From contig SOJW01000020.1 in assembly GCA_004375895.1 (NCBI GenBank), positions 1,170-65,169 on the forward strand: DNA of 64,000 nucleotides, in the 5' to 3' direction. Position numbers and translations under genes: made by a program. Below the pieces are notes generated by a model. The model was not told where the DNA came from and made no database searches. It was given only the letters and a program-made list of their open reading frames with translations. The DNA comes from Candidatus Stahliibacteriota bacterium. Its GTDB lineage: Bacteria > Hydrothermota > Tepidihabitantia > B3-TA06. Positions 1 through 64,000 of the stretch are shown piece after piece. How positions within the stretch are numbered: the first letter of the stretch is position 1; every line of letters begins with the position of its first letter.

Positions 1-2
1 AG

Positions 3-710
3 CGCACCGGCAAGCGGACGATGATGTTCCTCCGGGGACCTGTATTCGCAAACATAATCCTTGCCGACGAGATCAACCGCACCCCGCCAAAGACTCAGGC
101 CGCGTTGCTTCAGGCGATGCAGGAGCGCCAGGTCACGGTGGGCGGCATCACCTACGACCTTGATCTTCCCTTCGCTGTGCTGGCCACTCAGAACCCAATC
201 GAGCAGGAGGGAACCTATCCTTTGCCCGAGGCGCAGCTTGACCGCTTTATGTTCTCCATACCCGTGGATTACCCGTCGTCTGACGAGGAGGAGGAGATCG
301 TGAAGGAGACCACCTCGGCGTATCTGCCCAAGCTTCAGGAGGTTGTCTCGAAGAAGGAGATCCTTGAGTTGCAGATGCTGATGCGCCGGGTGCCGGTCTC
401 GGATGCGCTTATCAAACAAGCGGTGGCGTTGGTGGCAAGGACAAGGCCCAACAAGGCCAACAAGCTTGGCTACATCAACCAGTATGTGAGCTGGGGAGCG
501 GGTCCGCGGGCGTCGCAGTATCTGATATTGGGGGCAAAGGCGCGGGCGATACTTCGGGGTGAGCTGACACCGGGTGAGGAGGATTTGAAGGCCATGGCGC
601 ATCCGGTATTAAGGCACAGGTTGGTGACCTCGTTCGCTGCCGAGGCTGAGGGTGTTACCACCGACGATCTCGTGGACAGGCTGCTTGCCGAGGCCGGCGC
701 TTTCACTTAA
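3..710 (+). CDS. MoxR-family AAA+ ATPase, C-terminal part (5' end outside window)
   Basis: ORF open to the left edge; [28 protein letters not shown]...[23 protein letters not shown] is the MoxR core. Confidence 0.85.
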
Positions 711-736
711 AGTTCGTGTGGCGCTTGGCAGGGGTG

Positions 737-838
737 TCAAATGGGGGATTCTACGATGCGGATTTCATCCTCGGTCAGGTCGTAGAGCTTGTATACAAGC
801 TTGTCAATCTCACGGTCGAAGCAATCGGTAGAGCAGAG
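737..838 (-). pseudogene. Relic of a restriction-modification enzyme C-terminus (no start codon)
   Basis: Minus-strand frame reads ...DREIDKLVYKLYDLTEDEIRIVESPI*; identical 23-aa motif to ORF 1990..2187; stop lies inside the GTGTCAAATGGGGG motif. Confidence 0.5.
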
Positions 839-840
839 AT

Positions 841-1941
841 TTAAGATTCCTTGCCAGCACGACCATGTTTGTGGCGATGGTGAAGGTCGGGCTTGTGACG
901 GTGACTATGGGTTACTTGCTCGTGCTCATGCAGATGAGAATGACTGTCGCCTGTCGTGCTTTCGTTATCCGAATGTGCGTGGTGTAGGTCGTCGTGGCGG
1001 TGGCGATGCTCATGCACAATCGGTCCATGAGTATGAATATGCGCGTGTCTTTCGCCGAGAAGGAGCCAGGCTCCAGCCACCATGAGTAGCGCTGAGACAG
1101 CGAACTGCCAGGTGAATGTCTCCCTGAAAAGCAGGAAAGAGAGGAGCATGCCAAAGAACGGGGCTGTTCCGAATAATGCGCTCGATCTTGCCGCTCCCAT
1201 ATTCCGCATGGCAAGGATAAAGAGAACGATACTGACGCCGTAGCTTAAGCTGCCGATGGCAAGGGCCAGGGCTATCAACTCAAAAGGCGGTAGCTTCTGC
1301 CGCAAGAGCAGCGCCAGGACAAGTGAAAAAAGCCCTGCAGCCAGTCCCTTAATCACAACTATCGCAAAAGGGTCTTTTCCGGAAATTGCGCGTGTGAAGT
1401 TGTTGTCCGCCCCCCAAAGCACGCAAGCACCGAGCACTCCAAGAGCGCCCAGGGAGAAACCCCACGCGCCGCCCCATTTTAGGGACAAAAGAATGCTTGC
1501 GAGCGTGATTACGGCGACTGCTATCCAGGTGCGCAAACCGCCGGACTCGCGGAAGAAGAGCACTGCGATGAGCGTTGTTGCGACAGCTTCGAAATTCAAA
1601 AGAAGTGAAGCAGTTGCAGCAGGCGTTGACTTGAGGCCGAAGAGAAAAACAATTGGCGCGGCTACCCCACCCGCAAGAACTGCTCCGGATAACCACGGCA
1701 GATCCTTAAGACGAAGAGGGGCCTCAGCCTGAGTCCAGGTTTTGCGAGTCTTGCGCAGTAACAGCAAAAGGAATGCCCCCAGCCCGCTTCCCAAATAAAG
1801 AAAGGAAGCCAGCGGAACCGGTTCTACACGGCTCAAAAGCAGCTTGGCCGCAGGTGCGCTAGCTCCAAACAGGGCTGCCGCCAGAAGGACTTGAAGGATT
1901 GGGAGTAGAAGCTGACTCTTGTAAGCGCCTTTGTTATTCAT
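841..1941 (-). CDS. EamA/DMT-family multipass transporter with a His-rich C-terminal tail
   Basis: Hydrophobic multipass protein with two EamA-like halves; last ~68 aa contain 22 His (HAHIHTHGPIVHEHRHRHDDLHHAHS...HSHRHKPDLHHRHKH). Confidence 0.8.
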   Translation of the reverse strand: MNNKGAYKSQLLLPILQVLLAAALFGASAPAAKLLLSRVEPVPLASFLYLGSGLGAFLLLLLRKTRKTWTQAEAPLRLKDLPWLSGAVLAGGVAAPIVFLFGLKSTPAATASLLLNFEAVATTLIAVLFFRESGGLRTWIAVAVITLASILLSLKWGGAWGFSLGALGVLGACVLWGADNNFTRAISGKDPFAIVVIKGLAAGLFSLVLALLLRQKLPPFELIALALAIGSLSYGVSIVLFILAMRNMGAARSSALFGTAPFFGMLLSFLLFRETFTWQFAVSALLMVAGAWLLLGERHAHIHTHGPIVHEHRHRHDDLHHAHSDNESTTGDSHSHLHEHEQVTHSHRHKPDLHHRHKHGRAGKES

Positions 1942-1989
1942 CTTGAGGATACGATACTTGAGCGGAGAAAAAAATCAAGGGAAATACAT

Positions 1990-2187
1990 TCAATTCCCTT
2001 CCACAATCCTTATCTCATCCTCGGTGAGGTCGTAAAGCTTGTACACCAGCTTATCAATCTCCCGGTCGGTGTAGTCAATCTGACGCTTGAGCGCTTCGCT
2101 TTCGTGGGAGGACACCCTCTCAGGGTGTCCGGGCAGTCTGGAGAGGCTGCCCTCCTTTGAAGTCTCAAACTCCCTTAACTTATCCAT
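1990..2187 (-). CDS. 65-aa ORF carrying an RM-methyltransferase-type C-terminal helix (relic or small protein)
   Basis: ...DREIDKLVYKLYDLTEDEIRIVEGN*; LVYxLYxLTxEEIxIVE tail is typical of type IIG/type I RM enzymes; own consensus promoter 5 nt upstream of the ATG. Confidence 0.5.
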   Translation of the reverse strand: MDKLREFETSKEGSLSRLPGHPERVSSHESEALKRQIDYTDREIDKLVYKLYDLTEDEIRIVEGN

Positions 2188-2192
2188 GCCTA

Positions 2193-2221
2193 AATATACT
2201 CCAATTGTTAGGGAGTGTCAA
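2193..2221 (-). promoter_or_regulatory. Sigma-70 promoter, probably leaderless, for the 65-aa ORF
   Basis: Minus strand TTGACA-17 nt-TATATT-taggc-ATG; the -35 lies inside a GTGTCAAATGGGGG motif copy. Confidence 0.6.
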
Positions 2222-2231
2222 ATGGGGGGTA

Positions 2232-3461
2232 TCAGGTGATTAAGAATTCTTCTTCCTTGGCTTGTTTCCTTTGATTACATCTTCTATGGGCAAGTTGAGC
2301 GTTGCTTTCGACTGTTTTTCCGCCCTTCGCCCAAGGTACGATGTGGTCTAGTGTTACATTTTGATAGCGCTTGACTTCTTTTTTGCAAATCTGGCATATA
2401 TGTTTTGAATCCCGGCGCCAAATCTTTTGTTTCAAAGCCGCGGGAAAATTTCTCGTTTGATCTAGCTTTTGGGAATGCTTTAACACTAACTCACTTATTA
2501 TCTTCACTCTCTCCTCCCTCTTTGTTTTTTGTCTTATAGCACCCAATACACTCTTTTTGTACTTCTCGGAGGGATCAACTATGAAATCAAGTAAATCCTT
2601 CTTTAGCGCATCCGGTTTCCTTAGGATATAATACTTGTTGATCAGTAAACCTATCGCAAGAAACAAGCTAATGAAATGGGTTCTTTTACCGAAAGAAGAC
2701 GCTTGGATATCTTGTTTTGAAAACAATGTTTCGATATTCGCCAGGGTTTTTCTGAATTTGGATTTCAATTTTGATGATTTACTCTCCGATATATTTCTAT
2801 TGGTTTTTAAGCAGGAATCAAGCTCAGGCTTCCTACCGCTTGCCACGACACCCTTATTCAAGCAGTTACAAAGATCAATGATGTCGTCTAGTGGAATCAT
2901 TCTCTTGACGTTCTCGTTCGTGTATATAAGATCTTCATAGAAGTGTCTATGCTCAAGGTAAATTTCCTTTACCATTTCAAGGATGTTAGTTTTATCATAT
3001 TCATTATTCCATTTTTCCATGTTATTCAACTTTATGCCAGTACTGTTAATTCTTTGGAACAGAAAATTAATATCTGGTTGATTGAAATTCTGAAGATAGT
3101 GGCCATTGAATTTGTAAGTCGTGATCTTCTGTTGAGTCGTGCGATCTAAGTCTTTGAAAAAATATTCCTTACCATCTATCTTTATTACGAATTTGTTGTC
3201 TAGAAATCTATAGATAGCTGTAAGCCTTTGTTGCCCATCAACCACATAATGAACGCTGCATCCCTTCTTTGCATCGTATTCTTCTGTCAGATAGAACTTC
3301 GGAATTGGCATCCCTTTCAGAATAGAATCGATTAATAATTGCTCATCCCTAAGCTTCCATATATAACCTCTTTGCCAATCGGGATCAGAAATTAACTCCC
3401 CCCTATCCATTTTCCCCTTTAGCTCATGAATTCTCAATTCCCAATTATAGTATTCTACCAC
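2232..3461 (-). CDS. DUF262 (ParB-like, DGQQR) + C-terminal HNH endonuclease; GmrSD-like candidate type IV restriction enzyme
   Basis: YVVDGQQRLTAIYRF and FQRINSTGIKLNNMEKW (DUF262); CQICKK...LDHIVPWAKGG...NAQLAHRRCNQRK (HNH); GTG start after GGAGG; markedly AT-rich. Confidence 0.85.
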   Translation of the reverse strand: MVEYYNWELRIHELKGKMDRGELISDPDWQRGYIWKLRDEQLLIDSILKGMPIPKFYLTEEYDAKKGCSVHYVVDGQQRLTAIYRFLDNKFVIKIDGKEYFFKDLDRTTQQKITTYKFNGHYLQNFNQPDINFLFQRINSTGIKLNNMEKWNNEYDKTNILEMVKEIYLEHRHFYEDLIYTNENVKRMIPLDDIIDLCNCLNKGVVASGRKPELDSCLKTNRNISESKSSKLKSKFRKTLANIETLFSKQDIQASSFGKRTHFISLFLAIGLLINKYYILRKPDALKKDLLDFIVDPSEKYKKSVLGAIRQKTKREERVKIISELVLKHSQKLDQTRNFPAALKQKIWRRDSKHICQICKKEVKRYQNVTLDHIVPWAKGGKTVESNAQLAHRRCNQRKQAKEEEFLIT

Positions 3462-3480
3462 GGTAGCCTCCTTTTAGAAA

Positions 3481-3508
3481 ATTATAACCAAAATCCTAAA
3501 CTTGTCAA
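3481..3508 (-). promoter_or_regulatory. Consensus sigma-70 promoter of the DUF262-HNH gene
   Basis: Minus strand TTGACA-16 nt-TATAAT, then AAAAGGAGG and GTG start. Confidence 0.7.
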
Positions 3509-3562
3509 CCCCTCTTTGCGCTGGGCGGTGACTTGACATCTCCCTTGGGTCAGGTCAGCGTC

Positions 3563-3587
3563 GGTTTTTGCCAAAAATACCCCGAAA
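3563..3587 (+). repeat. Right-boundary box copy 1 (GGTTTTTGCCAAAAATACCCCGAAA)
   Basis: Near-identical to 8089..8115; followed by TGACGAGTT (3658..3666), as in copy 2. Confidence 0.7.
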
Positions 3588-3605
3588 TTGCCCCAAAATG
3601 TCCAA

Positions 3606-3649
3606 CTTTTGGGTAGCTTTTGACCACCTTTTGACCACCTTTTGACCAG
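3606..3649 (+). repeat. Four tandem 11-bp units CTTTTGACCAC/G (iteron-like)
   Basis: cttttgggtag cttttgaccac cttttgaccac cttttgaccag; exact 11-bp period; related pair at 12586..12607. Confidence 0.85.
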
Positions 3650-3706
3650 CTTAATTGTGACGAGTTCGATGTAAACCTGGCCTGGTTTGCCCGGCAAGGG
3701 CAGGGC

Positions 3707-3735
3707 TTGACATCGCCCTTGGGGAGGGGTATAGT
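3707..3735 (+). promoter_or_regulatory. Sigma-70 promoter of the GlmL-like gene
   Basis: TTGACA-17 nt-TATAGT, 18 nt before GTG 3754; the -35 region CTTGACATCNCCCTTGGG is duplicated at 3533..3550. Confidence 0.6.
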
Positions 3736-3753
3736 AGTGGAATGGAGTAGTTT

Positions 3754-6606
3754 GTGAGATTGCGAGACGCAAAGCTTATCCTTGTTACCGACGTGGGCAG
3801 CACCACGACCAAGGCGCTTTTGATTGCGCGCGAGGGGGACAAGTTCCGCTTCGCCGGTGAGTTAGAGGTGCCCACCACCGTGGAGAAACCTGCAGAAGAC
3901 GTCAAGATTGGGGTGCTTGAGTCGGTGCGGGGGCTTGAGCAAAAGACCGGCACCACGCTCCTTGCCGACGGCAAGATAGCGATCCCATATTTGACCACCA
4001 GCTCGGCGGGCGGCGGGCTACAGATACTTGTGTTCGGGCTATCCGCACTTGAGACCGGCCGCGCGGCCCAGATGACCGCCTACGGCGCTGGCGGGGTGAT
4101 TCTGCGAACCTTCACCATAGACGATCAGATACCGGCGGTGGACAAGATGCGTCTCATCCGCGAGCTTCACCCTGATTTGATTCTGATGGCCGGCGGCGTT
4201 GACGGCGGTGCGATCTCGGGCGTGGTTCGTCTAGCCGAGCTTTTGTCCCTGGCCGATCCTGAGCCGAAGTTCAGGCTCTCGGAGCGCATCCCGCTTGTCT
4301 TCTGCGGCAATGTGGACGCGCGCGGGTTCGTTACACGTGTGCTTGAGGGGAACTTCGAGCTGTATATCACCGACAACATCCGCCCCAGCATGACCGAGCT
4401 TGCGACCGAGCCTGCCAAGCGCAAGGTGCACGAGCTTTTCATGGAGAACGTGATGGAGCGCGCGCCTGGCTACGCCGAGCTTAAGAACTGGGTGGCCGCG
4501 GACATCATGCCCACCCCTGCCGGGGTCGAGAATATCTTAAGGCTCTACGGCGAGAAGCTTAGCCAAAACATCCTTATGGTAGACATGGGCGGCGCGACCA
4601 CCGACATCTTCTCGAATATAGGCGGAGCGTATCATAGAACGGTGGCGGCCAACATCGGGATGAGCTACTCGGTATCGAACGTCCTTGCCGAGGTCGGCAT
4701 AGAGCGGATAATGCGGCACCTGCCTGGGGGTTTCACAGAGACCGAGGTGCGGGATTACATCTCGGGCAAGATGCTTAACCCGACCTACGTGCCCGGGCAG
4801 GCATGCGAGCGTGTGCTGGAGCAGGCCGCGGCCATTGAGGGGATCAACCTAGCCTGGGAGCAGCACAAGGATATGAACTTCAAGGTCTCGCGGATCGGAC
4901 GCCTGGACAGGAGACGATTACGCAAGGACGTCAATAAGTTCGAGGAGCTGTTTTATCTGAACGAAGAGCGCTACTTCCAGCTTTCGGATATCGATTTGAT
5001 CATCGGTGCTGGCGGCGTACTCTCGCATGCCGACCGAGTCGAAGAGGTCTTATGGATGCTTGCCGAGGGGTTCAGGCCATCGGGGATCACGAAGCTCGCG
5101 GTTGACCGCCACTTCAAGAGCCCTCACCTTGGGGTGCTGGCAAAGCTGGACGCTGAGGTTGCGCTTGATCTTTTTAAGGGCGAATGTCTGCAGGAGATCG
5201 GCTACGTTGTAGCGCCTGTGGGCAAGCTTCATCCCAAACGGCTGGCACTGACCATCAAGGATGCCCGAGGCTCAAAGGCCTATGCCCTTAAAGGCGGGGA
5301 GCTGCTGTATCTTCCCCAGGGCGGCGAGTTGGAGATACTGCTGGAGAAGGGGTTATGTATTCGCAACAACCTTGAGCGCTTTGAGTTAAAAACCTCCCTG
5401 CCCGTGCTTTTCGACTGCCGTGGCAGGGGCGAGAAGCTGTTGGGCGTGCCGCTTGCCTGCTCAGGGATAGAGGAGTTCTCACCAGCCGCAGGGACGTTCA
5501 AAACAGAAGTAAGGAAGGAAGCGGCTGAGATATCTGCAGGCACCTACAAAATCCAGCGCCGGCTCCCATACGAGGGCGAGATATTCGTCAAGCCCGGCCA
5601 GGAGGTGAAGCCTGACGATATCATAGGAGAGAACCGGTTCGGGCCGCCCAAGCTTTATATCATCGATATGCAGCGGGTGGTAGGATACGATAAGCCGTTA
5701 AGCGAGGAGGACTTCCTTGAAGGTCTCAAGGTAAAGATCGGTGATACGGTCAAACTCGGCCAGAACATCTTTCACTTCAAGCCCAAAGGCGCATTGCAGA
5801 TTCCATACAACTATCAATCCCCCATCAGGGGCATAGTGACGGGTATCGAGCAAGCCAGTAAGATGATAATAATGCGGGAGATCCAGGACTACGACGGCAG
5901 ACCCCACGTTGTAGACGTAGCCGGGAAGCTGGACATAAAGCCCGGACACATCAAGGCATACATGAAGTTCCAGGAGGGCGACTTTATCGAGATCGGTCGT
6001 ATAATTGCCCAAAACACATCCCAGGGCCGATTCCTGGTGGCAAAGGCCACCTCAACCGGGATGTTGAAGAAGATAGATACAAAGAAGGGCACGGTTACGA
6101 TCCAGTACCACATCACGCCGATACCGTTGCGCTCGTTCGTTTCGGGCAAGGTGAGCAGGGTGAAGGAGAACCTCGGCGTCGAGATAACCGGTCAGGGCAC
6201 AACGCTTTACGGCATCATAGGCTTCGGCGGCGAGGCTTCGGGCAAGATTCTTCTGAGCTCTCGCGAGCCGGACAGCTCTGCCAAAGCAAAGATTGTGGTT
6301 ACCTTTAATCCCGTTGACGAGGCTTTCTTGAGAAAGGCTGCTGAGGCAGGTGTTGCCGGGCTAATCGCGCCCTCGATTCACAACGCCGATTGGGTTCGCT
6401 TCTACGGGGAAGAGATCGGCGTGGCGCTGACAGGCGACGAGCAAATCCCGTTTACGTTGATACTTACCGAGGGGTTCGGTCGCTTTGCGATGAACGAGCG
6501 CTACCGCAGCTTCTTTGAGGCCGCGACGGGCAAGCTAGCCAGCCTTTCGGGCCGCACCCAGATACGCGCCGGCGTCACAAGACCCACGGTTATCGTAAGC
6601 GAATAG
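3754..6606 (+). CDS. GlmL/MutL-type ASKHA ATPase domain fused to a ~450-aa uncharacterised C-terminal region
   Basis: VTDVGSTTTKALL and MVDMGGATTDIFS phosphate-binding motifs, as in the glutamate-mutase accessory protein GlmL; C-terminal half has repeated KxGDxVxxGQxI barrel-like motifs. Confidence 0.6.
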   Translation: MRLRDAKLILVTDVGSTTTKALLIAREGDKFRFAGELEVPTTVEKPAEDVKIGVLESVRGLEQKTGTTLLADGKIAIPYLTTSSAGGGLQILVFGLSALETGRAAQMTAYGAGGVILRTFTIDDQIPAVDKMRLIRELHPDLILMAGGVDGGAISGVVRLAELLSLADPEPKFRLSERIPLVFCGNVDARGFVTRVLEGNFELYITDNIRPSMTELATEPAKRKVHELFMENVMERAPGYAELKNWVAADIMPTPAGVENILRLYGEKLSQNILMVDMGGATTDIFSNIGGAYHRTVAANIGMSYSVSNVLAEVGIERIMRHLPGGFTETEVRDYISGKMLNPTYVPGQACERVLEQAAAIEGINLAWEQHKDMNFKVSRIGRLDRRRLRKDVNKFEELFYLNEERYFQLSDIDLIIGAGGVLSHADRVEEVLWMLAEGFRPSGITKLAVDRHFKSPHLGVLAKLDAEVALDLFKGECLQEIGYVVAPVGKLHPKRLALTIKDARGSKAYALKGGELLYLPQGGELEILLEKGLCIRNNLERFELKTSLPVLFDCRGRGEKLLGVPLACSGIEEFSPAAGTFKTEVRKEAAEISAGTYKIQRRLPYEGEIFVKPGQEVKPDDIIGENRFGPPKLYIIDMQRVVGYDKPLSEEDFLEGLKVKIGDTVKLGQNIFHFKPKGALQIPYNYQSPIRGIVTGIEQASKMIIMREIQDYDGRPHVVDVAGKLDIKPGHIKAYMKFQEGDFIEIGRIIAQNTSQGRFLVAKATSTGMLKKIDTKKGTVTIQYHITPIPLRSFVSGKVSRVKENLGVEITGQGTTLYGIIGFGGEASGKILLSSREPDSSAKAKIVVTFNPVDEAFLRKAAEAGVAGLIAPSIHNADWVRFYGEEIGVALTGDEQIPFTLILTEGFGRFAMNERYRSFFEAATGKLASLSGRTQIRAGVTRPTVIVSE

Positions 6607-6617
6607 ACTATACTAAA

Positions 6618-6632
6618 GGTGTCAAATGGGGG
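6618..6632 (+). repeat. GGTGTCAAATGGGGG motif copy (left boundary of AT-rich islet 2)
   Basis: Same 15-mer at 733..747, 2215..2229 (1 mismatch) and 13958..13972 (1 mismatch). Confidence 0.8.
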
Positions 6633-6656
6633 AAGAGATATAGAGGGAAACGGCTG

Positions 6657-6685
6657 TTGACAACGAAGAGATTCGGACTATTATT
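6657..6685 (+). promoter_or_regulatory. Putative promoter of the DUF488 gene
   Basis: TTGACA-17 nt-ATTATT in AT-rich DNA; GGAGA SD before ATG 6716. Confidence 0.4.
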
Positions 6686-6715
6686 ATATAATAAAACAGA
6701 AAGGAGAAACGGATA

Positions 6716-7183
6716 ATGAAACCGTGGGTTCTCTATACAATCGGTTATCAAGGTATTTCAATCGAGGAACTGATTGGGGATCTCAAACAAAATAACGTGA
6801 AGTGCATAGTGGATGTTAGGCGTAATGCTATTTCCCGAAAGCAAGGTTTCTCAAAAGAATCTTTGCGGAAGTCATGCCAAGCTGCTGAGATTGAATACTT
6901 CCATATCCCTCAGTTGGGCATTGAAAGTAAGATGCGACGTGGGCTAAAGGCTAATTGGGAATATGTAAAGTTATTGGACACTTACGAGAAAGAGCTTCTC
7001 CCTCAGAAAGAAGAATATATAAATGAGCTTAGGAGAATCGTCGAATCGCAAGTCTGCGCGCTTTTCTGTTTTGAAGCGACTCCCCAACTATGCCATCGTA
7101 GTAGGCTCGCTGCTAAGTTAGAAGAAATATCCCATTTAAGGATTAGACATCTGGAGCCTGCTTGGGACTTAGCAAGTACATAA
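6716..7183 (+). CDS. DUF488-family protein
   Basis: LYTIGYQGISIEELI...KCIVDVRRNAISRKQGFSK...FCFEATPQLCHRS matches the DUF488 pattern. Confidence 0.75.
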   Translation: MKPWVLYTIGYQGISIEELIGDLKQNNVKCIVDVRRNAISRKQGFSKESLRKSCQAAEIEYFHIPQLGIESKMRRGLKANWEYVKLLDTYEKELLPQKEEYINELRRIVESQVCALFCFEATPQLCHRSRLAAKLEEISHLRIRHLEPAWDLAST

Positions 7184-7974
7184 AAAAGAAAGTTCTCATA
7201 ACAATTAAGACCTATCCCCTTCCTTCTCCATTCCACAGAGAAATAGTTTGTACTGGTGGGATTGAAGAAAACGGAGGGTTTATAAGACTTTATCCCATAA
7301 GTTTTAGATACCTAGATTGGTGGAGGAGATACAGAAAGTATGACTGGATAGAAGTGGAGTGTGAAAAAAGCAATGACCCTCGCAAGGAAAGCTATAAACC
7401 CAATCAGCAATCTATTAGGATAATTGGATATATCCCAACCAAAAGGGGGAATTGGGATGAAAGAGCCAAACACGTTTTGCCTAATTTGTCAAAATCCATA
7501 GAGGAGCTTAAAGAGCAACAGAAAATCGAGAAAACTTCTATGGGGATCATAAGACCCAAAGAGATAGAGGATTTAGTCGTAGAAAAGGATGAAGAAGATT
7601 GGCCAGATAGATGGAAGAAGGTTTTCAAACAGCTAAACCTCATAGGTCCAAATCAAAAGCCACTCGATAAAATACCCTTTAAGTTCTCCTATAAATTCAC
7701 TTGCGACGATGAAAGATGTCGGGGCCATAAGATGATGATCTCTGATTGGGAAGTCGGCGCATGTTATCTCAATGTTCTGAAAAGCGGTTCTTCCCCAGAA
7801 GAGGCGGCTCAAAAAGTACGCCAACAGTTTTTCGATAGGATCTGTTCCCCAAAACGGGATACGTATTTCTATGTAGGTACGCTTCTAATACACCCCCAAA
7901 CCTGGATCGTCGTGGGACTTTTTTATCCTAAAAAGAAAAACTTTCCTCAAAATAAACAGAAAAGATTTTTGTAA
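7162..7974 (+). CDS. Hypothetical 270-aa protein, no family recognised
   Basis: Long ORF in an AT-rich islet with no in-frame ATG near the 5' end (TTG 7162 overlaps the DUF488 stop by 22 nt); CDDERCRGHKMMISDWE Cys/His cluster. Confidence 0.6.
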   Translation: MGLSKYIKKKVLITIKTYPLPSPFHREIVCTGGIEENGGFIRLYPISFRYLDWWRRYRKYDWIEVECEKSNDPRKESYKPNQQSIRIIGYIPTKRGNWDERAKHVLPNLSKSIEELKEQQKIEKTSMGIIRPKEIEDLVVEKDEEDWPDRWKKVFKQLNLIGPNQKPLDKIPFKFSYKFTCDDERCRGHKMMISDWEVGACYLNVLKSGSSPEEAAQKVRQQFFDRICSPKRDTYFYVGTLLIHPQTWIVVGLFYPKKKNFPQNKQKRFL

Positions 7975-8088
7975 CCATAATTTTGATCCCTTTATTTCCT
8001 ACCTCTTACTTTTCGGCCTTTTGGCGTAGAGTAGGTAGAAGAGGGGGCGGAGGGAAATTGTGGCGGCCTTTTTTCACAAATCTGCACC

Positions 8089-8115
8089 GGGTTTTGCTCA
8101 AAAATACCCCAAAAA
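8089..8115 (+). repeat. Right-boundary box copy 2 (GGGTTTTGCTCAAAAATACCCCAAAAA)
   Basis: Aligns with 3563..3587; TGACGAGTT recurs at 8139..8147. Confidence 0.7.
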
Positions 8116-8170
8116 ATGCGACGAATGCCATTAAAACCTGACGAGTTTGCGCGGCGTGGGACGATATATC

Positions 8171-8198
8171 TTGACAAATAGACCGTGGCGGCTATGCT
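8171..8198 (+). promoter_or_regulatory. Sigma-70 promoter of the small OM protein gene
   Basis: TTGACA-16 nt-TATGCT, then TAGGAGG and ATG 8218. Confidence 0.6.
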
Positions 8199-8217
8199 TA
8201 TAAAATTAGGAGGCAAG

Positions 8218-8700
8218 ATGAAAAGGACACTTATGATTTCTGCGCTGCTTTTAATTGCTCTCGCAGGGGCAGCCCAGGCAGCGCACGCAAGCCATGGGGA
8301 CGTGGGCATCGGCTTCCAGCTTGGAGAACCAACCGGTATTACCGCCAAGTTCTGGCTTGACCGTACCAGCGCGATAGACGCGACCGTGGGCTGGAACTTG
8401 ATCAGCGACAGGTTTACCCTCCAGGCCGGGTATCTCTACCACTTCCCTCTGGATGTTCCCACAGGAGCCCTTGCCGCTTACGTTGGCGTGGGTGGATTGC
8501 TGGGCGGAGGCAGCTACCGTCCTGACCATCCCCACTATCCAGACGAGGCGTACATACTACTTGCCGGGCGCATTCCACTTGGTCTAGAGTATATCTACAG
8601 CCCGGTAAGCTTCTACGCGGAGCTTGACCCTCTTATTACCCTCTTGCCTGCAGTAGGACTCGGCTTCGGCGGAGGAATCGGCTTCAGGTTCTACTTTTAG
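8218..8700 (+). CDS. Small secreted protein, predicted outer-membrane beta-barrel
   Basis: Signal peptide MKRTLMISALLLIALAGAAQA; alternating Gly/aromatic beta-strand pattern; C-terminal GFRFYF. Confidence 0.6.
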   Translation: MKRTLMISALLLIALAGAAQAAHASHGDVGIGFQLGEPTGITAKFWLDRTSAIDATVGWNLISDRFTLQAGYLYHFPLDVPTGALAAYVGVGGLLGGGSYRPDHPHYPDEAYILLAGRIPLGLEYIYSPVSFYAELDPLITLLPAVGLGFGGGIGFRFYF

Positions 8701-8749
8701 TTAACCCCACGAAGTTGCTTCACCCGACGGGGGTGCAGGCGCACCTTCG

Positions 8750-8791
8750 CACCCAAAGGACGGGCACAAGCACCCAAAGGACGGGCACAAG
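8750..8791. repeat. Perfect 21-bp tandem duplication
   Basis: cacccaaaggacgggcacaag x2. Confidence 0.9.
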
Positions 8792-8844
8792 CGGGGACCC
8801 TGAAAATAAATACTCCTTTTGCGTAACCCTCTAAAGCATCACTC

Positions 8845-9546
8845 CTACCGCGTTACCGAATCAGGCGGCGTTATCGGGTGAGGGTCTTCCTGTGCGGAAA
8901 GTGACGATATCTCGAACGCCTGTGAAGGGGTGATCTGGGTGCCGCGATGCCTGAGGTATATCCTGGCCCAATCGTAAGGAGCTATCGTCACGTGCCAGGA
9001 GAGACCCATCTCCCAATCTTTGAAGAAGAAGAGGTAATGGGAAACGACCAGGATGTTAGGGCGTCCGGATGTTCCTGTCCAGGAGGCCTGTTCGTCTATT
9101 CCCAGTTCAGGATGGTTCTCAGCCAGCCACGGGATAAACCTGTCACGGACTTCAATAGCACTCTGTTCGTCTGTAGCGAAACCATCTACAACCGCAATCA
9201 ACACTTGCACAGTGTCGCGGTAAGAACCTCTTTCACCTTGTATGGTAACAACTACCGTGTCTTTAAGGCTCGAAGAATCAGGGATAACCGTAACCTCTGC
9301 GACCTTGTTCCCGTTTATAGGCGAATACTCTAGGAGAACCTCTGCACCCTCGGCTGAAGCCCTGATCTCTATCTCTTCTCCTCCCTCGTCTTCTTCAGGC
9401 CATGCAAGAAACACGCAGCGCCGCCCCACAAGGGCTTCCATTGTTCCAGGCACGACCTCAAGAGAGAATGCCTCATCCTTTGAACAGGCACTGAAAGAAC
9501 CTATCAAAAGGATTACGGTTACCACAAAAAGCTTTACCCTTAACAT
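8845..9546 (-). CDS. Hypothetical lipoprotein
   Basis: MLRVKLFVVTVILLIGSFSAC lipobox at internal Met; upstream ORF extension has no support. Confidence 0.6.
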   Translation of the reverse strand: MLRVKLFVVTVILLIGSFSACSKDEAFSLEVVPGTMEALVGRRCVFLAWPEEDEGGEEIEIRASAEGAEVLLEYSPINGNKVAEVTVIPDSSSLKDTVVVTIQGERGSYRDTVQVLIAVVDGFATDEQSAIEVRDRFIPWLAENHPELGIDEQASWTGTSGRPNILVVSHYLFFFKDWEMGLSWHVTIAPYDWARIYLRHRGTQITPSQAFEISSLSAQEDPHPITPPDSVTR

Positions 9547-9702
9547 ACTCTTTCTCTCCTTTCTACAAGAATTGATGCCCGCATTTCTGGACACAAAAGT
9601 CTTTATTCTCGAATTCACTCCTAATCCTGCCTTTAGAGAAGAGAGATTCAACACTCTCTAAAAATCTTCTGCGATTTTTTTGTCGAAGACAAAAAGGAGC
9701 AT

Positions 9703-9921
9703 TTACTTCCCCTTGAGGTTGGCCTCGAACCAGCGCAGGATGTGGTTCAGCCGTGCTATGCGACGGTCGGTGCGACCTGAGCGAGGAGGTTCGGGAATTT
9801 CGGCAGGATAACTCACCATCCCGGTGTGAACGCCGAGTTTCTTGCCTGCGACTTGACTCAGGGCACGTGTGGCCCGTCATATATCGCCAGGAACGAAGCG
9901 GAGAGTGATATTGCAATTCAT
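9703..9921 (-). pseudogene. Possible relic of an alpha/beta-hydrolase (S9 peptidase-like) C-terminus
   Basis: Minus frame LRFVPGDI*RATRALSQVAGKKLGVHTGMVSYPAE...RLNHILRWFEANLKGK* with an in-frame TGA. Confidence 0.3.
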
Positions 9922-9933
9922 CCATCCTAGCAC

Positions 9934-10686
9934 TCACTTCAAAGGCTTGGTGCCTATCAGGATGGGGACTTCCGGATAATTGGGATCGTCTAACTTGAGG
10001 TTTGCAAGCGTTACCTCAAAGCCCACCTTCTTTGCAAGATCAATCCAGGTTGCAAGATGGAATATCCCCAGAAGATGGCGGTCTGCTTCGATCGCAAGAT
10101 CGCCTCCGCGCCGGATCAGGAATATGAAGGTGGCTTCAAAGGTGGTATCTCGCGGATCAGGATCGTACTGATTCTCTATAAGGGTTATCTCTACCCCGCC
10201 CTTGGTGTGGGTTGAGACCGTGGTCTTGTTCTGTTTGAAGCGCTCCGGGGTCTCTTCTTCCATGTAGGTGAGGAACACCCCGCCTGGATTCAGATGAACG
10301 TAAGCGGTCTGGAACGCGGCGCGGAGATCCTCAACCGTGAGCATGTAGGAGATTGAATCGAAGATGGTCACCGCGTCAAAGGTCTTACCTAATCTGACCG
10401 AACGCATATCGCCGGATAGATATGTGACTTCGGGATTGAGTTTTTTTGCCCCCTCGAGCATCTGTGAGCTTACGTCAACGCCGGTGATTTCAAAGTAGCG
10501 CTTCAAGGTAAAGTCGTTGTGCCCGCCGCCGCAGCCCAGATCGAGTAAGGTTTTAACCTCTATCTTTGAGTGTTTGATGATCAGATCGCGGAACTTCTTT
10601 GACTCCTCTATATAGTCCTCAGGCGGGCTGATTATGGGCCAGGTCCATGCAAGGTCATTGTATAGCCTGTTCTTGTTCTTATCCAT
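9934..10686 (-). CDS. Class I SAM-dependent methyltransferase
   Basis: Motif I LLDLGCGGGHND; acidic loop ITGVDVS; typical ~250-aa size. Confidence 0.85.
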   Translation of the reverse strand: MDKNKNRLYNDLAWTWPIISPPEDYIEESKKFRDLIIKHSKIEVKTLLDLGCGGGHNDFTLKRYFEITGVDVSSQMLEGAKKLNPEVTYLSGDMRSVRLGKTFDAVTIFDSISYMLTVEDLRAAFQTAYVHLNPGGVFLTYMEEETPERFKQNKTTVSTHTKGGVEITLIENQYDPDPRDTTFEATFIFLIRRGGDLAIEADRHLLGIFHLATWIDLAKKVGFEVTLANLKLDDPNYPEVPILIGTKPLK

Positions 10687-10707
10687 TTCCCATCCAAGGC
10701 ACAGACC

Positions 10708-10826
10708 GTGGAGGATACCCTCTCAGGGTGTTCCTTCTCAGGGTCCCAATATGTCATCCCTGCGGGATGACATGGGCAGGCTGAGAGCCTACCCTCCATA
10801 AGTCCGTTCTCCATATTAAAAGAAGG
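10708..10826 (+). repeat. REP-like repeat copy 1
   Basis: gtggaggatacc[ctctcagggtgt insertion]ccttctcagggtcccaatATGTCATCCCTGCGGGATGACATgggcagg... Confidence 0.9.
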
Positions 10827-10858
10827 TTTTCTTCCGATATTCCGCATACTCCGGGTAA

Positions 10859-11353
10859 TCATTCCTCACCCTCAACCCAAGCCCTCCATAGCCAGGGATA
10901 ATCATCAACCTTTTTCACCAGGCCTTTTCTGACTGGATTGGCACAGATGTATTCGACCTTGCTTTCGGCATGTTCATAGGAACGCAGGATGCGGTCAAAG
11001 TATTCCTTCTGCCACACCTTACCTTCCCTGCCTAACGCTCTATTGATACTGCGGGCTGAAGCTCCTTTTATCCCCTGCATAATCTCTGCTAGGCCGTAGG
11101 TGACGCCTTGATCATCCTTCAATGGAGTAATAATCATATGGACATGGTCAGGCATAACGACAACACCGTGAAGAAAAAACTTTTTCCCGTGGTCGTGCAG
11201 GCAGTGTTTAATAACCAGATGCCGAACTGATTCGGGAAGTATCCAGCGTTTGAAAGTTGAAAAGGTTACAAAAAGGGATTTCCCTTCTCTCTGCAGATGG
11301 GGCAGCTTCCGGCAGTAGCTTTCTTTAGCAGGTTTTGCAGACGGTCGTTTCAT
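10859..11353 (-). CDS. REP-associated tyrosine transposase (IS200/IS605 Y1 HUH family, RAYT-like)
   Basis: HUH motif MPDHVHMII; catalytic-Tyr helix VEYICANPVRKGL; 164 aa; no TnpB partner. Confidence 0.8.
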   Translation of the reverse strand: MKRPSAKPAKESYCRKLPHLQREGKSLFVTFSTFKRWILPESVRHLVIKHCLHDHGKKFFLHGVVVMPDHVHMIITPLKDDQGVTYGLAEIMQGIKGASARSINRALGREGKVWQKEYFDRILRSYEHAESKVEYICANPVRKGLVKKVDDYPWLWRAWVEGEE

Positions 11354-11370
11354 TTTCTAATCCTTTCCCC

Positions 11371-11475
11371 GTGGAGGATACCTTCTCAGGGTCCCAATAT
11401 GTCATCCCTGCGGGATGACATGGGCAGGCTGAGAGCCTACCCTCCATAAGTCCGTTCTCCATATTAAAAGAAGGA
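11371..11475 (+). repeat. REP-like repeat copy 2
   Basis: Same orientation and sequence as copy 1, without the 12-13 nt insertion. Confidence 0.9.
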
Positions 11476-11799
11476 CCGAGTAGATGCCGGTGGTCACCAG
11501 CTTACCCCTCTCTTGGCAAGGTCCGAGTAGATGAAAAGACCAAGGCCTATTACGAACATCCCGGCCCCGATGTAGCGCGGCCAACCGATGAAGACCATCT
11601 TCACCGGATCGGAAAGACTCATGAACCCCCAAGCCGCCCACATGAGGAACATAACAATCATAATGAGAGCGAAAACCCCTCTGCTCTTCCCTTCCCCGGG
11701 CCGGCGGCGCATGAGAATGTAGTAAACGTTGCGGGTAACCGAGGTGGCAAGCCAGACTGCGAAAGCCGCAAAGAACCATGGGGTGATCTCTATGGACAT
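11476..11799 (-). pseudogene. ICMT/PEMT-family membrane methyltransferase, frameshifted and truncated at the REP repeat
   Basis: GGAGGAG SD + ATG 11799; TM N-terminus in one frame; family motif KLVTTGIYSV in the adjacent frame runs into the repeat where RHPxY should follow. Confidence 0.5.
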
Positions 11800-11974
11800 G
11801 ATTTCTCCTCCATCTAAAGGAATAGCAGGTTTATTAACGATTATACTGAGGATCATAAGAAATTCACCCTTCCCCTTAATCCCCTTACCCTATGGGGTGC
11901 AGTAAAATTGGCACCCCAAGGGGCACGCTGCCCACCAGGGGAGGGGAATTGCTGTTTCCAGCTCAAGCGTAAGG

Positions 11975-12020
11975 TTCTCCTCCCCCTTGACGGGGGAGGG
12001 TTAGGGTGGGGGTGAATAAA
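11975..12020 (+). repeat. GC-rich CCCTTGACGGGGGAGGG-TAGGG module, copy 1
   Basis: cctcccccttgacgggggagggttagggtgggggtgaa; second copy at 12395..12445. Confidence 0.75.
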
Positions 12021-12124
12021 AACGCCCTGTCCGGTTTTACTTACCCGGTAAACCATACCTGAAAAGAGTTCATGTTAATTCAGTCTACTGGGATGAGGTG
12101 GGGTGTCAACCAATTCCTTCCCTA

Positions 12125-12255
12125 GTCATCGCGAGGCTGTCGCAGACAGCCGTGGCGATCTCATAGCACTAGCTTTGAACGGCCACTACCTGCTATGAGA
12201 TTGCTCCCTGCGTTCGCCCTCCGGTGCTTCGTCTCCTTCGGAGACTCGCAATGAC
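12125..12255. repeat. ~130-bp palindromic element
   Basis: Outer GTCATCGCGAG / CTCGCAATGAC and inner GCGATCTCATAGCA / TGCTATGAGATTGC inverted repeats; each arm has its own small hairpin. Confidence 0.75.
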
Positions 12256-12394
12256 AATAAAAAGAAATAAAAACGGGCCGACTTGAAAGTCGGCCCCTAC
12301 GAGGTTATTATTCAATGCTTTCGGGTTGGAACAGGCTTTTGAACAGACACGATGTATTGACCATGGACAGAGATAATCGAATACTACCGCCTCA

Positions 12395-12445
12395 TCCTTA
12401 ATATACCCCTCCCTTGACGGGAGGGGGTAGGGGGAGGGTGAATTA
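12395..12445 (+). repeat. GC-rich CCCTTGACGGGAGGGGGTAGGG module, copy 2
   Basis: cccctcccttgacgggagggggtagggggagggtgaa. Confidence 0.75.
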
Positions 12446-12585
12446 ACAACAGCGGGCCGACCTAACGCTTGTGCCCCCGTCGGGTACGAAGCGGACGCCA
12501 TAGGCGTCAACGTCGGCCCCTACATTTTTCGCTCACCCCACACAGCTGCTACGCATCGTCGCGGGGACCCCGTAAGGGTGTCCAG

Positions 12586-12630
12586 CTTTTGACCAGCTTT
12601 TGACCAGTATTTGGGGAGTTTTTGTCACCC
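12586..12630 (+). repeat. Two 11-bp CTTTTGACCAG units plus an inverted, degenerate boundary box
   Basis: cttttgaccag x2, then tatttggggagtttttgtcaccc, resembling the reverse complement of TTGCCAAAAATACCCCGAAA. Confidence 0.6.
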
Positions 12631-12643
12631 TTTTTCTGAGACT

Positions 12644-13798
12644 TCAAAACAGCTGAACCCCTGCCGAGAATCCAGCCCAGATGCGGGTCCAGGTATTGCC
12701 GGAGCGGCCCTCATAAAGAGCAAGATCAAAGATGGGTATATCCGAACCGTCCTCCTCGGTGGAGACCCAGACGTTAATGGTCGGGCCTGCGGTTACGGCA
12801 AGCTTGGGGCTAATCTGCCAACCGGCGGTAATGCGCAGCTTGTTGAGCATGTTGAGTCCTTCCTGACTCCAGAATATCAGCCCTTCTGAGACATTGTAAC
12901 CCACAGCGTCGATATCGAGGAAGAACGGATCGGCCGGTATGTGTCCGCCGATCCCCAGTCCCAGCCTGCTTCTGAGAGGTGAACCCAGCGGCTGCAGTCC
13001 GACGGCATAAACGTTGTAGACGTGCTTGGAGCCGAGCTTTATACCCACGTTGAGAAGTGAGCTTTCATCCGTCCAGGCGTTAACGTGGAACTGCCCGTTC
13101 TTGACGATGCTGACGATGCCGATAGGTACGCCGTCGTGATCGGTGGCTACGTTAACCACGCCCAGCTGCAGGCCACGGGCGTGCCCCGCGATGTTAACCA
13201 CACCCGCCTGCGTGTACGTCTCGCCAAGCGCAATGTTAACCACACCTATCTGGACGGTACTGTTCCTGCCTACCATATTCCCGGCACCGGCAATCTGCAC
13301 TCCGGTTACGTCACCCAAGGCGAAGTTCATCACTCCGGCAAGTTGCAGCCCTGTGACATGGGTAAGTGTAATGTTTGCCACTCCGGCGAGCTGTGCACCC
13401 TCAAAGTCGCCTCGAACCACATTAGTTACGCCTGCGATTTGGGCAACACTGAATTCTCCACCGACAACGTCAATTAAGCCTGCGATCTGTAAGCCGGCCA
13501 CGTCGCCGCCTGCGAAGTTGCCCACACCTGCGGCTTGAAAACCTGTGACGTGACCCTTATCTATGTTTAATACAGAGCCTATCTCGCAGCCCTCGATGTT
13601 ACCGATAAGACCTCCGATTATGTTAAGCGAGAAGTTAGAAGTAACGTGAGTGTAGGGTGGACCATTCGAACCAAAGCCGGGAACGAACGAAACGGATACA
13701 GGCCTGTGGACAGGCTCGGCTTGGGCTGAGATCACCGACGGCATGAAAAGCGCCATGATACTGACGACTAAGATACAAATCCTTTCTGAGTTGCGCAT
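12644..13798 (-). CDS. Secreted repeat protein (LA_2272-like AGxxNxAxGxVxGxQxAG repeats) with beta-barrel-like C-terminus
   Basis: GGAGGAG SD + ATG 13798; signal peptide ...MPSVISAQA; about 10 tandem repeats, e.g. GLQIAGLIDVVGGEFSVAQIAGVTNVVRGDFEGAQLAGVANI. Confidence 0.7.
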   Translation of the reverse strand: MRNSERICILVVSIMALFMPSVISAQAEPVHRPVSVSFVPGFGSNGPPYTHVTSNFSLNIIGGLIGNIEGCEIGSVLNIDKGHVTGFQAAGVGNFAGGDVAGLQIAGLIDVVGGEFSVAQIAGVTNVVRGDFEGAQLAGVANITLTHVTGLQLAGVMNFALGDVTGVQIAGAGNMVGRNSTVQIGVVNIALGETYTQAGVVNIAGHARGLQLGVVNVATDHDGVPIGIVSIVKNGQFHVNAWTDESSLLNVGIKLGSKHVYNVYAVGLQPLGSPLRSRLGLGIGGHIPADPFFLDIDAVGYNVSEGLIFWSQEGLNMLNKLRITAGWQISPKLAVTAGPTINVWVSTEEDGSDIPIFDLALYEGRSGNTWTRIWAGFSAGVQLF

Positions 13799-13811
13799 AA
13801 AACTCCTCCTT

Positions 13812-13843
13812 GTGATCTTTTGCGCGAAGCGCAAAAGGAGCAT
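13812..13843 (-). repeat. ATGCTCCTTTT-hairpin-AAAAGATC element copy in a 5' UTR
   Basis: Minus strand ATGCTCCTTTTGCGCttcGCGCAAAAGATCAC, between promoter 13938..13965 and ATG 13798. Confidence 0.7.
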
Positions 13844-13937
13844 TGAAAACATTTGCTCCTCCTTTTGAGGACTGAACTTAAACTCTCTTGAAAGGGGCAC
13901 TCAATCTACGAAAGTAGTGCCATCCTAACTAAATAGA

Positions 13938-13965
13938 ATTATAGCTGAGACCGCGGGGGTGTCAA
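13938..13965 (-). promoter_or_regulatory. Consensus sigma-70 promoter of the repeat-protein gene
   Basis: Minus strand TTGACA-16 nt-TATAAT; the -35 lies in a GTGTCAAATG motif copy. Confidence 0.65.
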
Positions 13966-14076
13966 ATGTGGGATGGATAAAAGAACGCTGGTCGAGCGGG
14001 TGCCTGTGCCATAGAGGGGGAAGCCCGCTGCCGATACGATGCTTCCGACGGACGCCAATCGAGTCGGCAGGCGTCC

Positions 14077-14104
14077 TTGACAGGGTAAAGCTAACGGCTA
14101 TACT
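14077..14104 (+). promoter_or_regulatory. Sigma-70 promoter with no obvious downstream gene
   Basis: TTGACA-16 nt-TATACT; only 14-aa and 28-aa mini-ORFs follow. Confidence 0.5.
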
Positions 14105-14366
14105 CTGGTTGTCGTGATGAAAAAGCTAGCACAGACCTCTATAGATGAAGGTGCAAGGTGAGAAGAGTATTGTATCGGGGGGCTATTTTGTTGATGGCAA
14201 CCATTGCCCTCTCAAGTTGTTCGCGGGTAACATCGTCTCGATAATCAAAAAGTTATGATAGATACCTCCCTGACTACCGAACCCATACTAGAAACAAGAT
14301 AATTCAGGTTTTAGCGTCTGCGACCACCCCGGCAACTATCTCTCGACTCAAGAACGACCAAAGTAG

Positions 14367-14395
14367 TTGACAGCCCTGCTAAGTTCGTGTATAGT
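14367..14395 (+). promoter_or_regulatory. Sigma-70 promoter of the Roadblock/GTPase cluster
   Basis: TTGACA-17 nt-TATAGT; AAGGAGG SD before ATG 14426. Confidence 0.65.
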
Positions 14396-14425
14396 TCGTT
14401 TTAATGAAGAACTCAAGGAGGCAAC

Positions 14426-14893
14426 ATGCCTGGACTTAAGGATGAATTGCAAGAAGTGCTAACCCACCTCAACCGATCGGCGCCTGAGATAAAATCTTCG
14501 GCGTTCGTGAGCCTTGATGGACTCATGCTGGCCTCGGCCCTGCCTAGCAGCACTGATGAAGACGCAATCGCCGCTATGAGTGCCACTGTCCTGGGATTGG
14601 GTGAGCGTACAACCAAGGAGTTCGCGGTAGGTGAGCTGGAACAGGTCTACTTCAAAGGCGGCGGAGGCTACATAATACTTCAGGCTGCAGGGGATGACGG
14701 CGTCCTGGTAGCGGTTACAGACGAATCCGCCAAGCTGGGGATACTGTTTCTTTTGCTTTCCAGGACAGCAGAGGAGATTCGCATCATAGTTAATCGAGCT
14801 ATAGCCCCGAAGGTCCCTTCCCCCCCGCCACAGCCTGAAGATAGGTCATCCGGGCCTGCTACAGGCCAATCACCATCCCAGTGGAGCCCCTGA
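14426..14893 (+). CDS. Roadblock/LC7 (MglB/CvnB-like) protein with Pro-rich tail
   Basis: SAFVSLDGLMLAS...AAMSATVLGLGER...VYFKGGGGYIILQAAGDDGVLVAV is the Roadblock/LC7 fold pattern. Confidence 0.8.
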   Translation: MPGLKDELQEVLTHLNRSAPEIKSSAFVSLDGLMLASALPSSTDEDAIAAMSATVLGLGERTTKEFAVGELEQVYFKGGGGYIILQAAGDDGVLVAVTDESAKLGILFLLLSRTAEEIRIIVNRAIAPKVPSPPPQPEDRSSGPATGQSPSQWSP

Positions 14894-14985
14894 GTTTAGC
14901 GATGCCAGAGGATTTGAACAACAAGAAGAACACAGGACAACCCAAACTTAATATGGGGAGTGGCGCGCTGAGTAACCTCTTGTAG

Positions 14986-15270
14986 ATGACAGACGAATTG
15001 AGGGTTTACACGTGTCTCTTAGTTGAGAACTCCGGGAGGAAGGATTGCTGCATCATGATGCCTCGAGAAGGGGAGTGTGTTCCTACAAGGGGTGGGCTGC
15101 CATTCTGGAACCGTTTGCTGGCTCGAGGGCCGGTGGAGCGTGAAGGACTCAAACACTACCTGATATGCCTCATCGGTATTCAACCTCTCACCTCGGTCTA
15201 CTGTCCTTCAGGCATCCCTCGCCGCGTAAATAAAGGGGCGATCAATCTTGTTTCAGGAGAAAGCAAATGA
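14986..15270 (+). CDS. Hypothetical Cys-rich 94-aa ORF (coding status uncertain)
   Basis: Stop overlaps the GTPase start (ATGA); weak SD; occupies the position of CvnC/DUF742 in conservons but has no DUF742 motif. Confidence 0.3.
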   Translation: MTDELRVYTCLLVENSGRKDCCIMMPREGECVPTRGGLPFWNRLLARGPVEREGLKHYLICLIGIQPLTSVYCPSGIPRRVNKGAINLVSGESK

Positions 15271-15797
15271 AGCTTGCAAAGGTTGTAATAGTGGGTAAGG
15301 ACGAAGCAGGGAAATCAACGCTTGTGCAAAACATCGTTCCGGGGGCCATTAACATCGAGCGTCACGGTCGCACCATAGCGTTGGATTACGGCAATCGAGA
15401 ACATCTAGGTTGCAAGCTACACCTTTTCGGCACCCCGGGTCAGGCTCGTTTTCGCATAGTGCGCGACGTAGTGGCAAGGGGGATGGACGTGGCGGTGTGG
15501 GTCTTGGATTACTCCAGGCGATTCGACGATCGTGATAAAGAGATCCTTGAGTTTCTCAGCGAGTCAAAGGTTCCCTTTATCGTGTTCGCCAACATAAAGC
15601 CGGGGGTACAGAAGGAACGCCGCCGGGTTACCCGGCTTATAGGAGAGCCCGAGGGACTCAAGGACATAATTATCGGATCGGCCAAGTCCGGCTTCCGTGT
15701 GACCGAGCTCCTTGACGAGATCGTCAGCGTTCTTGAGACACTGGATGACCCTAGAAACCGGGAGGAAGCACTGAAGAAATCCGCTTCCAACCGATAA
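15267..15797 (+). CDS. Small Ras-like GTPase, CvnD/MglA-like (COG2229-type)
   Basis: P-loop GKDEAGKST; switch II LHLFGTPGQARF as in conservon CvnD; no canonical NKxD (ANIKPG at that position). Confidence 0.75.
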   Translation: MKLAKVVIVGKDEAGKSTLVQNIVPGAINIERHGRTIALDYGNREHLGCKLHLFGTPGQARFRIVRDVVARGMDVAVWVLDYSRRFDDRDKEILEFLSESKVPFIVFANIKPGVQKERRRVTRLIGEPEGLKDIIIGSAKSGFRVTELLDEIVSVLETLDDPRNREEALKKSASNR

Positions 15798-15861
15798 CTA
15801 GAAAGCAAGGGTTATCCAGAAGGAGGCGAGGGGAGATCGCCTGCAAGAATAAGCAATAGGT

Positions 15862-16710
15862 CTATCCCGTGGTCCCCGATTGAGCACTTCGTGTTCGGTC
15901 TGGGTGATTACCCTTGCGGCGCCGTAATGGGGAGATAGCAAGGGAGAGGAGGAAGACGGCCGTTCCCAGAATCACAATCGTTGCACCCGATGGGATATCG
16001 ATCCAGTAGGAGATTGCGAGCCCGCTCACTGTGTAGGCAAGGCCGAAGAGCGCTGAAAGCGCAAGCACCCGGCCGTAACGCTCCGACCACTGAAGTGCTG
16101 TAGCCGCGGGCAGCACAAGTAGTGCCGAGACGAGGATTATCCCCACGAGCTTGATGGCTGAAACGATCCCCAGGGAGACCAGTCCCAGGAGAAGATAGAA
16201 CAAAAATCCCTCGGGTATACCCGACGCGCGAGCAAGCTCGGCATCAAAGCTTGAGGCAAGAAGCTCCTTGAAGAAGAGGGCAAGCAGGACGAGAATGAGG
16301 AATGCTGCGGCGGCAATAATCCAGAGATCTGTAGGGGTAACCGCCAGAATCGAGCCGAACAGGTAGCTTGCAAGGTCAGTGATGTAGCCCGGTTTAAGGG
16401 AGAGAAAAAGCACCCCCAGAGCCATGCCTGCGGCAAAAAAAATGCCGATCGCCGTGTCCTCCTTGATCCTTCCACGGCGGGTTACCGCACCTATGCCAAG
16501 ACCGGCGGCCACGGAGAATACCGAGGCGGAAAGAAAGACAGGAATACCTAAAAGATGTCCCAGGGCCACACCACCGAACGCGGCGTGAGCGATACCCACC
16601 CCGATGAAGCTCATCCTGCGAAGAACCACGAAGAACCCCAACACGGAAAGCAGGATCGAGACCAGCACCCCGGCGATCAGTGCTCGCTGCATGAACGCAG
16701 CCTGGAACAC
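15862..16710 (-). CDS. Metal (Zn/Mn) ABC transporter permease, ZnuB/TroC-type
   Basis: FMQRALIAGVLVSILLSVLGFFVVLRRMSFIGVGIAHAAFGG; multipass; start overlaps the upstream stop. Confidence 0.85.
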   Translation of the reverse strand: MFQAAFMQRALIAGVLVSILLSVLGFFVVLRRMSFIGVGIAHAAFGGVALGHLLGIPVFLSASVFSVAAGLGIGAVTRRGRIKEDTAIGIFFAAGMALGVLFLSLKPGYITDLASYLFGSILAVTPTDLWIIAAAAFLILVLLALFFKELLASSFDAELARASGIPEGFLFYLLLGLVSLGIVSAIKLVGIILVSALLVLPAATALQWSERYGRVLALSALFGLAYTVSGLAISYWIDIPSGATIVILGTAVFLLSLAISPLRRRKGNHPDRTRSAQSGTTG

Positions 16711-17558
16711 TATTTCTTCCCCTTCTCCGATTTTGGTGTGTTACGGGTGTTACGGGTGTTACGGGTACGGGCGGGGTCCCCCCGCGAAGGCTTCGCCTTC
16801 GCGGGGGGTTCAACCATCCGGTGGGGTACCTTTCCGTGGAAGATCGCCTCCATCTGGGTCCCGTATAACCGCTGGAAATGCTCCTCATCCCAGATCTCGG
16901 AGGGACAAGCGTGCAGATGCACACTCTTCGCCACGCAGGCCACATCGTCAACGAAACTCGGCACCACCACAAGATCGTGGCTTGCCACCAGTATGGTGAG
17001 GGAAAGTTCCTCCTTCAACTCGCGGATAAGGGAATAGAAGCGGTCCTTTGCCTCAACGTCCGCGCCTGAGGTGGGTTCGTCGAGCAGGATAAGCTTCGGC
17101 TCACCAACAAGCGCACGGGCGATGGCCACGCGCTGCTTCTGCCCGCCGGATAGTGCCCCTACCGGACGGATGGCCACATCCCTAAGCCCCACGCGAGCAA
17201 GCATAGTAAGTGCGATCTCGCGGTCGTGCCTGCCCGCTCGTCTTATGAGACCTAAAGCCGGGTACCGTCCCATGAGCACCACATCCAGGGCACTCACAGG
17301 GAAGCGCCAGTCAACCACGCTCTCCTGGGGAACGTAACCTATCCTGGCGCGCTTGAGATCATAGTAACGCACCCTTCCCTGGGTAGGCTTGATAAGGCCT
17401 GCTATCACCTTGAGAAGCGTTGTCTTCCCGCCCCCGTTCGGGCCTATGAGCGCCGTAGATGAGCCCGCCGTTATCTGGATGTTCACATCATGAAGAGCCG
17501 TGAGCTCTTGAAAGCGTACGCTGACGTCCTCAAGGCTAACCAGGATTTTGGAACTCAC
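16710..17558 (-). CDS. Metal ABC transporter ATP-binding protein (ZnuC/TroB-type) with repeat-encoded C-terminal extension
   Basis: Walker A GPNGGGKTT, signature LSGGQKQR, Walker B LILLDEP; tail EPPAKAKPSRGDPARTRNTRNTRNTPKSEKGKK is encoded by the hairpin + GTGTTACGG array. Confidence 0.85.
   Translation of the reverse strand: MSSKILVSLEDVSVRFQELTALHDVNIQITAGSSTALIGPNGGGKTTLLKVIAGLIKPTQGRVRYYDLKRARIGYVPQESVVDWRFPVSALDVVLMGRYPALGLIRRAGRHDREIALTMLARVGLRDVAIRPVGALSGGQKQRVAIARALVGEPKLILLDEPTSGADVEAKDRFYSLIRELKEELSLTILVASHDLVVVPSFVDDVACVAKSVHLHACPSEIWDEEHFQRLYGTQMEAIFHGKVPHRMVEPPAKAKPSRGDPARTRNTRNTRNTPKSEKGKK
16736..16808 (+). repeat. GTGTTACGG array + GC hairpin element, copy 1
   Basis: gtgttacgg x3 + gtacggg, then ccccccgcgaaggcttcgccttcgcgggggg; lies inside the znuC-like 3' end. 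Confidence 0.85.
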
Positions 17559-18445
17559 CTGCCCCCCATAGCCTCTGAAAGTACCGCCAGGTTGCGATCC
17601 ATTAGCTTGATGTAGGATTCATTCTGCTTGCCCAATGGGTCCAAGAAGAGCACCTCAACGCCTGCCTCTTTTGCGATAACCTGAGCCGCCTTGGGCGAGA
17701 GCTGGGGCTCGGCAAAAACCGCGCGTGCACCGGTCTTCTTGATAGACTCGATCACCTCCTGTAGGTGTCTCGGAGTAGGTTCCTTGCCTGGCGAGGAGAC
17801 GATTACGGCAACGCGTTCAAGACTGTAACGTAAGGCGAAGTAGATCCAGGCGGGATGCAAGGAGACGTACTTTTTTGAGCCGAACTCGGCTACCGCGGCC
17901 TCGATGCGAATATGAAGCGAGTCAAGCTCCGTGAGGTACCGATCCCTCTCTTTTTCATAGACCGCCTGGGCCCGAGGATCGATGCGCCCTAATTCCTCGG
18001 CTATGGCGGAGCAGATAATCTTGGCGTAGGCAGGATCAAGCCAGATGTGGGGATTGGCGCTGTGGTGGGGGTGAGCTTCACCTTGATTCTCGGTGATTAA
18101 TTCTATCCCTTCAAGCTCGGCAGCGGTGATAACCGGAGCACCCTCGGGCAAGAGTCCGTGGATCCAGCGATCGGCGTCAAGACCGATGCGGACCACAAGA
18201 TCGGCCTGGGCCGCTGCTCTGGCCTGGGAGGGTGTGGGCTCAAAGGTGTGAGGTGATGCCCCCGGAGAAAGCAGCGTGGTAACCTGGACCCGGTCGCCGC
18301 CCACCTGCCTGGCGAAAGCCGCAAGGACGGGTATTGTAACAACCACCTTGACCTTGTCGGTTGAGGGTTTAGATGGCTTGTTCTTGCAATGGATCAAACC
18401 GAAGATACTCAACAGGACGCTCGCAAGAGCCACTGCACGCCTCAT
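17555..18445 (-). CDS. Metal ABC transporter substrate-binding lipoprotein (ZnuA/TroA-type)
   Basis: Signal/lipobox ...FGLIHC; SPGASPHTFEPTP and HIWLDP metal-binding motifs. Confidence 0.85.
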   Translation of the reverse strand: MRRAVALASVLLSIFGLIHCKNKPSKPSTDKVKVVVTIPVLAAFARQVGGDRVQVTTLLSPGASPHTFEPTPSQARAAAQADLVVRIGLDADRWIHGLLPEGAPVITAAELEGIELITENQGEAHPHHSANPHIWLDPAYAKIICSAIAEELGRIDPRAQAVYEKERDRYLTELDSLHIRIEAAVAEFGSKKYVSLHPAWIYFALRYSLERVAVIVSSPGKEPTPRHLQEVIESIKKTGARAVFAEPQLSPKAAQVIAKEAGVEVLFLDPLGKQNESYIKLMDRNLAVLSEAMGGR

Positions 18446-18472
18446 GAATCCTCCTTGTTCTCTTGGCTAATA

Positions 18473-18500
18473 GAATTAGGAAGAGAAAGCGAAATGTCAA
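18473..18500 (-). promoter_or_regulatory. Putative promoter of the metal-uptake operon with overlapping CTAATtctATTAG palindrome
   Basis: Minus strand TTGACA-16 nt-TAATTC; AAGGAGG SD before ATG 18445. Confidence 0.4.
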
Positions 18501-18522
18501 GCCAGATTTTGCTCCTTTTTGA

Positions 18523-18560
18523 ATGCTCCTTTCGTTGCTACGCAACGAAAGTTCGCAGAA
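18523..18560 (+). repeat. ATGCTCCTTT-hairpin-AAAGTTCGCAGAA element copy (plus orientation)
   Basis: atgctcctttcgttgctacgcaacgaaagttcgcagaa. Confidence 0.75.
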
Positions 18561-18600
18561 AAGAGAGAAGGCCGACCTTGGGGTCAAAAGATCGCAAGCA

Positions 18601-18631
18601 AAGAAAAGAGACCGACTTAAAATCGGCCTCC
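18601..18631 (-). terminator. Rho-independent terminator after the EF-G paralogue
   Basis: Minus strand GAGGCCGAttttaagTCGGTCTC followed by TTTTCTTT. Confidence 0.6.
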
Positions 18632-18640
18632 ACAGATTCA

Positions 18641-18677
18641 TTCTGCGATCTTTTCCCCTTCTAGGGGAAAAGGAGCA
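18641..18677 (-). repeat. AATTAATGCTCCTTTT-hairpin-AAAAGATCGCAGAA element copy abutting a stop codon
   Basis: Minus strand (AAT TAA)TGCTCCTTTTCCCCtagaaGGGGAAAAGATCGCAGAA; the TAA is the EF-G paralogue stop. Confidence 0.8.
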
Positions 18678-20756
18678 TTAATTCTCTTTAGCCTTTTTCG
18701 CTTCCTCGATGACCTTGGCCGAGAGCTCACGAGGCACCGGCTCGTAGTGATCGAATGTCGCGGTGAAGAACCCGCGTCCCTGGGTTACCGATCTGAGAGT
18801 CGTCGCGTACTTGTACATCTCCGCCTCGGGCACTAAAGCCTTGATCACCTGGTTGCGACCCACCGAGTCCATGCCCTGTATCTTTCCCCGCCGGGAGTTC
18901 AAATCGCCTATAACGTCGCCCATGAACTCCTCGGGAACGGTTACTTCGACGGTCAGGATGGGTTCAAGCAGTATGGGTTTTGCCTTCTCACAAGCAGCGC
19001 GGAACGCTATCTGCGCGGCCAGCTTGAAGGCGATATCCGATGAGTCCACTTGGTGAAAGCTTCCGTCGTAGACCGTGGCCTTGAGGTCAACCATCGGGTA
19101 GCCGGCCAAAAAGCCCTGTGCAACGGTCTCGCGCACACCCTTCTCCACGGACGGGATGAACTTGGAGGGGATGGCGCCGCCGAAGATCTCCGAGGCGAAC
19201 TCCGCCCCTGACCCCAAGGACAGAGGCTCCAGGCGAAGGAACACGTCGCCGAACTGACCGCGACCGCCGGTCTGCTTCTTGTGACGTCCCCGGGCGGTCG
19301 CCTCTAGGGTGACGGTCTCGCGATAGGGGATGCGCGGCTTGCGGGTATCCACCGAAACCCCGAACTTCTTCTTGAGCTTGGACAGGATGACGTCGAGATG
19401 CAGCTCGCCCATGCCTGAAATAAGCTGCTGCTTGAGTTCGGGGTCAAACCGGTAGACGAAGGTGGGGTCCTCGTCGTGCAACCTGGCGAGCGCATTGGAG
19501 ACCTTTTCCTCGTCGCCCTTGGACTGGGGCACGATAGCCACCGAGATGGGCGGGTTGGGAAACTCCATCTTGCCCATGGAGTGAGCCGCCTTGGAGGAGA
19601 GGGTGTCTCCAGTGCCGGTGGACTTCAATTTAACCAGACCGCCTATCATGCCGCAGGAAAGTTTACCGATCTCGGAGCGCTCGCGGCCCTGGATGGAAAG
19701 GATCTGTCCGATACGTTCCGAGGAGCCCTGATCGGTGTTCTTAAGGGTGGAGCCGGATGCAATCTCGCCAGAGAAGACACGAACGTAGAGCAGATCACCC
19801 AGATGAGGGTCGGAGACGGTCTTGAAAACGTAGGCCAGCGCGTCGCCCGCGGGATGGGGAGCGATTTCCTTCTCTTCACCACCTTCCTGCACCTTTAGTG
19901 GAAGTATCTCAAGGGGCGAGGGGAATAAGGAGGCCGCGAACTCGATGAAGGGCTTCACACCGACGAGAGAGAGCGCGTCTCCAGCGAACAGAGGATAGGC
20001 TGCCCCCTCGGCGATACCCTTCCTGAGCACCGGGGTAAGCTGCTCCACCGTTGGGATGTTACCTTCGAGATAGGACTCCAAGAGGTCCTCATCCAGCTCG
20101 ACAATAGCCTCTATGAGCTTCTCGCGGTAGGTTCCCACGTCGCCTTTGACGTCGGCAGGGATCGGAGCCTCCTCGGTCTTGCCGTCCTTGGTCACATAGG
20201 CCTTTTCGTTGAGGAGATCTACCACCCCGGAAAGGCTTGAGCCTGAACCTATGGGTATAGTTATCGGCGCAACCGAGGTCCCGTATGCATCAACCATTTG
20301 GCTATAGTCGGAGGCAAAGTCGGTATCCTCCTTGCCCAGCTTGTTTATAAAGAGCGCCTTGCTCTTTTTTTCTTCGGCAAGACGTTCCCAGCTCATCTCG
20401 GTGCCCACCCCGATGCCTTCGGCAGCATCTATCACCACTACACCAAGATCAACCGCGCGGGCACCGGAGATCATCTCGCCCACAAAATCCGCATAGCCCG
20501 GGGTGTCAACCATGTTAAAGATGGTGCCTGCATGCTCGCACGAAGCAAGGGCAAGGTTGAGACTGATCTTTCTCTCTATCTCGGCCTCGTCGAAGTCGAA
20601 GATCGAGGTGCCTGCGTCCACCTTGCCCTGTCTGGAGTTGGCACCGGTGAGGTAAAGGACAGCGTCGGCCAGACTGGTCTTTCCCGAGCCGCCGTGTCCG
20701 AAGAATCCAAAGGTCCTTATCTTCTTAGGATCGTTCACCAAACCTCCTTCAGACAA
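18678..20756 (-). CDS. Elongation factor G paralogue (EF-G2-type)
   Basis: Five-domain EF-G architecture; G1 GHGGSGKTS instead of AHIDAGKTT; DTPGYADF G3. Confidence 0.85.
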   Translation of the reverse strand: MSEGGLVNDPKKIRTFGFFGHGGSGKTSLADAVLYLTGANSRQGKVDAGTSIFDFDEAEIERKISLNLALASCEHAGTIFNMVDTPGYADFVGEMISGARAVDLGVVVIDAAEGIGVGTEMSWERLAEEKKSKALFINKLGKEDTDFASDYSQMVDAYGTSVAPITIPIGSGSSLSGVVDLLNEKAYVTKDGKTEEAPIPADVKGDVGTYREKLIEAIVELDEDLLESYLEGNIPTVEQLTPVLRKGIAEGAAYPLFAGDALSLVGVKPFIEFAASLFPSPLEILPLKVQEGGEEKEIAPHPAGDALAYVFKTVSDPHLGDLLYVRVFSGEIASGSTLKNTDQGSSERIGQILSIQGRERSEIGKLSCGMIGGLVKLKSTGTGDTLSSKAAHSMGKMEFPNPPISVAIVPQSKGDEEKVSNALARLHDEDPTFVYRFDPELKQQLISGMGELHLDVILSKLKKKFGVSVDTRKPRIPYRETVTLEATARGRHKKQTGGRGQFGDVFLRLEPLSLGSGAEFASEIFGGAIPSKFIPSVEKGVRETVAQGFLAGYPMVDLKATVYDGSFHQVDSSDIAFKLAAQIAFRAACEKAKPILLEPILTVEVTVPEEFMGDVIGDLNSRRGKIQGMDSVGRNQVIKALVPEAEMYKYATTLRSVTQGRGFFTATFDHYEPVPRELSAKVIEEAKKAKEN

Positions 20757-21807
20757 ACTTGGTAATCTCAGAAAGCTTTTTGGAGTCCAGGCGTTGGGTA
20801 ACAGCCTTCATCAAGTTAAGGAGAGCTGAGTAGTCCTCCTCATAGATTGCCGAGACGTGTGAGTGGATGTAGCGCGATGGCAAACCCAGTGCTATGGAGG
20901 GGACGCCGATCTTTGAGATGTGTATAGCACCGGTGTCGTAGCCGCCGTGAAGGGATGTCAGGTGATACTTGATGCCCTCGGCCTCTGCAACCTCGCACAC
21001 GAAATCGCGCAAGGCTACGTTAGGTATCATGGTTGAGTCGTGAACAAGCACTGCGGCTCCTGCCCCGAACTTCTCTACCGCGTCGGAATCGGCACCAGGG
21101 GTGTCTGAGGAAAGCGATACGTCTATGGCGAACGCCACATCAGGCTCAACCAGACCGGCGACGGTTCGAGCGCCGCGAAGCCCTACCTCCTCCTGAACGG
21201 TCCCGGCCAGATAGAGCCTTGAGGGATGTTTTGGAAGATCGTTGGCTAATTCGGCGAGCACCGCACATCCCACCCGGTCGTCCCACGCCTTGGCCGCCAG
21301 TACCCCGTTGGCAAGCGGTCGGAAATCCCCGACCGGTACGATAGGGTCGCCGGGGCGCACACCTGCATCGGCTGCCCCCTTCTCTCCGACCACACCAAGG
21401 TCTATGAAGAGCTCGTCTATCTCTGGAGGCTTCTTTCGTTCGTCCTCCTTCATGGCGTGCGGTGGTTTGGAGCCTATGATCCCTTCGAAATCACCCTTGC
21501 GGGTGCGCACATTGACCCGCTGGCTTAAAAGCACCTGCGGCCACCAGCCGCCTATGGGCAGGAAGCGGATGTAGCCTTCCTTGGTGATGTGCTTGACCAT
21601 GAACCCGACCTCGTCCATGTGGGCGGCGAGGAGGATCTTAGGGCCTTTCGCCTCGCCCTCATGTGAGGCGACTACCGAGCCGAGCCGGTCGGTGGATACA
21701 CTCATAGGGCCTGAAAAGTGCCCCGCCATGATAGCACGAACGTCGCCCTCGTAACCGGAAGGCCCAAAAGCCTCGGTCAACTCTGCAAACATCGCGTGTC
21801 TTTCCAC
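20749..21807 (-). CDS. M42-family aminopeptidase (FrvX/CelM-type)
   Basis: LTEAFGPSGYE..., HMDEVGFMV, VQEEVGLRGA. Confidence 0.85.
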   Translation of the reverse strand: MERHAMFAELTEAFGPSGYEGDVRAIMAGHFSGPMSVSTDRLGSVVASHEGEAKGPKILLAAHMDEVGFMVKHITKEGYIRFLPIGGWWPQVLLSQRVNVRTRKGDFEGIIGSKPPHAMKEDERKKPPEIDELFIDLGVVGEKGAADAGVRPGDPIVPVGDFRPLANGVLAAKAWDDRVGCAVLAELANDLPKHPSRLYLAGTVQEEVGLRGARTVAGLVEPDVAFAIDVSLSSDTPGADSDAVEKFGAGAAVLVHDSTMIPNVALRDFVCEVAEAEGIKYHLTSLHGGYDTGAIHISKIGVPSIALGLPSRYIHSHVSAIYEEDYSALLNLMKAVTQRLDSKKLSEITKFV

Positions 21808-21815
21808 AAATCCTC

Positions 21816-23711
21816 CTAGATGTCCAGATTCTCAACAAACTGTGCGTTTTTTTCTATGAACTCCCGTCGCGGCGCGACCTCCGAGCCCATGAGCACCGAA
21901 AAGACCTTGTGAGCCTCGGCCGCATCCGCCACGCTGACCTTCTTTAAGATGCGCTTCTCCGGATTCATGGTAGTCTCCCACAGCTGCTCCGGATTCATCT
22001 CACCCAGTCCCTTAAATCGCTGCACCTCCAGACGCTCCGGATGGGATTCACCCTTACGGAACGCCTCAAGCTCCTCCTCGGAGTAAAGGTAGACCTCCTT
22101 CTTTCCCTTTTTTATTCGGTAAAGCGGTGGCTGCGCGATGTAGATCATTCCGTTCTCTATAAGATCGCGCATGTGCCGGTAGAAAAGGGTTAAAAGCAGT
22201 GTTCGGATGTGCGAGCCGTCCACGTCCGCATCGGCCATGATGATGATCTTGGAGTATCGCACCCGTGAATCGTCGAAGCTCTCCTCACCGAAGCCCGTCC
22301 CCACCGAGCTGATGATGGCCTTTATCTCCGTATTGGCCAGTATCTTATTAAGCCCGGACTTCTCCACGTTGAGTATCTTTCCGCGCAGGGCAAGCACGGC
22401 CTGGAAGCGGCGGTCGCGTCCTTGCTTGGCCGAGCCGCCTGCCGAGTTTCCCTCGACTATGAAGAGCTCGCACTCATCTGGATTGTCGGACGAGCAGTCG
22501 GCAAGCTTGCCCGGCAGGGTGTCGGAGGCTAAAAGGCTCTTCTTTCGTTCGAGTTCGCGCGCTTTACGCGCCGCCTCTCGCAAGCGCGCCGCTGCAGTTG
22601 TCTTCTGAAGGATGAGATTTAAAACCCGCGGCTGCTCATCGAAGTGACTGGATAGTCCCTCCGAAACTATGGATTCTACTACTCCTCGCACCTCGCTGTT
22701 GCCAAGCTTTGTCTTTGTCTGCCCCTCAAACTGGGGGTTGCGCATCCGCACCGAGATTATCGCCGTAAGCCCCTCACGAACGTCCTCACCGGTAAGATCG
22801 ATGGCCTTGCCCTTGGAGTTGGATTTGCGCGCGGCCTCGTTTAAGGTCTTTGTTAGCGCCGCCTTGAAACCCACAAGATGCGTTCCCCCCTCATGGGTGT
22901 TGATGGTGTTGACAAAGGTAACGATGTTCTCGGCGAAGCTGTCTGTGTACTCGATGGCAGTCTCCACCTCGATCCCGTTGCGCGAATCCTTGAAGTATAA
23001 AGGTTTGTGAAGCCTGATGCGCCCCTGATCAAGGTAGGCCAAAAAGTCTACGATGCCCCGCTTGAAGGCAAAGACCTGCTCTGTTCCCTTGACCTTATCC
23101 GCAAGCTTGATAGCGAGATCAGGATTAAGATAGGCGACCTCACGCAGCCGGGTGGCGATGATCTCAGGATTGAAGCTGGTGCGTTTGAAGATGGTAGGAT
23201 CAGGGATAAAGGTCGTCTTCGTGCCGGTCTTCTTCGTATTGCCCTTGATTTGTATCGGCCCTGTGGTTACCCCCTTCTCGTAGGACTGAACATAGATCTT
23301 GCCCTGGCGGTAAATCTCCACCTCCATCCACTGTGAAAGCGCGTTCACCACCGACGCACCCACCCCGTGCAGACCGCCGGAGATGGTGTATACCTTGCCC
23401 GAGAACTTGGCCCCGGCGTGAAGAAGGGTCATAACTACCTCAAGACCGGGAAGACCCAGTTCAGGATGAATATCAACAGGGATACCGCGCCCGTCATCCT
23501 CAATGGAGATCTTGTCAGGCTCCTGGAGGGTAACGGTTATGTGCTTGCATACCCCGGCCATAGCCTCGTCTATAGAGTTGTCGACGATCTCTACAACCAG
23601 ATGGTGCAGACCTCGCACACCCACGTCGCCGATGTACATGGCCGGACGACGCCTGACTCCCTCCAGTCCCTTCAAGACTTGAATCTTTGATGAATCGTAG
23701 CGTTCTGTCAT
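21816..23711 (-). CDS. gyrB: DNA gyrase subunit B
   Basis: GLEGVRRRPAMYIGD, HHLVVEIVDNSIDEA, EGNSAGGSAKQGRDR, PLRGKILNVE. Confidence 0.95.
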   Translation of the reverse strand: MTERYDSSKIQVLKGLEGVRRRPAMYIGDVGVRGLHHLVVEIVDNSIDEAMAGVCKHITVTLQEPDKISIEDDGRGIPVDIHPELGLPGLEVVMTLLHAGAKFSGKVYTISGGLHGVGASVVNALSQWMEVEIYRQGKIYVQSYEKGVTTGPIQIKGNTKKTGTKTTFIPDPTIFKRTSFNPEIIATRLREVAYLNPDLAIKLADKVKGTEQVFAFKRGIVDFLAYLDQGRIRLHKPLYFKDSRNGIEVETAIEYTDSFAENIVTFVNTINTHEGGTHLVGFKAALTKTLNEAARKSNSKGKAIDLTGEDVREGLTAIISVRMRNPQFEGQTKTKLGNSEVRGVVESIVSEGLSSHFDEQPRVLNLILQKTTAAARLREAARKARELERKKSLLASDTLPGKLADCSSDNPDECELFIVEGNSAGGSAKQGRDRRFQAVLALRGKILNVEKSGLNKILANTEIKAIISSVGTGFGEESFDDSRVRYSKIIIMADADVDGSHIRTLLLTLFYRHMRDLIENGMIYIAQPPLYRIKKGKKEVYLYSEEELEAFRKGESHPERLEVQRFKGLGEMNPEQLWETTMNPEKRILKKVSVADAAEAHKVFSVLMGSEVAPRREFIEKNAQFVENLDI

Positions 23712-24046
23712 CTCTTCCTCTTAAAACTCCGAGTCTTAGGAACTCCGATTTGAAATCTGATTCCCTTCACCACCTCCTTCCCCAACTTCTCGTTGATGCT
23801 CTGGATCAACTTCTCCTTTAAAGCACTAAGCTCGGTGAGCCAGACATTGGTTGGCACTGCAACATAAAGTATACCCGATTTTATCCCCAATGCAACACAT
23901 CTTTTAGCGATCCCTGGTCCTGCGGCCTTGGGCCAAACCTTACAAGCATCATAGGAGGCAAGCCGCTTGCCCAGCCGTCCTTTGATGACCCGCTGCAGCG
24001 CCTGCCCCAGGTCCTCAAACCGGCCTGATCTTTCCTTGCCTGACAT
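23708..24046 (-). CDS. DUF721 (DciA-like) protein
   Basis: Internal Met MSGKERSG...; classic recF-DUF721-gyrB position; the upstream 127 codons of the ORF overlap recF and are discounted. Confidence 0.65.
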   Translation of the reverse strand: MSGKERSGRFEDLGQALQRVIKGRLGKRLASYDACKVWPKAAGPGIAKRCVALGIKSGILYVAVPTNVWLTELSALKEKLIQSINEKLGKEVVKGIRFQIGVPKTRSFKRKR

Positions 24047-25085
24047 GGAAACGTCTTCCTTCAACTGCGGGGGGGCGGGCCGAGGCATAAAAAAGCTGAC
24101 CCTTGGAACGAATAAGATCGAAGAGCAGGTGTGTGTTGTCGTTATCAAGCTCGGCAGCCACGTCGTCCATGAGATAGATTGGCCTGCGACCTGAAGCAAG
24201 AGCTGTCTCGGCCTCAGCCAGGGCAAGCGCGAGGGCGGCAAGCCGATGCTCGCCGTAGGAACCGAAGACACGCAATGGGCGAGAGTTGAGAAGAATACGA
24301 AAGTCGTCGCGGTGCGGACCGCGGCGGGTGTAGCCAATCTGACGCTCCGCCTCCCTGCTTCGAGCCAGAACCTCAAGATAGTTTTCTTTCCCGCCCACGT
24401 TTGGAAGATACTCCAACCGAATCTCATCAGCGGGCAGGAAACGCCGGCTCATCTGCTCAAAGTGACCATTGAAGTTTTGCCAGTACTCCAAGCGCCGCTC
24501 GCGGATCTCGCCTGCCAGCTCGGCCAGGCGCTTATCCCATACCGAAAGCTCATCGTCGCCTCCACGCCTGCGCAGCAGCGCGTTGCGGTGGGCAAGTACC
24601 CTGCGGAACTCTGAAAGCATCCATCGGTAAGCGTGAGAAAGCTTGGCTACAGCTTCGTCGATGAACGTCCTGCGGTATGCAGGGGGACCAGCCACAATGC
24701 GGCGGTCGTCCAGGAGAAAAACCGAAACAGGCAGCCACCCGGCATAAAGGGAGCGTTTGGCTATCTCGCGCCGGTCAAAGAAGTAGTGCTTGCGTTCGGC
24801 AGGCGAGAAGTAAACCCTCGCAGACCACTCCTTATCCTTGGAACTTCTTGCCTTCCCAGCTATACGGAAATGAGGGGCTTCAAAACCCAGGAGCTGATCG
24901 TCCTGGATGGTACGGAAGCTGCGGCCCGAGGCAAGCACGGTGATCGCCTCCAAAAGATTCGTCTTACCCGAGCCGTTAGGCCCGAAGATAATGTTGGCCC
25001 GCGGATCGAACTCCAGACCCTGCTCGGCAAGGTTGCGAAAACCAGAGACGGAGATCTCAGCAAGCCACACAGTTTCACCCCACAA
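24015..25085 (-). CDS. recF: DNA replication/repair protein RecF
   Basis: FRNL...IIFGPNGSGKTNLLEAI Walker A; C-terminal LMDDVAAELD; exact start uncertain (TTG 25085 or GTG 25070). Confidence 0.9.
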   Translation of the reverse strand: MWGETVWLAEISVSGFRNLAEQGLEFDPRANIIFGPNGSGKTNLLEAITVLASGRSFRTIQDDQLLGFEAPHFRIAGKARSSKDKEWSARVYFSPAERKHYFFDRREIAKRSLYAGWLPVSVFLLDDRRIVAGPPAYRRTFIDEAVAKLSHAYRWMLSEFRRVLAHRNALLRRRGGDDELSVWDKRLAELAGEIRERRLEYWQNFNGHFEQMSRRFLPADEIRLEYLPNVGGKENYLEVLARSREAERQIGYTRRGPHRDDFRILLNSRPLRVFGSYGEHRLAALALALAEAETALASGRRPIYLMDDVAAELDNDNTHLLFDLIRSKGQLFYASARPPAVEGRRFHVRQGKIRPV

Positions 25086-25106
25086 GAGCGCGAAGCGCTC
25101 TTGTGG
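25080..25106 (-). terminator. Hairpin after the SPFH gene
   Basis: CCACAAGAGCGCgaaGCGCTCTTGTGG perfect 12-bp stem. Confidence 0.5.
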
Positions 25107-25128
25107 GGACCCAGGATAAACCTCTCAT

Positions 25129-26085
25129 CTAAGGACCGATAAGCCCTTTGAGATCTATGATGGTGGACTGATCGGAAACGATAACCTTCACGTCGTCGGC
25201 GATCTTGTCAACGTAGAGGTACTTGATGTAGTTCGGGTTGGTGCGAAGCTCACGGGAAACGATCTTGATCGCCTTTGCCTTACCCTGTGCTTCTATCTCC
25301 TTGCGCTCCGCCTCCTTGCGTTCCTCCTCCAAAACGTACTCCATCTTCTGGGCCTTCTGCTGGGCTATCTGCTTTTCTTCAACCGACTTGGCGAACTCCC
25401 CGGTGAACTGAACGTTTCGGATCGCCACCCCTTCGATGATTATCCCGTCCAGTCCAAGCTGGCGCTTGATTTTCTTGTATATTTGATCCTGGATCTCCTC
25501 GCGTTTGTTTGAGTAGATGTCCATGATACCGTAGCCGGACATGGCCATACGTACAATGGAGCGTATAGCGGGCCTCACCACCTTATTCTCGAAGTCGGGT
25601 CCGATAAGGCGGTGGATATCAAAGACCTTTTCCGGGTTCAACCGGTACCAGACGGTGAGATCAAGTCCCACCTGCAAGCCTTCGTTGGTAGGCGCCCACA
25701 ACGCGTCATCCGTCCCCTTGCGCCGCCCCTCCTCGGCCTCACTCGACATGGTGTAGTCGATGCGGCGAAGGTCGTAAAGCGAGGTCTGAGTGATGACGGG
25801 CGGGATGAAGTTGATGCCCTCACGGGCAACGCTGTAGGTCTTTGGGATGATCCAGAAGATAACAAGTGCGTGGCCCACAGGGACAATTCGGATGAAGCTT
25901 GCCAGTATGGCCAGAAACAGTACAACCACCGCTCCCAGTACATAGGCGATGGGTTTAACCCGCCTGCGGGTCTTGCCGACCTCGCCCGTTGACTGCCGCT
26001 TAACAAGCATCCGCTGAAGCCTGAAGCCGAAGAACAAAAGCACACCCACTCCGATGAGGAGTATGACTATCAGGAATCCGATCAT
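25129..26085 (-). CDS. SPFH/band-7 (prohibitin/HflC-like) membrane protein
   Basis: N-terminal TM, SPFH core, C-terminal coiled coil EEKQIAQQKAQKMEYVLEEERKEAERKEIEAQGKA. Confidence 0.85.
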   Translation of the reverse strand: MIGFLIVILLIGVGVLLFFGFRLQRMLVKRQSTGEVGKTRRRVKPIAYVLGAVVVLFLAILASFIRIVPVGHALVIFWIIPKTYSVAREGINFIPPVITQTSLYDLRRIDYTMSSEAEEGRRKGTDDALWAPTNEGLQVGLDLTVWYRLNPEKVFDIHRLIGPDFENKVVRPAIRSIVRMAMSGYGIMDIYSNKREEIQDQIYKKIKRQLGLDGIIIEGVAIRNVQFTGEFAKSVEEKQIAQQKAQKMEYVLEEERKEAERKEIEAQGKAKAIKIVSRELRTNPNYIKYLYVDKIADDVKVIVSDQSTIIDLKGLIGP

Positions 26086-26126
26086 AAAGCCTCCTTAAGC
26101 TCTTGGTTCAATCGTTGTAATTTGTG

Positions 26127-26154
26127 ATGATAACGCCCTGGGGGTTAATGTCAA
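26127..26154 (-). promoter_or_regulatory. Sigma-70 promoter of the SPFH gene
   Basis: Minus strand TTGACA-16 nt-TATCAT; AAGGAGG SD. Confidence 0.6.
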
Positions 26155-26205
26155 CAACTTACCCTACGCGGATACTTCGTCTCCGCACGGGGATGCCGAA
26201 AATTA

Positions 26206-26260
26206 ATGCTCCTTTTCGCTGAAGGTGACGTGTGCTCCGGAGTGCTAAAAGCTCGCAGAA
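26206..26260 (+). repeat. AATTAATGCTCCTTTT...AAAAGCTCGCAGAA element copy
   Basis: atgctccttttcgctgaagg...gctccggagtgctaaaagctcgcagaaATGAATCTG; tail matches 18631..18648. Confidence 0.7.
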
Positions 26261-26306
26261 ATGAATCTGGATGGGCGAGCTTTAGATCACTCCGAACTTA
26301 GATACC

Positions 26307-26334
26307 TTGACAACCCGGTTCCTGATTTTATAAT
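26307..26334 (+). promoter_or_regulatory. Consensus sigma-70 promoter of the zinc-ribbon gene
   Basis: TTGACA-16 nt-TATAAT; ACGGAGG SD; ATG 26366. Confidence 0.7.
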
Positions 26335-26365
26335 CGCGTTTACTGGTTATCACGGAGGTCTTGCG

Positions 26366-26725
26366 ATGTTCGAGATAGAATGCCCGACTTGCGAGGCAAG
26401 GTTTTCTGTTAGAAGAGAACTCAAGGTCGGGGACAAGCTTGAATGTCCCGAGTGCGGCGAGTTGCTGAAGGTTATCTGTGACGATTCCTTAGAGATATCC
26501 TATTGCGATGAAGAGGAAGGCAAGGAACCCGATTCATATGAGGAATCATTGGATGAGGTGCAGGGGTTAGGGAAAAAGTCAGGCCGGCCGGTATTTCCGG
26601 AGGACGAGGAGAACGAACCCATCGAGCTCCCGGAAAGAAGCACCCTCTTTGATGACGCAGATAAAGAGGAAGAAAGTGAGGAAGACGAAACCTCAGAGGA
26701 GTCATTGGAAGAGAACCAGGGTTGA
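26366..26725 (+). CDS. Zinc-ribbon protein (LysW-like CPxC...CPxC) with long acidic tail
   Basis: MFEIECPTCEARFSV...KLECPECGELLKV, then ~75 aa rich in D/E; promoter and SD place the start at 26366, not 26261. Confidence 0.65.
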   Translation: MFEIECPTCEARFSVRRELKVGDKLECPECGELLKVICDDSLEISYCDEEEGKEPDSYEESLDEVQGLGKKSGRPVFPEDEENEPIELPERSTLFDDADKEEESEEDETSEESLEENQG

Positions 26726-26796
26726 ATCCAGAGGTCTAAATCAATACCTTCCCACAGCCCATGTTGCCATGGGTTGCGGGGCGGATTCTGCCCTCC

Positions 26797-26825
26797 TTGA
26801 CATCACCCTTCAGAAGGGCTAAAAT
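26797..26825 (+). promoter_or_regulatory. Sigma-70 promoter, leaderless-type, of the PGM/PMM-glmS operon
   Basis: TTGACA-17 nt-TAAAAT-7 nt-ATG 26833; no SD. Confidence 0.6.
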
Positions 26826-26832
26826 CATCCAA

Positions 26833-28143
26833 ATGGTGAAGTTTTCCGTAGCAGGTCTCCGAGGAGTCGTCGGGGAAGACCTTAAGATAGGTGATTTCGT
26901 AGGCCTCTCCCAGGCGTTCGCCCGGTTCATGGAAGCCAAAGAAGTGCTTTTGGCCAGGGACGCGCGGGAGTCAGGCGCCGAGATTCATAGGGCGGTTCAG
27001 ATTGGTTTGATGGACGCAGGCGTGAAGGTGCTGGATACAGGGATGGTCACTACCCCTACAGCGGTCTTTGGCACCAGGGCCTTTGATGCTGATGCAGGTT
27101 TAGTTATCACCGCGAGCCACAACCCAGCTGATCAGAACGGTCTTAAGTTCCTCCAGCCGGGTCGCTTCCTTTTACCCGCTAGAAGCGAAGAATTTATCAA
27201 TTTTGTCAAGGATAAAGGGCCGGTATCTGGTGGTCTAAACGGCGGGTATGAGCGTGTCAACGCCCTTGACAGGCACCTTGCCGTACTGCTTGAGCTTTTT
27301 GGAAAGGACTCAAAGGAGCCTCGCCTGCGGGTTGGGCTTGATCCGGTGAACGGTGCGGCCGGACCTGAGGCGAGAATGCTGCTTGAGGAACTGGGCTGCG
27401 AGGTTCATGCCGTCAACTTCGAGCCGAACGGTCGTTTCGGACGAGGCAGTGAACCTGTGTCCGAAAATCTTCAAGGGTTGAGGTCTCTGGTAAAGGAGAA
27501 GGGGCTTGATGTGGGATTCGCATTCGACCCGGACGGTGACCGGCTTGCTTTTGTGGACGAACGTGGTCGGGCTCCTGGCGAGGAGTACACCGTTCCGCTC
27601 TCCGCTCGCTGGGCGCTTGAGAGAAGGAAAGGAGATATTGTCGTCAATCTTTCAACCTCTCGGCTTATCGAACAGGTCGCCGAGGAGGCTGGAGTTGCCG
27701 TGCATCGCACACCGGTAGGTGAAGCGCACGTGGTTGATCGCCTTTTAGAGATCGAGGGGTGTTGCGGAGGCGAAGGCAACGGCGGATTTATTTTACCCCG
27801 CGTCAACGCCACCCGTGACGGGCTCCTTGCCATGGCTGTTTTAGTCCAGCTTAAGCGCAAGCACGGTTCTCTCGCCGAGATGGTGGATGCGCTGCCTACC
27901 TATCACCGGCACAAGGAGAAGTTCGAGATGGAATGGTCAGAGAGATTAGCGGAGATGGTTTCTTCCTTTTTCCCTTCCGCCAGAAAGGATACCCGGGACG
28001 GCCTGTGGCTCTCGGAGGAGGATTTCTGGCTGCACCTGCGGCCCTCGAATACAGAGCCGGTGGTGCGATTGATACTTGAGGCGGATTCGAGGGAGCGGGC
28101 GGATAACATCTTTGAAGAGGTGAAAAGAGTATGTGTGGGATAG
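26833..28143 (+). CDS. Phosphoglucosamine/phosphomanno-mutase family protein (GlmM-like)
   Basis: MVKFSVAGLRGVVG start; active-site TASHNPADQNGLKF; FDPDGDR metal loop; overlaps glmS. Confidence 0.85.
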   Translation: MVKFSVAGLRGVVGEDLKIGDFVGLSQAFARFMEAKEVLLARDARESGAEIHRAVQIGLMDAGVKVLDTGMVTTPTAVFGTRAFDADAGLVITASHNPADQNGLKFLQPGRFLLPARSEEFINFVKDKGPVSGGLNGGYERVNALDRHLAVLLELFGKDSKEPRLRVGLDPVNGAAGPEARMLLEELGCEVHAVNFEPNGRFGRGSEPVSENLQGLRSLVKEKGLDVGFAFDPDGDRLAFVDERGRAPGEEYTVPLSARWALERRKGDIVVNLSTSRLIEQVAEEAGVAVHRTPVGEAHVVDRLLEIEGCCGGEGNGGFILPRVNATRDGLLAMAVLVQLKRKHGSLAEMVDALPTYHRHKEKFEMEWSERLAEMVSSFFPSARKDTRDGLWLSEEDFWLHLRPSNTEPVVRLILEADSRERADNIFEEVKRVCVG

Positions 28144-29963
28144 TTGGGTATCTCGGGAGCCGCGATATAGAGTCGGTTATACTTGTTGGTCTTGAGAGGC
28201 TTGAGTACCGGGGCTACGACTCCTGCGGCATCGCGGTCGCAGATGAAGGAAAGATCAAGATCACCAAGGTCACCGGAAGGCTGCAGAATCTCAAGGATGC
28301 ATTAGAGAAGCATCCCCTTTCGGGAGATGTAGGTATCGGTCACACCCGTTGGGCCACGCACGGACCGCCAACTCAGCGTAACGCCCACCCCTTCACCGAT
28401 CCCGAAGGGCTTTTTGCGGTCGTCCATAACGGGATCATCGAGAATCACGCCGAACTTCGCCGTGAGCTCGAAGCCAAGGGGCATAAGTTTGTCTCGCAGA
28501 CAGATTCTGAGATTATACCTCATCTTCTGGCCTCTTACTACAAGGGCAATCTACTGAAGGCTGTCCTTCGGACGCTCAAGCGTCTTAAGGGCAGTTTTGC
28601 CCTGGTTGCGGTGATGCGCGATCGTCCGGATTGTCTTTTGGGTGTCCGGATGGGTTCACCCCTGGTGGTCGGTATAGGCAAGGGGGAGTTTGCCCTCGCA
28701 TCCGACCCGCTGGCTCTTGTGGGTATCACCCAGCGTATGATAGCTCTTGACGACGGGGAGGTGGTTCTAATCCATAGGGGCCATCTACCTGAGGTTTATT
28801 CATTCGACGGCAAACGAATCAAGGCGAAGGTTGTTCCTATTGAGTTCAGTCCCAAGGCGGTTTCCAAAGGGCGTTACCGGCACTTCATGCGCAAGGAGAT
28901 ATTCGAACAGCCCAAGGTTATCGCAAATAGCCTCGAGCGCCGGATACGCAACGGGCGCATCGTGCTGGGATCTGCCTATCGCTTTTACCCTGAGGAGCTC
29001 GCTGATTTCGAGCACATCCTTATCCAGGCCTGCGGCACAAGCTACCATGCCGGTCTGGTGGCACGCTACTTTATCGAACGCTTCACCGGCGTGCACACTG
29101 AGGTCGAGATCGCATCCGAGCTTATAGATCGCACCTCCATCTTCGGCAAGCACGAGCTCATGATCGCCATCAGCCAGTCGGGTGAGACCGCGGATACCCT
29201 GGCCGCCCTGCGTGCGGCGCGTCGCAACTCCAATCTTAAGGTGCTTTCAATAGTCAACGTGAAACGAACCTCTGTCGATCGTGAGTCCGACTCGTCAATC
29301 TACATCCACGCCGGGCCGGAGATAGGCGTGGCTTCAACCAAGGCCTACACTGCAGAGCTATTTGCACTCCTTATCTTCACCCTGGAGCTTGCCCGACGTA
29401 AAGCTACGATGAAACCAAGCCAGTTAAGGAAGATCAAGTCAGCCTTTTCGGCCTTGCCCGACCAGATGGCCCAGGTGCTCAAACAGGACCGCCGGATTCG
29501 CGAGATCGCCAGGCAATTCCAAAAACGAAAATCCTACCTCTTCCTGGGGCGTGGGGTTAACTTTCCCACCGCTTTGGAGGGGGCGCTCAAGCTCAAGGAG
29601 ATAAGCTACATCCACGCCACCGGCTACCCGGCGGGTGAGATGAAGCACGGGCCGATATCACTTATCGATTCCAAGACGCCTGTTGTGGTCGTAGCACCAC
29701 GTGATGCGACCTATGAGAAGATGAACGCAAACATCGAAGAGGTGGCCGCGCGCGGAGGACAGGTGATCGCAGTGGGTACGGCAGGCGACCATGAGTTGGC
29801 CAAGCGCAGTGCTGCGTTTATCCCCATCCCAGAGGCCCCGGACTACATCCTTCCATTCCTTACGGTTATCCCCTTGCAGCTTCTTGCCTATCACACCGCC
29901 TGCTTCCGTGGCTGCGACGTGGACAAGCCGCGCAACCTGGCAAAGAGCGTGACCGTAGAGTGA
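28131..29963 (+). CDS. glmS: Glutamine--fructose-6-phosphate aminotransferase
   Basis: MCGIVGY N-terminal nucleophile; two SIS domains; C-terminal NLAKSVTVE. Confidence 0.95.
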   Translation: MCGIVGYLGSRDIESVILVGLERLEYRGYDSCGIAVADEGKIKITKVTGRLQNLKDALEKHPLSGDVGIGHTRWATHGPPTQRNAHPFTDPEGLFAVVHNGIIENHAELRRELEAKGHKFVSQTDSEIIPHLLASYYKGNLLKAVLRTLKRLKGSFALVAVMRDRPDCLLGVRMGSPLVVGIGKGEFALASDPLALVGITQRMIALDDGEVVLIHRGHLPEVYSFDGKRIKAKVVPIEFSPKAVSKGRYRHFMRKEIFEQPKVIANSLERRIRNGRIVLGSAYRFYPEELADFEHILIQACGTSYHAGLVARYFIERFTGVHTEVEIASELIDRTSIFGKHELMIAISQSGETADTLAALRAARRNSNLKVLSIVNVKRTSVDRESDSSIYIHAGPEIGVASTKAYTAELFALLIFTLELARRKATMKPSQLRKIKSAFSALPDQMAQVLKQDRRIREIARQFQKRKSYLFLGRGVNFPTALEGALKLKEISYIHATGYPAGEMKHGPISLIDSKTPVVVVAPRDATYEKMNANIEEVAARGGQVIAVGTAGDHELAKRSAAFIPIPEAPDYILPFLTVIPLQLLAYHTACFRGCDVDKPRNLAKSVTVE

Positions 29964-30110
29964 GTGGATACGGCTCAAAGATGTACAGTGAGAGGAGATT
30001 CATAACGAGCAAGAGGTACCTTGCGGGGGCGGCAGGGATCAAGAGAGGTGAGGTGAAGGGTAAGGATCTTAAAACCTCCTCATTTATTTGAGGAGAGCAA
30101 AGGAGGATAC

Positions 30111-31190
30111 ATGGTTAAGAATATTGCAAATCGACCAAAAGAGCAGGACGATAGGCGCAAGGCGTTGGATACCGCGATCGGCCAAATCCAGAAGCAATTT
30201 GGGGAAGGTGCTATCATGCGGCTTGGGGAACACCCTGCAAGGATAAATGTTCAGGTCATCCCTACCGGTTCCCTGACCCTTGACGTCGCTCTGGGTATCG
30301 GTGGGCTTCCCAGAGGTAGGTTGATCGAGATCTTCGGATCGGAGGCCTCAGGTAAGACCACTATTGGGCTTCAGGTAGTGGCAAGTGCTCAGAGGATGGG
30401 TGGGCAGGCGGCGTTCATCGATGCCGAGCACGCCCTTGATCTGACCTACGCCCAGGCGCTGGGAGTCAACGTAGAAGAGCTCCTTCTCTCCCAGCCGGAC
30501 ACCGGCGAGCAAGCTCTTGAAATCGCAGAGGTGCTCACCCGTTCCGGCGGCATAGATGTTTTCGTTATCGACTCGGTTGCGGCCCTTGTGCCGCGAGCAG
30601 AGATAGAAGGGGAGATGGGTGACGTGCACGTGGGACTTCAGGCGCGGCTTATGTCACAGGCACTCAGAAAACTCACTGCGGTTATCTCTCGCTCCAATAC
30701 CTGCGCTATCTTCATTAACCAGATTCGTATGAAGATTGGTGTAATGTGGGGCAACCCGGAGACCACACCCGGCGGTCTGGCGCTTAAGTTCCACTCAACC
30801 ATCCGTCTGGACATCCGGCGTATCGCCTCTATCAAAAAGGGCGACGAGGTCATCGGCAACCGCACCAGAATCAAAGTCGCAAAAAATAAACTCGCACCGC
30901 CCTTCCGCAAGGCCGAGTTCGACATCATCTACGGCAAGGGCGTAAACTACCTTGGTGAGCTTGTTGATGTCGGTGTGGACCTAGGGTTCGTTCAGAAGTC
31001 CGGCACCTGGTTTTCCTACGACGATGAGCGGATGGGCCAGGGCCGTGACGCGGCCATCGCTTTCCTTGAGGAGAATCCCGAGGCTAAAGAGAAACTCGAA
31101 AAAGAGGCAAGAGAGAAGCTCTTCCCTACCCCTACCGCCCCCAAGGAGGTCGTGGAGCCTGAAGCAGCAGAAGAGGAGAAGAAGGATTAG
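30111..31190 (+). CDS. recA: Recombinase RecA
   Basis: [38 protein letters not shown]. Confidence 0.97.
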
Positions 31191-31199
31191 TGTTCGTCC

Positions 31200-31661
31200 A
31201 TGAAGGCCAAAGACGAACGCGAACGGGTTCGGGCAGCGGCTTTGAGACTCCTGCGTTACCGGGAAAGAAGCGTCGCCGAGATGCGAGAGCGGCTGCGCCG
31301 CAAGGGATTCGATCACGAGACAATCGATGTGGAGATCGAGAATCTCAAGGAGCAAGGCTTACTTGACGATGAACGCTTCACCGGTATCTGGATCAGGCAC
31401 AAGCTTACTATCTCCCACAAGGGGAAGCGCTTGATAAGAGCCGAGCTTGCCGCAAAGGGGATCAGCTCTGAGCTCTTCGCCAAGATATGGGCAGCACATG
31501 CAGATCAGGAGCGCCGCTCCGCCTGCGAGTGGGCCAGAGCCAAAGCAGAAGGTTATTCCTCACTTGAGGGCTTCGAGCGTCGCGGACGCATCAGGCAAGG
31601 CCTTTACCGCAGGGGCTACTCGCAGGAGGCTATCCAGGAAGCCCTCAAGGAGATCGGATGA
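31200..31661 (+). CDS. recX: RecA regulator RecX
   Basis: ALRLLRYRERSVAEMRERLRRKGF; three-repeat helical pattern; follows recA. Confidence 0.85.
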   Translation: MKAKDERERVRAAALRLLRYRERSVAEMRERLRRKGFDHETIDVEIENLKEQGLLDDERFTGIWIRHKLTISHKGKRLIRAELAAKGISSELFAKIWAAHADQERRSACEWARAKAEGYSSLEGFERRGRIRQGLYRRGYSQEAIQEALKEIG

Positions 31662-34282
31662 ACTCAGCCGAGCTTAGAGAGGCGTTCCTTAGATTCTTTG
31701 AAGAGCGCGGACATACGCGGGTGGATTCTGCACCGCTTGTTCCCAAACGAGACCCTACCATACTCTTCAACGTTGCGGGTATGGTTCAGTTCAAGCCGTT
31801 GTGGGCCGGCTTGGTCGAGCCACTTCCCTACACCCGCGCCGTCTCGGTTCAGAAGTGCCTGCGGTTGGAAGACTTGGATGTAGTAGGCTCTGACGCCACC
31901 CACGATACCTTCTTTGAGATGCTGGGCAACTTTTCATTCGGTGACTACCAGAAGGAGGAGGCGATACGCTGGGCCTGGGAATTCATCATCCAGGTGATGA
32001 ATCTGCCTGCCGAACGGCTTTGGGTTTCGGTTCACGAGCAAGATGAGGAAGCGGCTTCTATCTGGCGTGATGTGGTGGGAGTACCTAAAGAGCGTGTGGT
32101 CTATCTGGGCGATGAGCATAACTTTTGGGAACCTGCAGGCGGCAGGGGTGCGTGTGGGCCGTGTTCGGAGATATTCTGGGACCTTAAATGGAAGGAAGGG
32201 GACTGCGGACTTGGACCGGCTGAGGACGAAGATGCGGAAGCGCGCTACACCGAGATATGGAACCTGGTGTTCCCTCAGTTTGACCAGCAGGAATCGGGCT
32301 CCCGTCCCCTCCTCAAGTATCGGGGTGTAGACACCGGCGCCGGTCTTGAGCGTATGGTGTTGGCCGCCCAGAACGTGGAAACCATCTTCCACACCGATCT
32401 CTTCTATCCTTTAATGCAAGCTGCGGCGGATACATTGAAAGTCAAAATCTCAGCCGATACCTGGGAGTTCCTGGCTATCACCGCCGATCACATACGTGCA
32501 GCCACCTTCGTGATTGCCGAAGGCGTACGTCCATCGAACACCAAACAGGGATACGTAATAAGAAGGGTTCTCAGACGTGCCATAGGAGCACTTTACCTCT
32601 TAGGGATTCAGGAGTCACTCCTGTACAAACTCTCGGGCCATGTGATTGAGCAGATGCGGCACGTCTACCCTGAACTCGAAGATCGCCGCGAGCAGGTGGC
32701 GCTCATGATTAAGGGAGAGGAGGAACGATTTCTTAAAACCCTTGAGGGTGGTATGCGGTTATTCTCCGATTCCGCCCACGCGGGAAAGATATCTGGAGAA
32801 GATGCCTTCAAGTTGCATGACACCCATGGCTTTCCTATAGATCTAACCAAGTGGCTGGCTAAACACAAGGGGGTCGAGGTCGATTTACAAGGTTTTCAAG
32901 CCGCTATGGAAATTCAGAGGGAAAGATCGAGAGTTGCCATTGCTAGTGCGGAAATAAGGGAAGTAGTATCAGACGAACCTGTTAAAACAACTTTCGTCGG
33001 ATACGATCATGGCAGTTTGAAGACAAGTACGGAAATTGTTGGTGTTGAGAAGTATTTAAGTGGGATAGGGATAGTGCTTGAAGAATCTCCTTTTTATGCT
33101 GAAGCTGGAGGACAAGTGGGAGATTCAGGTAAGATAATCCTGAATGATGGCACGGAATTGAAAGTTGAAGGTTGCGAGTTTGACGCCAGAGGTAAACATA
33201 TCTGTCTTGTAACAGGGATTCAATCAGGGTTTAATCTAAGAACCTTACTCCGTCAGCAAGTTGATGTGGAAGTCGACCTCAACCGCCGTATGGAAATCGA
33301 GCGGGCGCATACCGCCACTCACCTCCTCCACGCGGCGCTGCGCAAAATCCTGGGCGAGCACGTAAAGCAGGAAGGTTCGCTGGTAGAACCCGGCCGGCTG
33401 CGCTTTGACTTCTACCATCCCGAACCGATGAAGACTGAGGAGATTACAGAGGTTGAAAAACAAGTCTATGCCTGGATAATTGCCAATCATGAAGCGAAGC
33501 CAGACGAAATGAGTCGGGAAGAAGCGGAAGCACTCGGGGCATTGGCATTTTTTGGAGAAAAGTACGGCGATAAGGTCCGAGTACTTCAAATCAGAGACAA
33601 GAATACTGAGGAGCTCATATCCGCCGAGCTGTGCGGTGGAACCCACCTGGACCGCACCGGCGATATCGGGATGTTCATTATCGCATCAGAAACCGGTGTT
33701 GCTGCAGGCATCCGCCGCATCGAGGCGCTTACCGGCCAGCGCGCCTTTGCAGAGATCGAGCATACCAGGGAAGTAATCTCAGAACTCTCCAGCTCCATCG
33801 GCACCGACCGGGACAAGCTGGTCAAAAGAGTGGAGGAGCTTAAAACCAGCCTCTCCGCCGAGACCAAGGCGCGTGAGCAGCTCGCCCGCCGGTACGTAGA
33901 GAGTCTTGCCGAAGGTATCCTTAAGAACTCTCAAAAGATTGACGACGTTGAGTTTGTTACCGGTCGTGTCGAAGGCATCTCCCGCGATGAGTTGCGTCTG
34001 CTTGCCGATGCCCTCAAGTCCCGACGCGATCGCATCGTAGGACTCCTGGCCGCACCTGACAAGAACCGGTTGGCCGTGCTCTGCTTCTCCTCCAAGTCTA
34101 CTTCTAAAGACTATCCCGCCGGAGAAATGCTTAAAAAAGTCGCCTCCAGGTTCAAGGGCGGAGGCGGCGGTTCTGCCACCCTTGCCGAGGGCAGCATTGC
34201 CGAGGCATCTTTGGATAAGCTCACGTCGGTATTCTTGGAAGTCGTTAATGCAGCCGCTGCTGCCAGAAGGGAGGAAAAATGA
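31658..34282 (+). CDS. alaS: Alanine--tRNA ligase
   Basis: REAFLRFFEERGH, FTNAGM-like FNVAGMVQF, editing-domain HTATHLLH, CGGTH. Confidence 0.97.
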   Translation: MNSAELREAFLRFFEERGHTRVDSAPLVPKRDPTILFNVAGMVQFKPLWAGLVEPLPYTRAVSVQKCLRLEDLDVVGSDATHDTFFEMLGNFSFGDYQKEEAIRWAWEFIIQVMNLPAERLWVSVHEQDEEAASIWRDVVGVPKERVVYLGDEHNFWEPAGGRGACGPCSEIFWDLKWKEGDCGLGPAEDEDAEARYTEIWNLVFPQFDQQESGSRPLLKYRGVDTGAGLERMVLAAQNVETIFHTDLFYPLMQAAADTLKVKISADTWEFLAITADHIRAATFVIAEGVRPSNTKQGYVIRRVLRRAIGALYLLGIQESLLYKLSGHVIEQMRHVYPELEDRREQVALMIKGEEERFLKTLEGGMRLFSDSAHAGKISGEDAFKLHDTHGFPIDLTKWLAKHKGVEVDLQGFQAAMEIQRERSRVAIASAEIREVVSDEPVKTTFVGYDHGSLKTSTEIVGVEKYLSGIGIVLEESPFYAEAGGQVGDSGKIILNDGTELKVEGCEFDARGKHICLVTGIQSGFNLRTLLRQQVDVEVDLNRRMEIERAHTATHLLHAALRKILGEHVKQEGSLVEPGRLRFDFYHPEPMKTEEITEVEKQVYAWIIANHEAKPDEMSREEAEALGALAFFGEKYGDKVRVLQIRDKNTEELISAELCGGTHLDRTGDIGMFIIASETGVAAGIRRIEALTGQRAFAEIEHTREVISELSSSIGTDRDKLVKRVEELKTSLSAETKAREQLARRYVESLAEGILKNSQKIDDVEFVTGRVEGISRDELRLLADALKSRRDRIVGLLAAPDKNRLAVLCFSSKSTSKDYPAGEMLKKVASRFKGGGGGSATLAEGSIAEASLDKLTSVFLEVVNAAAAARREEK

Positions 34283-34965
34283 ATGCTTTAATAGCACTTT
34301 TACTGATCGCCGCGGGTTTCAGTGACCCCGGCATCCCAAACGGCGAGCGGGTCGTCTACCTTGGCTATGATCAGGGAACCACCCGCGAGATAATCCACGA
34401 AATCTACGATAAAGGAGACCACTACTACTCCATCCACAAGCACATAGATACCACGAAAATAATCGTCAAGTGCTGGGTGCGTAAGAGCGATTTTTCCACC
34501 ATCCGGATGATAAAGGATCGCTCGGGCCGCTTTCAGCTTGGGGTGGAGTCTATAGAGGGGGGCATCCTGGTCTCCGACGGGTTCAAGGGCAAACAATCCA
34601 TGCTCAAGCATGAGGGTCGCTTCTACGACCGCCATACGTTGATCGAGGCGTTTCGCGCCTTCCCGTTCGATGATCCGGGGACCATCGAGTTCGGGTTCTT
34701 CGAGTCCAATGTAGGCACGGTCATCACAGGCGCCTGCGTATACGGAGGGATACACACAATCCAGACCGAAATCGGTGATTTCCGGTGTCACAAGCTGACC
34801 CTGGGGTTCAAGAGCTTTATTGTGAAGACCCTCTACAAGGTGGTGCTGGCCGGGCGCAGCTTTGATTTCTACTACGAGGTTGATGCACCTCACCGCATGA
34901 TCTACTGGACCGACAACAAGGATGGCTACATGAAGCTTATACGCATAGAAAACGAGGGCGAATGA
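34279..34965 (+). CDS. Hypothetical secreted protein
   Basis: Signal-like MNALIALLLIAAGFS; 4-nt overlaps with alaS and scpB; antisense ORF 34300..34893 discounted. Confidence 0.55.
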   Translation: MNALIALLLIAAGFSDPGIPNGERVVYLGYDQGTTREIIHEIYDKGDHYYSIHKHIDTTKIIVKCWVRKSDFSTIRMIKDRSGRFQLGVESIEGGILVSDGFKGKQSMLKHEGRFYDRHTLIEAFRAFPFDDPGTIEFGFFESNVGTVITGACVYGGIHTIQTEIGDFRCHKLTLGFKSFIVKTLYKVVLAGRSFDFYYEVDAPHRMIYWTDNKDGYMKLIRIENEGE

Positions 34966-35666
34966 GCGAGCCCTGGCAGATTATTGAGGCGCTGCTTTTT
35001 GCCTCGCCCGAGAGTGTCAGCAGCAGGCGCTTGGCGAATGCTACCAACCTTGCTCCTTCCGAGGTAGAAGCCTGCATCCAAAAGCTCAACAGGGATTACG
35101 AAGGGCATGGCCGGTCGTTTCAAATCCGTAAGCTGGCTGGCGGCTGGCAGATGGTTACCCTTCCGCGCTTTGCCCCGTGGATTGCCCGGCTCTTGCAGCG
35201 TAAGGGCCGCGGCCGCCTGTCCACGGCTGCTTTGGAGACCCTGGCTGTGATCGCCCATCGCCAGCCGATAAACAAGCCCGATATCGATCAGGCAAGGGGG
35301 ATCGAGTCATCCTATATCCTTTCCTCCCTTCTTGAACGCGGTATTATACGCATCAAGGGACGGGACAAGCGGGCAGGGCATCCCTACGTGTACGTCACCA
35401 CCTCCAAGTTTTTGGAGTTCTTCGGCCTGGCATCGCTTGAGGAGCTGCCCGATCTTGAGGAACCCTCGGTAAAGGAAGCCGACATCCTGCCCATTGAGGA
35501 GGGGGATGAGACTGGGCAAGCAGAAGAACATCGGGAAGAATCGGCGGGGGAAGAGGTGAATCAAGATGCTCTGGCCGCCATAGGTTACCGCATCGAGAAG
35601 GCTAAGAGTAAGCAGAAGTCAAAACGGAAAGAGGCATCCCATGGAGAGTCCAATGAAACCCCTTGA
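34962..35666 (+). CDS. scpB: Segregation and condensation protein B
   Basis: IIEALLFASPESVS..., two winged-helix repeats, LETLAVIAHRQPI. Confidence 0.85.
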   Translation: MSEPWQIIEALLFASPESVSSRRLANATNLAPSEVEACIQKLNRDYEGHGRSFQIRKLAGGWQMVTLPRFAPWIARLLQRKGRGRLSTAALETLAVIAHRQPINKPDIDQARGIESSYILSSLLERGIIRIKGRDKRAGHPYVYVTTSKFLEFFGLASLEELPDLEEPSVKEADILPIEEGDETGQAEEHREESAGEEVNQDALAAIGYRIEKAKSKQKSKRKEASHGESNETP

Positions 35667-36183
35667 TCCCCAAAGGCCTCAGGCTCTTTTGATATGCGGG
35701 CTGCTTTCTGCCGACAGCCGGTTGATGAAGGAGATAGAAACGACACTAGTAGAGCACTTTGGACCCGTGGGTCTGCGGAGCGAGATCGTTCCCTTCACCT
35801 GGACCGATTACTACAACGCGGAGATGGGGGAGAAGATTCTACGGCGCTGGCTTGTCTTCTCTAGTCCGGTAAACCTTTTGGAATCCTGGCGGTTCAAGCT
35901 TGCCAGTTGCGAAGTCGAGAATGACCTACGTAGGGAGGGTAAGCGCAGAATAAACATAGACCCCGGATTCATCCGACTGGAGGGCCTGTGGCTTTTAACC
36001 ACCAAGGCGGCCGGGCACCGCGCATACCTTGATGAAGGGATATGGATCGAGCTTACCTTAAGGTTTCTGCGCGAGCACTGCGAGGAGTTGCCCTGGACAT
36101 ATCCTGACCACCGTGATCCAGTAGCACAGGCATTCTTCTTAAAGGCAAGAGAGCTTTTGAAGAAAGAGCTGCGCGATGTTTGA
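35641..36183 (+). CDS. DUF4416-like protein
   Basis: FTWTDYYNAEMG...INIDPGFI pattern as recalled for DUF4416. Confidence 0.5.
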   Translation: MESPMKPLDPQRPQALLICGLLSADSRLMKEIETTLVEHFGPVGLRSEIVPFTWTDYYNAEMGEKILRRWLVFSSPVNLLESWRFKLASCEVENDLRREGKRRINIDPGFIRLEGLWLLTTKAAGHRAYLDEGIWIELTLRFLREHCEELPWTYPDHRDPVAQAFFLKARELLKKELRDV

Positions 36184-36541
36184 GGCCCAGGTTAGGGTTC
36201 CCTTAAGTTTCAGTCACCGCCTGGAAGGGTTCGGGAGCGAGTCCCAGAAGGTTCACGAACATACCTGGGATGTTGCTGTTACCCTTGCCACCGCTGCGTT
36301 GGATCAAAGGGGCGCAAGCGTAGATTTCGTTGGGTTAAAGAAAGACCTTGCCGAACTGCTTGAGCCGTATCAGGGTAAGCTTCTTAACGACTGCGAGGCC
36401 TTTCACGAACTGCAGCCTACAGCTGAACATATCGCGATCTGGGTGGCCGGGAATCTGGCCAAGACTTACCCGGGTCTTATCCGCGCGGTAACCGTCGGTA
36501 CAGGAGAAGAATGGGCTCGGTTTATTTTAGAGGGTTCCTGA
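36176..36541 (+). CDS. 6-pyruvoyl-tetrahydropterin synthase/QueD-family protein
   Basis: SFSHRLEG...HEHTWDVAV...VDFVGLKKDL...LLND...PTAEHIAIWV. Confidence 0.65.
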   Translation: MFEAQVRVPLSFSHRLEGFGSESQKVHEHTWDVAVTLATAALDQRGASVDFVGLKKDLAELLEPYQGKLLNDCEAFHELQPTAEHIAIWVAGNLAKTYPGLIRAVTVGTGEEWARFILEGS

Positions 36542-36652
36542 TGTAATCCTTTCAGTTCATTCTTCCGCAACCAGCGAATAAGTCTGCTTTAGTTTTTCCG
36601 CCACGAATTCGCACAGAGGTTTACGTGTTGGTTTTCAGCTCGGCCCGCACGA

Positions 36653-36686
36653 TCTCCGATCTTTTCCCCGTAGGGGAAAAGGAGGA
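36653..36686 (-). repeat. AATTAATCCTCCTTTT-hairpin-AAAAGATCGGAG element copy abutting a stop codon
   Basis: Minus strand (AAT TAA)TCCTCCTTTTCCCCtacGGGGAAAAGATCGGAG; the TAA is the stop of gene 36687..38183. Confidence 0.8.
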
Positions 36687-38183
36687 TTAATTTGCGCTCC
36701 TTATTGTGAAGGTCAAGGCATTACCTTCGTGCTCCATACCTATCAGCAAGGCCTTCATCTCAAACGCGTCTAAAAACGGAAAGAGCTTTTCCTCAACGTT
36801 CGCCGGGGTAAAGCCTGCGGTGCGGTCGGCGGCGTAGATCAGGTACTCCTTTAAGGCTTCCCTGAACAGCGGCCAGTTGAGGCAGGCAACGGGTTCGGTT
36901 ATTCCTGCCGCTTCAAGATAGCCTGCGAACTCCTCCGAGCCGTCAAGGGTTAGACCGGCAGAGTACGCGTCAAGCAACCAGGGGACAAGCGCTGAGTCCG
37001 AGGTAACGGTAAGGTAGGAGTTATTAAAAAGATAGGTTATCGGCGGCAGATCCTCGCCCAGATCGAGCATGGTGTAGGCAACCTCGCCGTGAGTCAGGGT
37101 GGTGTCCCAGGCTGCGGGGAAGAACCAGGGTGCGAGTGCAGTCCAGCTCTCGAACGAACGCTCCGAGCCTGCCTCCACAGAAACCAGCCAGCGAGCCGGG
37201 GCATACCATCTATCTACATCCCAGCCCTGCATGATAAACATGGCTTCGTCCTTAAGGTCGACAGCTATCCGGGCAAACTCCTTTTCTATATCGAGATTAC
37301 CCAGAACCTCTAGCGCTCCCTCCTCTGCAGAAAGCTTGCCTGCTTCCTTCCAGACCCTGTAGGGATTGACACCGGCAAGGCTTATGAAGAGCGCGGCGTC
37401 TGCAGGTATCTTTGAGTAATCTTCAGGAGGCTTTGCATTGGCGATGAGGCCGCCCAGGACGCCTGAGGGTTTATCCATCTGGATTATTGCTTCGATTCCG
37501 TTCTCGCCTTCCTGGATAATCCATCTTGCTTCATCGAAGATCAAGTATTTACCGTGCTTACGCAAGAGCCCGTAGGCCAGCGGCTCAATGCCTCTACCGA
37601 TTGGGAAGGCTTTCTCTTCCTTCAGGTCTTCGGAGGAGGCGATCGCAAGACCCTTAAGCAGAAGCTTTTCCGAGGAGGCATACCAGAAGTAGTCTCCGGC
37701 AAAGAATGCCGCGGTGCCGCCCGTGAAAACTGTGTAGGGGATGCCTTGTGAGGACTTCTCATCGCCTTTAGCGATAATACTGCGCCACATCGCCTTTACC
37801 TTCCAGCTAGGCTGGGTGATGAGAAGGAAGCGCTTCTCGCCGTAGCTTGCGTAGATGAAGCGTGCACCAAGAACGTCCCAGAATCTGCCCTTGGTCTGTT
37901 CCTGAACCTTACTCACTTTCTCAAGGTTTGAGAAGTCTTTGTCTATCTCGTGCTTGCGGGCCAGGTGTCCTATTTTCGATGACTTGTAGAGTTTGCCGGC
38001 AGCTGTAAGATCGGCAGTCATATAGCTTTCCGCGCCCTTGGGAAGGAGCTCTTCCAGCACACCTACCTCGCGTTCTAGACCCGGGGTATCGGTCATCACC
38101 GCATAGGCGATCCCAGCTCCTATCACAAGCACTCCCAGACCTATCCCCACACCGATTAGAATTCTTTTAAGCTTTTTATTCAT
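36687..38183 (-). CDS. Membrane-anchored hypothetical protein (last gene of the A2M operon)
   Basis: N-terminal TM KRILIGVGIGLGVLVIGAGIAYAV; 4-nt overlap with the upstream gene. Confidence 0.6.
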   Translation of the reverse strand: MNKKLKRILIGVGIGLGVLVIGAGIAYAVMTDTPGLEREVGVLEELLPKGAESYMTADLTAAGKLYKSSKIGHLARKHEIDKDFSNLEKVSKVQEQTKGRFWDVLGARFIYASYGEKRFLLITQPSWKVKAMWRSIIAKGDEKSSQGIPYTVFTGGTAAFFAGDYFWYASSEKLLLKGLAIASSEDLKEEKAFPIGRGIEPLAYGLLRKHGKYLIFDEARWIIQEGENGIEAIIQMDKPSGVLGGLIANAKPPEDYSKIPADAALFISLAGVNPYRVWKEAGKLSAEEGALEVLGNLDIEKEFARIAVDLKDEAMFIMQGWDVDRWYAPARWLVSVEAGSERSFESWTALAPWFFPAAWDTTLTHGEVAYTMLDLGEDLPPITYLFNNSYLTVTSDSALVPWLLDAYSAGLTLDGSEEFAGYLEAAGITEPVACLNWPLFREALKEYLIYAADRTAGFTPANVEEKLFPFLDAFEMKALLIGMEHEGNALTFTIRSAN

Positions 38184-38818
38184 AAGGCCTCCTCTTTGAT
38201 TAGTCGGACTAAACTGTCTAGTCCCATTCCATCTATTTTTTCCTGAGTCAACCGAGCTGCTGCCAGATAGCCGAGCTTTAAGTCCAACGTATCCTTGCTT
38301 TTAAGCAATGTCTCAATCCTTTCTTTCTCTTTAGGCAAATCTTTCAAACTTACATCCTCTGCTAGCCTCCTCGCCTGCCCGGAACATATCACCGCCAGCC
38401 CCTCGTTGAGCCATAAAGGGACCTCATATGGCTCAAGCACAAGGTGCACGTACTCGTGAACCACTACCTCCTCAAGCACCCCGCGACGTTCAAGAACAGC
38501 CAGGGGCTGAACGATGAGCTCCCCGTTTCTTACCGCCGCACCATGCCAGATAGAACATCCGGTCCAGGCAGCAAAATCCCCACTCGAAGGCGCCACCCGT
38601 AACACACCACCCCGTAACACCCGTAACACACCATTCTCCCACCCTACCCCCATCGAATGATCTTCAAAGTAATCATCAACTACCCTTTCTGAGGTTCTCA
38701 GAACCTCCACCCACCTAGAAATCTCCTGTCGGTTAACTTCTTCCCCCGATGTAATGATTACCCATCTATCCATGGGCACCACCGCGCTCCAGAGAATCGC
38801 CAAGAAAAGCCTTACCAT
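38180..38818 (-). CDS. Peptidase-MA-like metalloprotein (HExxH...NEGLA)
   Basis: VVVHEYVHLVLEP...WLNEGLAV; carries an in-frame GTGTTACGG-element insert (GWENGVLRVLRGGVLRVAPSSG). Confidence 0.6.
   Translation of the reverse strand: MVRLFLAILWSAVVPMDRWVIITSGEEVNRQEISRWVEVLRTSERVVDDYFEDHSMGVGWENGVLRVLRGGVLRVAPSSGDFAAWTGCSIWHGAAVRNGELIVQPLAVLERRGVLEEVVVHEYVHLVLEPYEVPLWLNEGLAVICSGQARRLAEDVSLKDLPKEKERIETLLKSKDTLDLKLGYLAAARLTQEKIDGMGLDSLVRLIKEEAL
38575..38640 (-). repeat. GTGTTACGG element copy 2, inside a coding sequence
   Basis: Minus strand gagaatggtgtgttacgggtgttacggggtggtgtgttacgggtggcgccttcgagtgggg. Confidence 0.8.
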
Positions 38819-39834
38819 CTCTTCACCTCAGTTCCTGGATAGTAGTGCGCCAGTATCTCTTTGAAACCCGCGCCATCATCTGCCATGCCTGCCGCTCCCC
38901 ACTGGGAAAACCCGACCCCGTGTCCAAGACCGTGTCCTGTGAATATAAAGCCCTCCCCATCCTTGTGCACCTCGAACCACGAACTTTTAAGAGTCCCCCA
39001 GCCCAACTTTCGGGTCATAATCATCCTGAACTGCCAGCCAAGATAGATCACTGACTCCGAACCTCTAATCCTTATCTCTATCACCCGATTGTCAGGGGCA
39101 GACTCAACGACCTCTATATCAGATACGTGGGTGATATCCAAGGCCTGCGCGATCTGGGATGAGGTGAGCGTGTATCGCCACGAGTAGTGAGGGGAGGCTG
39201 AGCAATAGTGGTCCGGAACCGAGCGAAGATACGGTGCATACTCATCAGGCCAGATCGAGCGAGCGTCTGCGGTGCGTCCGCCAGAGGTCGAGTGGTAATA
39301 TATCTTGCAAGGCTCCCCGTGATAGGTTAAAAACATCCCTTCTGTCTCGGCTACCGCCTTCCCGGTTGCGGCGGTTACCGTTTCCAGCCCTCTATATGAC
39401 TGGCAGTGGGTGAGGTCGCATAAGTCCCAAGGCTCGTCTTGATGCCTGCAGCCGGTGTAGATGAACGTCCGGCAGAGCACGACCTGGGCCTTGAGTGCCT
39501 CAAGCTCAGCCCCCGGAACCATCTCAGCACCTACCACAGATGCAAGGTAGGCATCTTCTTCTACTTTATTAACCAGAATCAGCTCGCCGTCCTCTGCCCA
39601 AACCTCAAGAGATCCTTCATAACTGCGAGACTTATCCTTCCATTCGATGCTGAAGCCTTCGGATGGTGATCTGTAACGCTCACTGGACTTTTCGTTTACG
39701 TATAAATTGCTTCTCCTAGCTTTGAGTATATCCTTATGCCCGTCAACGATGACTGCTGCTTCCTCTAGATGGTGTGAGGAAAGAATGTTGACATTCACTC
39801 CGACGATCATCATGATTAACTTAATGCTCAGCAT
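38812..39834 (-). CDS. SpoIID/LytB-domain protein
   Basis: YYHSTSGGRTADARSIW...PYLRSV...GHGLGHGVGFSQWGA. Confidence 0.85.
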   Translation of the reverse strand: MLSIKLIMMIVGVNVNILSSHHLEEAAVIVDGHKDILKARRSNLYVNEKSSERYRSPSEGFSIEWKDKSRSYEGSLEVWAEDGELILVNKVEEDAYLASVVGAEMVPGAELEALKAQVVLCRTFIYTGCRHQDEPWDLCDLTHCQSYRGLETVTAATGKAVAETEGMFLTYHGEPCKIYYHSTSGGRTADARSIWPDEYAPYLRSVPDHYCSASPHYSWRYTLTSSQIAQALDITHVSDIEVVESAPDNRVIEIRIRGSESVIYLGWQFRMIMTRKLGWGTLKSSWFEVHKDGEGFIFTGHGLGHGVGFSQWGAAGMADDGAGFKEILAHYYPGTEVKRW

Positions 39835-40729
39835 AGACCCCTCTGAAGTAGTCTGAAAATACTATGCCTGCGATGCGGGCCGCGTCCTTGCCCTCGCCTC
39901 TATCCAGGAAAACAACCACCGCGATCTCGGGCGCCTCGTATGATGCGAATCCTACGAACCAGCCGTGTGTGACCCAGTTGCCGAGCACGGTTGATGAGCC
40001 TGTCTTGCCTGCGACCTGCACCGTTGTTATATCGGCATGTTTACCGGTTCCGCTTCGCACCACGTCTCGCAGGAGCGGTCTTATTTTAGCCAGAGCCTTT
40101 TGATTGGGGAAGGAGGAGAGCACTTCTGGCTGTCCCTCAGAAAGCCTTGGTCTCAGCAGTTCCCCTTGGGTTGCTATGCCTGAGATCAGCGCAAGCATCG
40201 CCACCGGGGTGAGCTGAATCGAGTAACCCTGACCGATAGCGAATGCAAGCTTTGCTGAGTCGGATGAGGGAGTCTCGACGATGCTCTCCGCCTCTCCGGG
40301 CAGATCAACGCCGACTCGTCCATCTAGCTTGAGTCTTCTAGGTAATGCGGCCAGGTCCTCCGCCGATAAATCTTTTGCCAGGCTCTGGAAGTAGAGGTTG
40401 CATGATTGTGAAAGAGCCCTTGAGAAGTCCACAATACCGTGTCCTCCTCGTAGCGAGCAGCGCAATGTCTCGTCCCCTGGACAGTAGAAGCCGTCTGGAA
40501 GCTCTATTCCCTTTTCTATGGCCACGAGTCCGGTGAGGAGCTTGGCGACCGATCCTGGCGGGTAACGCTTGGCAAAGAGGGTCTCCGGATCGGTCGCCGC
40601 AAGAAGTCTACCTGTCGCAAGATCCATCACCGCCACAGCGCCTCTCGAGCCTATCAATTCGGCACAGCGCTCGGCGAACGCACCCTCGGGTAACGCAGCC
40701 GCGAGGGCCAGGATGATAAGTCCGCTCAC
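39821..40729 (-). CDS. Transpeptidase-domain-only penicillin-binding protein
   Basis: SxxK (PGSVAK), SxN (SQSCN), KTG (GKTGSS); 302 aa with no glycosyltransferase domain. Confidence 0.8.
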   Translation of the reverse strand: MSGLIILALAAALPEGAFAERCAELIGSRGAVAVMDLATGRLLAATDPETLFAKRYPPGSVAKLLTGLVAIEKGIELPDGFYCPGDETLRCSLRGGHGIVDFSRALSQSCNLYFQSLAKDLSAEDLAALPRRLKLDGRVGVDLPGEAESIVETPSSDSAKLAFAIGQGYSIQLTPVAMLALISGIATQGELLRPRLSEGQPEVLSSFPNQKALAKIRPLLRDVVRSGTGKHADITTVQVAGKTGSSTVLGNWVTHGWFVGFASYEAPEIAVVVFLDRGEGKDAARIAGIVFSDYFRGVYAEH

Positions 40730-43700
40730 TCCTCGATCACGGTGATTACGGCTTCTGATGAGTGGCCGCGTTTATCCGGGAAGTACATGAGCGATACCAC
40801 TGCGGGCATGGTGTGGTAAACCCCGGGTAGGTAGGGTTCGATGACGTAGGATAGCTCTCGCCTGCCTCCCCACAGTCGGCTTATGAAGAGTGCGGTGTGG
40901 TCGTCGTGGATCTCGCGCCCGGAGTACATGTAGCCCCAGCTCTCATAGTCGTAGTAGCCGCGCCAGTATCGCTCGCCCGAGATGGGGTAGCGCGAGTTGT
41001 CCTTTACCACCTCAAAGCCGGCAGGGATCGGGTCCTGAATCATCACGTACTCGAAGTTCTCCGTGCAGTCCACAAAGAGCTTCACGAATAAAGGCTCTCC
41101 TACCTTGACCGGTCCGGAGAGCCTCTTCTTGTCGTAGACCAGTCTGTCTTTCTCCACGCGCGGGATCAACCGGTAGTACTCGCGGGTGATCTTCAGGTCG
41201 GTTCCGCCTGCCGTGATACCCTCCTCCTTGCTGTAGTATGAAAAGACCAGGCTCGTGAACAGGTTCCCGGAGCCCTTCTTGTGTATCTTGAGTGAGTTTT
41301 CCCCGTGCACCACACCTGATAGTTCGAGATCCAGTGGACGGTTGAACTGTAAGATCTCGTACTGCGAGATCTTGTAGCTTGCGATCCTGCGGTTGTTGAG
41401 CAGGAACTCGATCTCCATCCGAGGGCTGGTGTCCTTGGTGGTTTTGAAGAACTCGGCTAAAGCCAGGAGTGCCAGGGCGGAATCTTTCGAGGATTTCCAG
41501 TGGTTACCACGCCGCTCGCGCAGGAGCCAGTATATGATCTTGGGGATCATCCCCTCGCTGGGGTAGATGGCAAGAAATGCCCGCAGGGTCGTAGCTGTAA
41601 TCTCAACCGGGTCATCCTGCCAGCGCGCAAAAATGTGAACCCTGCCGCTCCAGTATACCATCTCCTCGTCTGCTATCGCCTCTTGCTTGAGACGCTCAAG
41701 CGTCTGGCGCGCCTTGGGGTCCTCACCGATCTCGTGGTAGGAAAGCGCCATAAACGCCTGCGAGTAGGGGTCGAGTTGGGTCTTCTCAAGAGCTAGAAGC
41801 TGGGCTTTTATGAACTCTTTGTCCTGGTCGGGTGCCATGGAGAGAGCGTAGAGCATGTAGGCGCGGTCGGTGGTGGCGACGTCTTTATCCTTGCGCAGCA
41901 TCCTGTTGATGGCTTCCAAGCCTCTTCTTATCACGGTTGGGTTCACATCGTAACCAAGCTGGGTGGCATACAGTAGCCCGTGCATCACGTAGGTGGTGTT
42001 GAAGTGCATGGTCTCGTCGTGCTCGAACCATCCCCAGCCGCCGTCTGAGTGCTGGTAGCCGTAGAGCTTGGCAAGGCCCTTGGCTATCATCTTTGGCAGC
42101 TCGGCGGCAAGCTGCGGGTCTCCGCGCTTGGGATCCCGGATGAGGTCGGCGACCACAAGATCCGGGAAGAAGCACGACATGGTCTGCTCCACGCATCCGT
42201 ATGGATATTTCGCAAGGTAGGAGAGCCCTGCAAAGAGTGCTGAGCTCAGTGTAGGGGTAAGTGTCAGCTTGCCAGTGATGGTTCGCAGCTCTGCCTCCTC
42301 GGGTATACTGAAGGTGCGGGCGATGCCTTGGTCAGGCTTGGGCATGAACGCCGAGATCACGAGGTTGCGCTCTATCCCGTGAGGGTTGGCCGGGATGGTA
42401 AGCTGCATGGCGTCCGAGGCATCGGTTCCTATGGCCTTGGCAATAAGGGTTACGTCGCCCGGGGCCTCGCACCGCACCGGCCAGTCCACACGGAAGGTTG
42501 AGCCTGGCTGGATGGTGTCAGTATGGGTGGTGTTGTCGAAAAGTTTTAACCCTTTGACCGAGAAGGAGAGCCTGACCTCCTGGGATGTGGGAGTGTAGTT
42601 GTGGACGATGGTCGGGATAACCAGGCTGTCTCGCTCGGTTACGAACCTGGGCGGCACGATGCGAACCAGAAGATCCTTGGTCACCAGGATCTTTTCTCGC
42701 GACTCGCCAACCTTGGTGTCCATGCTGATTGCGCGTGCAGTGGCTCGCCAGGTGGTCAGGTTATCTGGCCAGATTAACTCAACCTGGGCGCGGCCAGAGC
42801 CGTCTGTTCTCACAAACGCGTTCCAGTATGCCACGTCCTTGAACTTCTTGCGCACCTTCGGTTCTTCGCGTCCCTTGTAGGCGGCAAGCACCACGCTGTC
42901 CGCTGCCGCGGCAGAAAGCCTCTGATATTGCCGCTCGTAGCCGTAGAATGAGTAGTATACAGAGGAAGAGGTGGCAACCTGATCGGCACGCTCGCCGTAG
43001 AAGTAGTCCTCGATTGAGGGTGCGATCTCTGCGGCAAGCGAGTAGAGCGCCTCGTCCACCACGGCAAGAGAGATATCCGCCTTGATGGGTTTGCCCCGGA
43101 CGTCCTTGACCAGCACGTTCAACTTGGCCCGCTCGCCCGGCTCGTAGCGCTGTCTCTCAGGGACAAGCTCCACCGTGAGCATCCTTGCTTTGCGGTTCAC
43201 GAGCATCTTCTCTTTGTGTTCGAAGAACTCCCCTTCGTAAATCCCGCACACCGAAAGGAACACGTTAGGCACGAACATGGAGCGAACCTTGAAGCGCAGC
43301 ATCGCGGTGTTCCCCTCAAGTTCGATTATGTCAACGTCGTACAGGTTGTCCGCCTCAAGTGATGCGATTATGCTGGCGTTCTCGTAAGGGGTTATCACCA
43401 GCGCCTCGGCCCAGTCACCCACCTCGTAGGTTTCTGCATCGAAGATGATCTGGATTCTGTCGGTTTTCCAGGTGTAGTAGCCGCCGCGCTCGGAGGAGTA
43501 GAACCAGCGTTTCTCCTCGCTTTCGTTGCCTTGCTTGTCCTTGGCCTTCGCTATAACATAGTAGGGGCCTGCTTGGCTGGGGGTGAAGGTGAAGGTGGTG
43601 AATCCTATCTTGCCTGTAGAGGTGGTTTTTCTGGCGAGGACCTTGTCCTCCTTGTCCCAGTAATGCCGGTAAACTACTATCTCGACCGTGCCGGGAACAG

Positions 43701-45330
43701 GTTTATTGAGGATATCGTGGGTGTGAATGTCGATCTCAAGCTTCTCGCCAGGCTCCACCACGTAGCGGGTGGGTTTCAGGTCAACCAGCACTGCGGAGGA
43801 GGCCACGAACGCTGAGGCCTCACCGGATTCAGCACGACGGGATTCGTCCCGGACCTGCGCCTCGAAGGTGTAGCGGTAGTTGCGGTCCTTCTTGGGTGTG
43901 ACGTAGGTGAAGGTGATGCGGCCCTGCGAGTCGGTCTTGCCGGCAAGCTCGTCCACGTAGGAGGTGCCGTACCAGTAGTAGCGATGGTGCTCGCGTCTGT
44001 ATATCTTCAGCTTGGTCTCCGCCTTGGCCACCGGAGCGCCGAAGAAGTAGTCGGCCGCCACCTCGATCTTTACCGTATCGCCCTGCACGTACTGCTCGGC
44101 GTCTAGCTCAACCTCCACCTTGTAGGAGGGCTTGCGGTACTCCTCCACCCGGAACTGAACCGAGTGGTAGGTTTCCTCAAGGGTGGCGCTTAACGTATAT
44201 CTTCCCAGACGTGATGATGAGGGCACTATCAACGAGTCCGCAAACGCACCCCAGGAGTCACTGGCGAGGGCGTGTCGGTAGATCTCGTTGCCCTCTGGAT
44301 CTGTCACCACCACCTCGACCTCATCGCCTGCAGGGGTACGGTAGGTGCCGCGGCGCATCCGCCGGACTACTCCCTTGAAGTAGACGGTCTGGTCAGGCCG
44401 GTAGATGGGTCGTTCGGTGTGCAGATAGACCTTTATTGCCCCGTCCTGACCCTCCTCATCGGAATAGTAGTAGTACTTATCCAGGAGCGCGAAGTTATCG
44501 CCGTCCTGGACCAGCACCCTTAACCTGGTGGTGTCGAAGGAGGTATGGAAGAGTCCTTTGCCGTCGGTGCGGCCGGTGGCTATCCGGTTGGTGTCCGAAA
44601 GCACCACCACCACTGCCCCTCGGCGAGGCTTGCCGTCTTTTGCGTTCACTGCGAAGACGTATACCTCCCGAGGGTCTTGCTTGGTTACCACAGACATCTC
44701 CGAGACCACCACCGGCGTGTATGCTACGCGCGTCCCGTAGTAGGCCTCAACAAGGTAGACGCCAGGCTTGGTGATCTCAAGGTCTATGGTCTCGTAATGA
44801 TAGCGACCGTAGTAGTAATAGTCGTCCTTATCCTTCTTCTTTTTCTCGAACCCAATAGACCACTCCCGAAGCACCTCATAGCCCTCAAGCCGAGGTATAC
44901 TATTCGGCCCGAGGCGTTCGGGTGTTTCGGCCTCCTTCTTCTCGAGCGGTGGAAGACCGAGATAATCCCTTAACCCTATGCGGCTTTCCTTACTCATCAT
45001 CTCGCGGGCAAGATAGCGGGTGTTGCGCTTGGTTCTATCGCCAAGGCCTTCCAGCATGTGGAAGAAGTTGACAGGCTTGGCCTTGCCCCGCACCCTGGGC
45101 GAGCGCATGTTCTTCTGAGCTTCGAAGAAATCTATCGGGTCCTCGATTGCGTACAATCGGAAGTGGATTACGTCCAAGTCTCTGGTTTCCAGTCGGATCT
45201 CTGTTTCCTCCCCGGGTGAGTATATCCGGGAGGTTGAGAGGTGAATGTAGGGGTGGGCAAAAAGCCCTCCCGTTAAGGTGGCAAGCAAAGCAAGAACTTT
45301 CACGATACCCTCCTTTCGGGGCAGTGGCAA
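40726..45330 (-). CDS. Bacterial alpha-2-macroglobulin with thioester motif
   Basis: 1534 aa; MG-domain repeats; thioester KYPYGCVEQT (codons near 42184..42198); signal peptide. Confidence 0.9.
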   Translation of the reverse strand: MPLPRKEGIVKVLALLATLTGGLFAHPYIHLSTSRIYSPGEETEIRLETRDLDVIHFRLYAIEDPIDFFEAQKNMRSPRVRGKAKPVNFFHMLEGLGDRTKRNTRYLAREMMSKESRIGLRDYLGLPPLEKKEAETPERLGPNSIPRLEGYEVLREWSIGFEKKKKDKDDYYYYGRYHYETIDLEITKPGVYLVEAYYGTRVAYTPVVVSEMSVVTKQDPREVYVFAVNAKDGKPRRGAVVVVLSDTNRIATGRTDGKGLFHTSFDTTRLRVLVQDGDNFALLDKYYYYSDEEGQDGAIKVYLHTERPIYRPDQTVYFKGVVRRMRRGTYRTPAGDEVEVVVTDPEGNEIYRHALASDSWGAFADSLIVPSSSRLGRYTLSATLEETYHSVQFRVEEYRKPSYKVEVELDAEQYVQGDTVKIEVAADYFFGAPVAKAETKLKIYRREHHRYYWYGTSYVDELAGKTDSQGRITFTYVTPKKDRNYRYTFEAQVRDESRRAESGEASAFVASSAVLVDLKPTRYVVEPGEKLEIDIHTHDILNKPVPGTVEIVVYRHYWDKEDKVLARKTTSTGKIGFTTFTFTPSQAGPYYVIAKAKDKQGNESEEKRWFYSSERGGYYTWKTDRIQIIFDAETYEVGDWAEALVITPYENASIIASLEADNLYDVDIIELEGNTAMLRFKVRSMFVPNVFLSVCGIYEGEFFEHKEKMLVNRKARMLTVELVPERQRYEPGERAKLNVLVKDVRGKPIKADISLAVVDEALYSLAAEIAPSIEDYFYGERADQVATSSSVYYSFYGYERQYQRLSAAAADSVVLAAYKGREEPKVRKKFKDVAYWNAFVRTDGSGRAQVELIWPDNLTTWRATARAISMDTKVGESREKILVTKDLLVRIVPPRFVTERDSLVIPTIVHNYTPTSQEVRLSFSVKGLKLFDNTTHTDTIQPGSTFRVDWPVRCEAPGDVTLIAKAIGTDASDAMQLTIPANPHGIERNLVISAFMPKPDQGIARTFSIPEEAELRTITGKLTLTPTLSSALFAGLSYLAKYPYGCVEQTMSCFFPDLVVADLIRDPKRGDPQLAAELPKMIAKGLAKLYGYQHSDGGWGWFEHDETMHFNTTYVMHGLLYATQLGYDVNPTVIRRGLEAINRMLRKDKDVATTDRAYMLYALSMAPDQDKEFIKAQLLALEKTQLDPYSQAFMALSYHEIGEDPKARQTLERLKQEAIADEEMVYWSGRVHIFARWQDDPVEITATTLRAFLAIYPSEGMIPKIIYWLLRERRGNHWKSSKDSALALLALAEFFKTTKDTSPRMEIEFLLNNRRIASYKISQYEILQFNRPLDLELSGVVHGENSLKIHKKGSGNLFTSLVFSYYSKEEGITAGGTDLKITREYYRLIPRVEKDRLVYDKKRLSGPVKVGEPLFVKLFVDCTENFEYVMIQDPIPAGFEVVKDNSRYPISGERYWRGYYDYESWGYMYSGREIHDDHTALFISRLWGGRRELSYVIEPYLPGVYHTMPAVVSLMYFPDKRGHSSEAVITVIEE

Positions 45331-45426
45331 TATCTTTTCAAATTATCCAATCTTAGTTAAGACTCGGGCCTTCGGCCCTCGTCTTCTGAAGCCTCCCGGA
45401 GACTGGAGCCTCCGAGAGACGTTCAG

Positions 45427-46143
45427 TCAGTCCAGTATCTTGAACCTGTAGAACCCGGCAAAGGCTGGATTCGCCTCATCCGGCCGCCAGGTCTCCTCGT
45501 CAAGCGACATAAGCGTCTCAAACTTAACCAATCTCATCTCCCCCGGCGTCTCTTCGCCCGAAACGCCGTCCGCTCCCGGCCCTGTGTGATAAAGCACGTA
45601 TGGCTCGCCCTTAAGCTCAAAGTAGATCATCACGTGCGAGGACTTGTCTTTTGGCGTGAAGAACAACAAATCCCCTGCCAGCACACCATCGTCCAACCTT
45701 CTCGTGAGCTTTACCGTATGGTAATTCATAAGATGCGGAACGTCGGCAAAGTTGCCCAGCTTGCCCCTCTCGCGGTCCCCCGGCTCATACGGACCGTCGG
45801 CCAGGCGAAAGATCTCTGTCCCGATGTAGGGAACCTTCGGGTAGTGAAACGCCGCGATCTCCGGGATCGAGGGGTCTAAGAGCTCGCCGAACTGCGCGCG
45901 CCAATCCTCGTCATGGGACTTGAGTGCCTCCCTGTATGAATACAGAACAAGGCCTGCGCAGTCTCTAACGTCATCTTGCGGGTTAAGGTGTCTTGATAGC
46001 GCTATGGTTACAAACCATCGGCGGAAGTTGTGGCGGTCGGCTGATGTTTTGAGCTCTGCCGCGTCAGGGAAGCCGTCTCTGTCCGCATCCACGGCTTGAT
46101 GTGGGGTTGCTCCCAGGATAAAGAGAAATATCAAGGTATACAT
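45427..46143 (-). CDS. DUF1175 (YfaT-like) protein
   Basis: GAGGAGGAG SD + ATG 46143; DADRDGFPDAAEL...FRRWF...DCAGLVLYSYREAL; the longer ORF to 46329 overlaps the tRNA. Confidence 0.7.
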   Translation of the reverse strand: MYTLIFLFILGATPHQAVDADRDGFPDAAELKTSADRHNFRRWFVTIALSRHLNPQDDVRDCAGLVLYSYREALKSHDEDWRAQFGELLDPSIPEIAAFHYPKVPYIGTEIFRLADGPYEPGDRERGKLGNFADVPHLMNYHTVKLTRRLDDGVLAGDLLFFTPKDKSSHVMIYFELKGEPYVLYHTGPGADGVSGEETPGEMRLVKFETLMSLDEETWRPDEANPAFAGFYRFKILD

Positions 46144-46225
46144 TCTTTTCTCCTCCTCAATTGTTAGAATCTGTACCGTTATTTGACGCCACAAGCGACC
46201 CAAAAGGTTTGCTCTTCGGTTTGGC

Positions 46226-46254
46226 AGTATAGAGCGGTTGGGCTTTATTGTCAA
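46226..46254 (-). promoter_or_regulatory. Consensus sigma-70 promoter of the DUF1175/A2M operon
   Basis: Minus strand TTGACA-17 nt-TATACT. Confidence 0.65.
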
Positions 46255-46282
46255 GTAACTCCAGTTCACCAATAAAGGTGAA

Positions 46283-46300
46283 CCGGGCCTTGTTGCCCGG
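46283..46300 (-). terminator. Hairpin just 3' of tRNA-Thr
   Basis: CCGGGCaacaagGCCCGG followed by a T-rich run. Confidence 0.5.
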
Positions 46301-46305
46301 CTGTA

Positions 46306-46377
46306 AGCCGACGAGTGGATTCGAACCACCGGCCTACGCTTTACGAAAGCGTTGCTCTACCGCTGAGCTACGTCGGC
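46306..46377 (-). tRNA. tRNA-Thr (anticodon CGT)
   Basis: GCCGACG/CGTCGGC acceptor, GCTC/GAGC D-stem, ACGCT-TTCGTAA-AGCGT anticodon arm, GGTGG-TTCGAAT-CCACT T-arm; 72 nt, no encoded CCA. Confidence 0.9.
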
Positions 46378-46406
46378 AAAATAATCAGCGTCATCCTCTA
46401 CTTTGA

Positions 46407-46434
46407 ATTGTAGCTGGGTTCCGAGTTCTGTCAA
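46407..46434 (-). promoter_or_regulatory. Sigma-70 promoter of tRNA-Thr
   Basis: Minus strand TTGACA-16 nt-TACAAT, about 30 nt upstream of the tRNA 5' end. Confidence 0.55.
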
Positions 46435-46605
46435 CATCACGTTCGAGATTGGCGTTATTGGTTCGGATGAGTTGTGGTTGCACGCCCCGCGACTCAAGCC
46501 ACTCCTCAACCCGCGCAAGATCGAAGCGAAAGACCTTACCAAGACGATACTGAAGGATTCACCGTCCCCCCCTGTAACTTTCAATAAAATAGACTTATAA
46601 TTAAT

Positions 46606-46634
46606 TTGACATCGTTCGGAATTTAATCTATAAT
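46606..46634 (+). promoter_or_regulatory. Consensus sigma-70 promoter of the SDR gene
   Basis: TTGACA-17 nt-TATAAT; AAGGAGG SD before ATG 46717. Confidence 0.65.
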
Positions 46635-46716
46635 TCGTCAATGATAAAAATAATAGGATGTCAACGGCTTCAATGACAGATTTTAAAAACATCAACCCGG
46701 AAACAAGGAGGCTAAG

Positions 46717-47565
46717 ATGAATGAAATGAAAGGCAAGGTCTGCCTGGTGACAGGGGCGAACTCGGGGATTGGCAAGGAAACCGCTCTGGGATTGGCAAAG
46801 ATGGGCGCGACCGTAGTTATGGCCTGCCGCAGCAAGGAACGAGGCGAGGCAGCCAGGCTCGAGATCAAGAGGGAGAGCGGAAACACCTCGGTTGATCTGA
46901 TGCTTGCCGACCTCTCATCGCAGAGCCAGATTTACAGGCTGGCAAAGGAATTTAAGGAGCGCTATAAACGCCTGGACGTTTTGATAAACAACGCCGGGAT
47001 CGGTCTTGCCGAACGAGCCAAGAGCTCCGACGGTATCGAGATGTTCTTCGCCGTCAACCATATCGCACCTTTTTTGTTAACTCACCTGCTGCTTGAACGG
47101 CTCAAGGCCAGCGCTCCGTCCCGCATAGTCAACGTTTCCTCCTTCATGCACGCATGGGTGAATGGGTTAAATCTTAACGAACTACCAGGCAGGGAAAAAT
47201 TCTTCGGTATCCCAGCATATACCCACTCCAAGCTTGCCCTGCTCATGTTCAGCTACGAACTCGCGCGGCGGCTCGCAGGAACCGGGGTCACGGTCAACGC
47301 ACTCAATCCTGGCTTTGTGAAGACCAACGTGGGGCATCAGGTCAGGGGAGCTCTTAGGATAGTCAGGTGGGTGATTTTTAACGTCTTTCGGGCGATTACT
47401 CCCCAGGAAGGTGCGCAAACCAGCATCTATCTGGCGTCCTCACCTGAGGTGGAGGGCGTCACCGGAAAGTATTTCTCTAAGCAAAAGCTCAAAGCCTCTT
47501 ATGACCGCGAGGCCTGGCAGCGGCTATGGAAGGTAAGCGAGGAGCTGACAGGGCTGGCGTCATGA
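46717..47565 (+). CDS. Short-chain dehydrogenase/reductase (retinol-dehydrogenase-like)
   Basis: TGANSGIGKETA, NNAGI, S...YxxxK (YTHSK). Confidence 0.85.
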   Translation: MNEMKGKVCLVTGANSGIGKETALGLAKMGATVVMACRSKERGEAARLEIKRESGNTSVDLMLADLSSQSQIYRLAKEFKERYKRLDVLINNAGIGLAERAKSSDGIEMFFAVNHIAPFLLTHLLLERLKASAPSRIVNVSSFMHAWVNGLNLNELPGREKFFGIPAYTHSKLALLMFSYELARRLAGTGVTVNALNPGFVKTNVGHQVRGALRIVRWVIFNVFRAITPQEGAQTSIYLASSPEVEGVTGKYFSKQKLKASYDREAWQRLWKVSEELTGLAS

Positions 47566-47620
47566 AGAAAACAATCAAGCTGTAGGCTAAACTCTAAAGG
47601 AGGGTGAACCGAAGAGCAAA

Positions 47621-47654
47621 GTCCCCACGAAGTCGTTTCCAACCCCGTGGGGAC
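47621..47654. terminator. Bidirectional hairpin between the convergent SDR and LuxC-like genes
   Basis: GTCCCCACgaagtcgtttccaaccccGTGGGGAC; related CCCCACGAAGT module at 8705..8735. Confidence 0.5.
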
Positions 47655-47683
47655 GTGTTTAGCCCCCCAGTTTTTTCTTGTTC

Positions 47684-49123
47684 TCAGCTTATGTTGAGCC
47701 CCTCCTCTATATCAGTCCATCTCAAGAGATCGAGTATGTTGAAGCGTCCGTCGTGATGCCAGGTGAGTGAAGGAGCGGTCATCTTGCCCAGAGGGCAGAT
47801 GCGATCTGCCCCTAGTTGGCCCATCTTATTCGCCAGGGATAAGAACCTTTCTTGTGGCAGAGCTGCGCCTACCGTCTGCAGGTAGCCCTTTATGGGTTCG
47901 ATCAATCCAACCACTTCTGATACGTCTTTCACCGGCTTGATGCGGATGGTTCGATTCAGACACGACGGCACGAATGCCGGATCGCTCTCGTAGATAACCG
48001 TCCAGTCCGTACCCCGTGAGCTCGCATGAAGTGCTACACCTTGGTCTTCAAACTCCCGGAACTCGTATGAGCCACGTAGCTGGTTGATATGTGCCGATTC
48101 GTCAGGCGAGATCCTCCCGCGAGGGATCTTTTGGTTAAAGGCCTCCATCTCGCTAGCCAACAGCCTCGCAAACTCCTTGGGCGTGGTCTGGCCGCCTTCT
48201 TCGGTGTAGAAGACGTGAGGGGAGAGGCAACCCTGCTGGTCAAAGACTGATGCGTCTATCGCCGCCTGTACCGCCGTCTGCCTGACGCGGTCCGCTGCCA
48301 GGTATTCGCGGCCTATGACCCCGAAGCTGAGCTTATGCCCGTAGGCGATGAAGCGGGTTCGGACAGGAACCCGCTTCCGGACTTCATTCACCGAATGTTC
48401 AGCGCCGTAGACGATCACCGCATCCGAGTAGCCAAAGGCTATCTTTTCGATCTCCTCGTCTCCGCCTTTCCAGCAAACCATAGCGACAGAGCGAGCCAGC
48501 TCAGGATCTACCTCAGCAAGCGATTGGGCGAACAGGGCGGCAAACAACGGCTCCTCAGAGGCGGATTTGCCAAGGATGGCCGACTTCATGAGCAGCGCAT
48601 AGACGATGTTTGCCACAGGCAGCCCTGGGACGTTGCCAGCAAACACGGTGGTCGTGAGGCGAGGCCCATACGCCTTGCACATTCCATCGCTATTCGGTCG
48701 CGGTCGAAACTGATCCAGAAACCGTGGATCGCCTAACTCGTCTTTAAGAAGGAGCCTCAGGTTTTCTCCATTGAACATAGAGATGATCCCATCCAGGGTT
48801 TGGGTGACCATCGGTCCCGAGTAGCCTGTGATTAGGGGCAGCAGCGCCTCGGCTTGTTGCCGCAGGGGGTAATTCCCATCGCTCCAAAGGTCCATAACCT
48901 TGTCTATGGCCTTGATAACGTCATAAACCGAGAGATGGGATAGATACCCTTCTCGCGCCTGGTTGAGGCGCGAGATGACTTCAGACAGCAAAGACGGTGT
49001 GAGCACGGGCGAATGCATCGTAACTCGATCCTTGCCTGTTCCGAACTCAAGGGTTACGAACTCTCCGATGTCAGCCTCATCAAAGCCGGGCAGGAAGAAT
49101 GCTGGAATTGATGTTTCTGTCAT
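47684..49123 (-). CDS. LuxC-family acyl-CoA (acyl-protein) reductase
   Basis: ~480 aa aldehyde-dehydrogenase-like fold with a QQGCLSPH active-site Cys region; follows the LuxE-like gene. Confidence 0.7.
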   Translation of the reverse strand: MTETSIPAFFLPGFDEADIGEFVTLEFGTGKDRVTMHSPVLTPSLLSEVISRLNQAREGYLSHLSVYDVIKAIDKVMDLWSDGNYPLRQQAEALLPLITGYSGPMVTQTLDGIISMFNGENLRLLLKDELGDPRFLDQFRPRPNSDGMCKAYGPRLTTTVFAGNVPGLPVANIVYALLMKSAILGKSASEEPLFAALFAQSLAEVDPELARSVAMVCWKGGDEEIEKIAFGYSDAVIVYGAEHSVNEVRKRVPVRTRFIAYGHKLSFGVIGREYLAADRVRQTAVQAAIDASVFDQQGCLSPHVFYTEEGGQTTPKEFARLLASEMEAFNQKIPRGRISPDESAHINQLRGSYEFREFEDQGVALHASSRGTDWTVIYESDPAFVPSCLNRTIRIKPVKDVSEVVGLIEPIKGYLQTVGAALPQERFLSLANKMGQLGADRICPLGKMTAPSLTWHHDGRFNILDLLRWTDIEEGLNIS

Positions 49124-49131
49124 CTTGCTGG

Positions 49132-50298
49132 CTACTTCATTTTTTGGGCACTGATCAGCTCGTCAATGGCAACGGAACAACCGCGGGATTCAGCGCCTGC
49201 TGCTCTGCCGACGCATTCAAAACCTCTCCCGATCTCATAGCCGAGGTCGTCGGTCTGTACAGCCTGTACCGTGTTTATATTGCCAAGGGAATAGTGGCGC
49301 AGGAGTCCGGTTTCACCTTTTGGCAATGGCTCCAGGGTATCGGGATCAACAACAAGGGTTCTTGTCCAGGCTGGATTGACCTTGTAGCGCGGTTCTTTCA
49401 AACCCTTCACAAGGTTGCGCAATACGTTATCAGGGAAGACCGCCTGGACCTCGGTCATGCCGTAGTTGTTTAACATGTACTCCGGTGGGACACCCGTAAC
49501 CTCTTGCGCCAGTTTGACGAACTCTTCTCTGGTCAATTCCCTTGATTTGCCTTTGTAGCCTGCACCATCGACGAAACGGCTGCCGGAAGGTAGGTTGAAG
49601 GAAAGGCCCTTTTCACGGCAATAGTCAAAGAAGTGGACATACGCAAATGTCGTGCCCACGATAATCACCGGCTCGCCATCATCTTCTGCCTGCTTCAACC
49701 TCGCGGCAAGGCCCTGAAAATCGAGCCCCTCAGGACCGACGAAGTATTCCAGTTCACCGATATGGTGGCCTTCTATGACTTTGCCTATCCCATATGTTGC
49801 TGTGGCAGTGGCGGGTAGTTTATCCAGAGGGGGTGCGAGCAGCAAGGCATGGAGGTTCTTCTCCCCGGAGGGGTAAAAGAACCCTTCTATGGATTCGAGA
49901 TAGGATAGATCCAGCAATCGAACGCCCATCTCATCCATATGTACCTTAGACCGCCTGGTCTGATCCCGTGTCCCACTGCTCTCGAGGATTCTCACCGCCT
50001 GTTCAGGGGGGAAGGTGCATAGATCGACTTCCTTGAAGGCATCTGTGGGAACTGCAAGAATCTCGGTCCAGGAGCGGATGTCTCCGGGCGCAACACCGCG
50101 TTTCTGGCAGTATTTCCGATAGGGCGTATTCTCATTGTATTGATACTCGAACAGACGAAGAGCCAGTTCATTGAACCTCTCATCGGTGCCTGGTTGATCA
50201 ACGCCGCCCTTTATGAAGGCGGTGATGTCTCGCTCCAGATCGCGGACAAAGTCCGAATCTATTGCATACTTGTTTGTTTTTTTTGTGGTTTTCGGCAT
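49132..50298 (-). CDS. LuxE-family acyl-protein synthetase
   Basis: FNELALRLFEYQYNENTPYRKYC, ESSGT adenylation motif, C-terminal ESRGCS. Confidence 0.7.
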   Translation of the reverse strand: MPKTTKKTNKYAIDSDFVRDLERDITAFIKGGVDQPGTDERFNELALRLFEYQYNENTPYRKYCQKRGVAPGDIRSWTEILAVPTDAFKEVDLCTFPPEQAVRILESSGTRDQTRRSKVHMDEMGVRLLDLSYLESIEGFFYPSGEKNLHALLLAPPLDKLPATATATYGIGKVIEGHHIGELEYFVGPEGLDFQGLAARLKQAEDDGEPVIIVGTTFAYVHFFDYCREKGLSFNLPSGSRFVDGAGYKGKSRELTREEFVKLAQEVTGVPPEYMLNNYGMTEVQAVFPDNVLRNLVKGLKEPRYKVNPAWTRTLVVDPDTLEPLPKGETGLLRHYSLGNINTVQAVQTDDLGYEIGRGFECVGRAAGAESRGCSVAIDELISAQKMK

Positions 50299-50317
50299 TT
50301 AGCTCTCCTTTTTAATA

Positions 50318-50339
50318 CTTGATACTTAAATGTATCAAG
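50318..50339. promoter_or_regulatory. Perfect 8-bp inverted repeat (CTTGATAC-6 nt-GTATCAAG) abutting the luxE-like SD
   Basis: Read directly; lies 20-40 nt upstream of ATG 50298. Confidence 0.4.
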
Positions 50340-50640
50340 CACTTTCGGCTAACGTTTTCAGGCTTTTAGAAGCGGTAAAGCCTGCGTTAGTCTTTGCTGA
50401 AACACCCGCTGTGGGCGAAGCAGTTCTTCATCTCTAAAGAACGACTCTTTTTGTTCATTGATTGATTATAATCAAAAAATTGCATATGTCAAGTGAACAT
50501 TTAGGTCATTTTCCAAATAGGAATGGATAGCCAATAAGACTACAGATGGTTCCATTTAGTTGGTTCCTTTAGATAAATGTAATAAAATAATATTATTTAG
50601 GGATGTTCGGGCATTAATAGAGTGAGTTAATCAAATGGGC

Positions 50641-50668
50641 TTGACAAAGGAAAGAAAAACAGTAATAT
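50641..50668 (+). promoter_or_regulatory. Sigma-70 promoter of the STAS/stressosome operon
   Basis: TTGACA-16 nt-TAATAT, about 150 nt before ATG 50826. Confidence 0.55.
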
Positions 50669-50825
50669 GTCCAAAGATTCCCCGCTTACAAGTATGGGTA
50701 GTGTGGGCATAGAGAACTGTAATGCTTGCTGTGACTGAATCAGGCTTAAAACCAGATTCGCTGCAAGCAAGAGACTCGCTTTTATTGCGCGAGGAAACCC
50801 TTAAATCGCTGAAAGGAGAAGAAAA

Positions 50826-51245
50826 ATGATAGAGAAAACCAAATTCAAACTCTGGTACGACGAGGAAAACGGGGTGATGCGCACAGTTATCTTTGAGACA
50901 TTAGACGCGGAGGCTTCCTCTAGCTTATTCGATTCTATCAAGGACAATTTTGAACCCGAGCAGCACCGCTACTTCCTCGCCGACCTGAGCACCGAGGAGG
51001 CTCAAACCCTCCACGATAAGGAGACCCGCAGGACGTTGCGCAAAAAGATGCCCCAGGTCAATTGGGGTAAGATAGCGATCCTGGGGGCGAACCCCGGACT
51101 CCGGATGCTTACCAAAATCGTAATGACAGCGGTAGGAAAAGCGAGGGATGCCAAGTTCTTCGACAAGGAAGAAGAAGCCCTTGCCTGGTTGAAAGCCGAA
51201 AAGGAAAAGGAAAAGGAAAAAGAAAAAGAGAAGGAATCAAAGTAA
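50826..51245 (+). CDS. STAS-like (SpoIIAA-like) protein with (EK)n tail
   Basis: ...YFLADLS...KIAILGANPGLRM...DAKFFDKEEEALAWL; tail KAEKEKEKEKEKEKESK from a GAAAAG microsatellite. Confidence 0.55.
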   Translation: MIEKTKFKLWYDEENGVMRTVIFETLDAEASSSLFDSIKDNFEPEQHRYFLADLSTEEAQTLHDKETRRTLRKKMPQVNWGKIAILGANPGLRMLTKIVMTAVGKARDAKFFDKEEEALAWLKAEKEKEKEKEKEKESK

Positions 51246-51270
51246 TCACCTCATTGTGAAGGAGTGAAGT

Positions 51271-51915
51271 ATGGCCAAAACCAAAGGGATAGCTGATCTG
51301 GAGAGCCGAATTGCAAGGATGGAAGAGATTCTTTCAGTGGCGGCATGCGGCGATTTCAGTGTCCAGATTGAGATCGATATAGAGAAGGCAGACGCCCTTA
51401 CTGCAATAGAGACCGGGATAAATCTCCTGATTTCCGATATGGGCGACGAGGTCCACGAGAGCACGAAGAAGGCCGAAGAGCTTGAGGAAAAACTGGCCCT
51501 TATCGGGCAACAGCGCAAGGCGATCGAGGAGCTTTCAACACCCATCATCAAGATATGGGATCGGGTGCTGGTTCTGCCCCTTATCGGCACCCTTGATACC
51601 CGGCGTTCGCAGAGACTCACCGAGGCCCTCTTGACTGATATCGCTACCACCCAGATCAAGGTAGCCATCCTTGACATCACCGGCGTTGCCACCGTTGATT
51701 CGGCTGTTGCCAATCACCTGATGAAGACCGTTGCCGCGGTGCAGCTTCTGGGTGCCTCCTGCGTTATCACCGGCATACGGCCGGAGGTCGCCCAGACCAT
51801 CGTGCATCTGGGGGTGGATCTCTCAGGGGTAGAGACACTCTCTACCCTGGCTGAAGGTTTGAAGTGGGCCTTTGGGCGTCTGCACATAAGGATGGTAGAA
51901 GAGCGGAAAGTCTAG
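51271..51915 (+). CDS. rsbR: RsbR-like stressosome protein (short N-domain + STAS)
   Basis: LSTPIIKIWDRVLVLPLIGTLDTRRSQ...AILDITGVATVDS...ITGIRPEVAQT. Confidence 0.8.
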   Translation: MAKTKGIADLESRIARMEEILSVAACGDFSVQIEIDIEKADALTAIETGINLLISDMGDEVHESTKKAEELEEKLALIGQQRKAIEELSTPIIKIWDRVLVLPLIGTLDTRRSQRLTEALLTDIATTQIKVAILDITGVATVDSAVANHLMKTVAAVQLLGASCVITGIRPEVAQTIVHLGVDLSGVETLSTLAEGLKWAFGRLHIRMVEERKV

Positions 51916-51917
51916 GC

Positions 51918-52355
51918 ATGCTAGAGAACACCCCTATTCCTATCCTTAAGCTGAAGGATTTCCTGCTCGTCTCAATCCAGATCGACCTGCACGACCGGAT
52001 GGCCCAGCAGCTTCAGCAAGATATCCTCGAGCGCATCTCCCAGACTCAGGCCAAGGGCGTACTCATTGACATCTCAGCCCTTGAGATGGTTGATTCCTTC
52101 ATGGGGCGCACCCTTGCGGACACAGCCAGGATGGCCTCTACACTTGATGCGGAGATCGTGATCGTGGGTATGCAGCCCGCGGTTGCCATCACATTGGTGG
52201 AGTTGGGGCTTCCCTTAGGTGGGGTAAGAACAGCAATAAACCTTGACGAAGGCTACGAACTCCTGCAGGAGAGCCTGAAGGAGAAGGCCTCAGAGAAGCA
52301 AGGTATCGAGGAGGAAAGCGAAGAAGAGGAAGCGGATGATAGTGGTTCCGATTAA
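51918..52355 (+). CDS. rsbS: RsbS-like STAS protein
   Basis: IPILKLKDFLLVSIQIDLHD...VLIDISALEMVDS...IVGMQPAVAITL. Confidence 0.8.
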   Translation: MLENTPIPILKLKDFLLVSIQIDLHDRMAQQLQQDILERISQTQAKGVLIDISALEMVDSFMGRTLADTARMASTLDAEIVIVGMQPAVAITLVELGLPLGGVRTAINLDEGYELLQESLKEKASEKQGIEEESEEEEADDSGSD

Positions 52356-52728
52356 AGAGGAATCTGACATCGTCCACGCACGCGCCGCAGCAAAAGATGT
52401 GGCTCGAAAGTTAGGTTTCGGGCTTGTTGATCAGACCCGGATCAGCACCGCGGTATCTGAGCTGGCCCGAAACATCTACCTCTACGCAGGCGAAGGAGAA
52501 GTTCACATAGAAGAACACCCCGATTCTCACCGCGGGATTCGCGTAACCTTCATCGATAATGGTCCGGGAATAGATGATGTGGAACTGGCTCTAAAGGACG
52601 GCTGGTCCTCAACGAAAGCCATGGGGAAAGGATTGCCCGGTGCAAAAAGGCTTACTGACCATATGGAGATCAACACCCAACCAGGTCATGGAACCACCGT
52701 CACAATAGAGAAATGGCTGGCGCAATGA
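52336..52728 (+). CDS. rsbT: RsbT-like serine kinase (HATPase_c)
   Basis: ISTAVSELARNIYLYAGEGEV...FIDNGPGI...GKGLPGAKRL...GHGTTV. Confidence 0.8.
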   Translation: MIVVPIKEESDIVHARAAAKDVARKLGFGLVDQTRISTAVSELARNIYLYAGEGEVHIEEHPDSHRGIRVTFIDNGPGIDDVELALKDGWSSTKAMGKGLPGAKRLTDHMEINTQPGHGTTVTIEKWLAQ

Positions 52729-53061
52729 ACGATACAGCTAAACTAAGGATAGAAAAACTTAAGGGATAACCCCAAGATTGACGGCGACGGTTTTTATAAA
52801 CTGTTGGACTTAGTAATTAGCTATAATCCCCCAACCAGGCTTATCTATCTCTCTGGACCAACACTCATTAGAATCTCAAACATATACCCTTCATCTCTCC
52901 ATAATCGAAGCCCACAGTTCTATCGCTTGTATCCAGACAAATTTGCAATTTGAATTGAGCGACACCCTCGTGCACAGAGGCAGGTGAGGCTGTTGTCCAT
53001 CTTTCCCTCACCCTATCACGATACCCTGGTAACAATCTCTTGGCGCACAGACTATTGCCTC

Positions 53062-53089
53062 TTGACATACAGGAATAGACGGATAGAGT
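53062..53089 (+). promoter_or_regulatory. Sigma-70 promoter, leaderless-type, of the TonB-dependent receptor gene
   Basis: TTGACA-16 nt-TAGAGT-5 nt-ATG 53095. Confidence 0.55.
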
Positions 53090-53094
53090 TCGCT

Positions 53095-55437
53095 ATGCGC
53101 AAGGGAATAATATGGGCAGTTCTTTTTCTCACGGAGTTCCTTTTTGCCGCCGAGACCGGAATGGTTGCAGGGTTCGTGCGCGAAGCGGAGTCAGGCGAGT
53201 TCCTGAGCTACGTCAACGTTTATCTCGCGGATAAAAGCATGGGCACCGCCACCAACAAGCAGGGCTACTACGTGCTTTCACGTGTACCCGAGGGCAAGCA
53301 CACCTTGATCGTTTCGATGATAGGTTATCGGGAGGAACGCTTAGAGATAGACGTCAGAGCCGATAAGAGGCTGCGCCGCGACTTCTACCTTAAGCCCCAG
53401 CCCCTGGGTATGGAACCGGTCGAGGTAACAGCGGAGCGTGCGCGTTTCGAGCACGAGGTGGACGTGGGGGTGAAGCGTATGGACTTTACCGAGATGAGGC
53501 AGATACCCGGTTTCGTGGAGCAGGATTTGTTTCGCTCCCTTGCGATGCTGCCCGGGGTCGTTTCAGTCTCCGATTTCACCTCCGCCCTCTATATTCGCGG
53601 GGGAACCATGGATCAGAACCTCATCCTTCTCGACGGGGTAACCGTGTACAATCCATATCACCTTATGGGATTCTTTTCCACTTTCATTCTCGAATCCCTC
53701 AAAGGGGCGGAATTATATACCGGCGGTTACCCGGCCCGGTACGGCGGAGCGATTTCCTCGGTGCTTGACGTGGAGATGAAGGCGGGCAACAGCGAACGGA
53801 TAGCCGGTTATGGAGAGATCGGACTTTTGACCTCCAAGCTTGTCGTAGAGGGGCCGCTTCCCTGGGGTGCCAAAGGTTCCTGGCTCGCGGCAGGACGAAG
53901 GACTTACATCGATGCCATCACCTGGACGCTGGATAAGATATTCAATCCCGATTTCTCCATCTATCTTCCTTACCACTTCTACGATCTTCAGGCCAAGGTG
54001 AACTGGGACGCAAGTGAGCGCTCACGATTCACCTTATCCGGGTTCTTCGGCGACGACGTGCTTAGCTTTAAGGAAGAAGAAGAGGTGGACTTGGACTTCC
54101 GGTGGGGAAACGGAACCCTTGGTTTGAGGTGGCGTTATCTGTTCACGCCTCAGCTTTTCTCGCTTCTGGGGTTCAACGCCACACGCTACCGGCTTGATAC
54201 CGAGGTGATTGAAAGAGACGAACCTGATTTTGAGGAGACGAGTAAGAAAATAGAGGAATATACCTACGGGTTGGAAAGCGGTGTCGGCGAGCTGGGATTG
54301 CAATGGGGGCTGACCTGGTTCAGCGGTCCTGGACATACGGTGGAATTTGGAGTGGAGAGCAAGGTTATAGAGACCATGAACTTCATGGAAGAGGGTTGGG
54401 CGAGATACGATAAGGATAAACGGAATCAACCGGATACCTCCTGGGATACGGTCCGGGTCAACCAGCGCGATACGTTCTGGCTTGCCGCCGTCTATCTGCA
54501 GGACAAGTGGGAGCCTGGTCCGTTCTGGGTCATTGAGACCGGTGTGCGTGGAGAGTATTTCTCGAATGGGAACTACTGGCGTGCCTCGCCCCGATTGGGC
54601 ATCAAGCGTCGCCTTACCGCCGACTGGGCAATAAAGGCCGGGGCAGGATTATACTATCAGTACTTATACGTTCCTTATCCCCGTGACGAGATGATGCTCA
54701 AGATCCCCATTCAGTTCTTCCAGCAATGGATGGGAGCGGCTGAACGTTATCCTCCTCTGAAGTCTACCCTATTTACTTTGGGAACCGAGCATCTGTTTCC
54801 CAAAGACATGAGTGCCTCTGTCGAATTCTACTACAAGGATCTGCGCAACCTGCGGGAGGCCGACCTGATGGGTGGAGAAGGTCCGACTACGGACACGGCG
54901 TCCATAACTCTCGGACAGGGTTACTCCTACGGCGCAGAACTGCTCCTCAAGCGCGGCTACTCCTGGGTCGGCTACTCCTACTCGGTCACACGCTACCGGT
55001 TCGGCGATGAGGATTGGTTCTTTCCCGTGCACGATTCCCGTCACAACCTCAATCTGTCCTTTGCATTGCCCCTGGGCAAGAAGGGTTGGACCCTGACCTC
55101 GGCGTGGGTGTTTTCCTCCGGGTTCCCGTTCACCGCCCAGATCGGCTGGTATCAGCATGTTAATGAAGAGGGAGAGATTGACTGGATGCCTATCTCGGGC
55201 AGACGGGGCGAGGTTCGTTATCCGCCCTATCACAGACTTGATGCAGGCTTCACGAAATCCTTCAGGCTGTTTAAACGCTTTGACGCCGAGTTCTACATCC
55301 AGGTGCTCAACGTTTACGCCAGGCGCAACGTACTCTTCTACGACTACGAGATCGACGAAAACGGAGTCACCCAAAGAGAAGCAGTACCGATGCTGCCCGT
55401 ACCCATACCCAGCTTTGGAATAAGGGCCAGGTTGTGA
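53095..55437 (+). CDS. TonB-dependent receptor with CarboxypepD_reg-like N-domain
   Basis: Signal peptide; GFVREAESGEFLSYVNVYL...YYVLSRVPEGKHTL; plug LPGV...IRGG; C-terminal beta-barrel ending in aromatic-rich strands. Confidence 0.85.
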   Translation: MRKGIIWAVLFLTEFLFAAETGMVAGFVREAESGEFLSYVNVYLADKSMGTATNKQGYYVLSRVPEGKHTLIVSMIGYREERLEIDVRADKRLRRDFYLKPQPLGMEPVEVTAERARFEHEVDVGVKRMDFTEMRQIPGFVEQDLFRSLAMLPGVVSVSDFTSALYIRGGTMDQNLILLDGVTVYNPYHLMGFFSTFILESLKGAELYTGGYPARYGGAISSVLDVEMKAGNSERIAGYGEIGLLTSKLVVEGPLPWGAKGSWLAAGRRTYIDAITWTLDKIFNPDFSIYLPYHFYDLQAKVNWDASERSRFTLSGFFGDDVLSFKEEEEVDLDFRWGNGTLGLRWRYLFTPQLFSLLGFNATRYRLDTEVIERDEPDFEETSKKIEEYTYGLESGVGELGLQWGLTWFSGPGHTVEFGVESKVIETMNFMEEGWARYDKDKRNQPDTSWDTVRVNQRDTFWLAAVYLQDKWEPGPFWVIETGVRGEYFSNGNYWRASPRLGIKRRLTADWAIKAGAGLYYQYLYVPYPRDEMMLKIPIQFFQQWMGAAERYPPLKSTLFTLGTEHLFPKDMSASVEFYYKDLRNLREADLMGGEGPTTDTASITLGQGYSYGAELLLKRGYSWVGYSYSVTRYRFGDEDWFFPVHDSRHNLNLSFALPLGKKGWTLTSAWVFSSGFPFTAQIGWYQHVNEEGEIDWMPISGRRGEVRYPPYHRLDAGFTKSFRLFKRFDAEFYIQVLNVYARRNVLFYDYEIDENGVTQREAVPMLPVPIPSFGIRARL

Positions 55438-56291
55438 TGAGATTCAGGATAATACCCGCAATCATCCTTCTTTTATCCGTAATCGCCTGCGACACCACTC
55501 CGGAAACCTACGAGGGTGAACCTAACATCTACGCGGTGCTCACTACCGACTCCTCGTTCGCGTGCATCATGGTTGGAAAAACCACTTCAATAGACGATAC
55601 CCTGACGCTGGAGCCTGATACCATCATGGATACCTTCTGGCGTGACGATACGTTTGAAGTCTGGCCGGAGATAGTTTTCCCGTGGAACGGGGTCAGCGGG
55701 GCTGAAGTCAGTCTCAAACAGGGGGGACACAGATATGTTCTCCTCGAGGATCCCGACTCGGCAGGCTATTACGGTTCCGATTCCATTCAGTTCTCAGCGA
55801 GGAAAACCTGGGAGCTTGAGGTTACCTATCCTTCGGGAGAGGAGATCGAGGCGCAGACCACTATTCCTGGAAACTTCGAGATTACGTCACCTTTGGTCGA
55901 TACCCTTTCGGATACCGACGTCCTGGAGTGGACTCCCTCAGCTCACGCTGCCGGATATCTTATAGAGTTGCTCCAGTGGTTGTCGTGGGAAGATGAGGAA
56001 GAGGATACACTGGTTGTTGATTCTTCTTTTGACTGTCTCATGCTTGTTCAAGCCGATACAACTTCCTTGCCCATGCAGGAGTTGGAGTTATTCGATTATC
56101 TTTGGGCTTGGGCTGACTCTTTGATTATCTTCGTATCTGCTCTGGACACAAACGCTTATGACTACCGGTATTATGGAGAAGATCGCTGGGACCCTGACAT
56201 CCGCGTGGAAGACTACATGCACATCGAAGGTGCTTGGGGTGTGTTCGGCTCCCAGACGGTGGCCTGTTCTCAGCGCTACGTCCTCCGGTGA
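55434..56291 (+). CDS. DUF4249-like lipoprotein (TonB-receptor partner)
   Basis: Lipobox LLLSVIAC; 4-nt overlap with the receptor gene. Confidence 0.55.
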   Translation: MMRFRIIPAIILLLSVIACDTTPETYEGEPNIYAVLTTDSSFACIMVGKTTSIDDTLTLEPDTIMDTFWRDDTFEVWPEIVFPWNGVSGAEVSLKQGGHRYVLLEDPDSAGYYGSDSIQFSARKTWELEVTYPSGEEIEAQTTIPGNFEITSPLVDTLSDTDVLEWTPSAHAAGYLIELLQWLSWEDEEEDTLVVDSSFDCLMLVQADTTSLPMQELELFDYLWAWADSLIIFVSALDTNAYDYRYYGEDRWDPDIRVEDYMHIEGAWGVFGSQTVACSQRYVLR

Positions 56292-56434
56292 TATAAATCC
56301 CGGTCTGAGGGCAGACACCCGACCCTCTGAGGCTCATCCGCTCGGTATTATTCACAAAGACCTACGTGTAGAGAAAGGCCGGGGCTCAGGCCCCGACCTG
56401 GTTTGAGCTGAACCCCTTCTAGGGGAAATTTATG

Positions 56435-56476
56435 CCCGTGTTACGGGTTACGGGTTACGGTGTTACGGGTTACGGG
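56435..56476 (+). repeat. GTTACGG/GTGTTACGG array, copy 3
   Basis: cccgtgttacgggttacgggttacggtgttacgggttacggg; includes the stop codon of the GDH paralogue. Confidence 0.85.
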
Positions 56477-57738
56477 AAGATACCTCGTCTCTTGTAGATT
56501 CTCTCCAGTCTGGTAAGTGCCTCGATGCGTGCCGCGGTGCACCAGTCGGTCTTGAACTCCGCTGCGCGGTCGCGCACCCGGTGGTAAGCGTCCTTCATCT
56601 TGTTCTGCAGTTTGCGGTCTACCTCTTCAAGTTCCCACAGCTCGCTTCGTTTGTTCTGCAGCCACTCGAAGTAGCTCACGATCACGCTGCCGGAGTTGCA
56701 CAGGATGTCTGGGAGCACCTCAATTCCCCTCTCCTTCAAGATCTTTGAGCCATCTCGATCGCAGGGGCAGTCGGCTCCCTCGACCACCAACTTGACGTTG
56801 AGCTTGGGTGCGGTCTGGGCGGTGATCTGATACTCCAACGCGGCTGGGATGAATATATCGGCTTTTGTAGCAAGGAAGGCCTCGTGATCTATCGGTTTTG
56901 CATTGGGGTAGCCTGCTATGCGTCCGTTCTCCTTGTCGTATGTCAAAAGGTCGGAGGGATCGATTCCACGAGGGTTATAGATCGGGCCGGAGGTATCCTC
57001 GACCGCAACGAGTTTTGCTCCTTTTTGATTGAGCAAGATGGAGGTCCAAACACCTACACTTCCGAATCCTTGAACCGTGTAGGCAGCACCCTCAAGATCG
57101 AAGCGGTGACCAGCTGCCCATTCCTCGATGGCAAAGACAAGCCCCTGGCCCGCTGCTTTGTCATGCCCGACGCTGCCGCCCAGGTGGATGGGTTTGCCGG
57201 TGACCACGTGTGTTTTGGCCTGCCTTTTTTCCGGAGGCATGGTAGAGAGGTAGGTATCCAGTATCCAGGCCATAGTCTGGGGGTTTGTGTTCACGTCCGA
57301 GGTGAGTATGTCGTACTCCGCTCCGATGTTCGAGCCAAGGGAGTAGGTAAAGCGGCGGGTGATTCGTTCCACATCAGAGAAGTTGTAGTCAGAGGGGTTG
57401 AACTGGACCCCGCCTGCAGCCCCGCCGAATGGGATACCGGCGATAGCCGCCTTACACGTCATCACAGTAGCAAGCGCGCGCATCTCTCCCAGATCAACCC
57501 AGGGATGAAAGCGAAGTCCGCCCGAGTAGGGACCCATCACGTTGTTGTGCTGCACACGATAGCCAGTGAACATCTCCACCCGACCGTTTGACATCTTAAC
57601 CGGGAAGTTGACGGTAATCTCGTTGGTAGTCTTGGCCAGGATTTTGAGAACCTCACGGTCTAGCTTCATCAAATCCGCGGCATTATGGAGCCCCTCAAGA
57701 ACGTCGCCGTAGAAACCGGTTTCCTTCTTCATCATCAC
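56470..57738 (-). CDS. Glutamate-dehydrogenase-family paralogue lacking the catalytic lysine
   Basis: Full-length Glu/Leu/Phe/Val-DH fold, but IPFGGAAGGVQFNP (K->A) and GPYSGGLR (K->S); GFGSVG Rossmann motif intact. Confidence 0.85.
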   Translation of the reverse strand: MMMKKETGFYGDVLEGLHNAADLMKLDREVLKILAKTTNEITVNFPVKMSNGRVEMFTGYRVQHNNVMGPYSGGLRFHPWVDLGEMRALATVMTCKAAIAGIPFGGAAGGVQFNPSDYNFSDVERITRRFTYSLGSNIGAEYDILTSDVNTNPQTMAWILDTYLSTMPPEKRQAKTHVVTGKPIHLGGSVGHDKAAGQGLVFAIEEWAAGHRFDLEGAAYTVQGFGSVGVWTSILLNQKGAKLVAVEDTSGPIYNPRGIDPSDLLTYDKENGRIAGYPNAKPIDHEAFLATKADIFIPAALEYQITAQTAPKLNVKLVVEGADCPCDRDGSKILKERGIEVLPDILCNSGSVIVSYFEWLQNKRSELWELEEVDRKLQNKMKDAYHRVRDRAAEFKTDWCTAARIEALTRLERIYKRRGIFP

Positions 57739-57742
57739 TCCT

Positions 57743-57845
57743 TACGGTTTGCTGTTACCGTGTGTTACGTGTGTTACGGGTGTTATTTCCTTGTGATTCA
57801 AGCTGATTATGAGAATCCCCCGAAGGGGGGCGGGTGTTACGGGGC
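57743..57845 (+). repeat. GTGTTACGG composite element, copy 4 (between the two GDH genes)
   Basis: gtgtgttacgggtgttatttcctt...tgagaatcccccgaaggggggcgggtgttacgggg. Confidence 0.85.
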
Positions 57846-57848
57846 TGC

Positions 57849-59111
57849 TCATGGGAAGATCCCACGTTCCTTGTATACCGTTTCAAGACGTGAGAGAGCG
57901 ACGATGTAGGCCGCGGTTCGCCAGTCTATGTTGTGCTCTCGAGCCGTATCGCGAACGCGTTCGTAGCCTGCAACGATCTTGCGGTGCAGTTTTCCATCCA
58001 CCTCTTCAAGATCCCAGAACTCGCTGCGCTTGTTCTGCAGCCACTCGAAGTAGCTTACGATCACGCCGCCGGAGTTGCAAAGGACGTCTGGAAGAAGATC
58101 GGTTCCCTTTTCATGAAGAATCTTATCACCGTCCGGATCGGTGGGACCGTTTGCGCCTTCGGCAACCAGCTTCACGTTAAGCATGGGAGCGGTCTTTAGT
58201 GTGATCTGGTTCTCAAGAGCCGCCGGGATGAAGATGTCGGCCTTGGTCGCAAGGAAGGTTTCGTGATCAATAGGTTTGGCCTTTGCGTAGCCGCCAATCA
58301 ATCCCTTATTCTTTTGCGTATACTCATAAAGGTCGTCGGGATCGATCCCCTTTGGATTGGCAATAGCCCCGCTTACGTCCTCGACAGCAACGAGCTTTGA
58401 ACCGTGTGGTTTGAGGAGACGGGACGCCCAGGAACCCACGTTCCCGAACCCCTGAACGAAGTATGCCGCACCCTCAAGATCAAAGTTGGTATCTTTGGCC
58501 CACTGCTCGATGGTAAAGACCACACCCTGGCCAGTAGCCTTGTTGCGGCCTATGCTCCCACCCGACTCGACAGGCTTGCCGGTAACTACATGGACTGCCG
58601 CCTGACGCTCGTGGGCAGGCATGGTGGAGAGGTAGGTATCCAGGATCCAGGCCATTATCTGAGGGTTGGTGTTTACGTCCGGTGCAGGGATGTCGAACTC
58701 AGGCCCTATGTTCGAGCCCAGGGCAAAGGTGAATCGGCGGGTGATGTGCTCAAGCTCGCTTGCCGAGTACTTGAATGGATCGATCTGGATGCCGCCTTTT
58801 GCTCCACCGAACGGGAGGTTCACTATGGCCGATTTCCAGGTCATCCAGGTAGCCAGCGCCCGAACCTCATCAATGTCCACGGCAGGGTGATAGCGCAGCC
58901 CCCCTTTGTAAGGGCCAAGCGCGTTGTTGTGCTGCACCCGGTAACCGGTGAACATCTCGATGTGGCCGTTGTCCATCTTAACCGGAAAGTTGACGATTAC
59001 CTCATTGTTGGTTCTAGCAAGTATCTTGCGGATCTCAGGATCCAGATGCATCAAATCAGCAGCCTTGTTAAACTGCTTGGTTACGTTATCGTAAACGCTC
59101 GCCTTTTTCAT
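57849..59111 (-). CDS. gdhA: Glutamate dehydrogenase
   Basis: GPYKGGLRYH, active-site signature LPFGGAKGGIQIDP, PAPDVNT, GFGNVG. Confidence 0.92.
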   Translation of the reverse strand: MKKASVYDNVTKQFNKAADLMHLDPEIRKILARTNNEVIVNFPVKMDNGHIEMFTGYRVQHNNALGPYKGGLRYHPAVDIDEVRALATWMTWKSAIVNLPFGGAKGGIQIDPFKYSASELEHITRRFTFALGSNIGPEFDIPAPDVNTNPQIMAWILDTYLSTMPAHERQAAVHVVTGKPVESGGSIGRNKATGQGVVFTIEQWAKDTNFDLEGAAYFVQGFGNVGSWASRLLKPHGSKLVAVEDVSGAIANPKGIDPDDLYEYTQKNKGLIGGYAKAKPIDHETFLATKADIFIPAALENQITLKTAPMLNVKLVAEGANGPTDPDGDKILHEKGTDLLPDVLCNSGGVIVSYFEWLQNKRSEFWDLEEVDGKLHRKIVAGYERVRDTAREHNIDWRTAAYIVALSRLETVYKERGIFP

Positions 59112-59123
59112 CTCTTTAGCCTG

Positions 59124-59426
59124 CTAACAATACTCGTCGCACTGCCAAACACCGCCTGCAGGCTTGGGAAAGACGCAGTGATGACGGTTCTCGCAGTTGC
59201 GGCACAGTCCTTTGAACTCCACCTCGTCGGCGGCCTCCGGCTTGGCAACCCTTGGGACTACCTTAGTCTTTGGACCCTCGTAGCCATCGAACTCGTCGCA
59301 GTGCATTATTGGACGAGCGGGGTCACGAGGAAAGGTGCAGGTTGCAGCGTTCTTGCAGGTAGAGCAAAGCCCCCGATACTTCGGCTTAACAGCCTTTTTG
59401 GTCTCTTGAACTGTTGATGTCTGCAT
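59124..59426 (-). CDS. Small protein with two Cys4 modules
   Basis: GLCSTCKNAATCTFPRD...HCDEF and GLCRNCENRHHCVFPKP...QCDEY; AAGGAGG SD; first gene after the sigma-54 promoter. Confidence 0.7.
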   Translation of the reverse strand: MQTSTVQETKKAVKPKYRGLCSTCKNAATCTFPRDPARPIMHCDEFDGYEGPKTKVVPRVAKPEAADEVEFKGLCRNCENRHHCVFPKPAGGVWQCDEYC

Positions 59427-59502
59427 GAAATCCTCCTTTGCGTGTGATTTCTTTTCACGAGCTTTTCCAGGAGCCGTTCTTGTGAGCGACTCACCCCCTA
59501 GC

Positions 59503-59520
59503 TTGCAATATTCGTGCCAG
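59503..59520 (-). promoter_or_regulatory. Sigma-54 (-24/-12) promoter
   Basis: Minus strand CTGGCACGAATATTGCA matches YTGGCACG-N4-TTGCW exactly. Confidence 0.85.
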
Positions 59521-59641
59521 GCTAGCCTAAATGTGAGTTACGATGAGGATGGCTTAGTTAAGTCAAGCTAGATTAAATAGTTAGAAGTGGATGGATGGGC
59601 TTTGGGATGCAGCTTCAGTCTCCCCCTGGATTAAAATTGGC

Positions 59642-59677
59642 GGGGAGATGTGCCCCGGTGGGGAGAAACGCCCCACC
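59642..59677 (-). terminator. Tandem hairpins after the response-regulator gene
   Basis: Minus strand GGTGGGGcgtttctCCCCACC, then GGGGcacatctCCCC, then gccaatttt. Confidence 0.55.
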
Positions 59678-59680
59678 TTC

Positions 59681-61018
59681 TTACTGGGATTCTTCCATCT
59701 TCCTGAGTTTTTCGCGCAAGGTCTTTCGGTCGATCCCCAGTATTTCTGCGGCCTTTGTTTTGTTGCCGTTAACGCTTGCCAACACGTTGCGTATGTGTTC
59801 TGCCTCCACCTCGGCCAATGTCCTTTCAAATCCCTGAGCCTTTGGAGAAAAGCGCATAAGTGCCGGCAAATCCTTAACGTCTATCGTATCTTGCTCCACC
59901 ATAACCACCAGCCGCTGGATTACGTTCTCAAGCTCCCGAACGTTACCGGGCCAGTGGTAGTTCTTTAGAACCTCAAGCGCTTCGTCAGAGAAGCTAGGTG
60001 TGGGTTTGCCAAGCTCCTCTGCAAACTTTTCCGTAAAATGTCGAAGCATCAGGAGTATGTCGTCATCCCTCTCCCGCAGCGGTGGAAGATCAATGGTAAT
60101 GACGTTGAGGCGGTAGTAAAGGTCCTCCCTGAAGCTTTGCTTTTTGACAAGGGCCTGTAGGTCTTTATTTGTTGCGGCAATAATCCTCACATCAACCTTT
60201 TCGGATTTTCGTGAGCCGAGCATGAAGATCTCCTTGTCCTGCAGCACCCGCAAGAGCTTAACCTGCATGGCCGGACTTGTTTCACTGATCTCGTCAAGGA
60301 AGATGGTGCCGCCGTCTGCAGTTTGAAAGAAACCTGCCCTGGTCGTTGCCGCGCCGGTAAACGCACCCTTAACATACCCGAAGAGCTCAGATTCCAGAAG
60401 TTCATGCGGTATAGCCCCGCAGTTGATAGGCACGAAGGGTGGTGAGGCACGCGGGCTTGAGTAGTGGATAGCCCTGGCCACAAGCTCCTTGCCAGTGCCG
60501 CTTTCCCCTGTGATGAGCACCGTAGCCGGGGTTGACGCCGCCTTATGGATGGCGCTGAAGACCTCGCGCATGACCTTTGAGGAGCCGATTATCCCGTGAG
60601 GCGACGGGATATCCTCGGATACCTGCGTGGCCCTGCGCATACGTAGTTTGTCAAGCGCCTTTCTTACCGCCAAGAAAAGCTCCTCGTCGGTAAAGGGCTT
60701 TGAAAGATACTCCTCGGCCCCTTGCTTTACCGCCTGAACAGCACCCTCTACGGTGGCATATCCTGTAATCATCATCACCTCGGTGTCCGCAAGGTTCTCC
60801 CGCACGTATCGCACCAGATCCAGGCCACTTGCCCCGGGCATCTTTAAATCAGTTATCACCAGATCAACCTGGGTGTCTTCAAGCAACCTTAAGGCTTCCG
60901 GCACGTTTTGCGCGGTAAAGACCTGATAACCCTGTGATGTCAGATTACGATCGAGGACCTCAAGGGTATCGGTCGCGTCGTCTACCACCAGGATGCGTTC
61001 CCTTTCAGGTGACGTCAT
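59681..61018 (-). CDS. Sigma-54-dependent response regulator (NtrC family)
   Basis: REC (VVDD...DLKMPG), AAA+ (GESGTGKE, GAFTGA, ESELFGY), C-terminal Fis-type HTH. Confidence 0.92.
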   Translation of the reverse strand: MTSPERERILVVDDATDTLEVLDRNLTSQGYQVFTAQNVPEALRLLEDTQVDLVITDLKMPGASGLDLVRYVRENLADTEVMMITGYATVEGAVQAVKQGAEEYLSKPFTDEELFLAVRKALDKLRMRRATQVSEDIPSPHGIIGSSKVMREVFSAIHKAASTPATVLITGESGTGKELVARAIHYSSPRASPPFVPINCGAIPHELLESELFGYVKGAFTGAATTRAGFFQTADGGTIFLDEISETSPAMQVKLLRVLQDKEIFMLGSRKSEKVDVRIIAATNKDLQALVKKQSFREDLYYRLNVITIDLPPLRERDDDILLMLRHFTEKFAEELGKPTPSFSDEALEVLKNYHWPGNVRELENVIQRLVVMVEQDTIDVKDLPALMRFSPKAQGFERTLAEVEAEHIRNVLASVNGNKTKAAEILGIDRKTLREKLRKMEESQ

Positions 61019-62853
61019 TTGGTCTCCTTGTTAGTTTCATCGCGTCCATCAGGACGCGTAGGTGTGTTACGGGTGTTATTTCCTTTTGAACGGAGCGTAT
61101 GCTCCGAGTAATTGTGAGAATGCCCCGAAGGGGTACGGGTAAGGGGTAGTTTTACGGTGAAGCGTGATCCCTTGCCTTTCTTGCTTTCAACCTTGATTGT
61201 CCCCCCGTGTGAGGTGACGATCCCGTGAACCACGGCCAACCCAAGACCGGTTCCTTGCCCGACCTCCTTGGTGGTAAAGAATGGCAGGAATATCTGTCTT
61301 TGAACCTCCTCGTCCATACCCGTACCCGTATCCTCCACGATCAGAATAACCTCCTCCTCTGTTGCTCTTGTTCTTATGGTGAGCCTTCCTCCGCCAGACA
61401 TTGCCTGGAGTCCATTTACGACCAGATTGACAAGTACCTGGTTCAGCTGTGACGGGTCGGCGGTGATCTCAGCCAGCCCCTCGGTAAGATCGCGCACCAC
61501 CTCGATCCCCTCCTTTTCGCAGCGGCTCTCAAGGAAGTAAAGCCCCTCTTCCACTATCCGGTTAAGATTGACCAGTGTTTTATGGGCGGGCATCTGACGG
61601 GCGAATATGAGAAGCTTCTTTACCACCTCCCTGGCGTGAAGTGCTGCGTTTTCGATCCTCCTCATGTCCTTGCGCGCCTGTTCAGGCAACCCATCGGACT
61701 TGCGGGCAAGCTGGGCAAATCCAAGGATAGCGCCCAGGGGTTCGTTAAGCTCGTGTGCCACGCCTGCTGCAAGCTGGCCCAGAGTAGCCAGGCGATCCGC
61801 GTGACGAAGCTGTTCCTCAAGCTTGGTCCGTTCGGCTTCCCACTGCCTGCGTTCGATTATAAGCACGAGCTGAGCGGCCACCGCGTCCAGAAGGCTCTGC
61901 TCCTCTGCGATGAAAAGCTCCACCTCAAGCTCAGGCTTCTCCTCTGAGTAGAACACCTCCACCACGCCTCGTTTTACTCCATCGACTACGATATCCGCGG
62001 CCAGCCGGTAGCGGGTTTCGGTACATCTCGGCGGGCAGCAGTAATCCTTATCATCCAGTATTATCCTAGCCGAGGCTATATCCGGGTATCGCATGGCTGG
62101 TGGCAACAAATCGGCTATGCCGCCAAGGATCTTCTCGAGAGATATGCCCGGTTCCTCAACCAGTCGGGCTATCCCGTAAAGGCAGTAGAGTTCCTTGACG
62201 CGCTCACGCAGTTTGGTCTGCGCTCTGCGGCCTGCCATTGCTATCCCTATGGTCTGGGCAACGCCCTCGTAGAACTCTATCTCTTCAACGGTAAAGAAGT
62301 TCTTCTCTCTGCTTTTTAATTGAATCAGCCCGTTATTGTTATCGTCTATTACAAAAGGGATCATTGCGAGTGAGGAGTAATCACCGGTAGACGCCAGATC
62401 AGTAGGGGTTTCCTCGCCCGTTTGGGAACTCAGCGCCTCCTTCAGGTTGCCAGTCCAGAAGCTGCCGGTTTTGGTGAAGTAAGGGTAGGAGCTGTCAAAG
62501 TTACCACCTAACAGTATCTTACAGGTTTGTTCCAGGCTTGAACCATCCGGCAGGCATGGGAGCGCCAGCCCCTTCTCATCCTGTATATAGGGGAGTTTCT
62601 CGAACTGAAAGCGCTCATTGGGTTCCATCCTGGCTTCCCACCGGTAGTGCAGCTTGCCGTCGGTGATGCGCAGCTCAACCGCATCGCATCCGGAGAAGCG
62701 GATGAGCATCCTTGAGACCTCGCGCTGGAACTCAATCCTCGGCGCGCCGCGGTTGGCGAACTGCAGTATCCTCCGCGAGAGTGCCGAGAAATCGTGAGAT
62801 CTCTTGCTTGCCCTCGCTTTGGTGTCAACCGACCTTGAGCTTTTGCCTGTCAT
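61015..62853 (-). CDS. Cytoplasmic GAF-containing sensor histidine kinase with repeat-encoded tail
   Basis: H-box HELNEPLGAI, N/G boxes, no TM segment; last ~45 aa (...NNTRNTPTRPDGRDETNKETK) are encoded by GTGTTACGG element copy 5; ATGA overlap with the regulator gene. Confidence 0.88.
   Translation of the reverse strand: MTGKSSRSVDTKARASKRSHDFSALSRRILQFANRGAPRIEFQREVSRMLIRFSGCDAVELRITDGKLHYRWEARMEPNERFQFEKLPYIQDEKGLALPCLPDGSSLEQTCKILLGGNFDSSYPYFTKTGSFWTGNLKEALSSQTGEETPTDLASTGDYSSLAMIPFVIDDNNNGLIQLKSREKNFFTVEEIEFYEGVAQTIGIAMAGRRAQTKLRERVKELYCLYGIARLVEEPGISLEKILGGIADLLPPAMRYPDIASARIILDDKDYCCPPRCTETRYRLAADIVVDGVKRGVVEVFYSEEKPELEVELFIAEEQSLLDAVAAQLVLIIERRQWEAERTKLEEQLRHADRLATLGQLAAGVAHELNEPLGAILGFAQLARKSDGLPEQARKDMRRIENAALHAREVVKKLLIFARQMPAHKTLVNLNRIVEEGLYFLESRCEKEGIEVVRDLTEGLAEITADPSQLNQVLVNLVVNGLQAMSGGGRLTIRTRATEEEVILIVEDTGTGMDEEVQRQIFLPFFTTKEVGQGTGLGLAVVHGIVTSHGGTIKVESKKGKGSRFTVKLPLTRTPSGHSHNYSEHTLRSKGNNTRNTPTRPDGRDETNKETK
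61061..61150 (+). repeat. GTGTTACGG composite element, copy 5
   Basis: gtgtgttacgggtgttatttcctt...tgagaatgccccgaaggggtacgggtaagggg. Confidence 0.85.
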
Positions 62854-62864
62854 AGGTATAAACT

Positions 62865-62892
62865 ATACTAATAATTTAGCCTCAAATGTCAA
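62865..62892 (-). promoter_or_regulatory. Putative promoter of the kinase/regulator operon
   Basis: Minus strand TTGACA-16 nt-TAGTAT, 11 nt before ATG 62853, no SD. Confidence 0.45.
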
Positions 62893-62963
62893 GCGATGTT
62901 TGGACACCCCAACCCCTTGACAATAGCCACCTCGGGGATGAACTATTTGCATAAGGAGGAGAT

Positions 62964-63267
62964 ATGTTACGTAAGACGAGTATTTTGATACTACTTCTTG
63001 CCCTCGGCTTAAGTGCTGAGCTTTGGGTGAACGCCATCCGCTACCCTGCAGGCAACGTGCGGGAGAAGAACTTATTCTGGACAGGTTGAAATCTACGATG
63101 CTTCGGGCCGAGAGGTTTACAGCCGCTCTATTCAACCTGGCACCCGCAAACTTCTCTGTGCAACGGATGATATTCCGGCAGGACTTTACTTCTATCGGTT
63201 CAGGTAGGGGGATCGAATCATAGCCGCGAAGCCGGTGATTCTGAGGTTGTTTTCACCCGTAAGCTAG
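62964..63267 (+). pseudogene. Decayed secreted protein: signal peptide + T9SS-type C-terminal sorting domain
   Basis: AAGGAGG + MLRKTSILILLLALGLSA...; after a frameshift QVEIYDASGREVYSRSIQPGTRKLL...DIPAGLYFYRFR*GDRIIAAKPVIL with an internal TAG. Confidence 0.5.
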
Positions 63268-63274
63268 TGGATGA

Positions 63275-63901
63275 TTAACTTTCCGTGTGTCCAGGCAGGA
63301 GCGGCACGAACTGGCACTCGGAGAGCTCGCGTAAACGCAATCCTCCTCGAGTTTTGGTTATCAGGTTGATACGACCTTTCAACGGGATAACCATCCGGCT
63401 GCCCGGCTTGAGTTGATCCACCAGGTTAGACGGCACCTCCTCGGTCCCAGCGCTCACGATGATTGCGTCGTAAGGGGCATGCTCTGACCATCCCAGCATC
63501 CCGTCACCTGCACGAAGATGTGCTGTTCCACACCCGGCACGAACGAGCCTCTCACTTACCTCCTTTAGTAGAGAAAGATTGCGTTCGATGCTGTAGACCT
63601 CGGCGACCAGTTTGGTCAAGAGCGCCGTCTGAAAGCCCGAACCTGTCCCGATCTCAAGCACGCGGTCTCGAGAAGATAATTGGAGAGCGGTAAGCATCGC
63701 TGCCACCGTGGATGGGGCGGAGATCGTTTGAGAGCCGCCTATGGGAAGGGCTGCGTCAGTATAGGCTTTATGTTCCAGCCCCGGCGGCACGAAGAGGTGA
63801 CGAGGTACGCTCACGAACGCTTTGAGTATCCTCTCATCTCCTATGCCCTTGCTGCGCAGGGCGTGGATCAACCTTTGAAGATCTCGTTCGTTGAATTGCA
63901 T
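63275..63901 (-). CDS. pcm: Protein-L-isoaspartate O-methyltransferase
   Basis: VPRHLFVP, GGSQTISAPSTVA, VLEIGTGSGFQTALL. Confidence 0.9.
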   Translation of the reverse strand: MQFNERDLQRLIHALRSKGIGDERILKAFVSVPRHLFVPPGLEHKAYTDAALPIGGSQTISAPSTVAAMLTALQLSSRDRVLEIGTGSGFQTALLTKLVAEVYSIERNLSLLKEVSERLVRAGCGTAHLRAGDGMLGWSEHAPYDAIIVSAGTEEVPSNLVDQLKPGSRMVIPLKGRINLITKTRGGLRLRELSECQFVPLLPGHTES

Positions 63902-63906
63902 CTTCC

Positions 63907-63935
63907 ATTATAGCGTATGCTTGAGTGTGGGTCAA
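63907..63935 (-). promoter_or_regulatory. Sigma-70 promoter, leaderless-type, of pcm
   Basis: Minus strand TTGACC-17 nt-TATAAT-5 nt-ATG 63901. Confidence 0.6.
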
Positions 63936-64000
63936 CACACTCGGTCTGGCAAGAAAACCCTGTGTTCCTACACCAAGGGATGGTTACCAGGACGCCAGGG

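What the first reader, a model, noticed from the sequence alone, without database searches (positions are those of the whole stretch)
2214..3666. Two AT-rich cargo islets share the same left and right boundary motifs (cassette-like architecture)
Islet 1 carries the DUF262-HNH gene (2232-3461). Islet 2 carries DUF488 plus the 270-aa unknown (6716-7974). Both are visibly more AT-rich than their neighbours. Each starts just right of a copy of GGTGTCAAATGGGGG (2215-2229; 6618-6632). Each ends at a copy of GGTTTTTGCCAAAAATACCCCGAAA (3563-3587; 8089-8115) followed by TGACGAGTT (3658-3666; 8139-8147). A resident gene with its own TTGACA/TATAGT-type promoter follows 23-40 nt later in both cases. More left-motif copies lie at 733-747 and 13958-13972. 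A rearranged right-end copy lies at 12586-12630. Different cargo between identical ends suggests a site-specific insertion system or recombination hotspot. No integrase is present in the window, so any machinery would act in trans. I cannot tell from memory whether these ends are described.
Basis: partly seen in the sequence, partly recalled or inferred. Interest (0 to 1): 0.8.

Follow-up and report, generated by a model that had tools for sequence, protein, structure and literature searches.

The report
Defence-gene hotspots with shared boundary modules
The two AT-rich islets hold anti-phage defence genes in swap-prone gaps between core genes of an uncultured WOR-3-type bacterium. The shared end motifs are real: they are the edges of two lineage-specific non-coding modules that bound such gaps in every related strain, each with different cargo.

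Summary

**Cargo.** Islet 1 encodes a GmrSD_N-HNH nuclease. Islet 2 encodes the PADLOC candidate system PDC-M19.

**Relatives.** Eleven related strains (WOR-3/TA06/'Stahlbacteria' MAGs) carry at least 20 different, mostly defence, AT-rich cargo sets. They lie at the same two gaps flanking a conserved MutL-like gene, and at two or more further gaps.

**Left motif.** It is the sharp, cargo-facing end of an L module of at least 35 nt. Eighteen unrelated sequences abut its G-run.

**Right box.** It belongs to an R module of about 200 nt. R holds an outward promoter for minus-strand cargo, CAAAAATACCCC, 3-7 eleven-base repeats and two TGACGAGTT copies, followed by the resident gene's promoter. Its cargo-facing edge is ragged.

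**Mechanism.**
- No recombinase lies in cis in any locus.
- L forms no hairpin, and no empty site was found.
- Near-clonal strains with different cargo show diverged MutL ends around an identical centre. This is the mark of homologous exchange through the flanks.
- Module duplications and a probable inversion spread the modules between gaps.

**Reading.** These are defence hotspots with conserved landing-pad modules, exchanged by homologous recombination.

**Open point.** How foreign genes first become joined so exactly to L is unexplained. A trans-acting site-specific system is therefore not excluded.

The parts
21..710 (+). 3' part of a MoxR-like AAA ATPase gene; the core gene on the left flank of hotspot A
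   Evidence: Pfam bpMoxR/AAA_3 is annotated on the source contig. The gene is 95 % identical to L057 up to window 713.
715..747 (+). L module copy 1 (cgtgtggcgcttggcaggggtGTCAAATGGGGG). This is the true left boundary of variable region A.
   Evidence: Homology with L058 and L059 ends at 747 and 746.
748..835 (-). Relic of the C-terminal tail of a type IIG restriction-modification gene; reads ...DREIDKLVYKLYDLTEDEIRIVESPI* into L
   Evidence: Direct repeat D5. The intact gene ends in the same way in L085. The 65-aa paralogue hits PADLOC REase_MTase_IIG tails.
841..1941 (-). EamA-family transporter gene with a His-rich tail. G+C is 0.55, yet it lies inside the variable segment and is absent from L057, L058 and L059 at this site.
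1990..2187 (-). 65-aa chimeric ORF, read as a recombination scar. It joins the first 11 codons of an ATC_hydrolase gene, a hairpin (GGACACCCTCTCAGGGTGTCC) and a type IIG RM tail.
2207..2229 (+). L module copy 2 (short form, gttagggaGTGTCAAATGGGGGG). On the minus strand it supplies the -35 of a promoter (2221-2193).
   Evidence: Promoter scan: TTGACA-17-TATATT, 11 of 12.
2232..3461 (-). Cargo of islet 1: a GmrSD_N + HNH nuclease (type IV restriction-like; PADLOC NsnA-like). Its stop codon lies 5 nt from the C-run of L.
   Evidence: G+C 0.37.
3481..3512 (-). Outward promoter at the left edge of R (GGGGTTGACAAGTTT...TATAAT), which drives the minus-strand cargo. It contains the right-end motif TTGTCAACCCC.
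   Evidence: 12 of 12 match. The sequence is shared through the -10 box with L057 and L062, which have different cargo.
3532..3705 (+). R module core. It comprises an 18-nt repeat of the MutL promoter (3532-3549), CAAAAATACCCC (3572-3583), an 11-mer array (3606-3649), TGACGAGTT (3658-3666) and a diverged second copy of it.
3707..3735 (+). Promoter of the resident MutL-like gene
   Evidence: TTGACA-17-TATAGT, 11 of 12. Conserved in all close relatives.
3754..6606 (+). Conserved MutL-like (PF13941, TIGR01319-type) gene, 950 aa; the core gene between hotspots A and B
6607..6632 (+). L module copy 3, a deletion derivative of the roughly 250-nt long form seen in L057-L059. It keeps gactatac plus taaagGTGTCAAATGGGGG.
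6657..6684 (+). The cargo's own promoter for PDC-M19
   Evidence: TTGACA-16-TATTAT, 11 of 12
6716..7974 (+). Cargo of islet 2: PADLOC candidate defence system PDC-M19 (A = DUF488, 155 aa; B = 270 aa)
   Evidence: PDC-M19A E 5e-51 and PDC-M19B E 1.5e-77. G+C 0.39-0.42.
8005..8045 (+). Relic of the 3' end of a short-chain dehydrogenase gene, the ancestral convergent neighbour of MutL; it marks the right edge of hotspot B
   Evidence: It matches the SDR 3' ends in L058 and L059 and the relics in L085 and L094. SDR Pfam hit. L001 gene order.
8063..8160 (+). R module copy 2, a deletion derivative that lacks the 11-mer array. It keeps CAAAAATACCCC (8099-8110) and TGACGAGTT (8139-8147).
   Evidence: Full and intermediate versions occur upstream of the same gene in L085 and L094.
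8171..8700 (+). Promoter and gene of a resident 160-aa signal-peptide protein (provisionally called OMP-like; no Pfam hit); the right flank of hotspot B
12568..12646 (+). Array of R-type 11-mers (CAGCTTTTGAC x2 plus variants), at a third variable site where L057/L092 carry an Mrr_cat restriction gene
13938..13972 (-). L-family copy 4, which serves as the -35 of the promoter of the 418-aa minus-strand gene. No islet lies beside it.
   Evidence: TTGACA-16-TATAAT, 12 of 12. Conserved in L057, L058, L059, L084, L085 and L094. G+C is equal on both sides.

Best explanation
The islets are anti-phage defence cargo in recombination hotspots between core genes of one WOR-3/TA06-type lineage. The hotspots are MoxR | MutL-like | SDR/OMP-like, plus at least two further sites.

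**The modules (shown)**
- The shared motifs are the cargo-facing parts of two lineage-specific non-coding modules.
- L is 35 to about 250 nt long and ends in ...GTCAAATGGGGG.
- Its last bases are also the last codons and the stop of a type IIG RM gene that still occupies the site in one strain.
- R is the roughly 200-nt divergent control region. It runs from an outward promoter for minus-strand cargo, through phased 11-bp repeats, to the promoter of the next core gene.

**Exchange (shown as a pattern, inferred as a process)**
- Strains exchange whole islets by homologous recombination. Crossovers fall in the core genes and in these modules.
- Recombination among module copies duplicates them, inverts segments and moves cargo between hotspots.

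**Not explained**
- The first joining of each foreign gene set to L is unexplained. The cause is either illegitimate joining followed by trimming down to a selected boundary, or an unknown targeted step.
For: **Cargo is defence and differs in every strain**
-.
- Cargo G+C is 0.35-0.47 against 0.55-0.61 for the core.

**L and R bound the islets**
- 18 of 20 L copies and 15 of 15 R copies are oriented as predicted.
- They are confined to the close lineage and absent from relatives at 72 % MutL identity or less.
- They are also absent from a 70 % homologue of the cargo in a 35 % G+C contig. They are therefore resident, not cargo-borne.

**Mark of homologous recombination**
- L058 and L059 are 100 % identical in mid-MutL and to the right of hotspot B, but differ in cargo at both hotspots.
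- The 900 nt of MutL next to each hotspot is only 91-97 % identical.
- L088 and L090 show the same pattern.

**Accretion and rearrangement through module homology**
- L084 has a duplicated MoxR-3'-end + L block (at least 60 nt) and duplicated R.
- L062 and L084 carry an extra R fused to another promoter at the -35 box.
- The MutL and IleRS loci are adjacent in L073 but separate in L058/L059-type genomes.
- The same cargo sits at different hotspots in different strains.

**Scars of imprecise events**
- RM-tail relics, the 65-aa chimera, and MoxR, HslU and SDR fragments.

**No mobility gene in cis**
-.
Against: - Homologous exchange spreads existing alleles. It does not explain why 18 unrelated sequences abut L within about 3 nt of the same position.
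- It also does not explain why minus-strand cargo ORFs end 0-10 nt from L, two of them using the TGA inside it.
- Random joining should leave variable foreign flanks.
- All 11 minus-strand cargo sets also end in one 12-mer, TTGTCAAC(C)CCC.
- L sits at several hotspots, which requires it to have been copied.
- The recombination inference rests on two near-clonal pairs from metagenome assemblies.
Confidence: 0.55

Rival explanations
1. A cassette-capture system acts in trans. A recombinase encoded elsewhere inserts circular or linear cargo at a fixed point next to L. L then plays the part of attL and TTGTCAACCCCC the part of attR, with a shared TGTCAA core. Functionally this would resemble an integron: a resident outward promoter, tight ORF cassettes and a short site after the stop codon.
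For: - The L junction is precise for 18 unrelated neighbours.
- Cargo stop codons lie 0-10 nt from L.
- All 11 minus-strand cargo sets end in TTGTCAAC(C)CCC.
- A resident promoter is shared through the -10 box by different cargo.
- Arrays of the form L-cargo-L-cargo-R occur in the window, L018, L059 and L084.
- The modules recur at a further hotspot.
Against: - No recombinase lies in 13 loci of 17-23 kb.
- L has no dyad symmetry and no hairpin on either strand.
- The shared core is only 6 nt and equals a reversed -35 box.
- Plus-strand cargo lacks the right-end motif.
- Homology between copies of the same cargo runs about 45 nt past L.
- The right junction is ragged.
- The hypothetical empty site GGGGTGTCAACCCCC was not found in 1.2 Mb of loci.
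- L is dispensable once the cargo is in place.
Confidence: 0.2
2. L and R are only expression signals and play no part in mobility. L would be a -35-type promoter box, or a C-rich Rho-loading/insulator tract that stops islet transcripts running antisense into the convergent core gene. R would be a curved or operator-rich divergent promoter region. Both would be kept by selection. Cargo would arrive by illegitimate recombination and be trimmed back to these functional edges.
For: - Two L copies are top-scoring promoters.
- The minus strand of L is unstructured and C-rich, with C:G of about 2-2.6.
- L lies between convergent genes.
- R lies between two divergent promoters, has 11-bp phased T-tracts and varies in repeat number between strains.
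- Relics of partly deleted older cargo are present.
Against: - Most L copies lack a -10 box.
- L and R are absent from the other 50 kb of the window, so they are not generic signals.
- L copies at separate hotspots are homologous over at least 30 nt, which points to copying rather than convergence.
- L is lost without visible consequence in L094 and at hotspot A of L018.
Confidence: 0.13
3. The islets are non-autonomous transposon-like cassettes (MIC- or MITE-style). Their ends would be L and the inverted 11-mer array of R, moved by a transposase encoded elsewhere, for instance the RAYT-like Y1 enzymes common in these genomes.
For: - L (GGTG-TCAAATGG) resembles one inverted 11-mer (GGTGGTCAAAAGG) at 11 of 13 positions. 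This is read from the sequence.
- The long L form carries an inverted 11-mer array.
- Multiple tandem binding-site-like repeats lie at one end.
- A Y1_Tnp gene lies in the window, and Y1_Tnp domains occur in relatives.
Against: - There are no target-site duplications.
- The outer edges of both modules are ragged or continuous with resident promoters.
- The inverted arrays bracket MutL, not the cargo.
- The hairpins that flank the RAYT gene do not occur at islet ends.
- Viral and other loci lack the modules.
Confidence: 0.07

Closest known systems
Core defence hotspots (for example cDHS1 and cDHS2 of Pseudomonas aeruginosa; E. coli and Acinetobacter defence hotspots)
   Same: - Fixed gaps between conserved core genes hold different, low-G+C defence systems in different isolates.
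- Closely related isolates differ in content.
- Many occupied sites hold no mobility gene.
- Transfer through the conserved flanks by homologous recombination has been proposed (PMC10250203).
   Different: - The islets here are small, at 1-5 kb and one to three genes.
- No tRNA or tmRNA lies at the border.
- The borders are short non-coding modules repeated at several hotspots of one genome, with one sharp edge and a resident outward promoter. The paper read here (PMC10250203) does not describe any of this.
- The host is an uncultured WOR-3/TA06 lineage.
Minimal mobile elements (MMEs) of Neisseria
   Same: The definition fits. [quoted passage not shown] From my own knowledge, the cargo there is often restriction-modification genes.
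   Different: MMEs are defined by their flanking genes, not by shared boundary motifs. Natural transformation is not known for this lineage.
Integrons (including sedentary chromosomal integrons that store defence cassettes)
   Same: - A resident promoter reads into tightly packed, exchangeable ORF units.
- A short conserved site follows, or overlaps, the stop codon.
- The units form arrays.
   Different: - There is no IntI.
- There is no attC-type imperfect palindrome.
- Cargo occurs in both orientations, often with its own promoter.
- Core genes sit between the units.
Mosaic intergenic repeats (E. coli BIMEs/REP with RAYT; Neisseria NIMEs and Correia elements)
   Same: - The intergenic regions are mosaics of short reusable blocks, some of which supply promoters.
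- The blocks lie between convergent genes.
- A RAYT-type gene is present in the genome.
   Different: - L is not palindromic.
- In the 64-kb window, L and R copies lie only in its first 14 kb. In relatives they lie at a few hotspots.
- The RAYT-flanking hairpins are different sequences.
- This comparison rests on my own knowledge of those families.

Membership tests
Defence hotspot / minimal mobile element | The same pair of conserved flanking genes holds different whole-gene cargo in different strains | tested here: met
   There are 11 cargo sets upstream and 9 downstream of the MutL-like gene in 11 strains.
Defence hotspot / minimal mobile element | Cargo is incorporated or exchanged by homologous recombination in the flanks | tested here: met
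   Near-clonal L058 and L059 have diverged MutL ends (91-97 %) beside swapped cargo and an identical centre and right flank. L088 and L090 show the same. This is a pattern, not a direct demonstration.
Defence hotspot / minimal mobile element | No dedicated mobility gene inside the element | tested here: met
   Precomputed Pfam annotation of the loci, plus my own scans.
Integron | An integron integrase (IntI) lies next to the cassette array | tested here: not met
   No Phage_integrase hit in any locus.
Integron | An attC site (imperfect inverted repeats that fold as a hairpin) lies at the 3' end of each cassette | tested here: not met
   The L motif stays unpaired on both strands, and the fold energy of the regions is no better than shuffles. 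The motif has G-runs on both sides, so it has no dyad.
Integron | A resident promoter expresses promoterless cassettes | tested here: inconclusive
   A conserved outward promoter is shared by different minus-strand cargo. However, plus-strand cargo carries its own promoter.
Integrase-borne genomic island / prophage-like element | A recombinase gene, direct att repeats at both ends, often a tRNA target | tested here: not met
   There is no recombinase. No tRNA lies at the borders. The ends share only TGTCAA.
Transposon-type cassette (MIC/MITE) | Terminal inverted repeats and a target-site duplication | tested here: not met
   No duplication flanks either islet. L resembles one inverted 11-mer only weakly. 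The inverted arrays bracket MutL, not the cargo.
REP/BIME mobilised by RAYT | Palindromic REP units related to the repeats that flank the RAYT gene | tested here: not met
   The RAYT-flanking hairpin occurs only beside the gene. L is unstructured.
Generic promoter or terminator signal | Present at many genes regardless of islets | tested here: not met
   The window has four L copies, two R copies and one 11-mer relic array, all within its first 14 kb. Three of the four L copies border variable DNA.

The most novel reading that the evidence does not exclude
L and the TTGTCAACCCCC/R edge could be the working sites of a so far undescribed cassette-capture mechanism that acts in trans. One form would be a recombinase encoded elsewhere that joins foreign gene sets at one fixed nucleotide next to L, under a resident promoter: an integron-like platform without IntI in cis and without attC hairpins. 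Another form would have the G-rich L motif act as a cis initiator of recombination.
Probability: 0.2. Interest if true: 0.85.

Novelty: new variant of a known kind. Interest (0 to 1): 0.55.

Why it matters
- Defence hotspots without mobility genes are common, but how they are filled is an open question.
- Here the hotspots are small and numerous, and they are bounded by short recognisable modules with one nucleotide-sharp edge. The question therefore becomes tractable: the modules can serve as probes for more hotspots, new defence genes, empty sites and a possible trans-acting enzyme.
- The case also shows defence-island turnover in an uncultured phylum.
- Several cargo genes have no known family. 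These include the 323/325 + 76 aa pair, the 741 + 211 aa pair and the 1181 aa and 1207 aa proteins. Their position marks them as candidate defence systems.

Tried and rejected
- **Viral contigs.** A scan for the left motif gave 25 single hits, mostly one unrelated phage family with different flanks. I treated these as chance.
- **Rfam.** Nothing but tRNAs in the window and four relatives.
- **tRNA-linked integration.** No tRNA lies at any border.
- **Cargo-borne motifs.** A 70 % homologue of the GmrSD-HNH gene, in a 35 % G+C contig, has neither motif.
- **Empty site.** GGGGTGTCAACCCCC with up to 2 mismatches gave only a cargo promoter in L084 and an unrelated site.
- **L as a promoter everywhere.** Only two of the four window copies have a -10 box. 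The long forms have none.
- **L as an intrinsic terminator or attC-like hairpin.** The motif is unstructured.
- **R 11-mers as DnaA boxes.** TTGTCCAC-like variants exist, but the constant part is only CTTTTG. dnaA does not appear in the gene lists of the loci that cover about 60 kb of the window. I dropped this idea without a formal test.
- **RAYT as the mobiliser.** Its hairpins are not at the islet ends.
- **Recent transfer of the 325 + 76 aa pair between hotspots.** Its identity between L062 and L018 (78-85 %) is no higher than that of MutL (81-86 %), so there is no sign of recent transfer.
- **More distant relatives.** L001, L003, L005, L060, L075 and L006 have other neighbourhoods and no modules.
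Full report
**Observation.** The left motif GGTGTCAAATGGGGG is present at 733 and 6618 exactly, and at 2214 and 13958 with one mismatch each. All four copies are on the + strand and none lies elsewhere in the window; 0.11 are expected by chance. The right 25-mer has no second copy within three substitutions. Its 12-nt core CAAAAATACCCC is exact at 3572 and 8099, and TGACGAGTT is exact at 3658 and 8139. Both right sites match one longer module found intact in a relative, at 95-100 % identity. Strong promoters follow both. Both islets have 0.36-0.42 G+C against 0.55-0.61 around them.

**Cargo.**
- Islet 1 (2232-3461, minus strand) encodes a GmrSD_N + HNH nuclease, which is NsnA-like in PADLOC.
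- Islet 2 (6716-7974) matches both proteins of the PADLOC candidate system PDC-M19 (E 5e-51 and 1.5e-77).
- The 65-aa ORF at 1990-2187 and the fragment at 748-835 are C-terminal tails of type IIG restriction-modification enzymes.

**Source.**
- The first 37 kb of the window is contig JAUUXQ010000012.1 of a MAG, GCA_030588455.1. It is joined near 37,040 to contig 11 of the same MAG.
- The 950-aa gene between the islets is a conserved MutL-like (PF13941) gene.
- Its close homologues (85-96 % identity) come from MAGs labelled WOR-3, TA06 or Stahlbacteria.
- The only mobility-type gene in the window is a RAYT-like Y1_Tnp at 10859-11353.

**Comparison of eleven strains.** In every close relative the MutL-like gene is flanked by AT-rich genes, and these differ from strain to strain.

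| Strain | Upstream of MutL (hotspot A) | Downstream of MutL (hotspot B) |
|---|---|---|
| window | GmrSD-HNH (plus EamA and relics) | PDC-M19 |
| L062 | 323 + 76 aa | PDC-M19 |
| L057/L092 | kinase/ORC-CDC6-like 1221 aa + methylase | methylase + 185 aa |
| L084 | 153 + 400 aa + kinase; and a type I RM (S + M) | 510 aa + TIR protein |
| L058 | OLD-type ATPase-nuclease | 741 + 211 aa |
| L085 | not determined (contig starts about 560 nt upstream of MutL, in a partial plus-strand ORF); its right flank matches that of L058's OLD-type cargo | intact type IIG RM |
| L059 | 206 aa + dCTP-deaminase-like | PycTM-like + Shedu |
| L073 | PD-Lambda-5 | Eco57I-like methylase + AccI-like nuclease |
| L018 | 242 aa + Csa3-like + two HTH proteins | 325 + 76 aa, plus a type IIG RM |
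| L094 | 291 + 372 aa | DUF5131 + GMT-wHTH (also in L021, MAG095) |
| L002 (MAG095) | a 55 %-identical PDC-M19 | see L021, in the L094 row |

There are further variable sites:
- A third site holds an Mrr nuclease in L057 where the window has only the 11-mer array at 12568-12646.
- A fourth, beside the IleRS operon, differs between L088 and L090.
- Cargo G+C is 0.35-0.47 throughout.

**The left module (L).**
- The 15-mer is the 3' end of a longer module, consensus CGTGTGGGGTGATT(AAAG/GGC)TTAGGGGTGTCAAATGGGGG (alignment A3).
- L057-L059 and L084 have a form of about 250 nt after MutL. It also holds hairpins and an inverted copy of the R 11-mers.
- The window copy at 6618 is a deletion derivative of that long form.
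- The outer edge of L is ragged, whereas the cargo-facing edge is sharp.
- In pairwise BLAST of strains with different cargo, homology stops within about 3 nt of the G-run in at least seven comparisons.
- Eighteen unrelated sequences abut the G-run.
- Minus-strand cargo ORFs stop 0-10 nt from L.
- The type IIG RM of L085 (ending ...IRIVESPI*) and the L073 methylase use the stop codon inside L. The RM-tail relics beside L in the window, L018 and L059 are remnants of that RM gene.
- Two copies (2214 and 13958) act as the -35 of top-scoring minus-strand promoters. The others lack a -10 box.
- L is unstructured on both strands, and its minus strand is C-rich.
- L is degenerate at hotspot A in L057 and L073. 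It is missing at hotspot A of L018 and L094, and at hotspot B of L094, where the cargo is otherwise the same as in L021.

**The right module (R).** R spans about 200 nt and contains, from left to right:
- a minus-strand promoter, GGGGTTGACAAGTTT...TATAAT (3508-3481, 12 of 12);
- CAAAAATACCCC;
- phased 11-mers (CTTTTGACCAC and variants, 3-7 copies depending on the strain);
- TGACGAGTTCGATGTAAACC followed by TGACGAGTTTGCGCGGC;
- the promoter of the next core gene.

Further points on R:
- The window's second copy (8063-8160) has lost the array. L085 and L094 show the full and an intermediate form before the same gene.
- The window, L057 and L062 share the outward promoter through its -10 box although their cargo differs.
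- All 11 minus-strand cargo sets end in TTGTCAAC(C)CCC, which is the -35 of related promoters. Plus-strand cargo does not.
- The start of homology on this side varies: window 3480, 3490, 3531, 3532, 3551 and 3572.

**Association.** In orientation, 18 of 20 L copies have the lower-G+C side on their G-run face (mean 0.43 against 0.54). The exceptions are promoter copies. All 15 R copies have the AT-rich side on their left. Neither module occurs in relatives at 72 % MutL identity or less, nor in viral contigs.

**How the islets move.**
- L058 and L059 are near-clonal. They are 100 % identical through the middle of MutL and for 2 kb to the right of hotspot B. Yet their cargo differs at both hotspots.
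- The 900 nt of MutL next to each hotspot is only 91-97 % identical. This is the pattern expected when an islet is replaced by homologous recombination with one crossover inside MutL.
- At hotspot A the other crossover lies within about 60 nt of L. At hotspot B the right flank is identical from the SDR stop codon onward.
- L088 and L090 repeat the pattern at the IleRS hotspot, with homology resuming exactly at L.
- Module copies also recombine with each other:
  - L084 has two copies of the MoxR-3'-end + L block and two R copies around an ATC_hydrolase gene.
  - L062 and L084 carry an R copy fused at the -35 box to a different promoter.
  - The MutL and IleRS loci are contiguous in L073 but apart in L058/L059-type genomes.
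  - The 325 + 76 aa pair lies upstream of MutL in L062 and downstream in L018, with homology running about 45 nt past L.
- Fragments of MoxR, HslU, SDR and RM genes, and the 65-aa chimera, are scars of imprecise events.

**What is missing for a site-specific system.**
- No recombinase lies in any of 13 loci.
- L has no hairpin or dyad.
- No att-type repeat longer than TGTCAA is shared by the ends.
- There is no target-site duplication.
- No empty site was found.
- A 70 % homologue of the islet-1 gene in an unrelated low-G+C contig carries no motif.

**Conclusion.** These are small defence hotspots of the kind described in Pseudomonas (PMC10250203). They also fit the definition of minimal mobile elements (PMC3082526). 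Two features are unusual:
- The boundaries are short non-coding modules reused at several hotspots.
- One of those boundaries is nucleotide-sharp and is paired with a resident outward promoter.

Homologous recombination explains the spread and shuffling of islets. The first joining of each foreign gene set to L remains unexplained, and that gap leaves about a one-in-five chance of a targeted, trans-acting mechanism.

Noticed in passing
window 10733-11474: A RAYT/IS200-like Y1_Tnp gene (10859-11353, minus strand) is flanked by 94-nt perfect direct repeats (10733-10826 and 11381-11474). Each repeat holds a hairpin with a 10-bp stem, ATGTCATCCC-TGC-GGGATGACAT. Among all fetched loci this hairpin occurs only here.
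   Followed up: partly
window 1990-2187 and 2110-2130, 10713-10733: The 65-aa ORF is a three-part chimera: the first 11 codons of an ATC_hydrolase gene (intact in L062 and L084), a 21-nt perfect hairpin that also sits beside the RAYT gene, and a type IIG RM tail.
   Followed up: partly
L088 10001-13513; L090 10001-13393: In relatives, a type IIG restriction-modification gene carries an in-frame Y1_Tnp (PF01797) domain inside its Eco57I methylase domain. It is 1130-1170 aa, against 1039 aa without the insert.
   Followed up: no
window about 37,040: The window is not one contig. Contig 12 of GCA_030588455.1 ends here and contig 11 follows.
   Followed up: partly
window 3532-3549 and 3706-3723: An 18-nt direct repeat (CTTGACATC[T/G]CCCTTGGG, 17 of 18 identical) brackets the R core. 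The right copy is the -35 box plus spacer of the MutL promoter. The pattern resembles a promoter duplication, or an insertion of the 156-nt core.
   Followed up: partly
window 3606-3649; L057 12327-12390; L058 and L059 12895-12958; L084 10289-10483: The number of 11-mer repeats varies from 3 to 7 between strains. In four strains a second, inverted array lies just 3' of MutL, so MutL is bracketed by inverted arrays. Some variants (TTGTCCAC) resemble high-G+C DnaA boxes.
   Followed up: partly
window 8845-9654: A 269-aa ORF with no Pfam hit is present here but replaced by about 80 nt in L057. This is another small presence/absence difference.
   Followed up: no
window 9670-9703, 13811-13844, 36655-36688: A 34-nt motif (a TTTTGNNC-GAAG-GNNCAAAA hairpin followed by GGAGCATT) recurs three times. 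At 13811 it lies in the 5' leader of the 418-aa gene.
   Followed up: no
window 8750-8795; L018 13610-13660: A tandem 22-nt unit CACCCAAAGGACGGGCACAAGC lies downstream of the OMP-like gene. It recurs, inverted, in the outer part of an L module in L018 and L088.
   Followed up: no
window 11880-11935 and 12275-12305, 12455-12530: Further short blocks are shared with relatives. One is accctatgggg...gtaaaatt...ccccaagg. Another is the hairpin GGGCCGAC-NTGAAR-GTCGGCCC followed by CTAC, which sits at the left edge of the Mrr islet in L057 and between L and Shedu in L059.
   Followed up: partly
L018 15300-16200: The intact type IIG RM gene of L018 is itself a mosaic. It has a G+C-rich methylase part and an AT-rich (0.38) central part, which may be a swapped target-recognition region.
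   Followed up: no

Follow-up and report, generated by a model that had tools for sequence, protein, structure and literature searches.

A two-gene islet in Candidatus Stahlbacteria is a short variant of the phage-defence candidate PDC-M19

The closest catalogued relative of the locus described here is PDC-M19, one of 145 defence candidates held in PADLOC. The PDC candidates were chosen by 'guilt by embedding', as genes lying within BREX, DISARM and RM-I systems, and are defence candidates only (Payne et al., bioRxiv 10.1101/2024.01.29.577857; PADLOC-DB v2); a literature search for PDC-M19 by name found nothing. The PanA-PanT type II toxin-antitoxin systems, which have a Panacea-domain antitoxin and include SocA-SocB, are tightly linked pairs of highly variable toxin type, and SocB is described as a replication-inhibiting toxin; neither a DUF488 fusion nor an OB-fold partner is mentioned in the main text of the PanAT preprint (bioRxiv 10.1101/2021.05.07.442387). 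DarT-DarG, a toxin-antitoxin and defence system, is a two-gene module directed at single-stranded DNA (ssDNA), whose antitoxin has one domain with enzymatic function and another that binds the toxin. Tandem-OB binders include TEBP-alpha, POT1, Teb1, CTC1, baculovirus LEF-3 and RPA70, the last of which carries a zinc ribbon within the OB of its DBD-C. DUF488 itself is a very widespread domain, and no function or biochemical activity is described for it among the literature matches listed. Burroughs and Aravind, in 2023, are said to have placed DUF488 in the rhodanese-phosphatase superfamily, within a RapZ-C/DUF488/DUF4326 clade, and DNA-end processing was reportedly predicted for this clade.

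The window, the whole 64-kb stretch of DNA that we analysed, contains an islet of two overlapping genes, A and B, both on the forward strand. Gene A (6716-7183, ATG start) encodes a DUF488 protein of the short form, 155 aa in length, and gene B (7162-7974, TTG start) encodes a dual-OB-like protein of 270 aa; the 22-nt overlap claimed by an earlier note on this DNA is therefore correct. Both component HMMs of PDC-M19 were matched, and the genes are adjacent and co-directional in PDC-M19 as they are in the window. B matches PDC-M19B (PDLC04508) over positions 3-264 of 269 with an E-value of 1.5e-77, and A matches PDC-M19A (PDLC04505) with an E-value of 5.2e-51, covering only positions 150-290 of the 294 in the profile, which is its C-terminal DUF488 half; the N-terminal ~150 aa are missing. 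In the PHROGs collection B matches phrog_25907 (2.5e-60) and A matches phrog_14939, and A is also a clear member of Pfam DUF488 (PF04343, E 7e-27, 94.9 bits against a gathering cut-off of 22.2). NCBIfam holds no model for either protein. The statement in the earlier note that B belongs to no recognisable family was thus wrong. The locus is almost certainly a PDC-M19-type cassette, and since this family is already in PADLOC, the window holds a short version of a known kind, whose A has no domain other than DUF488.

The islet is AT-rich, as had been described, with a GC content of 0.399 over 6633-7999 compared with 0.574 in the upstream gene and 0.522 downstream, or ~40 % against flanks of 52-57 %. 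The promoter that had been proposed for it was also found, at 6657-6684 on the forward strand, where a -35 hexamer TTGACA (6657-6662) and a -10 hexamer TATTAT (6679-6684) are separated by a 16-nt spacer and together match 11 of 12 consensus positions. The -35 hexamer is unchanged in five copies of the cassette, each in a different context, and in the closest relative, L081, similarity to the islet starts at 6656. Reading of the forward strand places a Shine-Dalgarno site, AGGAG, at 6702-6706, 9 nt 5' of the ATG of gene A, and a second, GGAG, at 7153-7156, within the 3' end of gene A and 5 nt 5' of the TTG at 7162. This TTG is the sole canonical start for gene B, as neither ATG nor GTG occurs in frame close by, which agrees with the earlier report of a missing ATG, and L081 has the identical 22-nt overlap and TTG start. 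The GenBank version of B, TET23375.1, is 264 aa long and starts six residues later, which corresponds to an alternative ATA start at 7180 if the record has the window's sequence. A and B are probably translationally coupled. No intrinsic terminator was found 3' of gene B on the forward strand, and no tRNA lies near this islet or its sister, a second islet in the window whose gene (2232-3461, reverse strand) encodes GmrSD_N/DUF262 and HNH domains and is the restriction-type nuclease previously recognised there. A search of positions 1-16000 against Rfam at permissive thresholds returned only a sub-threshold CRISPR-DR33 match inside the upstream gene, which we take as chance.

The length of A sets this copy apart from most of its family. 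About 70 of 80 relatives encode an A of 290 aa with an extra N-terminal domain of Panacea-like, antitoxin type, a feature of the family that the earlier note overlooked and that is absent from the window. Here A begins at the DUF488 domain, without the N-terminal domain of ~150 aa seen in typical M19A proteins, and no separate copy of that domain is encoded in the 64-kb window. The Panacea assignment of the long form is weak, as most sequences fall under the Pfam cut-off; the N-terminal domain matches SocA_Panacea (PF13274) at E <= 0.01 in 5 of 28 sequences, with a best E-value of 1.4e-9. Searches of PDB sequences with A and with a profile of the long-A N-terminal domain gave nothing useful. 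The family-invariant residues of DUF488 (GY, DxR, SR, GF, CxE and CHR) are all kept in the window's protein, as G10-Y11, D33-x-R35, S40-R41, G44-F45, C118-x-E120 and C126-H-R128.

The predominance of the 290-aa form, and the confinement of the M19A match to the C-terminal half of its profile, raised the question of whether the short A arose by truncation of the long form and the cassette has lost its function. We consider such decay very improbable and largely refuted. The short clade comprises eight distinct A proteins that share 62-100 % identity and are each exactly 155 aa long, and a dN/dS of about 0.13 for both genes in this clade indicates purifying selection. Neither reading frame is disrupted, the promoter and the two Shine-Dalgarno sites are likewise intact, and short DUF488 partners recur independently, in the loci L002 and L079, on plasmids and on viral contigs. 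As the minimal form of the family, the short variant would be the easiest to use in asking if B has toxicity, if A is an enzyme of nucleic-acid ends and if the pair protects against phage.

Linkage between the two genes is strict. A DUF488 gene adjoins B in all 80 homologous genome loci, which come from many phyla, and in 76 it directly precedes B in the same orientation. The gap between the matched parts of A and B, with both on one strand, does not exceed ~90 nt in 76 of the 80, where the PanAT criterion is <=100 nt. DUF488 also stands beside B in 7 of 8 IMG/VR viral contigs and on several plasmids. On some plasmids DUF488 is convergent with B and on another it lies 3' of B, so the association survives changes of gene order. 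No close relative of B without a nearby DUF488 gene was seen among the 80 loci. The wider family of B is large, with 494 homologues found by word search and 2865 clusters at 50 % identity, and no domain fusions were present among the best 150 representatives. For distant homologues in Gordonia phages and on Sulfolobus plasmids, no DUF488 partner was detected; the Gordonia phage gene that precedes the B homologue and is annotated 'immunity repressor' is neither DUF488 nor a relative of long A, and the neighbour of the Sulfolobus plasmid homologue is not DUF488 either.

Beyond the pair itself the context is variable. Across the loci only A and B cluster and other neighbours are not conserved, in 63 of 75 loci the pair is poorer in GC than the adjoining DNA and in none is it richer, and in related Stahlbacteria genomes the cassette occupies different intergenic sites. 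The pair is therefore not a core gene set in a conserved setting; it is horizontally acquired and mobile. Together with the retained pairing and the existing PDC-M19 entry, this upholds the suggestion of an accessory or defence module, as a candidate. The PDC-M19-type family, spread over many bacterial phyla, plasmids and viral contigs, now has a concrete anatomy, with a strict core of DUF488 and a dual-OB, ssDNA-binder-like protein that is probably zinc-binding, and an optional antitoxin-type domain.

Neighbours are heterogeneous and include HmaC/DUF499/DUF1156 genes, RM methyltransferases and IS elements at some loci, while most neighbourhoods consist of housekeeping genes and are not defence islands. 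It could be argued from this distribution that the pair serves mobile elements and not immunity, as a DNA-maintenance or anti-defence module that might, for example, safeguard or repair ssDNA as an element enters by conjugation or a phage replicates, or undo a modification that host defences have placed on DNA. Homologues of B are indeed found on 22 plasmids, including 11 conjugative ones, as well as on viral contigs, the leading regions of plasmids classically carry SSB-type proteins, the Gordonia phage homologue follows the gene annotated as an immunity repressor, and many chromosomal copies lie among housekeeping genes. We nevertheless think a benefit to mobile elements unlikely, as most copies, the window's included, are single chromosomal islets without nearby mobile-element genes. 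In addition, the PDC candidates, M19 among them, were drawn from genes inside BREX, DISARM or RM-I systems, in 3-6 of the 80 loci the pair has an HmaC/DUF499 ATPase on one side and a DUF1156 methylase on the other, and the two islets that share its boundaries, the sister islet and one at locus L096, carry restriction enzymes.

Profile and structure searches of B, which the earlier note had proposed, assigned it to the PDC-M19B family and to the tandem OB fold. The AlphaFold (AF2) model has a pLDDT of 86.5 and, using Foldseek, matches 1ph1 with an E-value of 1.3e-5 and a probability of 1.0, followed by 7yny, 6w6w, Teb1, POT1 and SSB, with TM-scores of only ~0.3. The model resembles the two-OB ssDNA binders TEBP-alpha, LEF-3, CTC1, Teb1 and POT1 (Foldseek probability 1.0), and B looks like a telomere-end, RPA or SSB-type protein, from which we infer that it may bind ssDNA. 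Unlike these proteins, B has a distinctive constellation of DWE, E, R and C residues and is without sequence similarity to solved structures, as a search of PDB sequences with the B profile found no similarity to any of them. Within the family, conservation is highest at D195-W196-E197 (7744-7752, forward strand), kept in 60, 61 and 59 of 61 sequences respectively in a diverse alignment, and acidic, Arg and Cys residues of B are near-universal in the same alignment (n=61).

The Cys/His cluster that had been noticed in B was confirmed at residues 181-189, within CDDERCRGHKMMISDWE (residues 181-197). It takes the form C181-x4-C186-x2-H189 (the CDDERCRGH part, nt 7702-7728, forward strand) and may form a zinc site with C228 and/or C30. 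The cluster sits in the second OB, as does the zinc ribbon in DBD-C of RPA70. It is invariant in 39 of 39 close relatives, and in the diverse set its three residues are present in only about two-thirds of sequences (41, 39 and 43 of 61); B probably binds zinc. The only Pfam family to recur among relatives of B is DuOB (PF22557), which is sub-threshold in 6 of 61 at E 0.002-0.1, the two best matches scoring ~18.6-18.7 bits against a gathering threshold of 27 bits. The window's B has no match to DuOB, and a literature search on DuOB found nothing relevant. The sole Pfam match for the window's protein, DUF1187 at E 0.026, was taken as chance.

For A, structural comparison was made not with the window's own protein but with the model of a long-A homologue, which has a pLDDT of 93.9. 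Among PDB entries this model best matches one chain of 7yk3, the DarT-DarG complex of M. tuberculosis (Foldseek E 2e-4, probability 1.0), the output specifying neither the domain of the query nor the protein of 7yk3. It gives weak matches to PTP-fold phosphatases and to diphthine-synthase-type or tetrapyrrole-methylase folds, with DUF488-domain matches at E 0.04-0.09; 3gxh, 7mpc and 3ro1 are matched at E 0.04-0.4. The reported placement of DUF488 among the rhodanese-phosphatases would fit these matches, and A, a bona fide Pfam DUF488 protein with conserved Cys and Arg motifs, may belong to that superfamily.

Taking these observations together, we tentatively hypothesise that the pair is a mobile module of genetic conflict whose logic is toxin-antitoxin-like and loosely recalls DarT-DarG, with B acting on ssDNA and the DUF488 enzyme A controlling or complementing it. 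B, through its predicted tandem OB folds and probable zinc site, would engage nucleic acid in single-stranded form, for instance intermediates of replication or recombination, and could act as a potentially harmful effector. A would be a cysteine-containing enzyme and the obligate partner of B, restraining or reversing its action, and in most family members A may also bind B through the Panacea-like domain, which the window copy does without. Infection, or some other imbalance between A and B, would then release B. Counted toward this logic are the SocA_Panacea matches of the long-A N-terminal domain, the DarT-DarG chain that tops the PDB matches of the long-A model, the overlap of the two genes, the constant presence of DUF488 near close relatives of B, and locus L086, in a related genome, where an intact A stands beside a B truncated to 22 codons; the retention of A there is an indirect hint at toxin and neutraliser roles.

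The resemblance to DarT-DarG lies in the two-gene organisation and the putative direction at ssDNA, and is an analogy, not membership, as B is a tandem OB protein and not an ADP-ribosyltransferase, the enzyme domain of A is DUF488 and not a macrodomain, and the window copy is without a toxin-binding-type domain. The pair likewise recalls PanA-PanT in its tight linkage and in the Panacea-like domain of long A, yet PF13274 is absent from the window's A. Absence of the domain on which the analogy partly rests counts against the toxin-antitoxin-like scheme, as do the weak Panacea assignment, the low TM-scores of B, the marginal DUF488-domain matches, the mostly housekeeping neighbourhoods and the distant phage and plasmid homologues of B that lack DUF488.

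The invariant, catalytic-looking residues of A would suit an effector equally well, and it is conceivable, if somewhat unlikely, that the roles are reversed. B would then be a harmless sensor-adaptor of ssDNA or DNA ends that recruits A, and A the effector, a Cys-dependent phosphatase or phosphotransferase acting on the termini of invader DNA or RNA to block ligation, priming or packaging. The enzyme-like C-x-E, C-H-R and D-x-R motifs of A, the weak PTP-fold matches of its homologue and the DNA-end processing reportedly predicted for the clade would all be consistent with such a division of labour, as would the predicted fold of B, which is of the type found in end- and ssDNA-binding proteins, and a gene order that varies, unlike that of classical antitoxin-first operons. 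Against it, the antitoxin-type domain is fused to A and not to B, the remnant in L086 is A-only, no close B relative was seen without a nearby DUF488 gene, and the near-universal acidic, Arg and Cys residues of B suggest that B does more than bind passively.

The islet also shares boundary elements with other islets, as had been suggested. On the left lies the 14-mer GTGTCAAATGGGGG (6619-6632, forward strand), which occurs unchanged at 734, 2215 and 6619 and with a single mismatch at 13959, where 0.36 matches would be expected by chance; because of this distribution the motif is not specific to islets. A similar TGTCAA(A)TGGG occurs 5-26 nt upstream of the cassette -35 in L081 and L086. On the right is a non-coding element of ~160 nt (8000-8158), containing a 25-nt block (8090-8114) that the sister islet has in common at 3563-3587. 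The element as a whole is single copy in the window and not a high-copy repeat, has no Rfam match, folds as RNA no better than shuffles and is absent from IMG/VR. It is 95 % identical over 159 nt to positions 2399-2557 of L096, where both flanks are unrelated and its neighbour is a BsoBI-type RM pair, and L081 retains 39 nt of it at 97 % identity. An integron gene cassette was considered and rejected, as no integrase lies next to the islets, the right element, unlike a structured attC site, folds no better than shuffles, and between the two islets stands a GC-rich gene of 2.85 kb, which is also present in the related genome L086.

The right boundary shared with the BsoBI locus hints at exchangeable defence cassettes, and shared boundaries could account for the swapping of small defence cassettes within this candidate phylum. 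A bolder reading, which we regard as quite unlikely, is that Candidatus Stahlbacteria possess an undescribed cassette-exchange platform, in which the 14-nt motif and the ~160-nt element would bracket swappable defence cargos (DUF488 with dual-OB, the GmrSD-like nuclease 4 kb away, and the BsoBI RM pair on another contig), mobilised in trans perhaps by the transposase encoded at 10859-11353. The cargo here would then be an immune or toxin-antitoxin system of a new type, its dual-OB protein targeting ssDNA and its Cys-dependent DUF488 performing or reversing nucleic-acid-end chemistry. The gene at 10859-11353 is of the IS200-like Y1 type.

Gene A (6716-7183, + strand) encodes a DUF488 protein of 155 aa from an ATG with AGGAG 9 nt upstream, and gene B (7162-7974, + strand) encodes a dual-OB-like protein of 270 aa from a TTG at 7162, preceded by GGAG at 7153-7156 (+ strand). 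The ORFs confirm the 22-nt overlap that had been read from the sequence, and A and B are probably translationally coupled. The absence of an in-frame ATG near the start of B, also remarked on in the earlier note, holds and extends to GTG, leaving the TTG as the sole canonical start. L081, the closest relative, shares the TTG start and the 22-nt overlap; one GenBank record holds a B of 264 aa starting six residues later, which would be ATA 7180 if its sequence equals that of the window. A protein 100 % identical to A is on record from a Candidatus Stahlbacteria (Stahliibacteriota) MAG. The pair does have its own promoter, a near-consensus TTGACA-16-TATTAT at 6657-6684 (+ strand), and the islet is AT-rich as described, with a GC content of 0.399 (6633-7999) against 0.574 in the upstream gene and 0.522 in the downstream region.

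A matches Pfam DUF488 (E 7e-27), whereas neither Pfam nor NCBIfam offers a family for B. The earlier note recognised no family for B, which must be revised: both proteins fit PADLOC PDC-M19, A matching one component (5e-51) and B the other (1.5e-77), and they match PHROGs 14939 and 25907, respectively. The PADLOC PDC set comprises 145 'phage defence candidates', selected for the embedding of their homologues in BREX, DISARM or type I RM systems. As PADLOC already catalogues the module, the window copy is an additional member and not a first, and it is a minimal, Panacea-less one. A word search with B gave 494 matches at ~50 % identity in Planctomycetota, Acidobacteriota, Myxococcota, Chloroflexota, Bacteroidota and others, and an exhaustive HMM search gave 2865 clusters at 50 % identity. 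Among the best 150 of these 2865 cluster representatives each B is a stand-alone protein, mostly of 255-300 aa, and no domain fusions were found.

Taking one genome per species we obtained 80 B loci. A DUF488 gene lies near B in all 80 and immediately upstream on the same strand in 76, so the pairing, for which a census had been proposed, is conserved. Following all-against-all clustering of the flanking ORFs, A and B were the sole conserved genes, and B homologues are thus not core genes in a conserved context; the neighbours are heterogeneous and mostly housekeeping, with a few HmaC/DUF499, DUF1156, RM methyltransferases and IS elements. The pair is more than 3 points AT-richer than its flanks in 63 of 75 loci and GC-richer in none. 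With the pairing kept and the context variable, the finding is real and its hedged interpretation as a candidate accessory or defence module is supported, the defence role itself being putative; an anti-phage role is a candidate only and unproven. In an Ignavibacteriales MAG (L009, 1652-9785) a pair with a long form of A has a DUF1156 methylase on one side and a DUF499/HmaC ATPase on the other. A few loci share this layout, and such embedding in another defence system is the kind of context used to nominate the PADLOC candidates.

The two genes stay together when their order changes, as seen from convergent, B-first and viral-contig arrangements. B and DUF488 are convergent on Streptomyces, Rhizobium and Pseudomonas plasmids, a Fischerella plasmid carries B and then an unannotated DUF488 (hhalign 98.6 %), and DUF488 adjoins B in seven of the eight IMG/VR contigs that carry B. 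A role benefiting mobile elements, or one in DNA maintenance, is in our view quite improbable. Exceptions to the usual arrangement come from distant relatives of B (28-29 % identity): the homologue on Sulfolobus plasmids has no detectable DUF488 partner, and in Gordonia phages it lies directly 3' of a gene annotated as an immunity repressor. In phage Nymphadora (genes 43-44, 29 % identity) it begins at the stop codon of this gene. Seven temperate Gordonia phage records place it in the integrase/repressor region, and the 316-aa 'repressor' gives only a weak N-terminal HTH match, with no family assigned to its C-terminal ~240 aa.

A long A of ~290 aa, made up of an N-terminal domain of ~150 aa followed by DUF488, is encoded at approximately 70 of the 80 loci. 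This domain is missing from the window A, whose match to the PADLOC M19A profile is therefore confined to the second half; no separate N-domain is encoded within the 64-kb window. The cassette could be read as a degenerate, decaying remnant with a truncated A, but this is highly improbable. The short A clade comprises eight distinct 155-aa proteins at 62-100 % mutual identity, dN/dS is ~0.13 for both A and B, and the window A keeps all invariant DUF488 residues (G10-Y11, D33-x-R35, S40-R41, G44-F45, C118-x-E120 and C126-H-R128). Short DUF488 partners also recur independently in loci L002 and L079, on plasmids and in viral contigs. The A-B pair is self-promoted, mobile, selectively maintained and strictly linked. 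Locus L086 (8001-8512), from a related genome, is an A-only remnant: the short DUF488 gene and its promoter are intact, but B breaks off after 22 codons and an unrelated minus-strand gene follows.

In its AF2 model (pLDDT 86.5) B is built of two OB folds into which helices are inserted. Foldseek matched it to TEBP-alpha (E 1.3e-5), baculovirus LEF-3, CTC1, Teb1, POT1, SSB and RPA with high probabilities but TM-scores of only ~0.3, which supports the OB fold class and indicates no specific relative. The sole recurrent family for B relatives is Pfam DuOB ('dual OB'), sub-threshold in 6 of 61 diverse members. The Cys/His cluster noted previously (C181-x4-C186-x2-H189, with C228) does not vary within the close family, but no more than about two-thirds of the diverse set carry it, and it would thus seem to be a structural Zn site of a facultative kind. 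Near-universal in that set are C30, R42, R74, E76, R101, D195-W196-E197 and D233, and this constellation of Arg, acidic and Trp residues may form a functional core capable of more than passive binding.

SocA_Panacea is a promiscuous antitoxin domain. The N-domain of long A matches this Pfam family, mostly sub-threshold (5 of 28 at E <= 0.01, best 1.4e-9). When an AF2 model of a long A (pLDDT 93.9) was compared with the PDB, the best match was to M. tuberculosis DarT-DarG (complex 7yk3, a chain of 187 residues; E 2e-4, probability 1.0); we infer that it aligns the N-domain with an antitoxin-type domain, the Foldseek output showing neither the domain nor the 7yk3 protein matched. For the DUF488 part of the model the matches are weak (E 0.04-0.4), to phosphatases of the PTP fold and to tetrapyrrole-methylase folds, and they would fit the rhodanese-phosphatase superfamily, where DUF488 has reportedly been placed. 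Tentatively, we favour a toxin-antitoxin-like conflict logic, because the antitoxin-type domain is located on A, a DUF488 gene is always near B in close relatives and L086 keeps an intact A beside a curtailed B. B would engage single-stranded nucleic acid as a potentially harmful effector, and A would be its obligate controller, acting enzymatically and, in the long forms, also using the Panacea-like domain for binding. The main rival, in which B is a sensor or adaptor and A an end-modifying effector, seems unlikely to us. The case offers a testable anatomy for DUF488 and PDC-M19.

It may also offer cassette-exchange boundaries around islets. The left motif, the intergenic 14-mer GTGTCAAATGGGGG, occurs exactly at 734-747, 2215-2228 and 6619-6632 and with one mismatch at 13959-13972, giving four copies in the first 14 kb, all on the + strand, where 0.36 are expected. 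The earlier note had the islets sharing boundary motifs; the left motif is indeed found at both, but it is not islet-specific, as the copies at 734, 2215, 6619 and 13959 include two without an adjoining AT-rich islet. L081 and L086 each have a similar motif just 5' of their cassette promoter, in different genomic contexts. The right edge is a non-coding element of ~160 nt (R, 8000-8158) with no Rfam match, no more structure than shuffled sequence, no second copy within the window and none in IMG/VR viral contigs. Over 159 nt it shares 95 % identity with positions 2399-2557 of a metagenome contig (L096) whose sequence on either side is unrelated. In L096 it directly adjoins an AT-rich pair of genes for a BsoBI-type restriction enzyme and a methyltransferase, and a left-like motif with 3 mismatches (5002-5015) lies 9 nt beyond the far islet end in the expected orientation. 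L081 retains 39 nt of R at 97 %, against only 80 % nucleotide identity in the cassette region.

The sister islet (2215-3700, GC 0.37) carries the restriction-type nuclease ascribed to it, a type IV-restriction-like GmrSD_N (DUF262) + HNH gene of 409 aa (2232-3461, - strand). It is bracketed by the exact left motif at 2215 and a diverged R (3563-3587, 3673-3695). Within this right boundary, three tandem, overlapping TTTTGACCACC-type units (3599-3653) account for ~65 nt inserted here with respect to the other R copy. Across both islets and L096 the ends are similar and the three cargos between them differ. The GmrSD-like islet is EamA-adjacent in the window, and in loci L087 and L088 of another related genome (A at 8001-8468 and 1580-2047) the A-B cassette is directly beside the EamA transporter gene; the same intergenic sites thus act as variable hotspots. 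In L086 the cassette is upstream of a MutL/GlmL-like gene, which is also in the window (3754-6606, + strand); the N-terminal half of its 950-aa product is GlmL/MutL-family (methylaspartate-mutase accessory-like, E ~1e-55) and the remaining ~475 aa have no family assigned. No recombinase flanks the islets. An ORF of 164 aa at 10859-11353 (- strand), 2.7 kb from the A-B islet, matches Pfam Y1_Tnp (IS200-like / RAYT-type HUH transposase, E 3e-8), and this candidate could mobilise the bounded cassettes in trans.

Follow-up and report, generated by a model that had tools for sequence, protein, structure and literature searches.

A REPtron-like RAYT locus of an uncultured WOR-3 bacterium, flanked by a REP cluster that was probably duplicated locally together with host-gene bases

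The 64,000-nt stretch of DNA analysed here (the window) contains what is very probably a REPtron-like RAYT locus of a WOR-3 bacterium, the flanks of which represent a REP cluster that was duplicated, bases of a host gene included, by a local event. The perfect identity of the flanking repeats points to a recent event, as a preliminary description of the locus had already proposed. What seems to be new at this locus is the presence of 3' bases of a host gene in both repeats, together with the splitting of a PEMT/ICMT-like gene by the RAYT gene. Read from the sequence, the repeat starts with 11 nt of the 3' end of this host gene, and one repeat and the RAYT gene lie inside its remains. These observations go beyond the preliminary description and make a local event, duplication or recombination, more likely than that a mobile hairpin unit was inserted twice independently.

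Results

The RAYT gene

The RAYT gene (10859-11353, minus strand) is an intact ORF for a protein of 164 aa with an HUH motif (HVHMII, H70-V71-H72) and a tyrosine motif (YICANPVR, Tyr135 with Asn139). With 105.1 bits the protein is above the cut-off (80) of the curated NCBIfam model NF047646, REP_Tyr_transpos, and with 24.6 bits it stays below that of the IS200 model NF033573 (55). Its Pfam match is Y1_Tnp. The best match in the PDB is 4ER8, the E. coli TnpA-REP (E = 1.6e-7), and H70-V71-H72 and Y135-I-C-A-N139-P align with EHMHCIW and YIYINP of that structure, so that both the HUH residues and the YxxxNP tyrosine have counterparts. Family membership and the catalytic residues have direct support in these matches, and the gene is a RAYT of the TnpA-REP type and not an IS200 TnpA; by analogy with the E. 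coli protein it would be enzymatically active.

Comparison with orthologues gave pN values of 0.10-0.19 and saturated pS values of 0.70-0.87. The resulting pN/pS of 0.13-0.23 indicates that the gene is probably under purifying selection. The closest RAYT paralogue in the genome is 69 % identical and there is no near-identical gene copy. No TnpB-like ORF was found among the neighbouring ORFs examined, and the neighbouring 418-aa and 269-aa ORFs had no Pfam match and no transposase domains. The preliminary description, in which the gene was named a RAYT without a TnpB partner in a REPtron-like setting, is thus upheld on these points. Upstream of the gene lies a 15-nt leader (11354-11368, minus strand, GGAAAGGATTAGAAA) with a Shine-Dalgarno-like AAAGGA, and the part GAAAGGATT is also found upstream of an 83 % identical orthologue.

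The flanking repeats

A repeat search of the window gave a direct repeat of 94 nt, 100 % identical, at 10733-10826 and 11381-11474, with a spacing of 648 nt. When the shared 5' part CCGTGGAGGATAC is included, the units are 121 nt for R1 (10706-10826) and 106 nt for R2 (11369-11474), and they differ by a 15-nt indel, the extra 15 nt of R1 being located at about 10720-10734. Each unit contains the palindrome ATGTCATCCCtgcGGGATGACAT, with a 10-bp stem and a 3-nt loop (10751-10773 and 11399-11421). The preliminary description had reported the identical same-orientation 94-nt repeats, the palindromes, an extra duplication in the first copy and a third copy of the mini-hairpin ACCCTCTCAGGGT inside a 65-aa ORF. 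All of these were recovered, the last at 2114-2126 within the ORF 1990-2187, and only the size of the extra duplication, given as 12-13 nt, has to be corrected to 15 nt.

On the plus strand the repeat (R) contains a REP(+) arm, GTGGAG-GATACCCT-CTC-AGGGTGTT (10708-10732 in R1; foot GTGG/GGAG, stem GATACCCT/AGGGTGTT, loop CTC), followed by the palindrome and a REP(-) arm (10774-10799 in R1, 11422-11447 in R2). The reverse complement of the latter is ATGGAGGGTAGGCTCTCAGCCTGCCC in R1, and it reads as ATGGAG-GGTAGGCT-CTC-AGCCTGCC. A half REP(-) (10801-10814 and 11449-11462) and 11 nt derived from the host gene (10816-10826 and 11464-11474) complete the unit. The REP arms are degenerate, the REP(+) arm pairing at 5-6 of the 8 stem positions. 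Each flank can thus be described as a putative degenerate REPIN consisting of a REP(+), a 23-nt palindromic spacer, a REP(-) and a half REP. The gene-proximal REPs on the two sides of the RAYT gene are mutually inverted, as in classical REPtrons.

An assembly artefact was considered and rejected. The R-gene-R arrangement is identical, both unique flanks included, in the independent assembly GCA_030588455.1, and a Logan contig (L110), from SRR7716471, has the junction of R1 with the following methyltransferase gene as in the window; the junctions are thus common to two further assemblies, and R1 and R2 differ by the indel.

No further copy of the whole 94/106-nt unit was found in the genome or in 40 relatives, and a search with the 23-nt palindrome matched a single metagenome contig, from a sister strain. 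Because the whole unit is without another copy in the genome, R itself does not seem to be a proliferating REPIN. The preliminary description had named absence of the unit elsewhere as a finding that would count against it. This objection holds by half, since the unit is indeed confined to this locus, yet the REP modules in it are members of a family dispersed over the genome. In Rfam searches of the window only a tRNA reached the gathering score, and the region 10600-11600 gave only chance-level matches; R is therefore not a known structured RNA. No consensus sigma-70-like promoter or terminator was found inside R, and the total counts of the region were no higher than in shuffled sequences.

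The split PEMT/ICMT-like gene

A full-length homologue of the host gene is present in two relatives, G005 and G003, and codes for 176 aa with PF04191/PF04140 over residues 101-163. In the window, the 5' part of this gene (11475-11856, minus strand) is now a pseudogene that encodes residues 1 to about 113; a 13-nt deletion shifts its frame, and the reading ends with ...KLVTTGIYS, cut exactly at the edge of R2. The codons of about residues 114-163, the catalytic part, are missing. A tblastn search with the G005 homologue recovered the C-terminal 13 residues at 10816-10857 on the minus strand, beginning one base past the RAYT stop codon (YPEYAEYRKKTFF and stop in the window, YPEYAEYRKRTWF and stop in the homologue), with about 73 % nucleotide identity to the DNA of the homologues, as counted by eye. 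The repeat starts, in R1 as in R2, with the 11 nt CCTTCTTTTAA that end the PEMT/ICMT-like ORF.

The split of the gene and the host bases in the repeats are thus read directly from the DNA. Since the tail of the host ORF lies at R1 and its 11 nt occur in both repeats, R1 appears to be at its native position, just past the stop codon of the host gene, and R2 appears to be a copy of the chromosomal segment of R1, host coding bases included. About 50 codons of the dead host gene are now replaced by R2, the leader of 15 nt and the RAYT ORF. The host bases in the repeats therefore argue for local duplication or recombination and against a pair of element ends or two REPIN insertions. No ICMT remnants were found beside the orthologous RAYT genes at loci L013-L018, so the association with ICMT seems to be specific to this lineage. 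In G005, no overlap was found between the end of the contig with the ICMT gene and the contig with the RAYT gene.

Rearrangements around the locus

The same-genus relative G001 is syntenic with the window on both sides of the locus (93-94 % nucleotide identity), with 10666-12268 of the window replaced by 1330 nt containing an SDR-like ORF; a precise empty site was not found in this genome. Its methyltransferase is 98 % identical to that of the window and is not preceded by R. Upstream of the gene, a partial duplicate of the methyltransferase 5' end was observed (3935-3990 compared to 4060-4110 of L103, contig C22 of G001), with 20 identical nt, tggacctggccaattatcag; it may be another sign of rearrangement at this boundary.

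The metagenome contig JABUBL010013579.1 (L108), from a sister strain, extends from R2 through the leader into the RAYT gene, of which it has the first 146 nt. There the 5' end of the RAYT gene is joined in inverted orientation to window position 11831 with a 7-nt microhomology, and the gene is disrupted. The junction looks like an inversion or an inverted duplication which destroyed the RAYT gene. Positions 1-600 of this contig correspond to 11208-11421 plus 11831-12259 of the window at 95-98 % nucleotide identity, and the contig starts with a snap-back through the palindrome of R.

Next to the locus, 11860-12643 of the window is a gene-free tract of other repeat modules (e.g. 11862-11950, 11975-12016 and 12395-12450). 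Each of these modules has many copies in G001, and they belong to families other than those of the present REPs. Around the locus the chromosome is variable, with an abundance of further repeat families. In G005, a 2558-nt contig (L005/L016) has at 991-1370 a RAYT gene followed by a tandem partial second copy, which covers the first 35 codons of the gene at 71 % identity, with REP doublets between the copies. Local duplications around RAYT genes seem to recur in this lineage.

The REP families of the genome

The genome (2.2 Mb in 75 contigs) was scanned for hairpins of the form stem-CT-loop-AG-stem, and 72 were found, compared to 4-9 in shuffled genomes. A second scan with four loop types gave 68 hairpins; in 62 of them a G[T/G][A/G]G foot (GTGG 27, GTAG 25 and GGAG 10) immediately precedes the 8-bp stem on its 5' side. 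Thirty of the footed hairpins form 15 tail-to-tail inverted doublets (REPINs) with the members 21-39 nt apart. The loop of the family is CTC(C). Compensatory changes were seen at 5 of the 8 stem pairs, in a set which was chosen for pairing, so that the percentage paired is given by construction. At the sequence level this hairpin family agrees with REPs and REPINs tagged by GT[AG]G as they are defined in the literature (PMC3733652, PMC6006769, PMC3116915). The foot variant GGAG is absent from the foot list of one of these studies (PMC3733652).

The GGAG-foot subtype has about 8 copies in this genome compared to 36 in the sister-genus genome G007. Shorter GGAG-foot doublets lie at 2107-2155 of the window and at C71:1403-1451. 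The former (49 nt, plus strand, GGAGGACACCCTCTCAGGGTGTCC and GGGCAGTCTGGAGAGGCTGCCCTCC) breaks the 65-aa ORF, a putative C-terminal remnant of a restriction-modification-type protein (...IDKLVYKLYDLTEDEIRIVEG), and a paralogous remnant with a similar REP was observed at C51:62500-62613.

The genome also has a second, unrelated REP family, GTAG-GGGCCGACC-N4-GGTCGGCCC, with 56 copies. Members of this family flank, in inverted orientation, two distant RAYT-like genes at C32:5780-6370 and C45:79680-80135, which have 38 % and 51 % local identity, respectively, to the RAYT of the window; the C45 copy seems to be truncated.

RAYT genes and REPs in related genomes

The distribution of the REP pattern GT[AG]G-N6-CTCTCCAG was counted in this genome and in 40 relatives. 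There are 38 copies in this genome (control 1), and 27, 13, 6, 35 and 18 in five genomes of the same genus. In the sister genus, G007 has 10 copies and G010 has 3, the latter not above the background of the other 33 relatives (3 or fewer). Close homologues of the RAYT (69-83 % identity) were found in G000, G002-G005, G007 and G010 and not in G001. Direct support for the co-distribution of enzyme and REP family comes from these counts: the RAYT clade is present in seven of these eight genomes, and the 33 other relatives have neither. In the exception, G001, the CTCC-loop REP pattern occurs 27 times and no RAYT of the clade was detected, the best match being 38 % identical. It could be that the gene was lost and the REPs persisted, or that there is a binning gap (an unbinned short contig).

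At every homologous locus examined, REP arrays of the same design flank the gene. In six related genomes, REP arrays are present on the flanks of every orthologue, in many cases as direct doublets. The 69 % identical paralogue, on contig C59, bears its own REP variant, GTGTAG-CGCGGGCT-CTC-AGCCCGCG, on both sides in direct orientation and in addition an inverted partner. Direct flank repeats of 40-156 nt are common at the 27 homologous loci compared, which come from several phyla, and the loci of Thermodesulfobacteriota have perfect inverted REPs of 31-32 nt. As direct flank repeats are so common among the 27 loci, direct flanks are not unusual in this RAYT clade. The preliminary description had regarded direct flanks as unusual, which is not borne out, also since each flank here is itself an inverted REP doublet.

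The closest orthologue is that of G010 (83 % identity, sister at 99/96 support), and its flanks have the GGAG foot. R also has the GGAG foot, and to judge from flank composition the RAYT of the window probably serves the GGAG-foot subtype; some RAYTs of the same group in G007 are flanked by GTAG-foot REPs.

RAYTs with 63-73 % identity and very similar REPs are present in Thermodesulfobacteriota, Planctomycetota and Chloroflexota, with the shared REP design TGT[A/G]G and [A/C/G]ACAGCC..., and RAYT homologues with 50-60 % identity were found in Acidobacteriota. The near-identical REP design accompanying these RAYTs across phyla suggests that enzyme and REP may have travelled together between phyla. 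Such a spread would fit the patchy distribution of RAYTs by transfer and loss described earlier (PMC6006769). At the loci L017, L020-L023 and L025-L027, of Thermodesulfobacteriota and Planctomycetota, the RAYTs were observed to be 55-70 % identical to that of the window, and their REPs have the form TGT[A/G]G, [G/C/A]ACAGCCG and a CCCT/CCCC loop.

Discussion

REPtrons are known from the yafM locus of E. coli K-12, from Pseudomonas fluorescens SBW25 and from Stenotrophomonas (PMC6006769, PMC3733652, PMC3116915, PMC3479197), and their features include the GT[AG]G foot, one RAYT for each REP family and a patchy distribution (PMC6006769, PMC3733652). The present locus resembles them in that its HUH/Y1 protein passes the curated RAYT model, the flanking REPs have a foot of the G-T/G-A/G-G type, an 8-bp stem and a short loop, and REPs of the same type are dispersed in the genome, for the most part as inverted doublets. 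A REP variant of its own goes with each RAYT paralogue, TnpB and identical gene copies are lacking and the phylogenetic distribution is patchy. It differs from them in its host, an uncultured WOR-3 bacterium (Caldifarciminota) with a 2.2-Mb genome, in the low number of REPs (about 60-70) and in the foot of the REPs of this paralogue, which is GGAG or GTGG and not GTAG. Unlike in the known REPtrons, both flanks consist of a composite doublet with a palindromic spacer of 23 nt found nowhere else, in two direct copies that are perfect over 94 nt, and the gene and one flank are inside a disrupted host gene and not at a stable extragenic site.

With REPINs (Bertels and Rainey 2011) R shares the arrangement of two inverted REPs around a spacer, with a length of about 100 nt, and 15 ordinary doublets of its REP family occur elsewhere in the genome. 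However, R exists only as two local copies, a further half REP and 11 nt from a host ORF are part of it, and it seems to be a duplicated chromosomal segment rather than a replicating REPIN lineage. The TnpA proteins of the IS200/IS605 family (IS608, ISDra2) have the same catalytic fold and chemistry, with HUH and one tyrosine, and share with the locus the one-strand hairpins on both sides and the lack of target duplication. In contrast to them, the protein of the window fails the IS200 model, has a YxxxN motif and a C-terminal extension of the TnpA-REP type, and the locus is without distinct left and right ends, multiple identical copies and TnpB. All defining features of RAYTs and REPtrons that can be tested by sequence are present, and those of an IS200/IS605 element are not.

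That the locus is an autonomous insertion sequence of the IS200/IS605 type, with same-orientation hairpin units as its ends (cf. IS608) and inserted into the PEMT/ICMT gene, is accordingly very improbable. The hairpins of both flanks do have the same orientation, the unit is within a disrupted host gene and no target duplication was seen, as expected for that family. But besides the model scores, which fall below the IS200 cut-off (24.6 against 55 bits) and above that for RAYTs, the tyrosine motif is YxxxN and not YxxxQ (PMC6006769), a second identical copy is absent and the paralogues are at most 69 % identical. Both supposed ends are the same 94 nt, with 11 nt of host coding sequence in each. 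Since the 3' tail of the host gene separates R1 from the RAYT gene, R1 is host context and not an element end, and a simple insertion leaves the loss of about 50 host codons unexplained. Of the readings weighed here, the one we consider the hardest to credit is that the repeat serves regulation, as a promoter, leader or terminator module that was duplicated upstream of two genes and the copies of which are kept identical by selection. It would agree with the positions of R2, 15 nt before the RAYT gene, and R1, 19 nt before the methyltransferase gene, each with a start codon on the same strand, and it is compatible with the explanation preferred here rather than exclusive of it. R, however, has neither a sigma-70-like promoter nor a terminator inside it, with region counts not above shuffles, the 98 % identical methyltransferase of G001 does without R, and R is made of REP modules that are present at many unrelated places.

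Recombination, by the host or mediated by the RAYT, may also have moved the RAYT gene as a cassette. A 648-bp circle (R, leader, RAYT gene and ICMT tail) that integrated at R, or that can be excised between the repeats, would account for the exact 648-nt periodicity and the 94 nt of perfect homology. The locus is prone to rearrangement, as seen in the sister strain, where the RAYT 5' end is joined inverted to 11831, and the 5' end of the G005 RAYT gene is partly duplicated in tandem. On the other hand, neither the deleted form (ICMT'-R-methyltransferase) nor the circle junction was found on any contig among the assemblies searched, and integration at R alone gives the wrong order, with the host tail between RAYT and R1, so that an extra deletion is needed. 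We regard this circle as distinctly unlikely. The broader proposal that the RAYT gene and one REP cluster were recently moved into the host gene, either by REP-guided cleavage and strand transfer or as the 648-bp circle, is doubtful but deserves somewhat more weight. If it were true, REPtrons in this clade would remain able to move or rearrange as units, contrary to the current view that a RAYT gene does not mobilise itself, and the reaction would have left its footprint in the perfect repeats, in which host bases are included up to a CT-containing site.

We consider it probable that the R-RAYT-R arrangement arose when the REP cluster recently underwent local duplication or recombination, and not by transposition of an IS-like unit with ends of its own. 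By analogy with the E. coli TnpA-REP, the monomeric HUH/Y1 enzyme would bind single-stranded REP hairpins via the 5' foot G[T/G][A/G]G and the stem-loop, cut close to the hairpin, at a short dinucleotide site, and be able to rejoin the strands. Through such cleavage and rejoining it could maintain the REPs across the genome and their inverted doublets (REPINs). Candidate routes to the duplication are REP-REP recombination, template switching at hairpins, and RAYT cleavage at a distant site with strand transfer. The E. coli enzyme carries out GTAG-guided cleavage at CT, possibly well away from the hairpin, as well as strand transfer (PMC3479197), and because of this a RAYT-mediated origin of the copy is conceivable; template switching and REP-REP recombination seem equally possible. 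From a putative ancestral ICMT-R-methyltransferase order, at least two events, in whichever sequence, would be needed to reach the present arrangement.

The locus opens no new class of element, and its flanks are not a new kind of terminal repeat. It adds a well-resolved REP/RAYT system in the small genome of a member of the uncultured WOR-3 phylum, with two RAYT clades, at least two REP families and foot subtypes within one family. The locus is also a clear case of a REP cluster as a breakpoint, with a split host gene, a perfect local duplication and, in a sister strain, an inversion that destroys the RAYT gene. For annotation, this explains contig breaks and pseudogenes in these MAGs.
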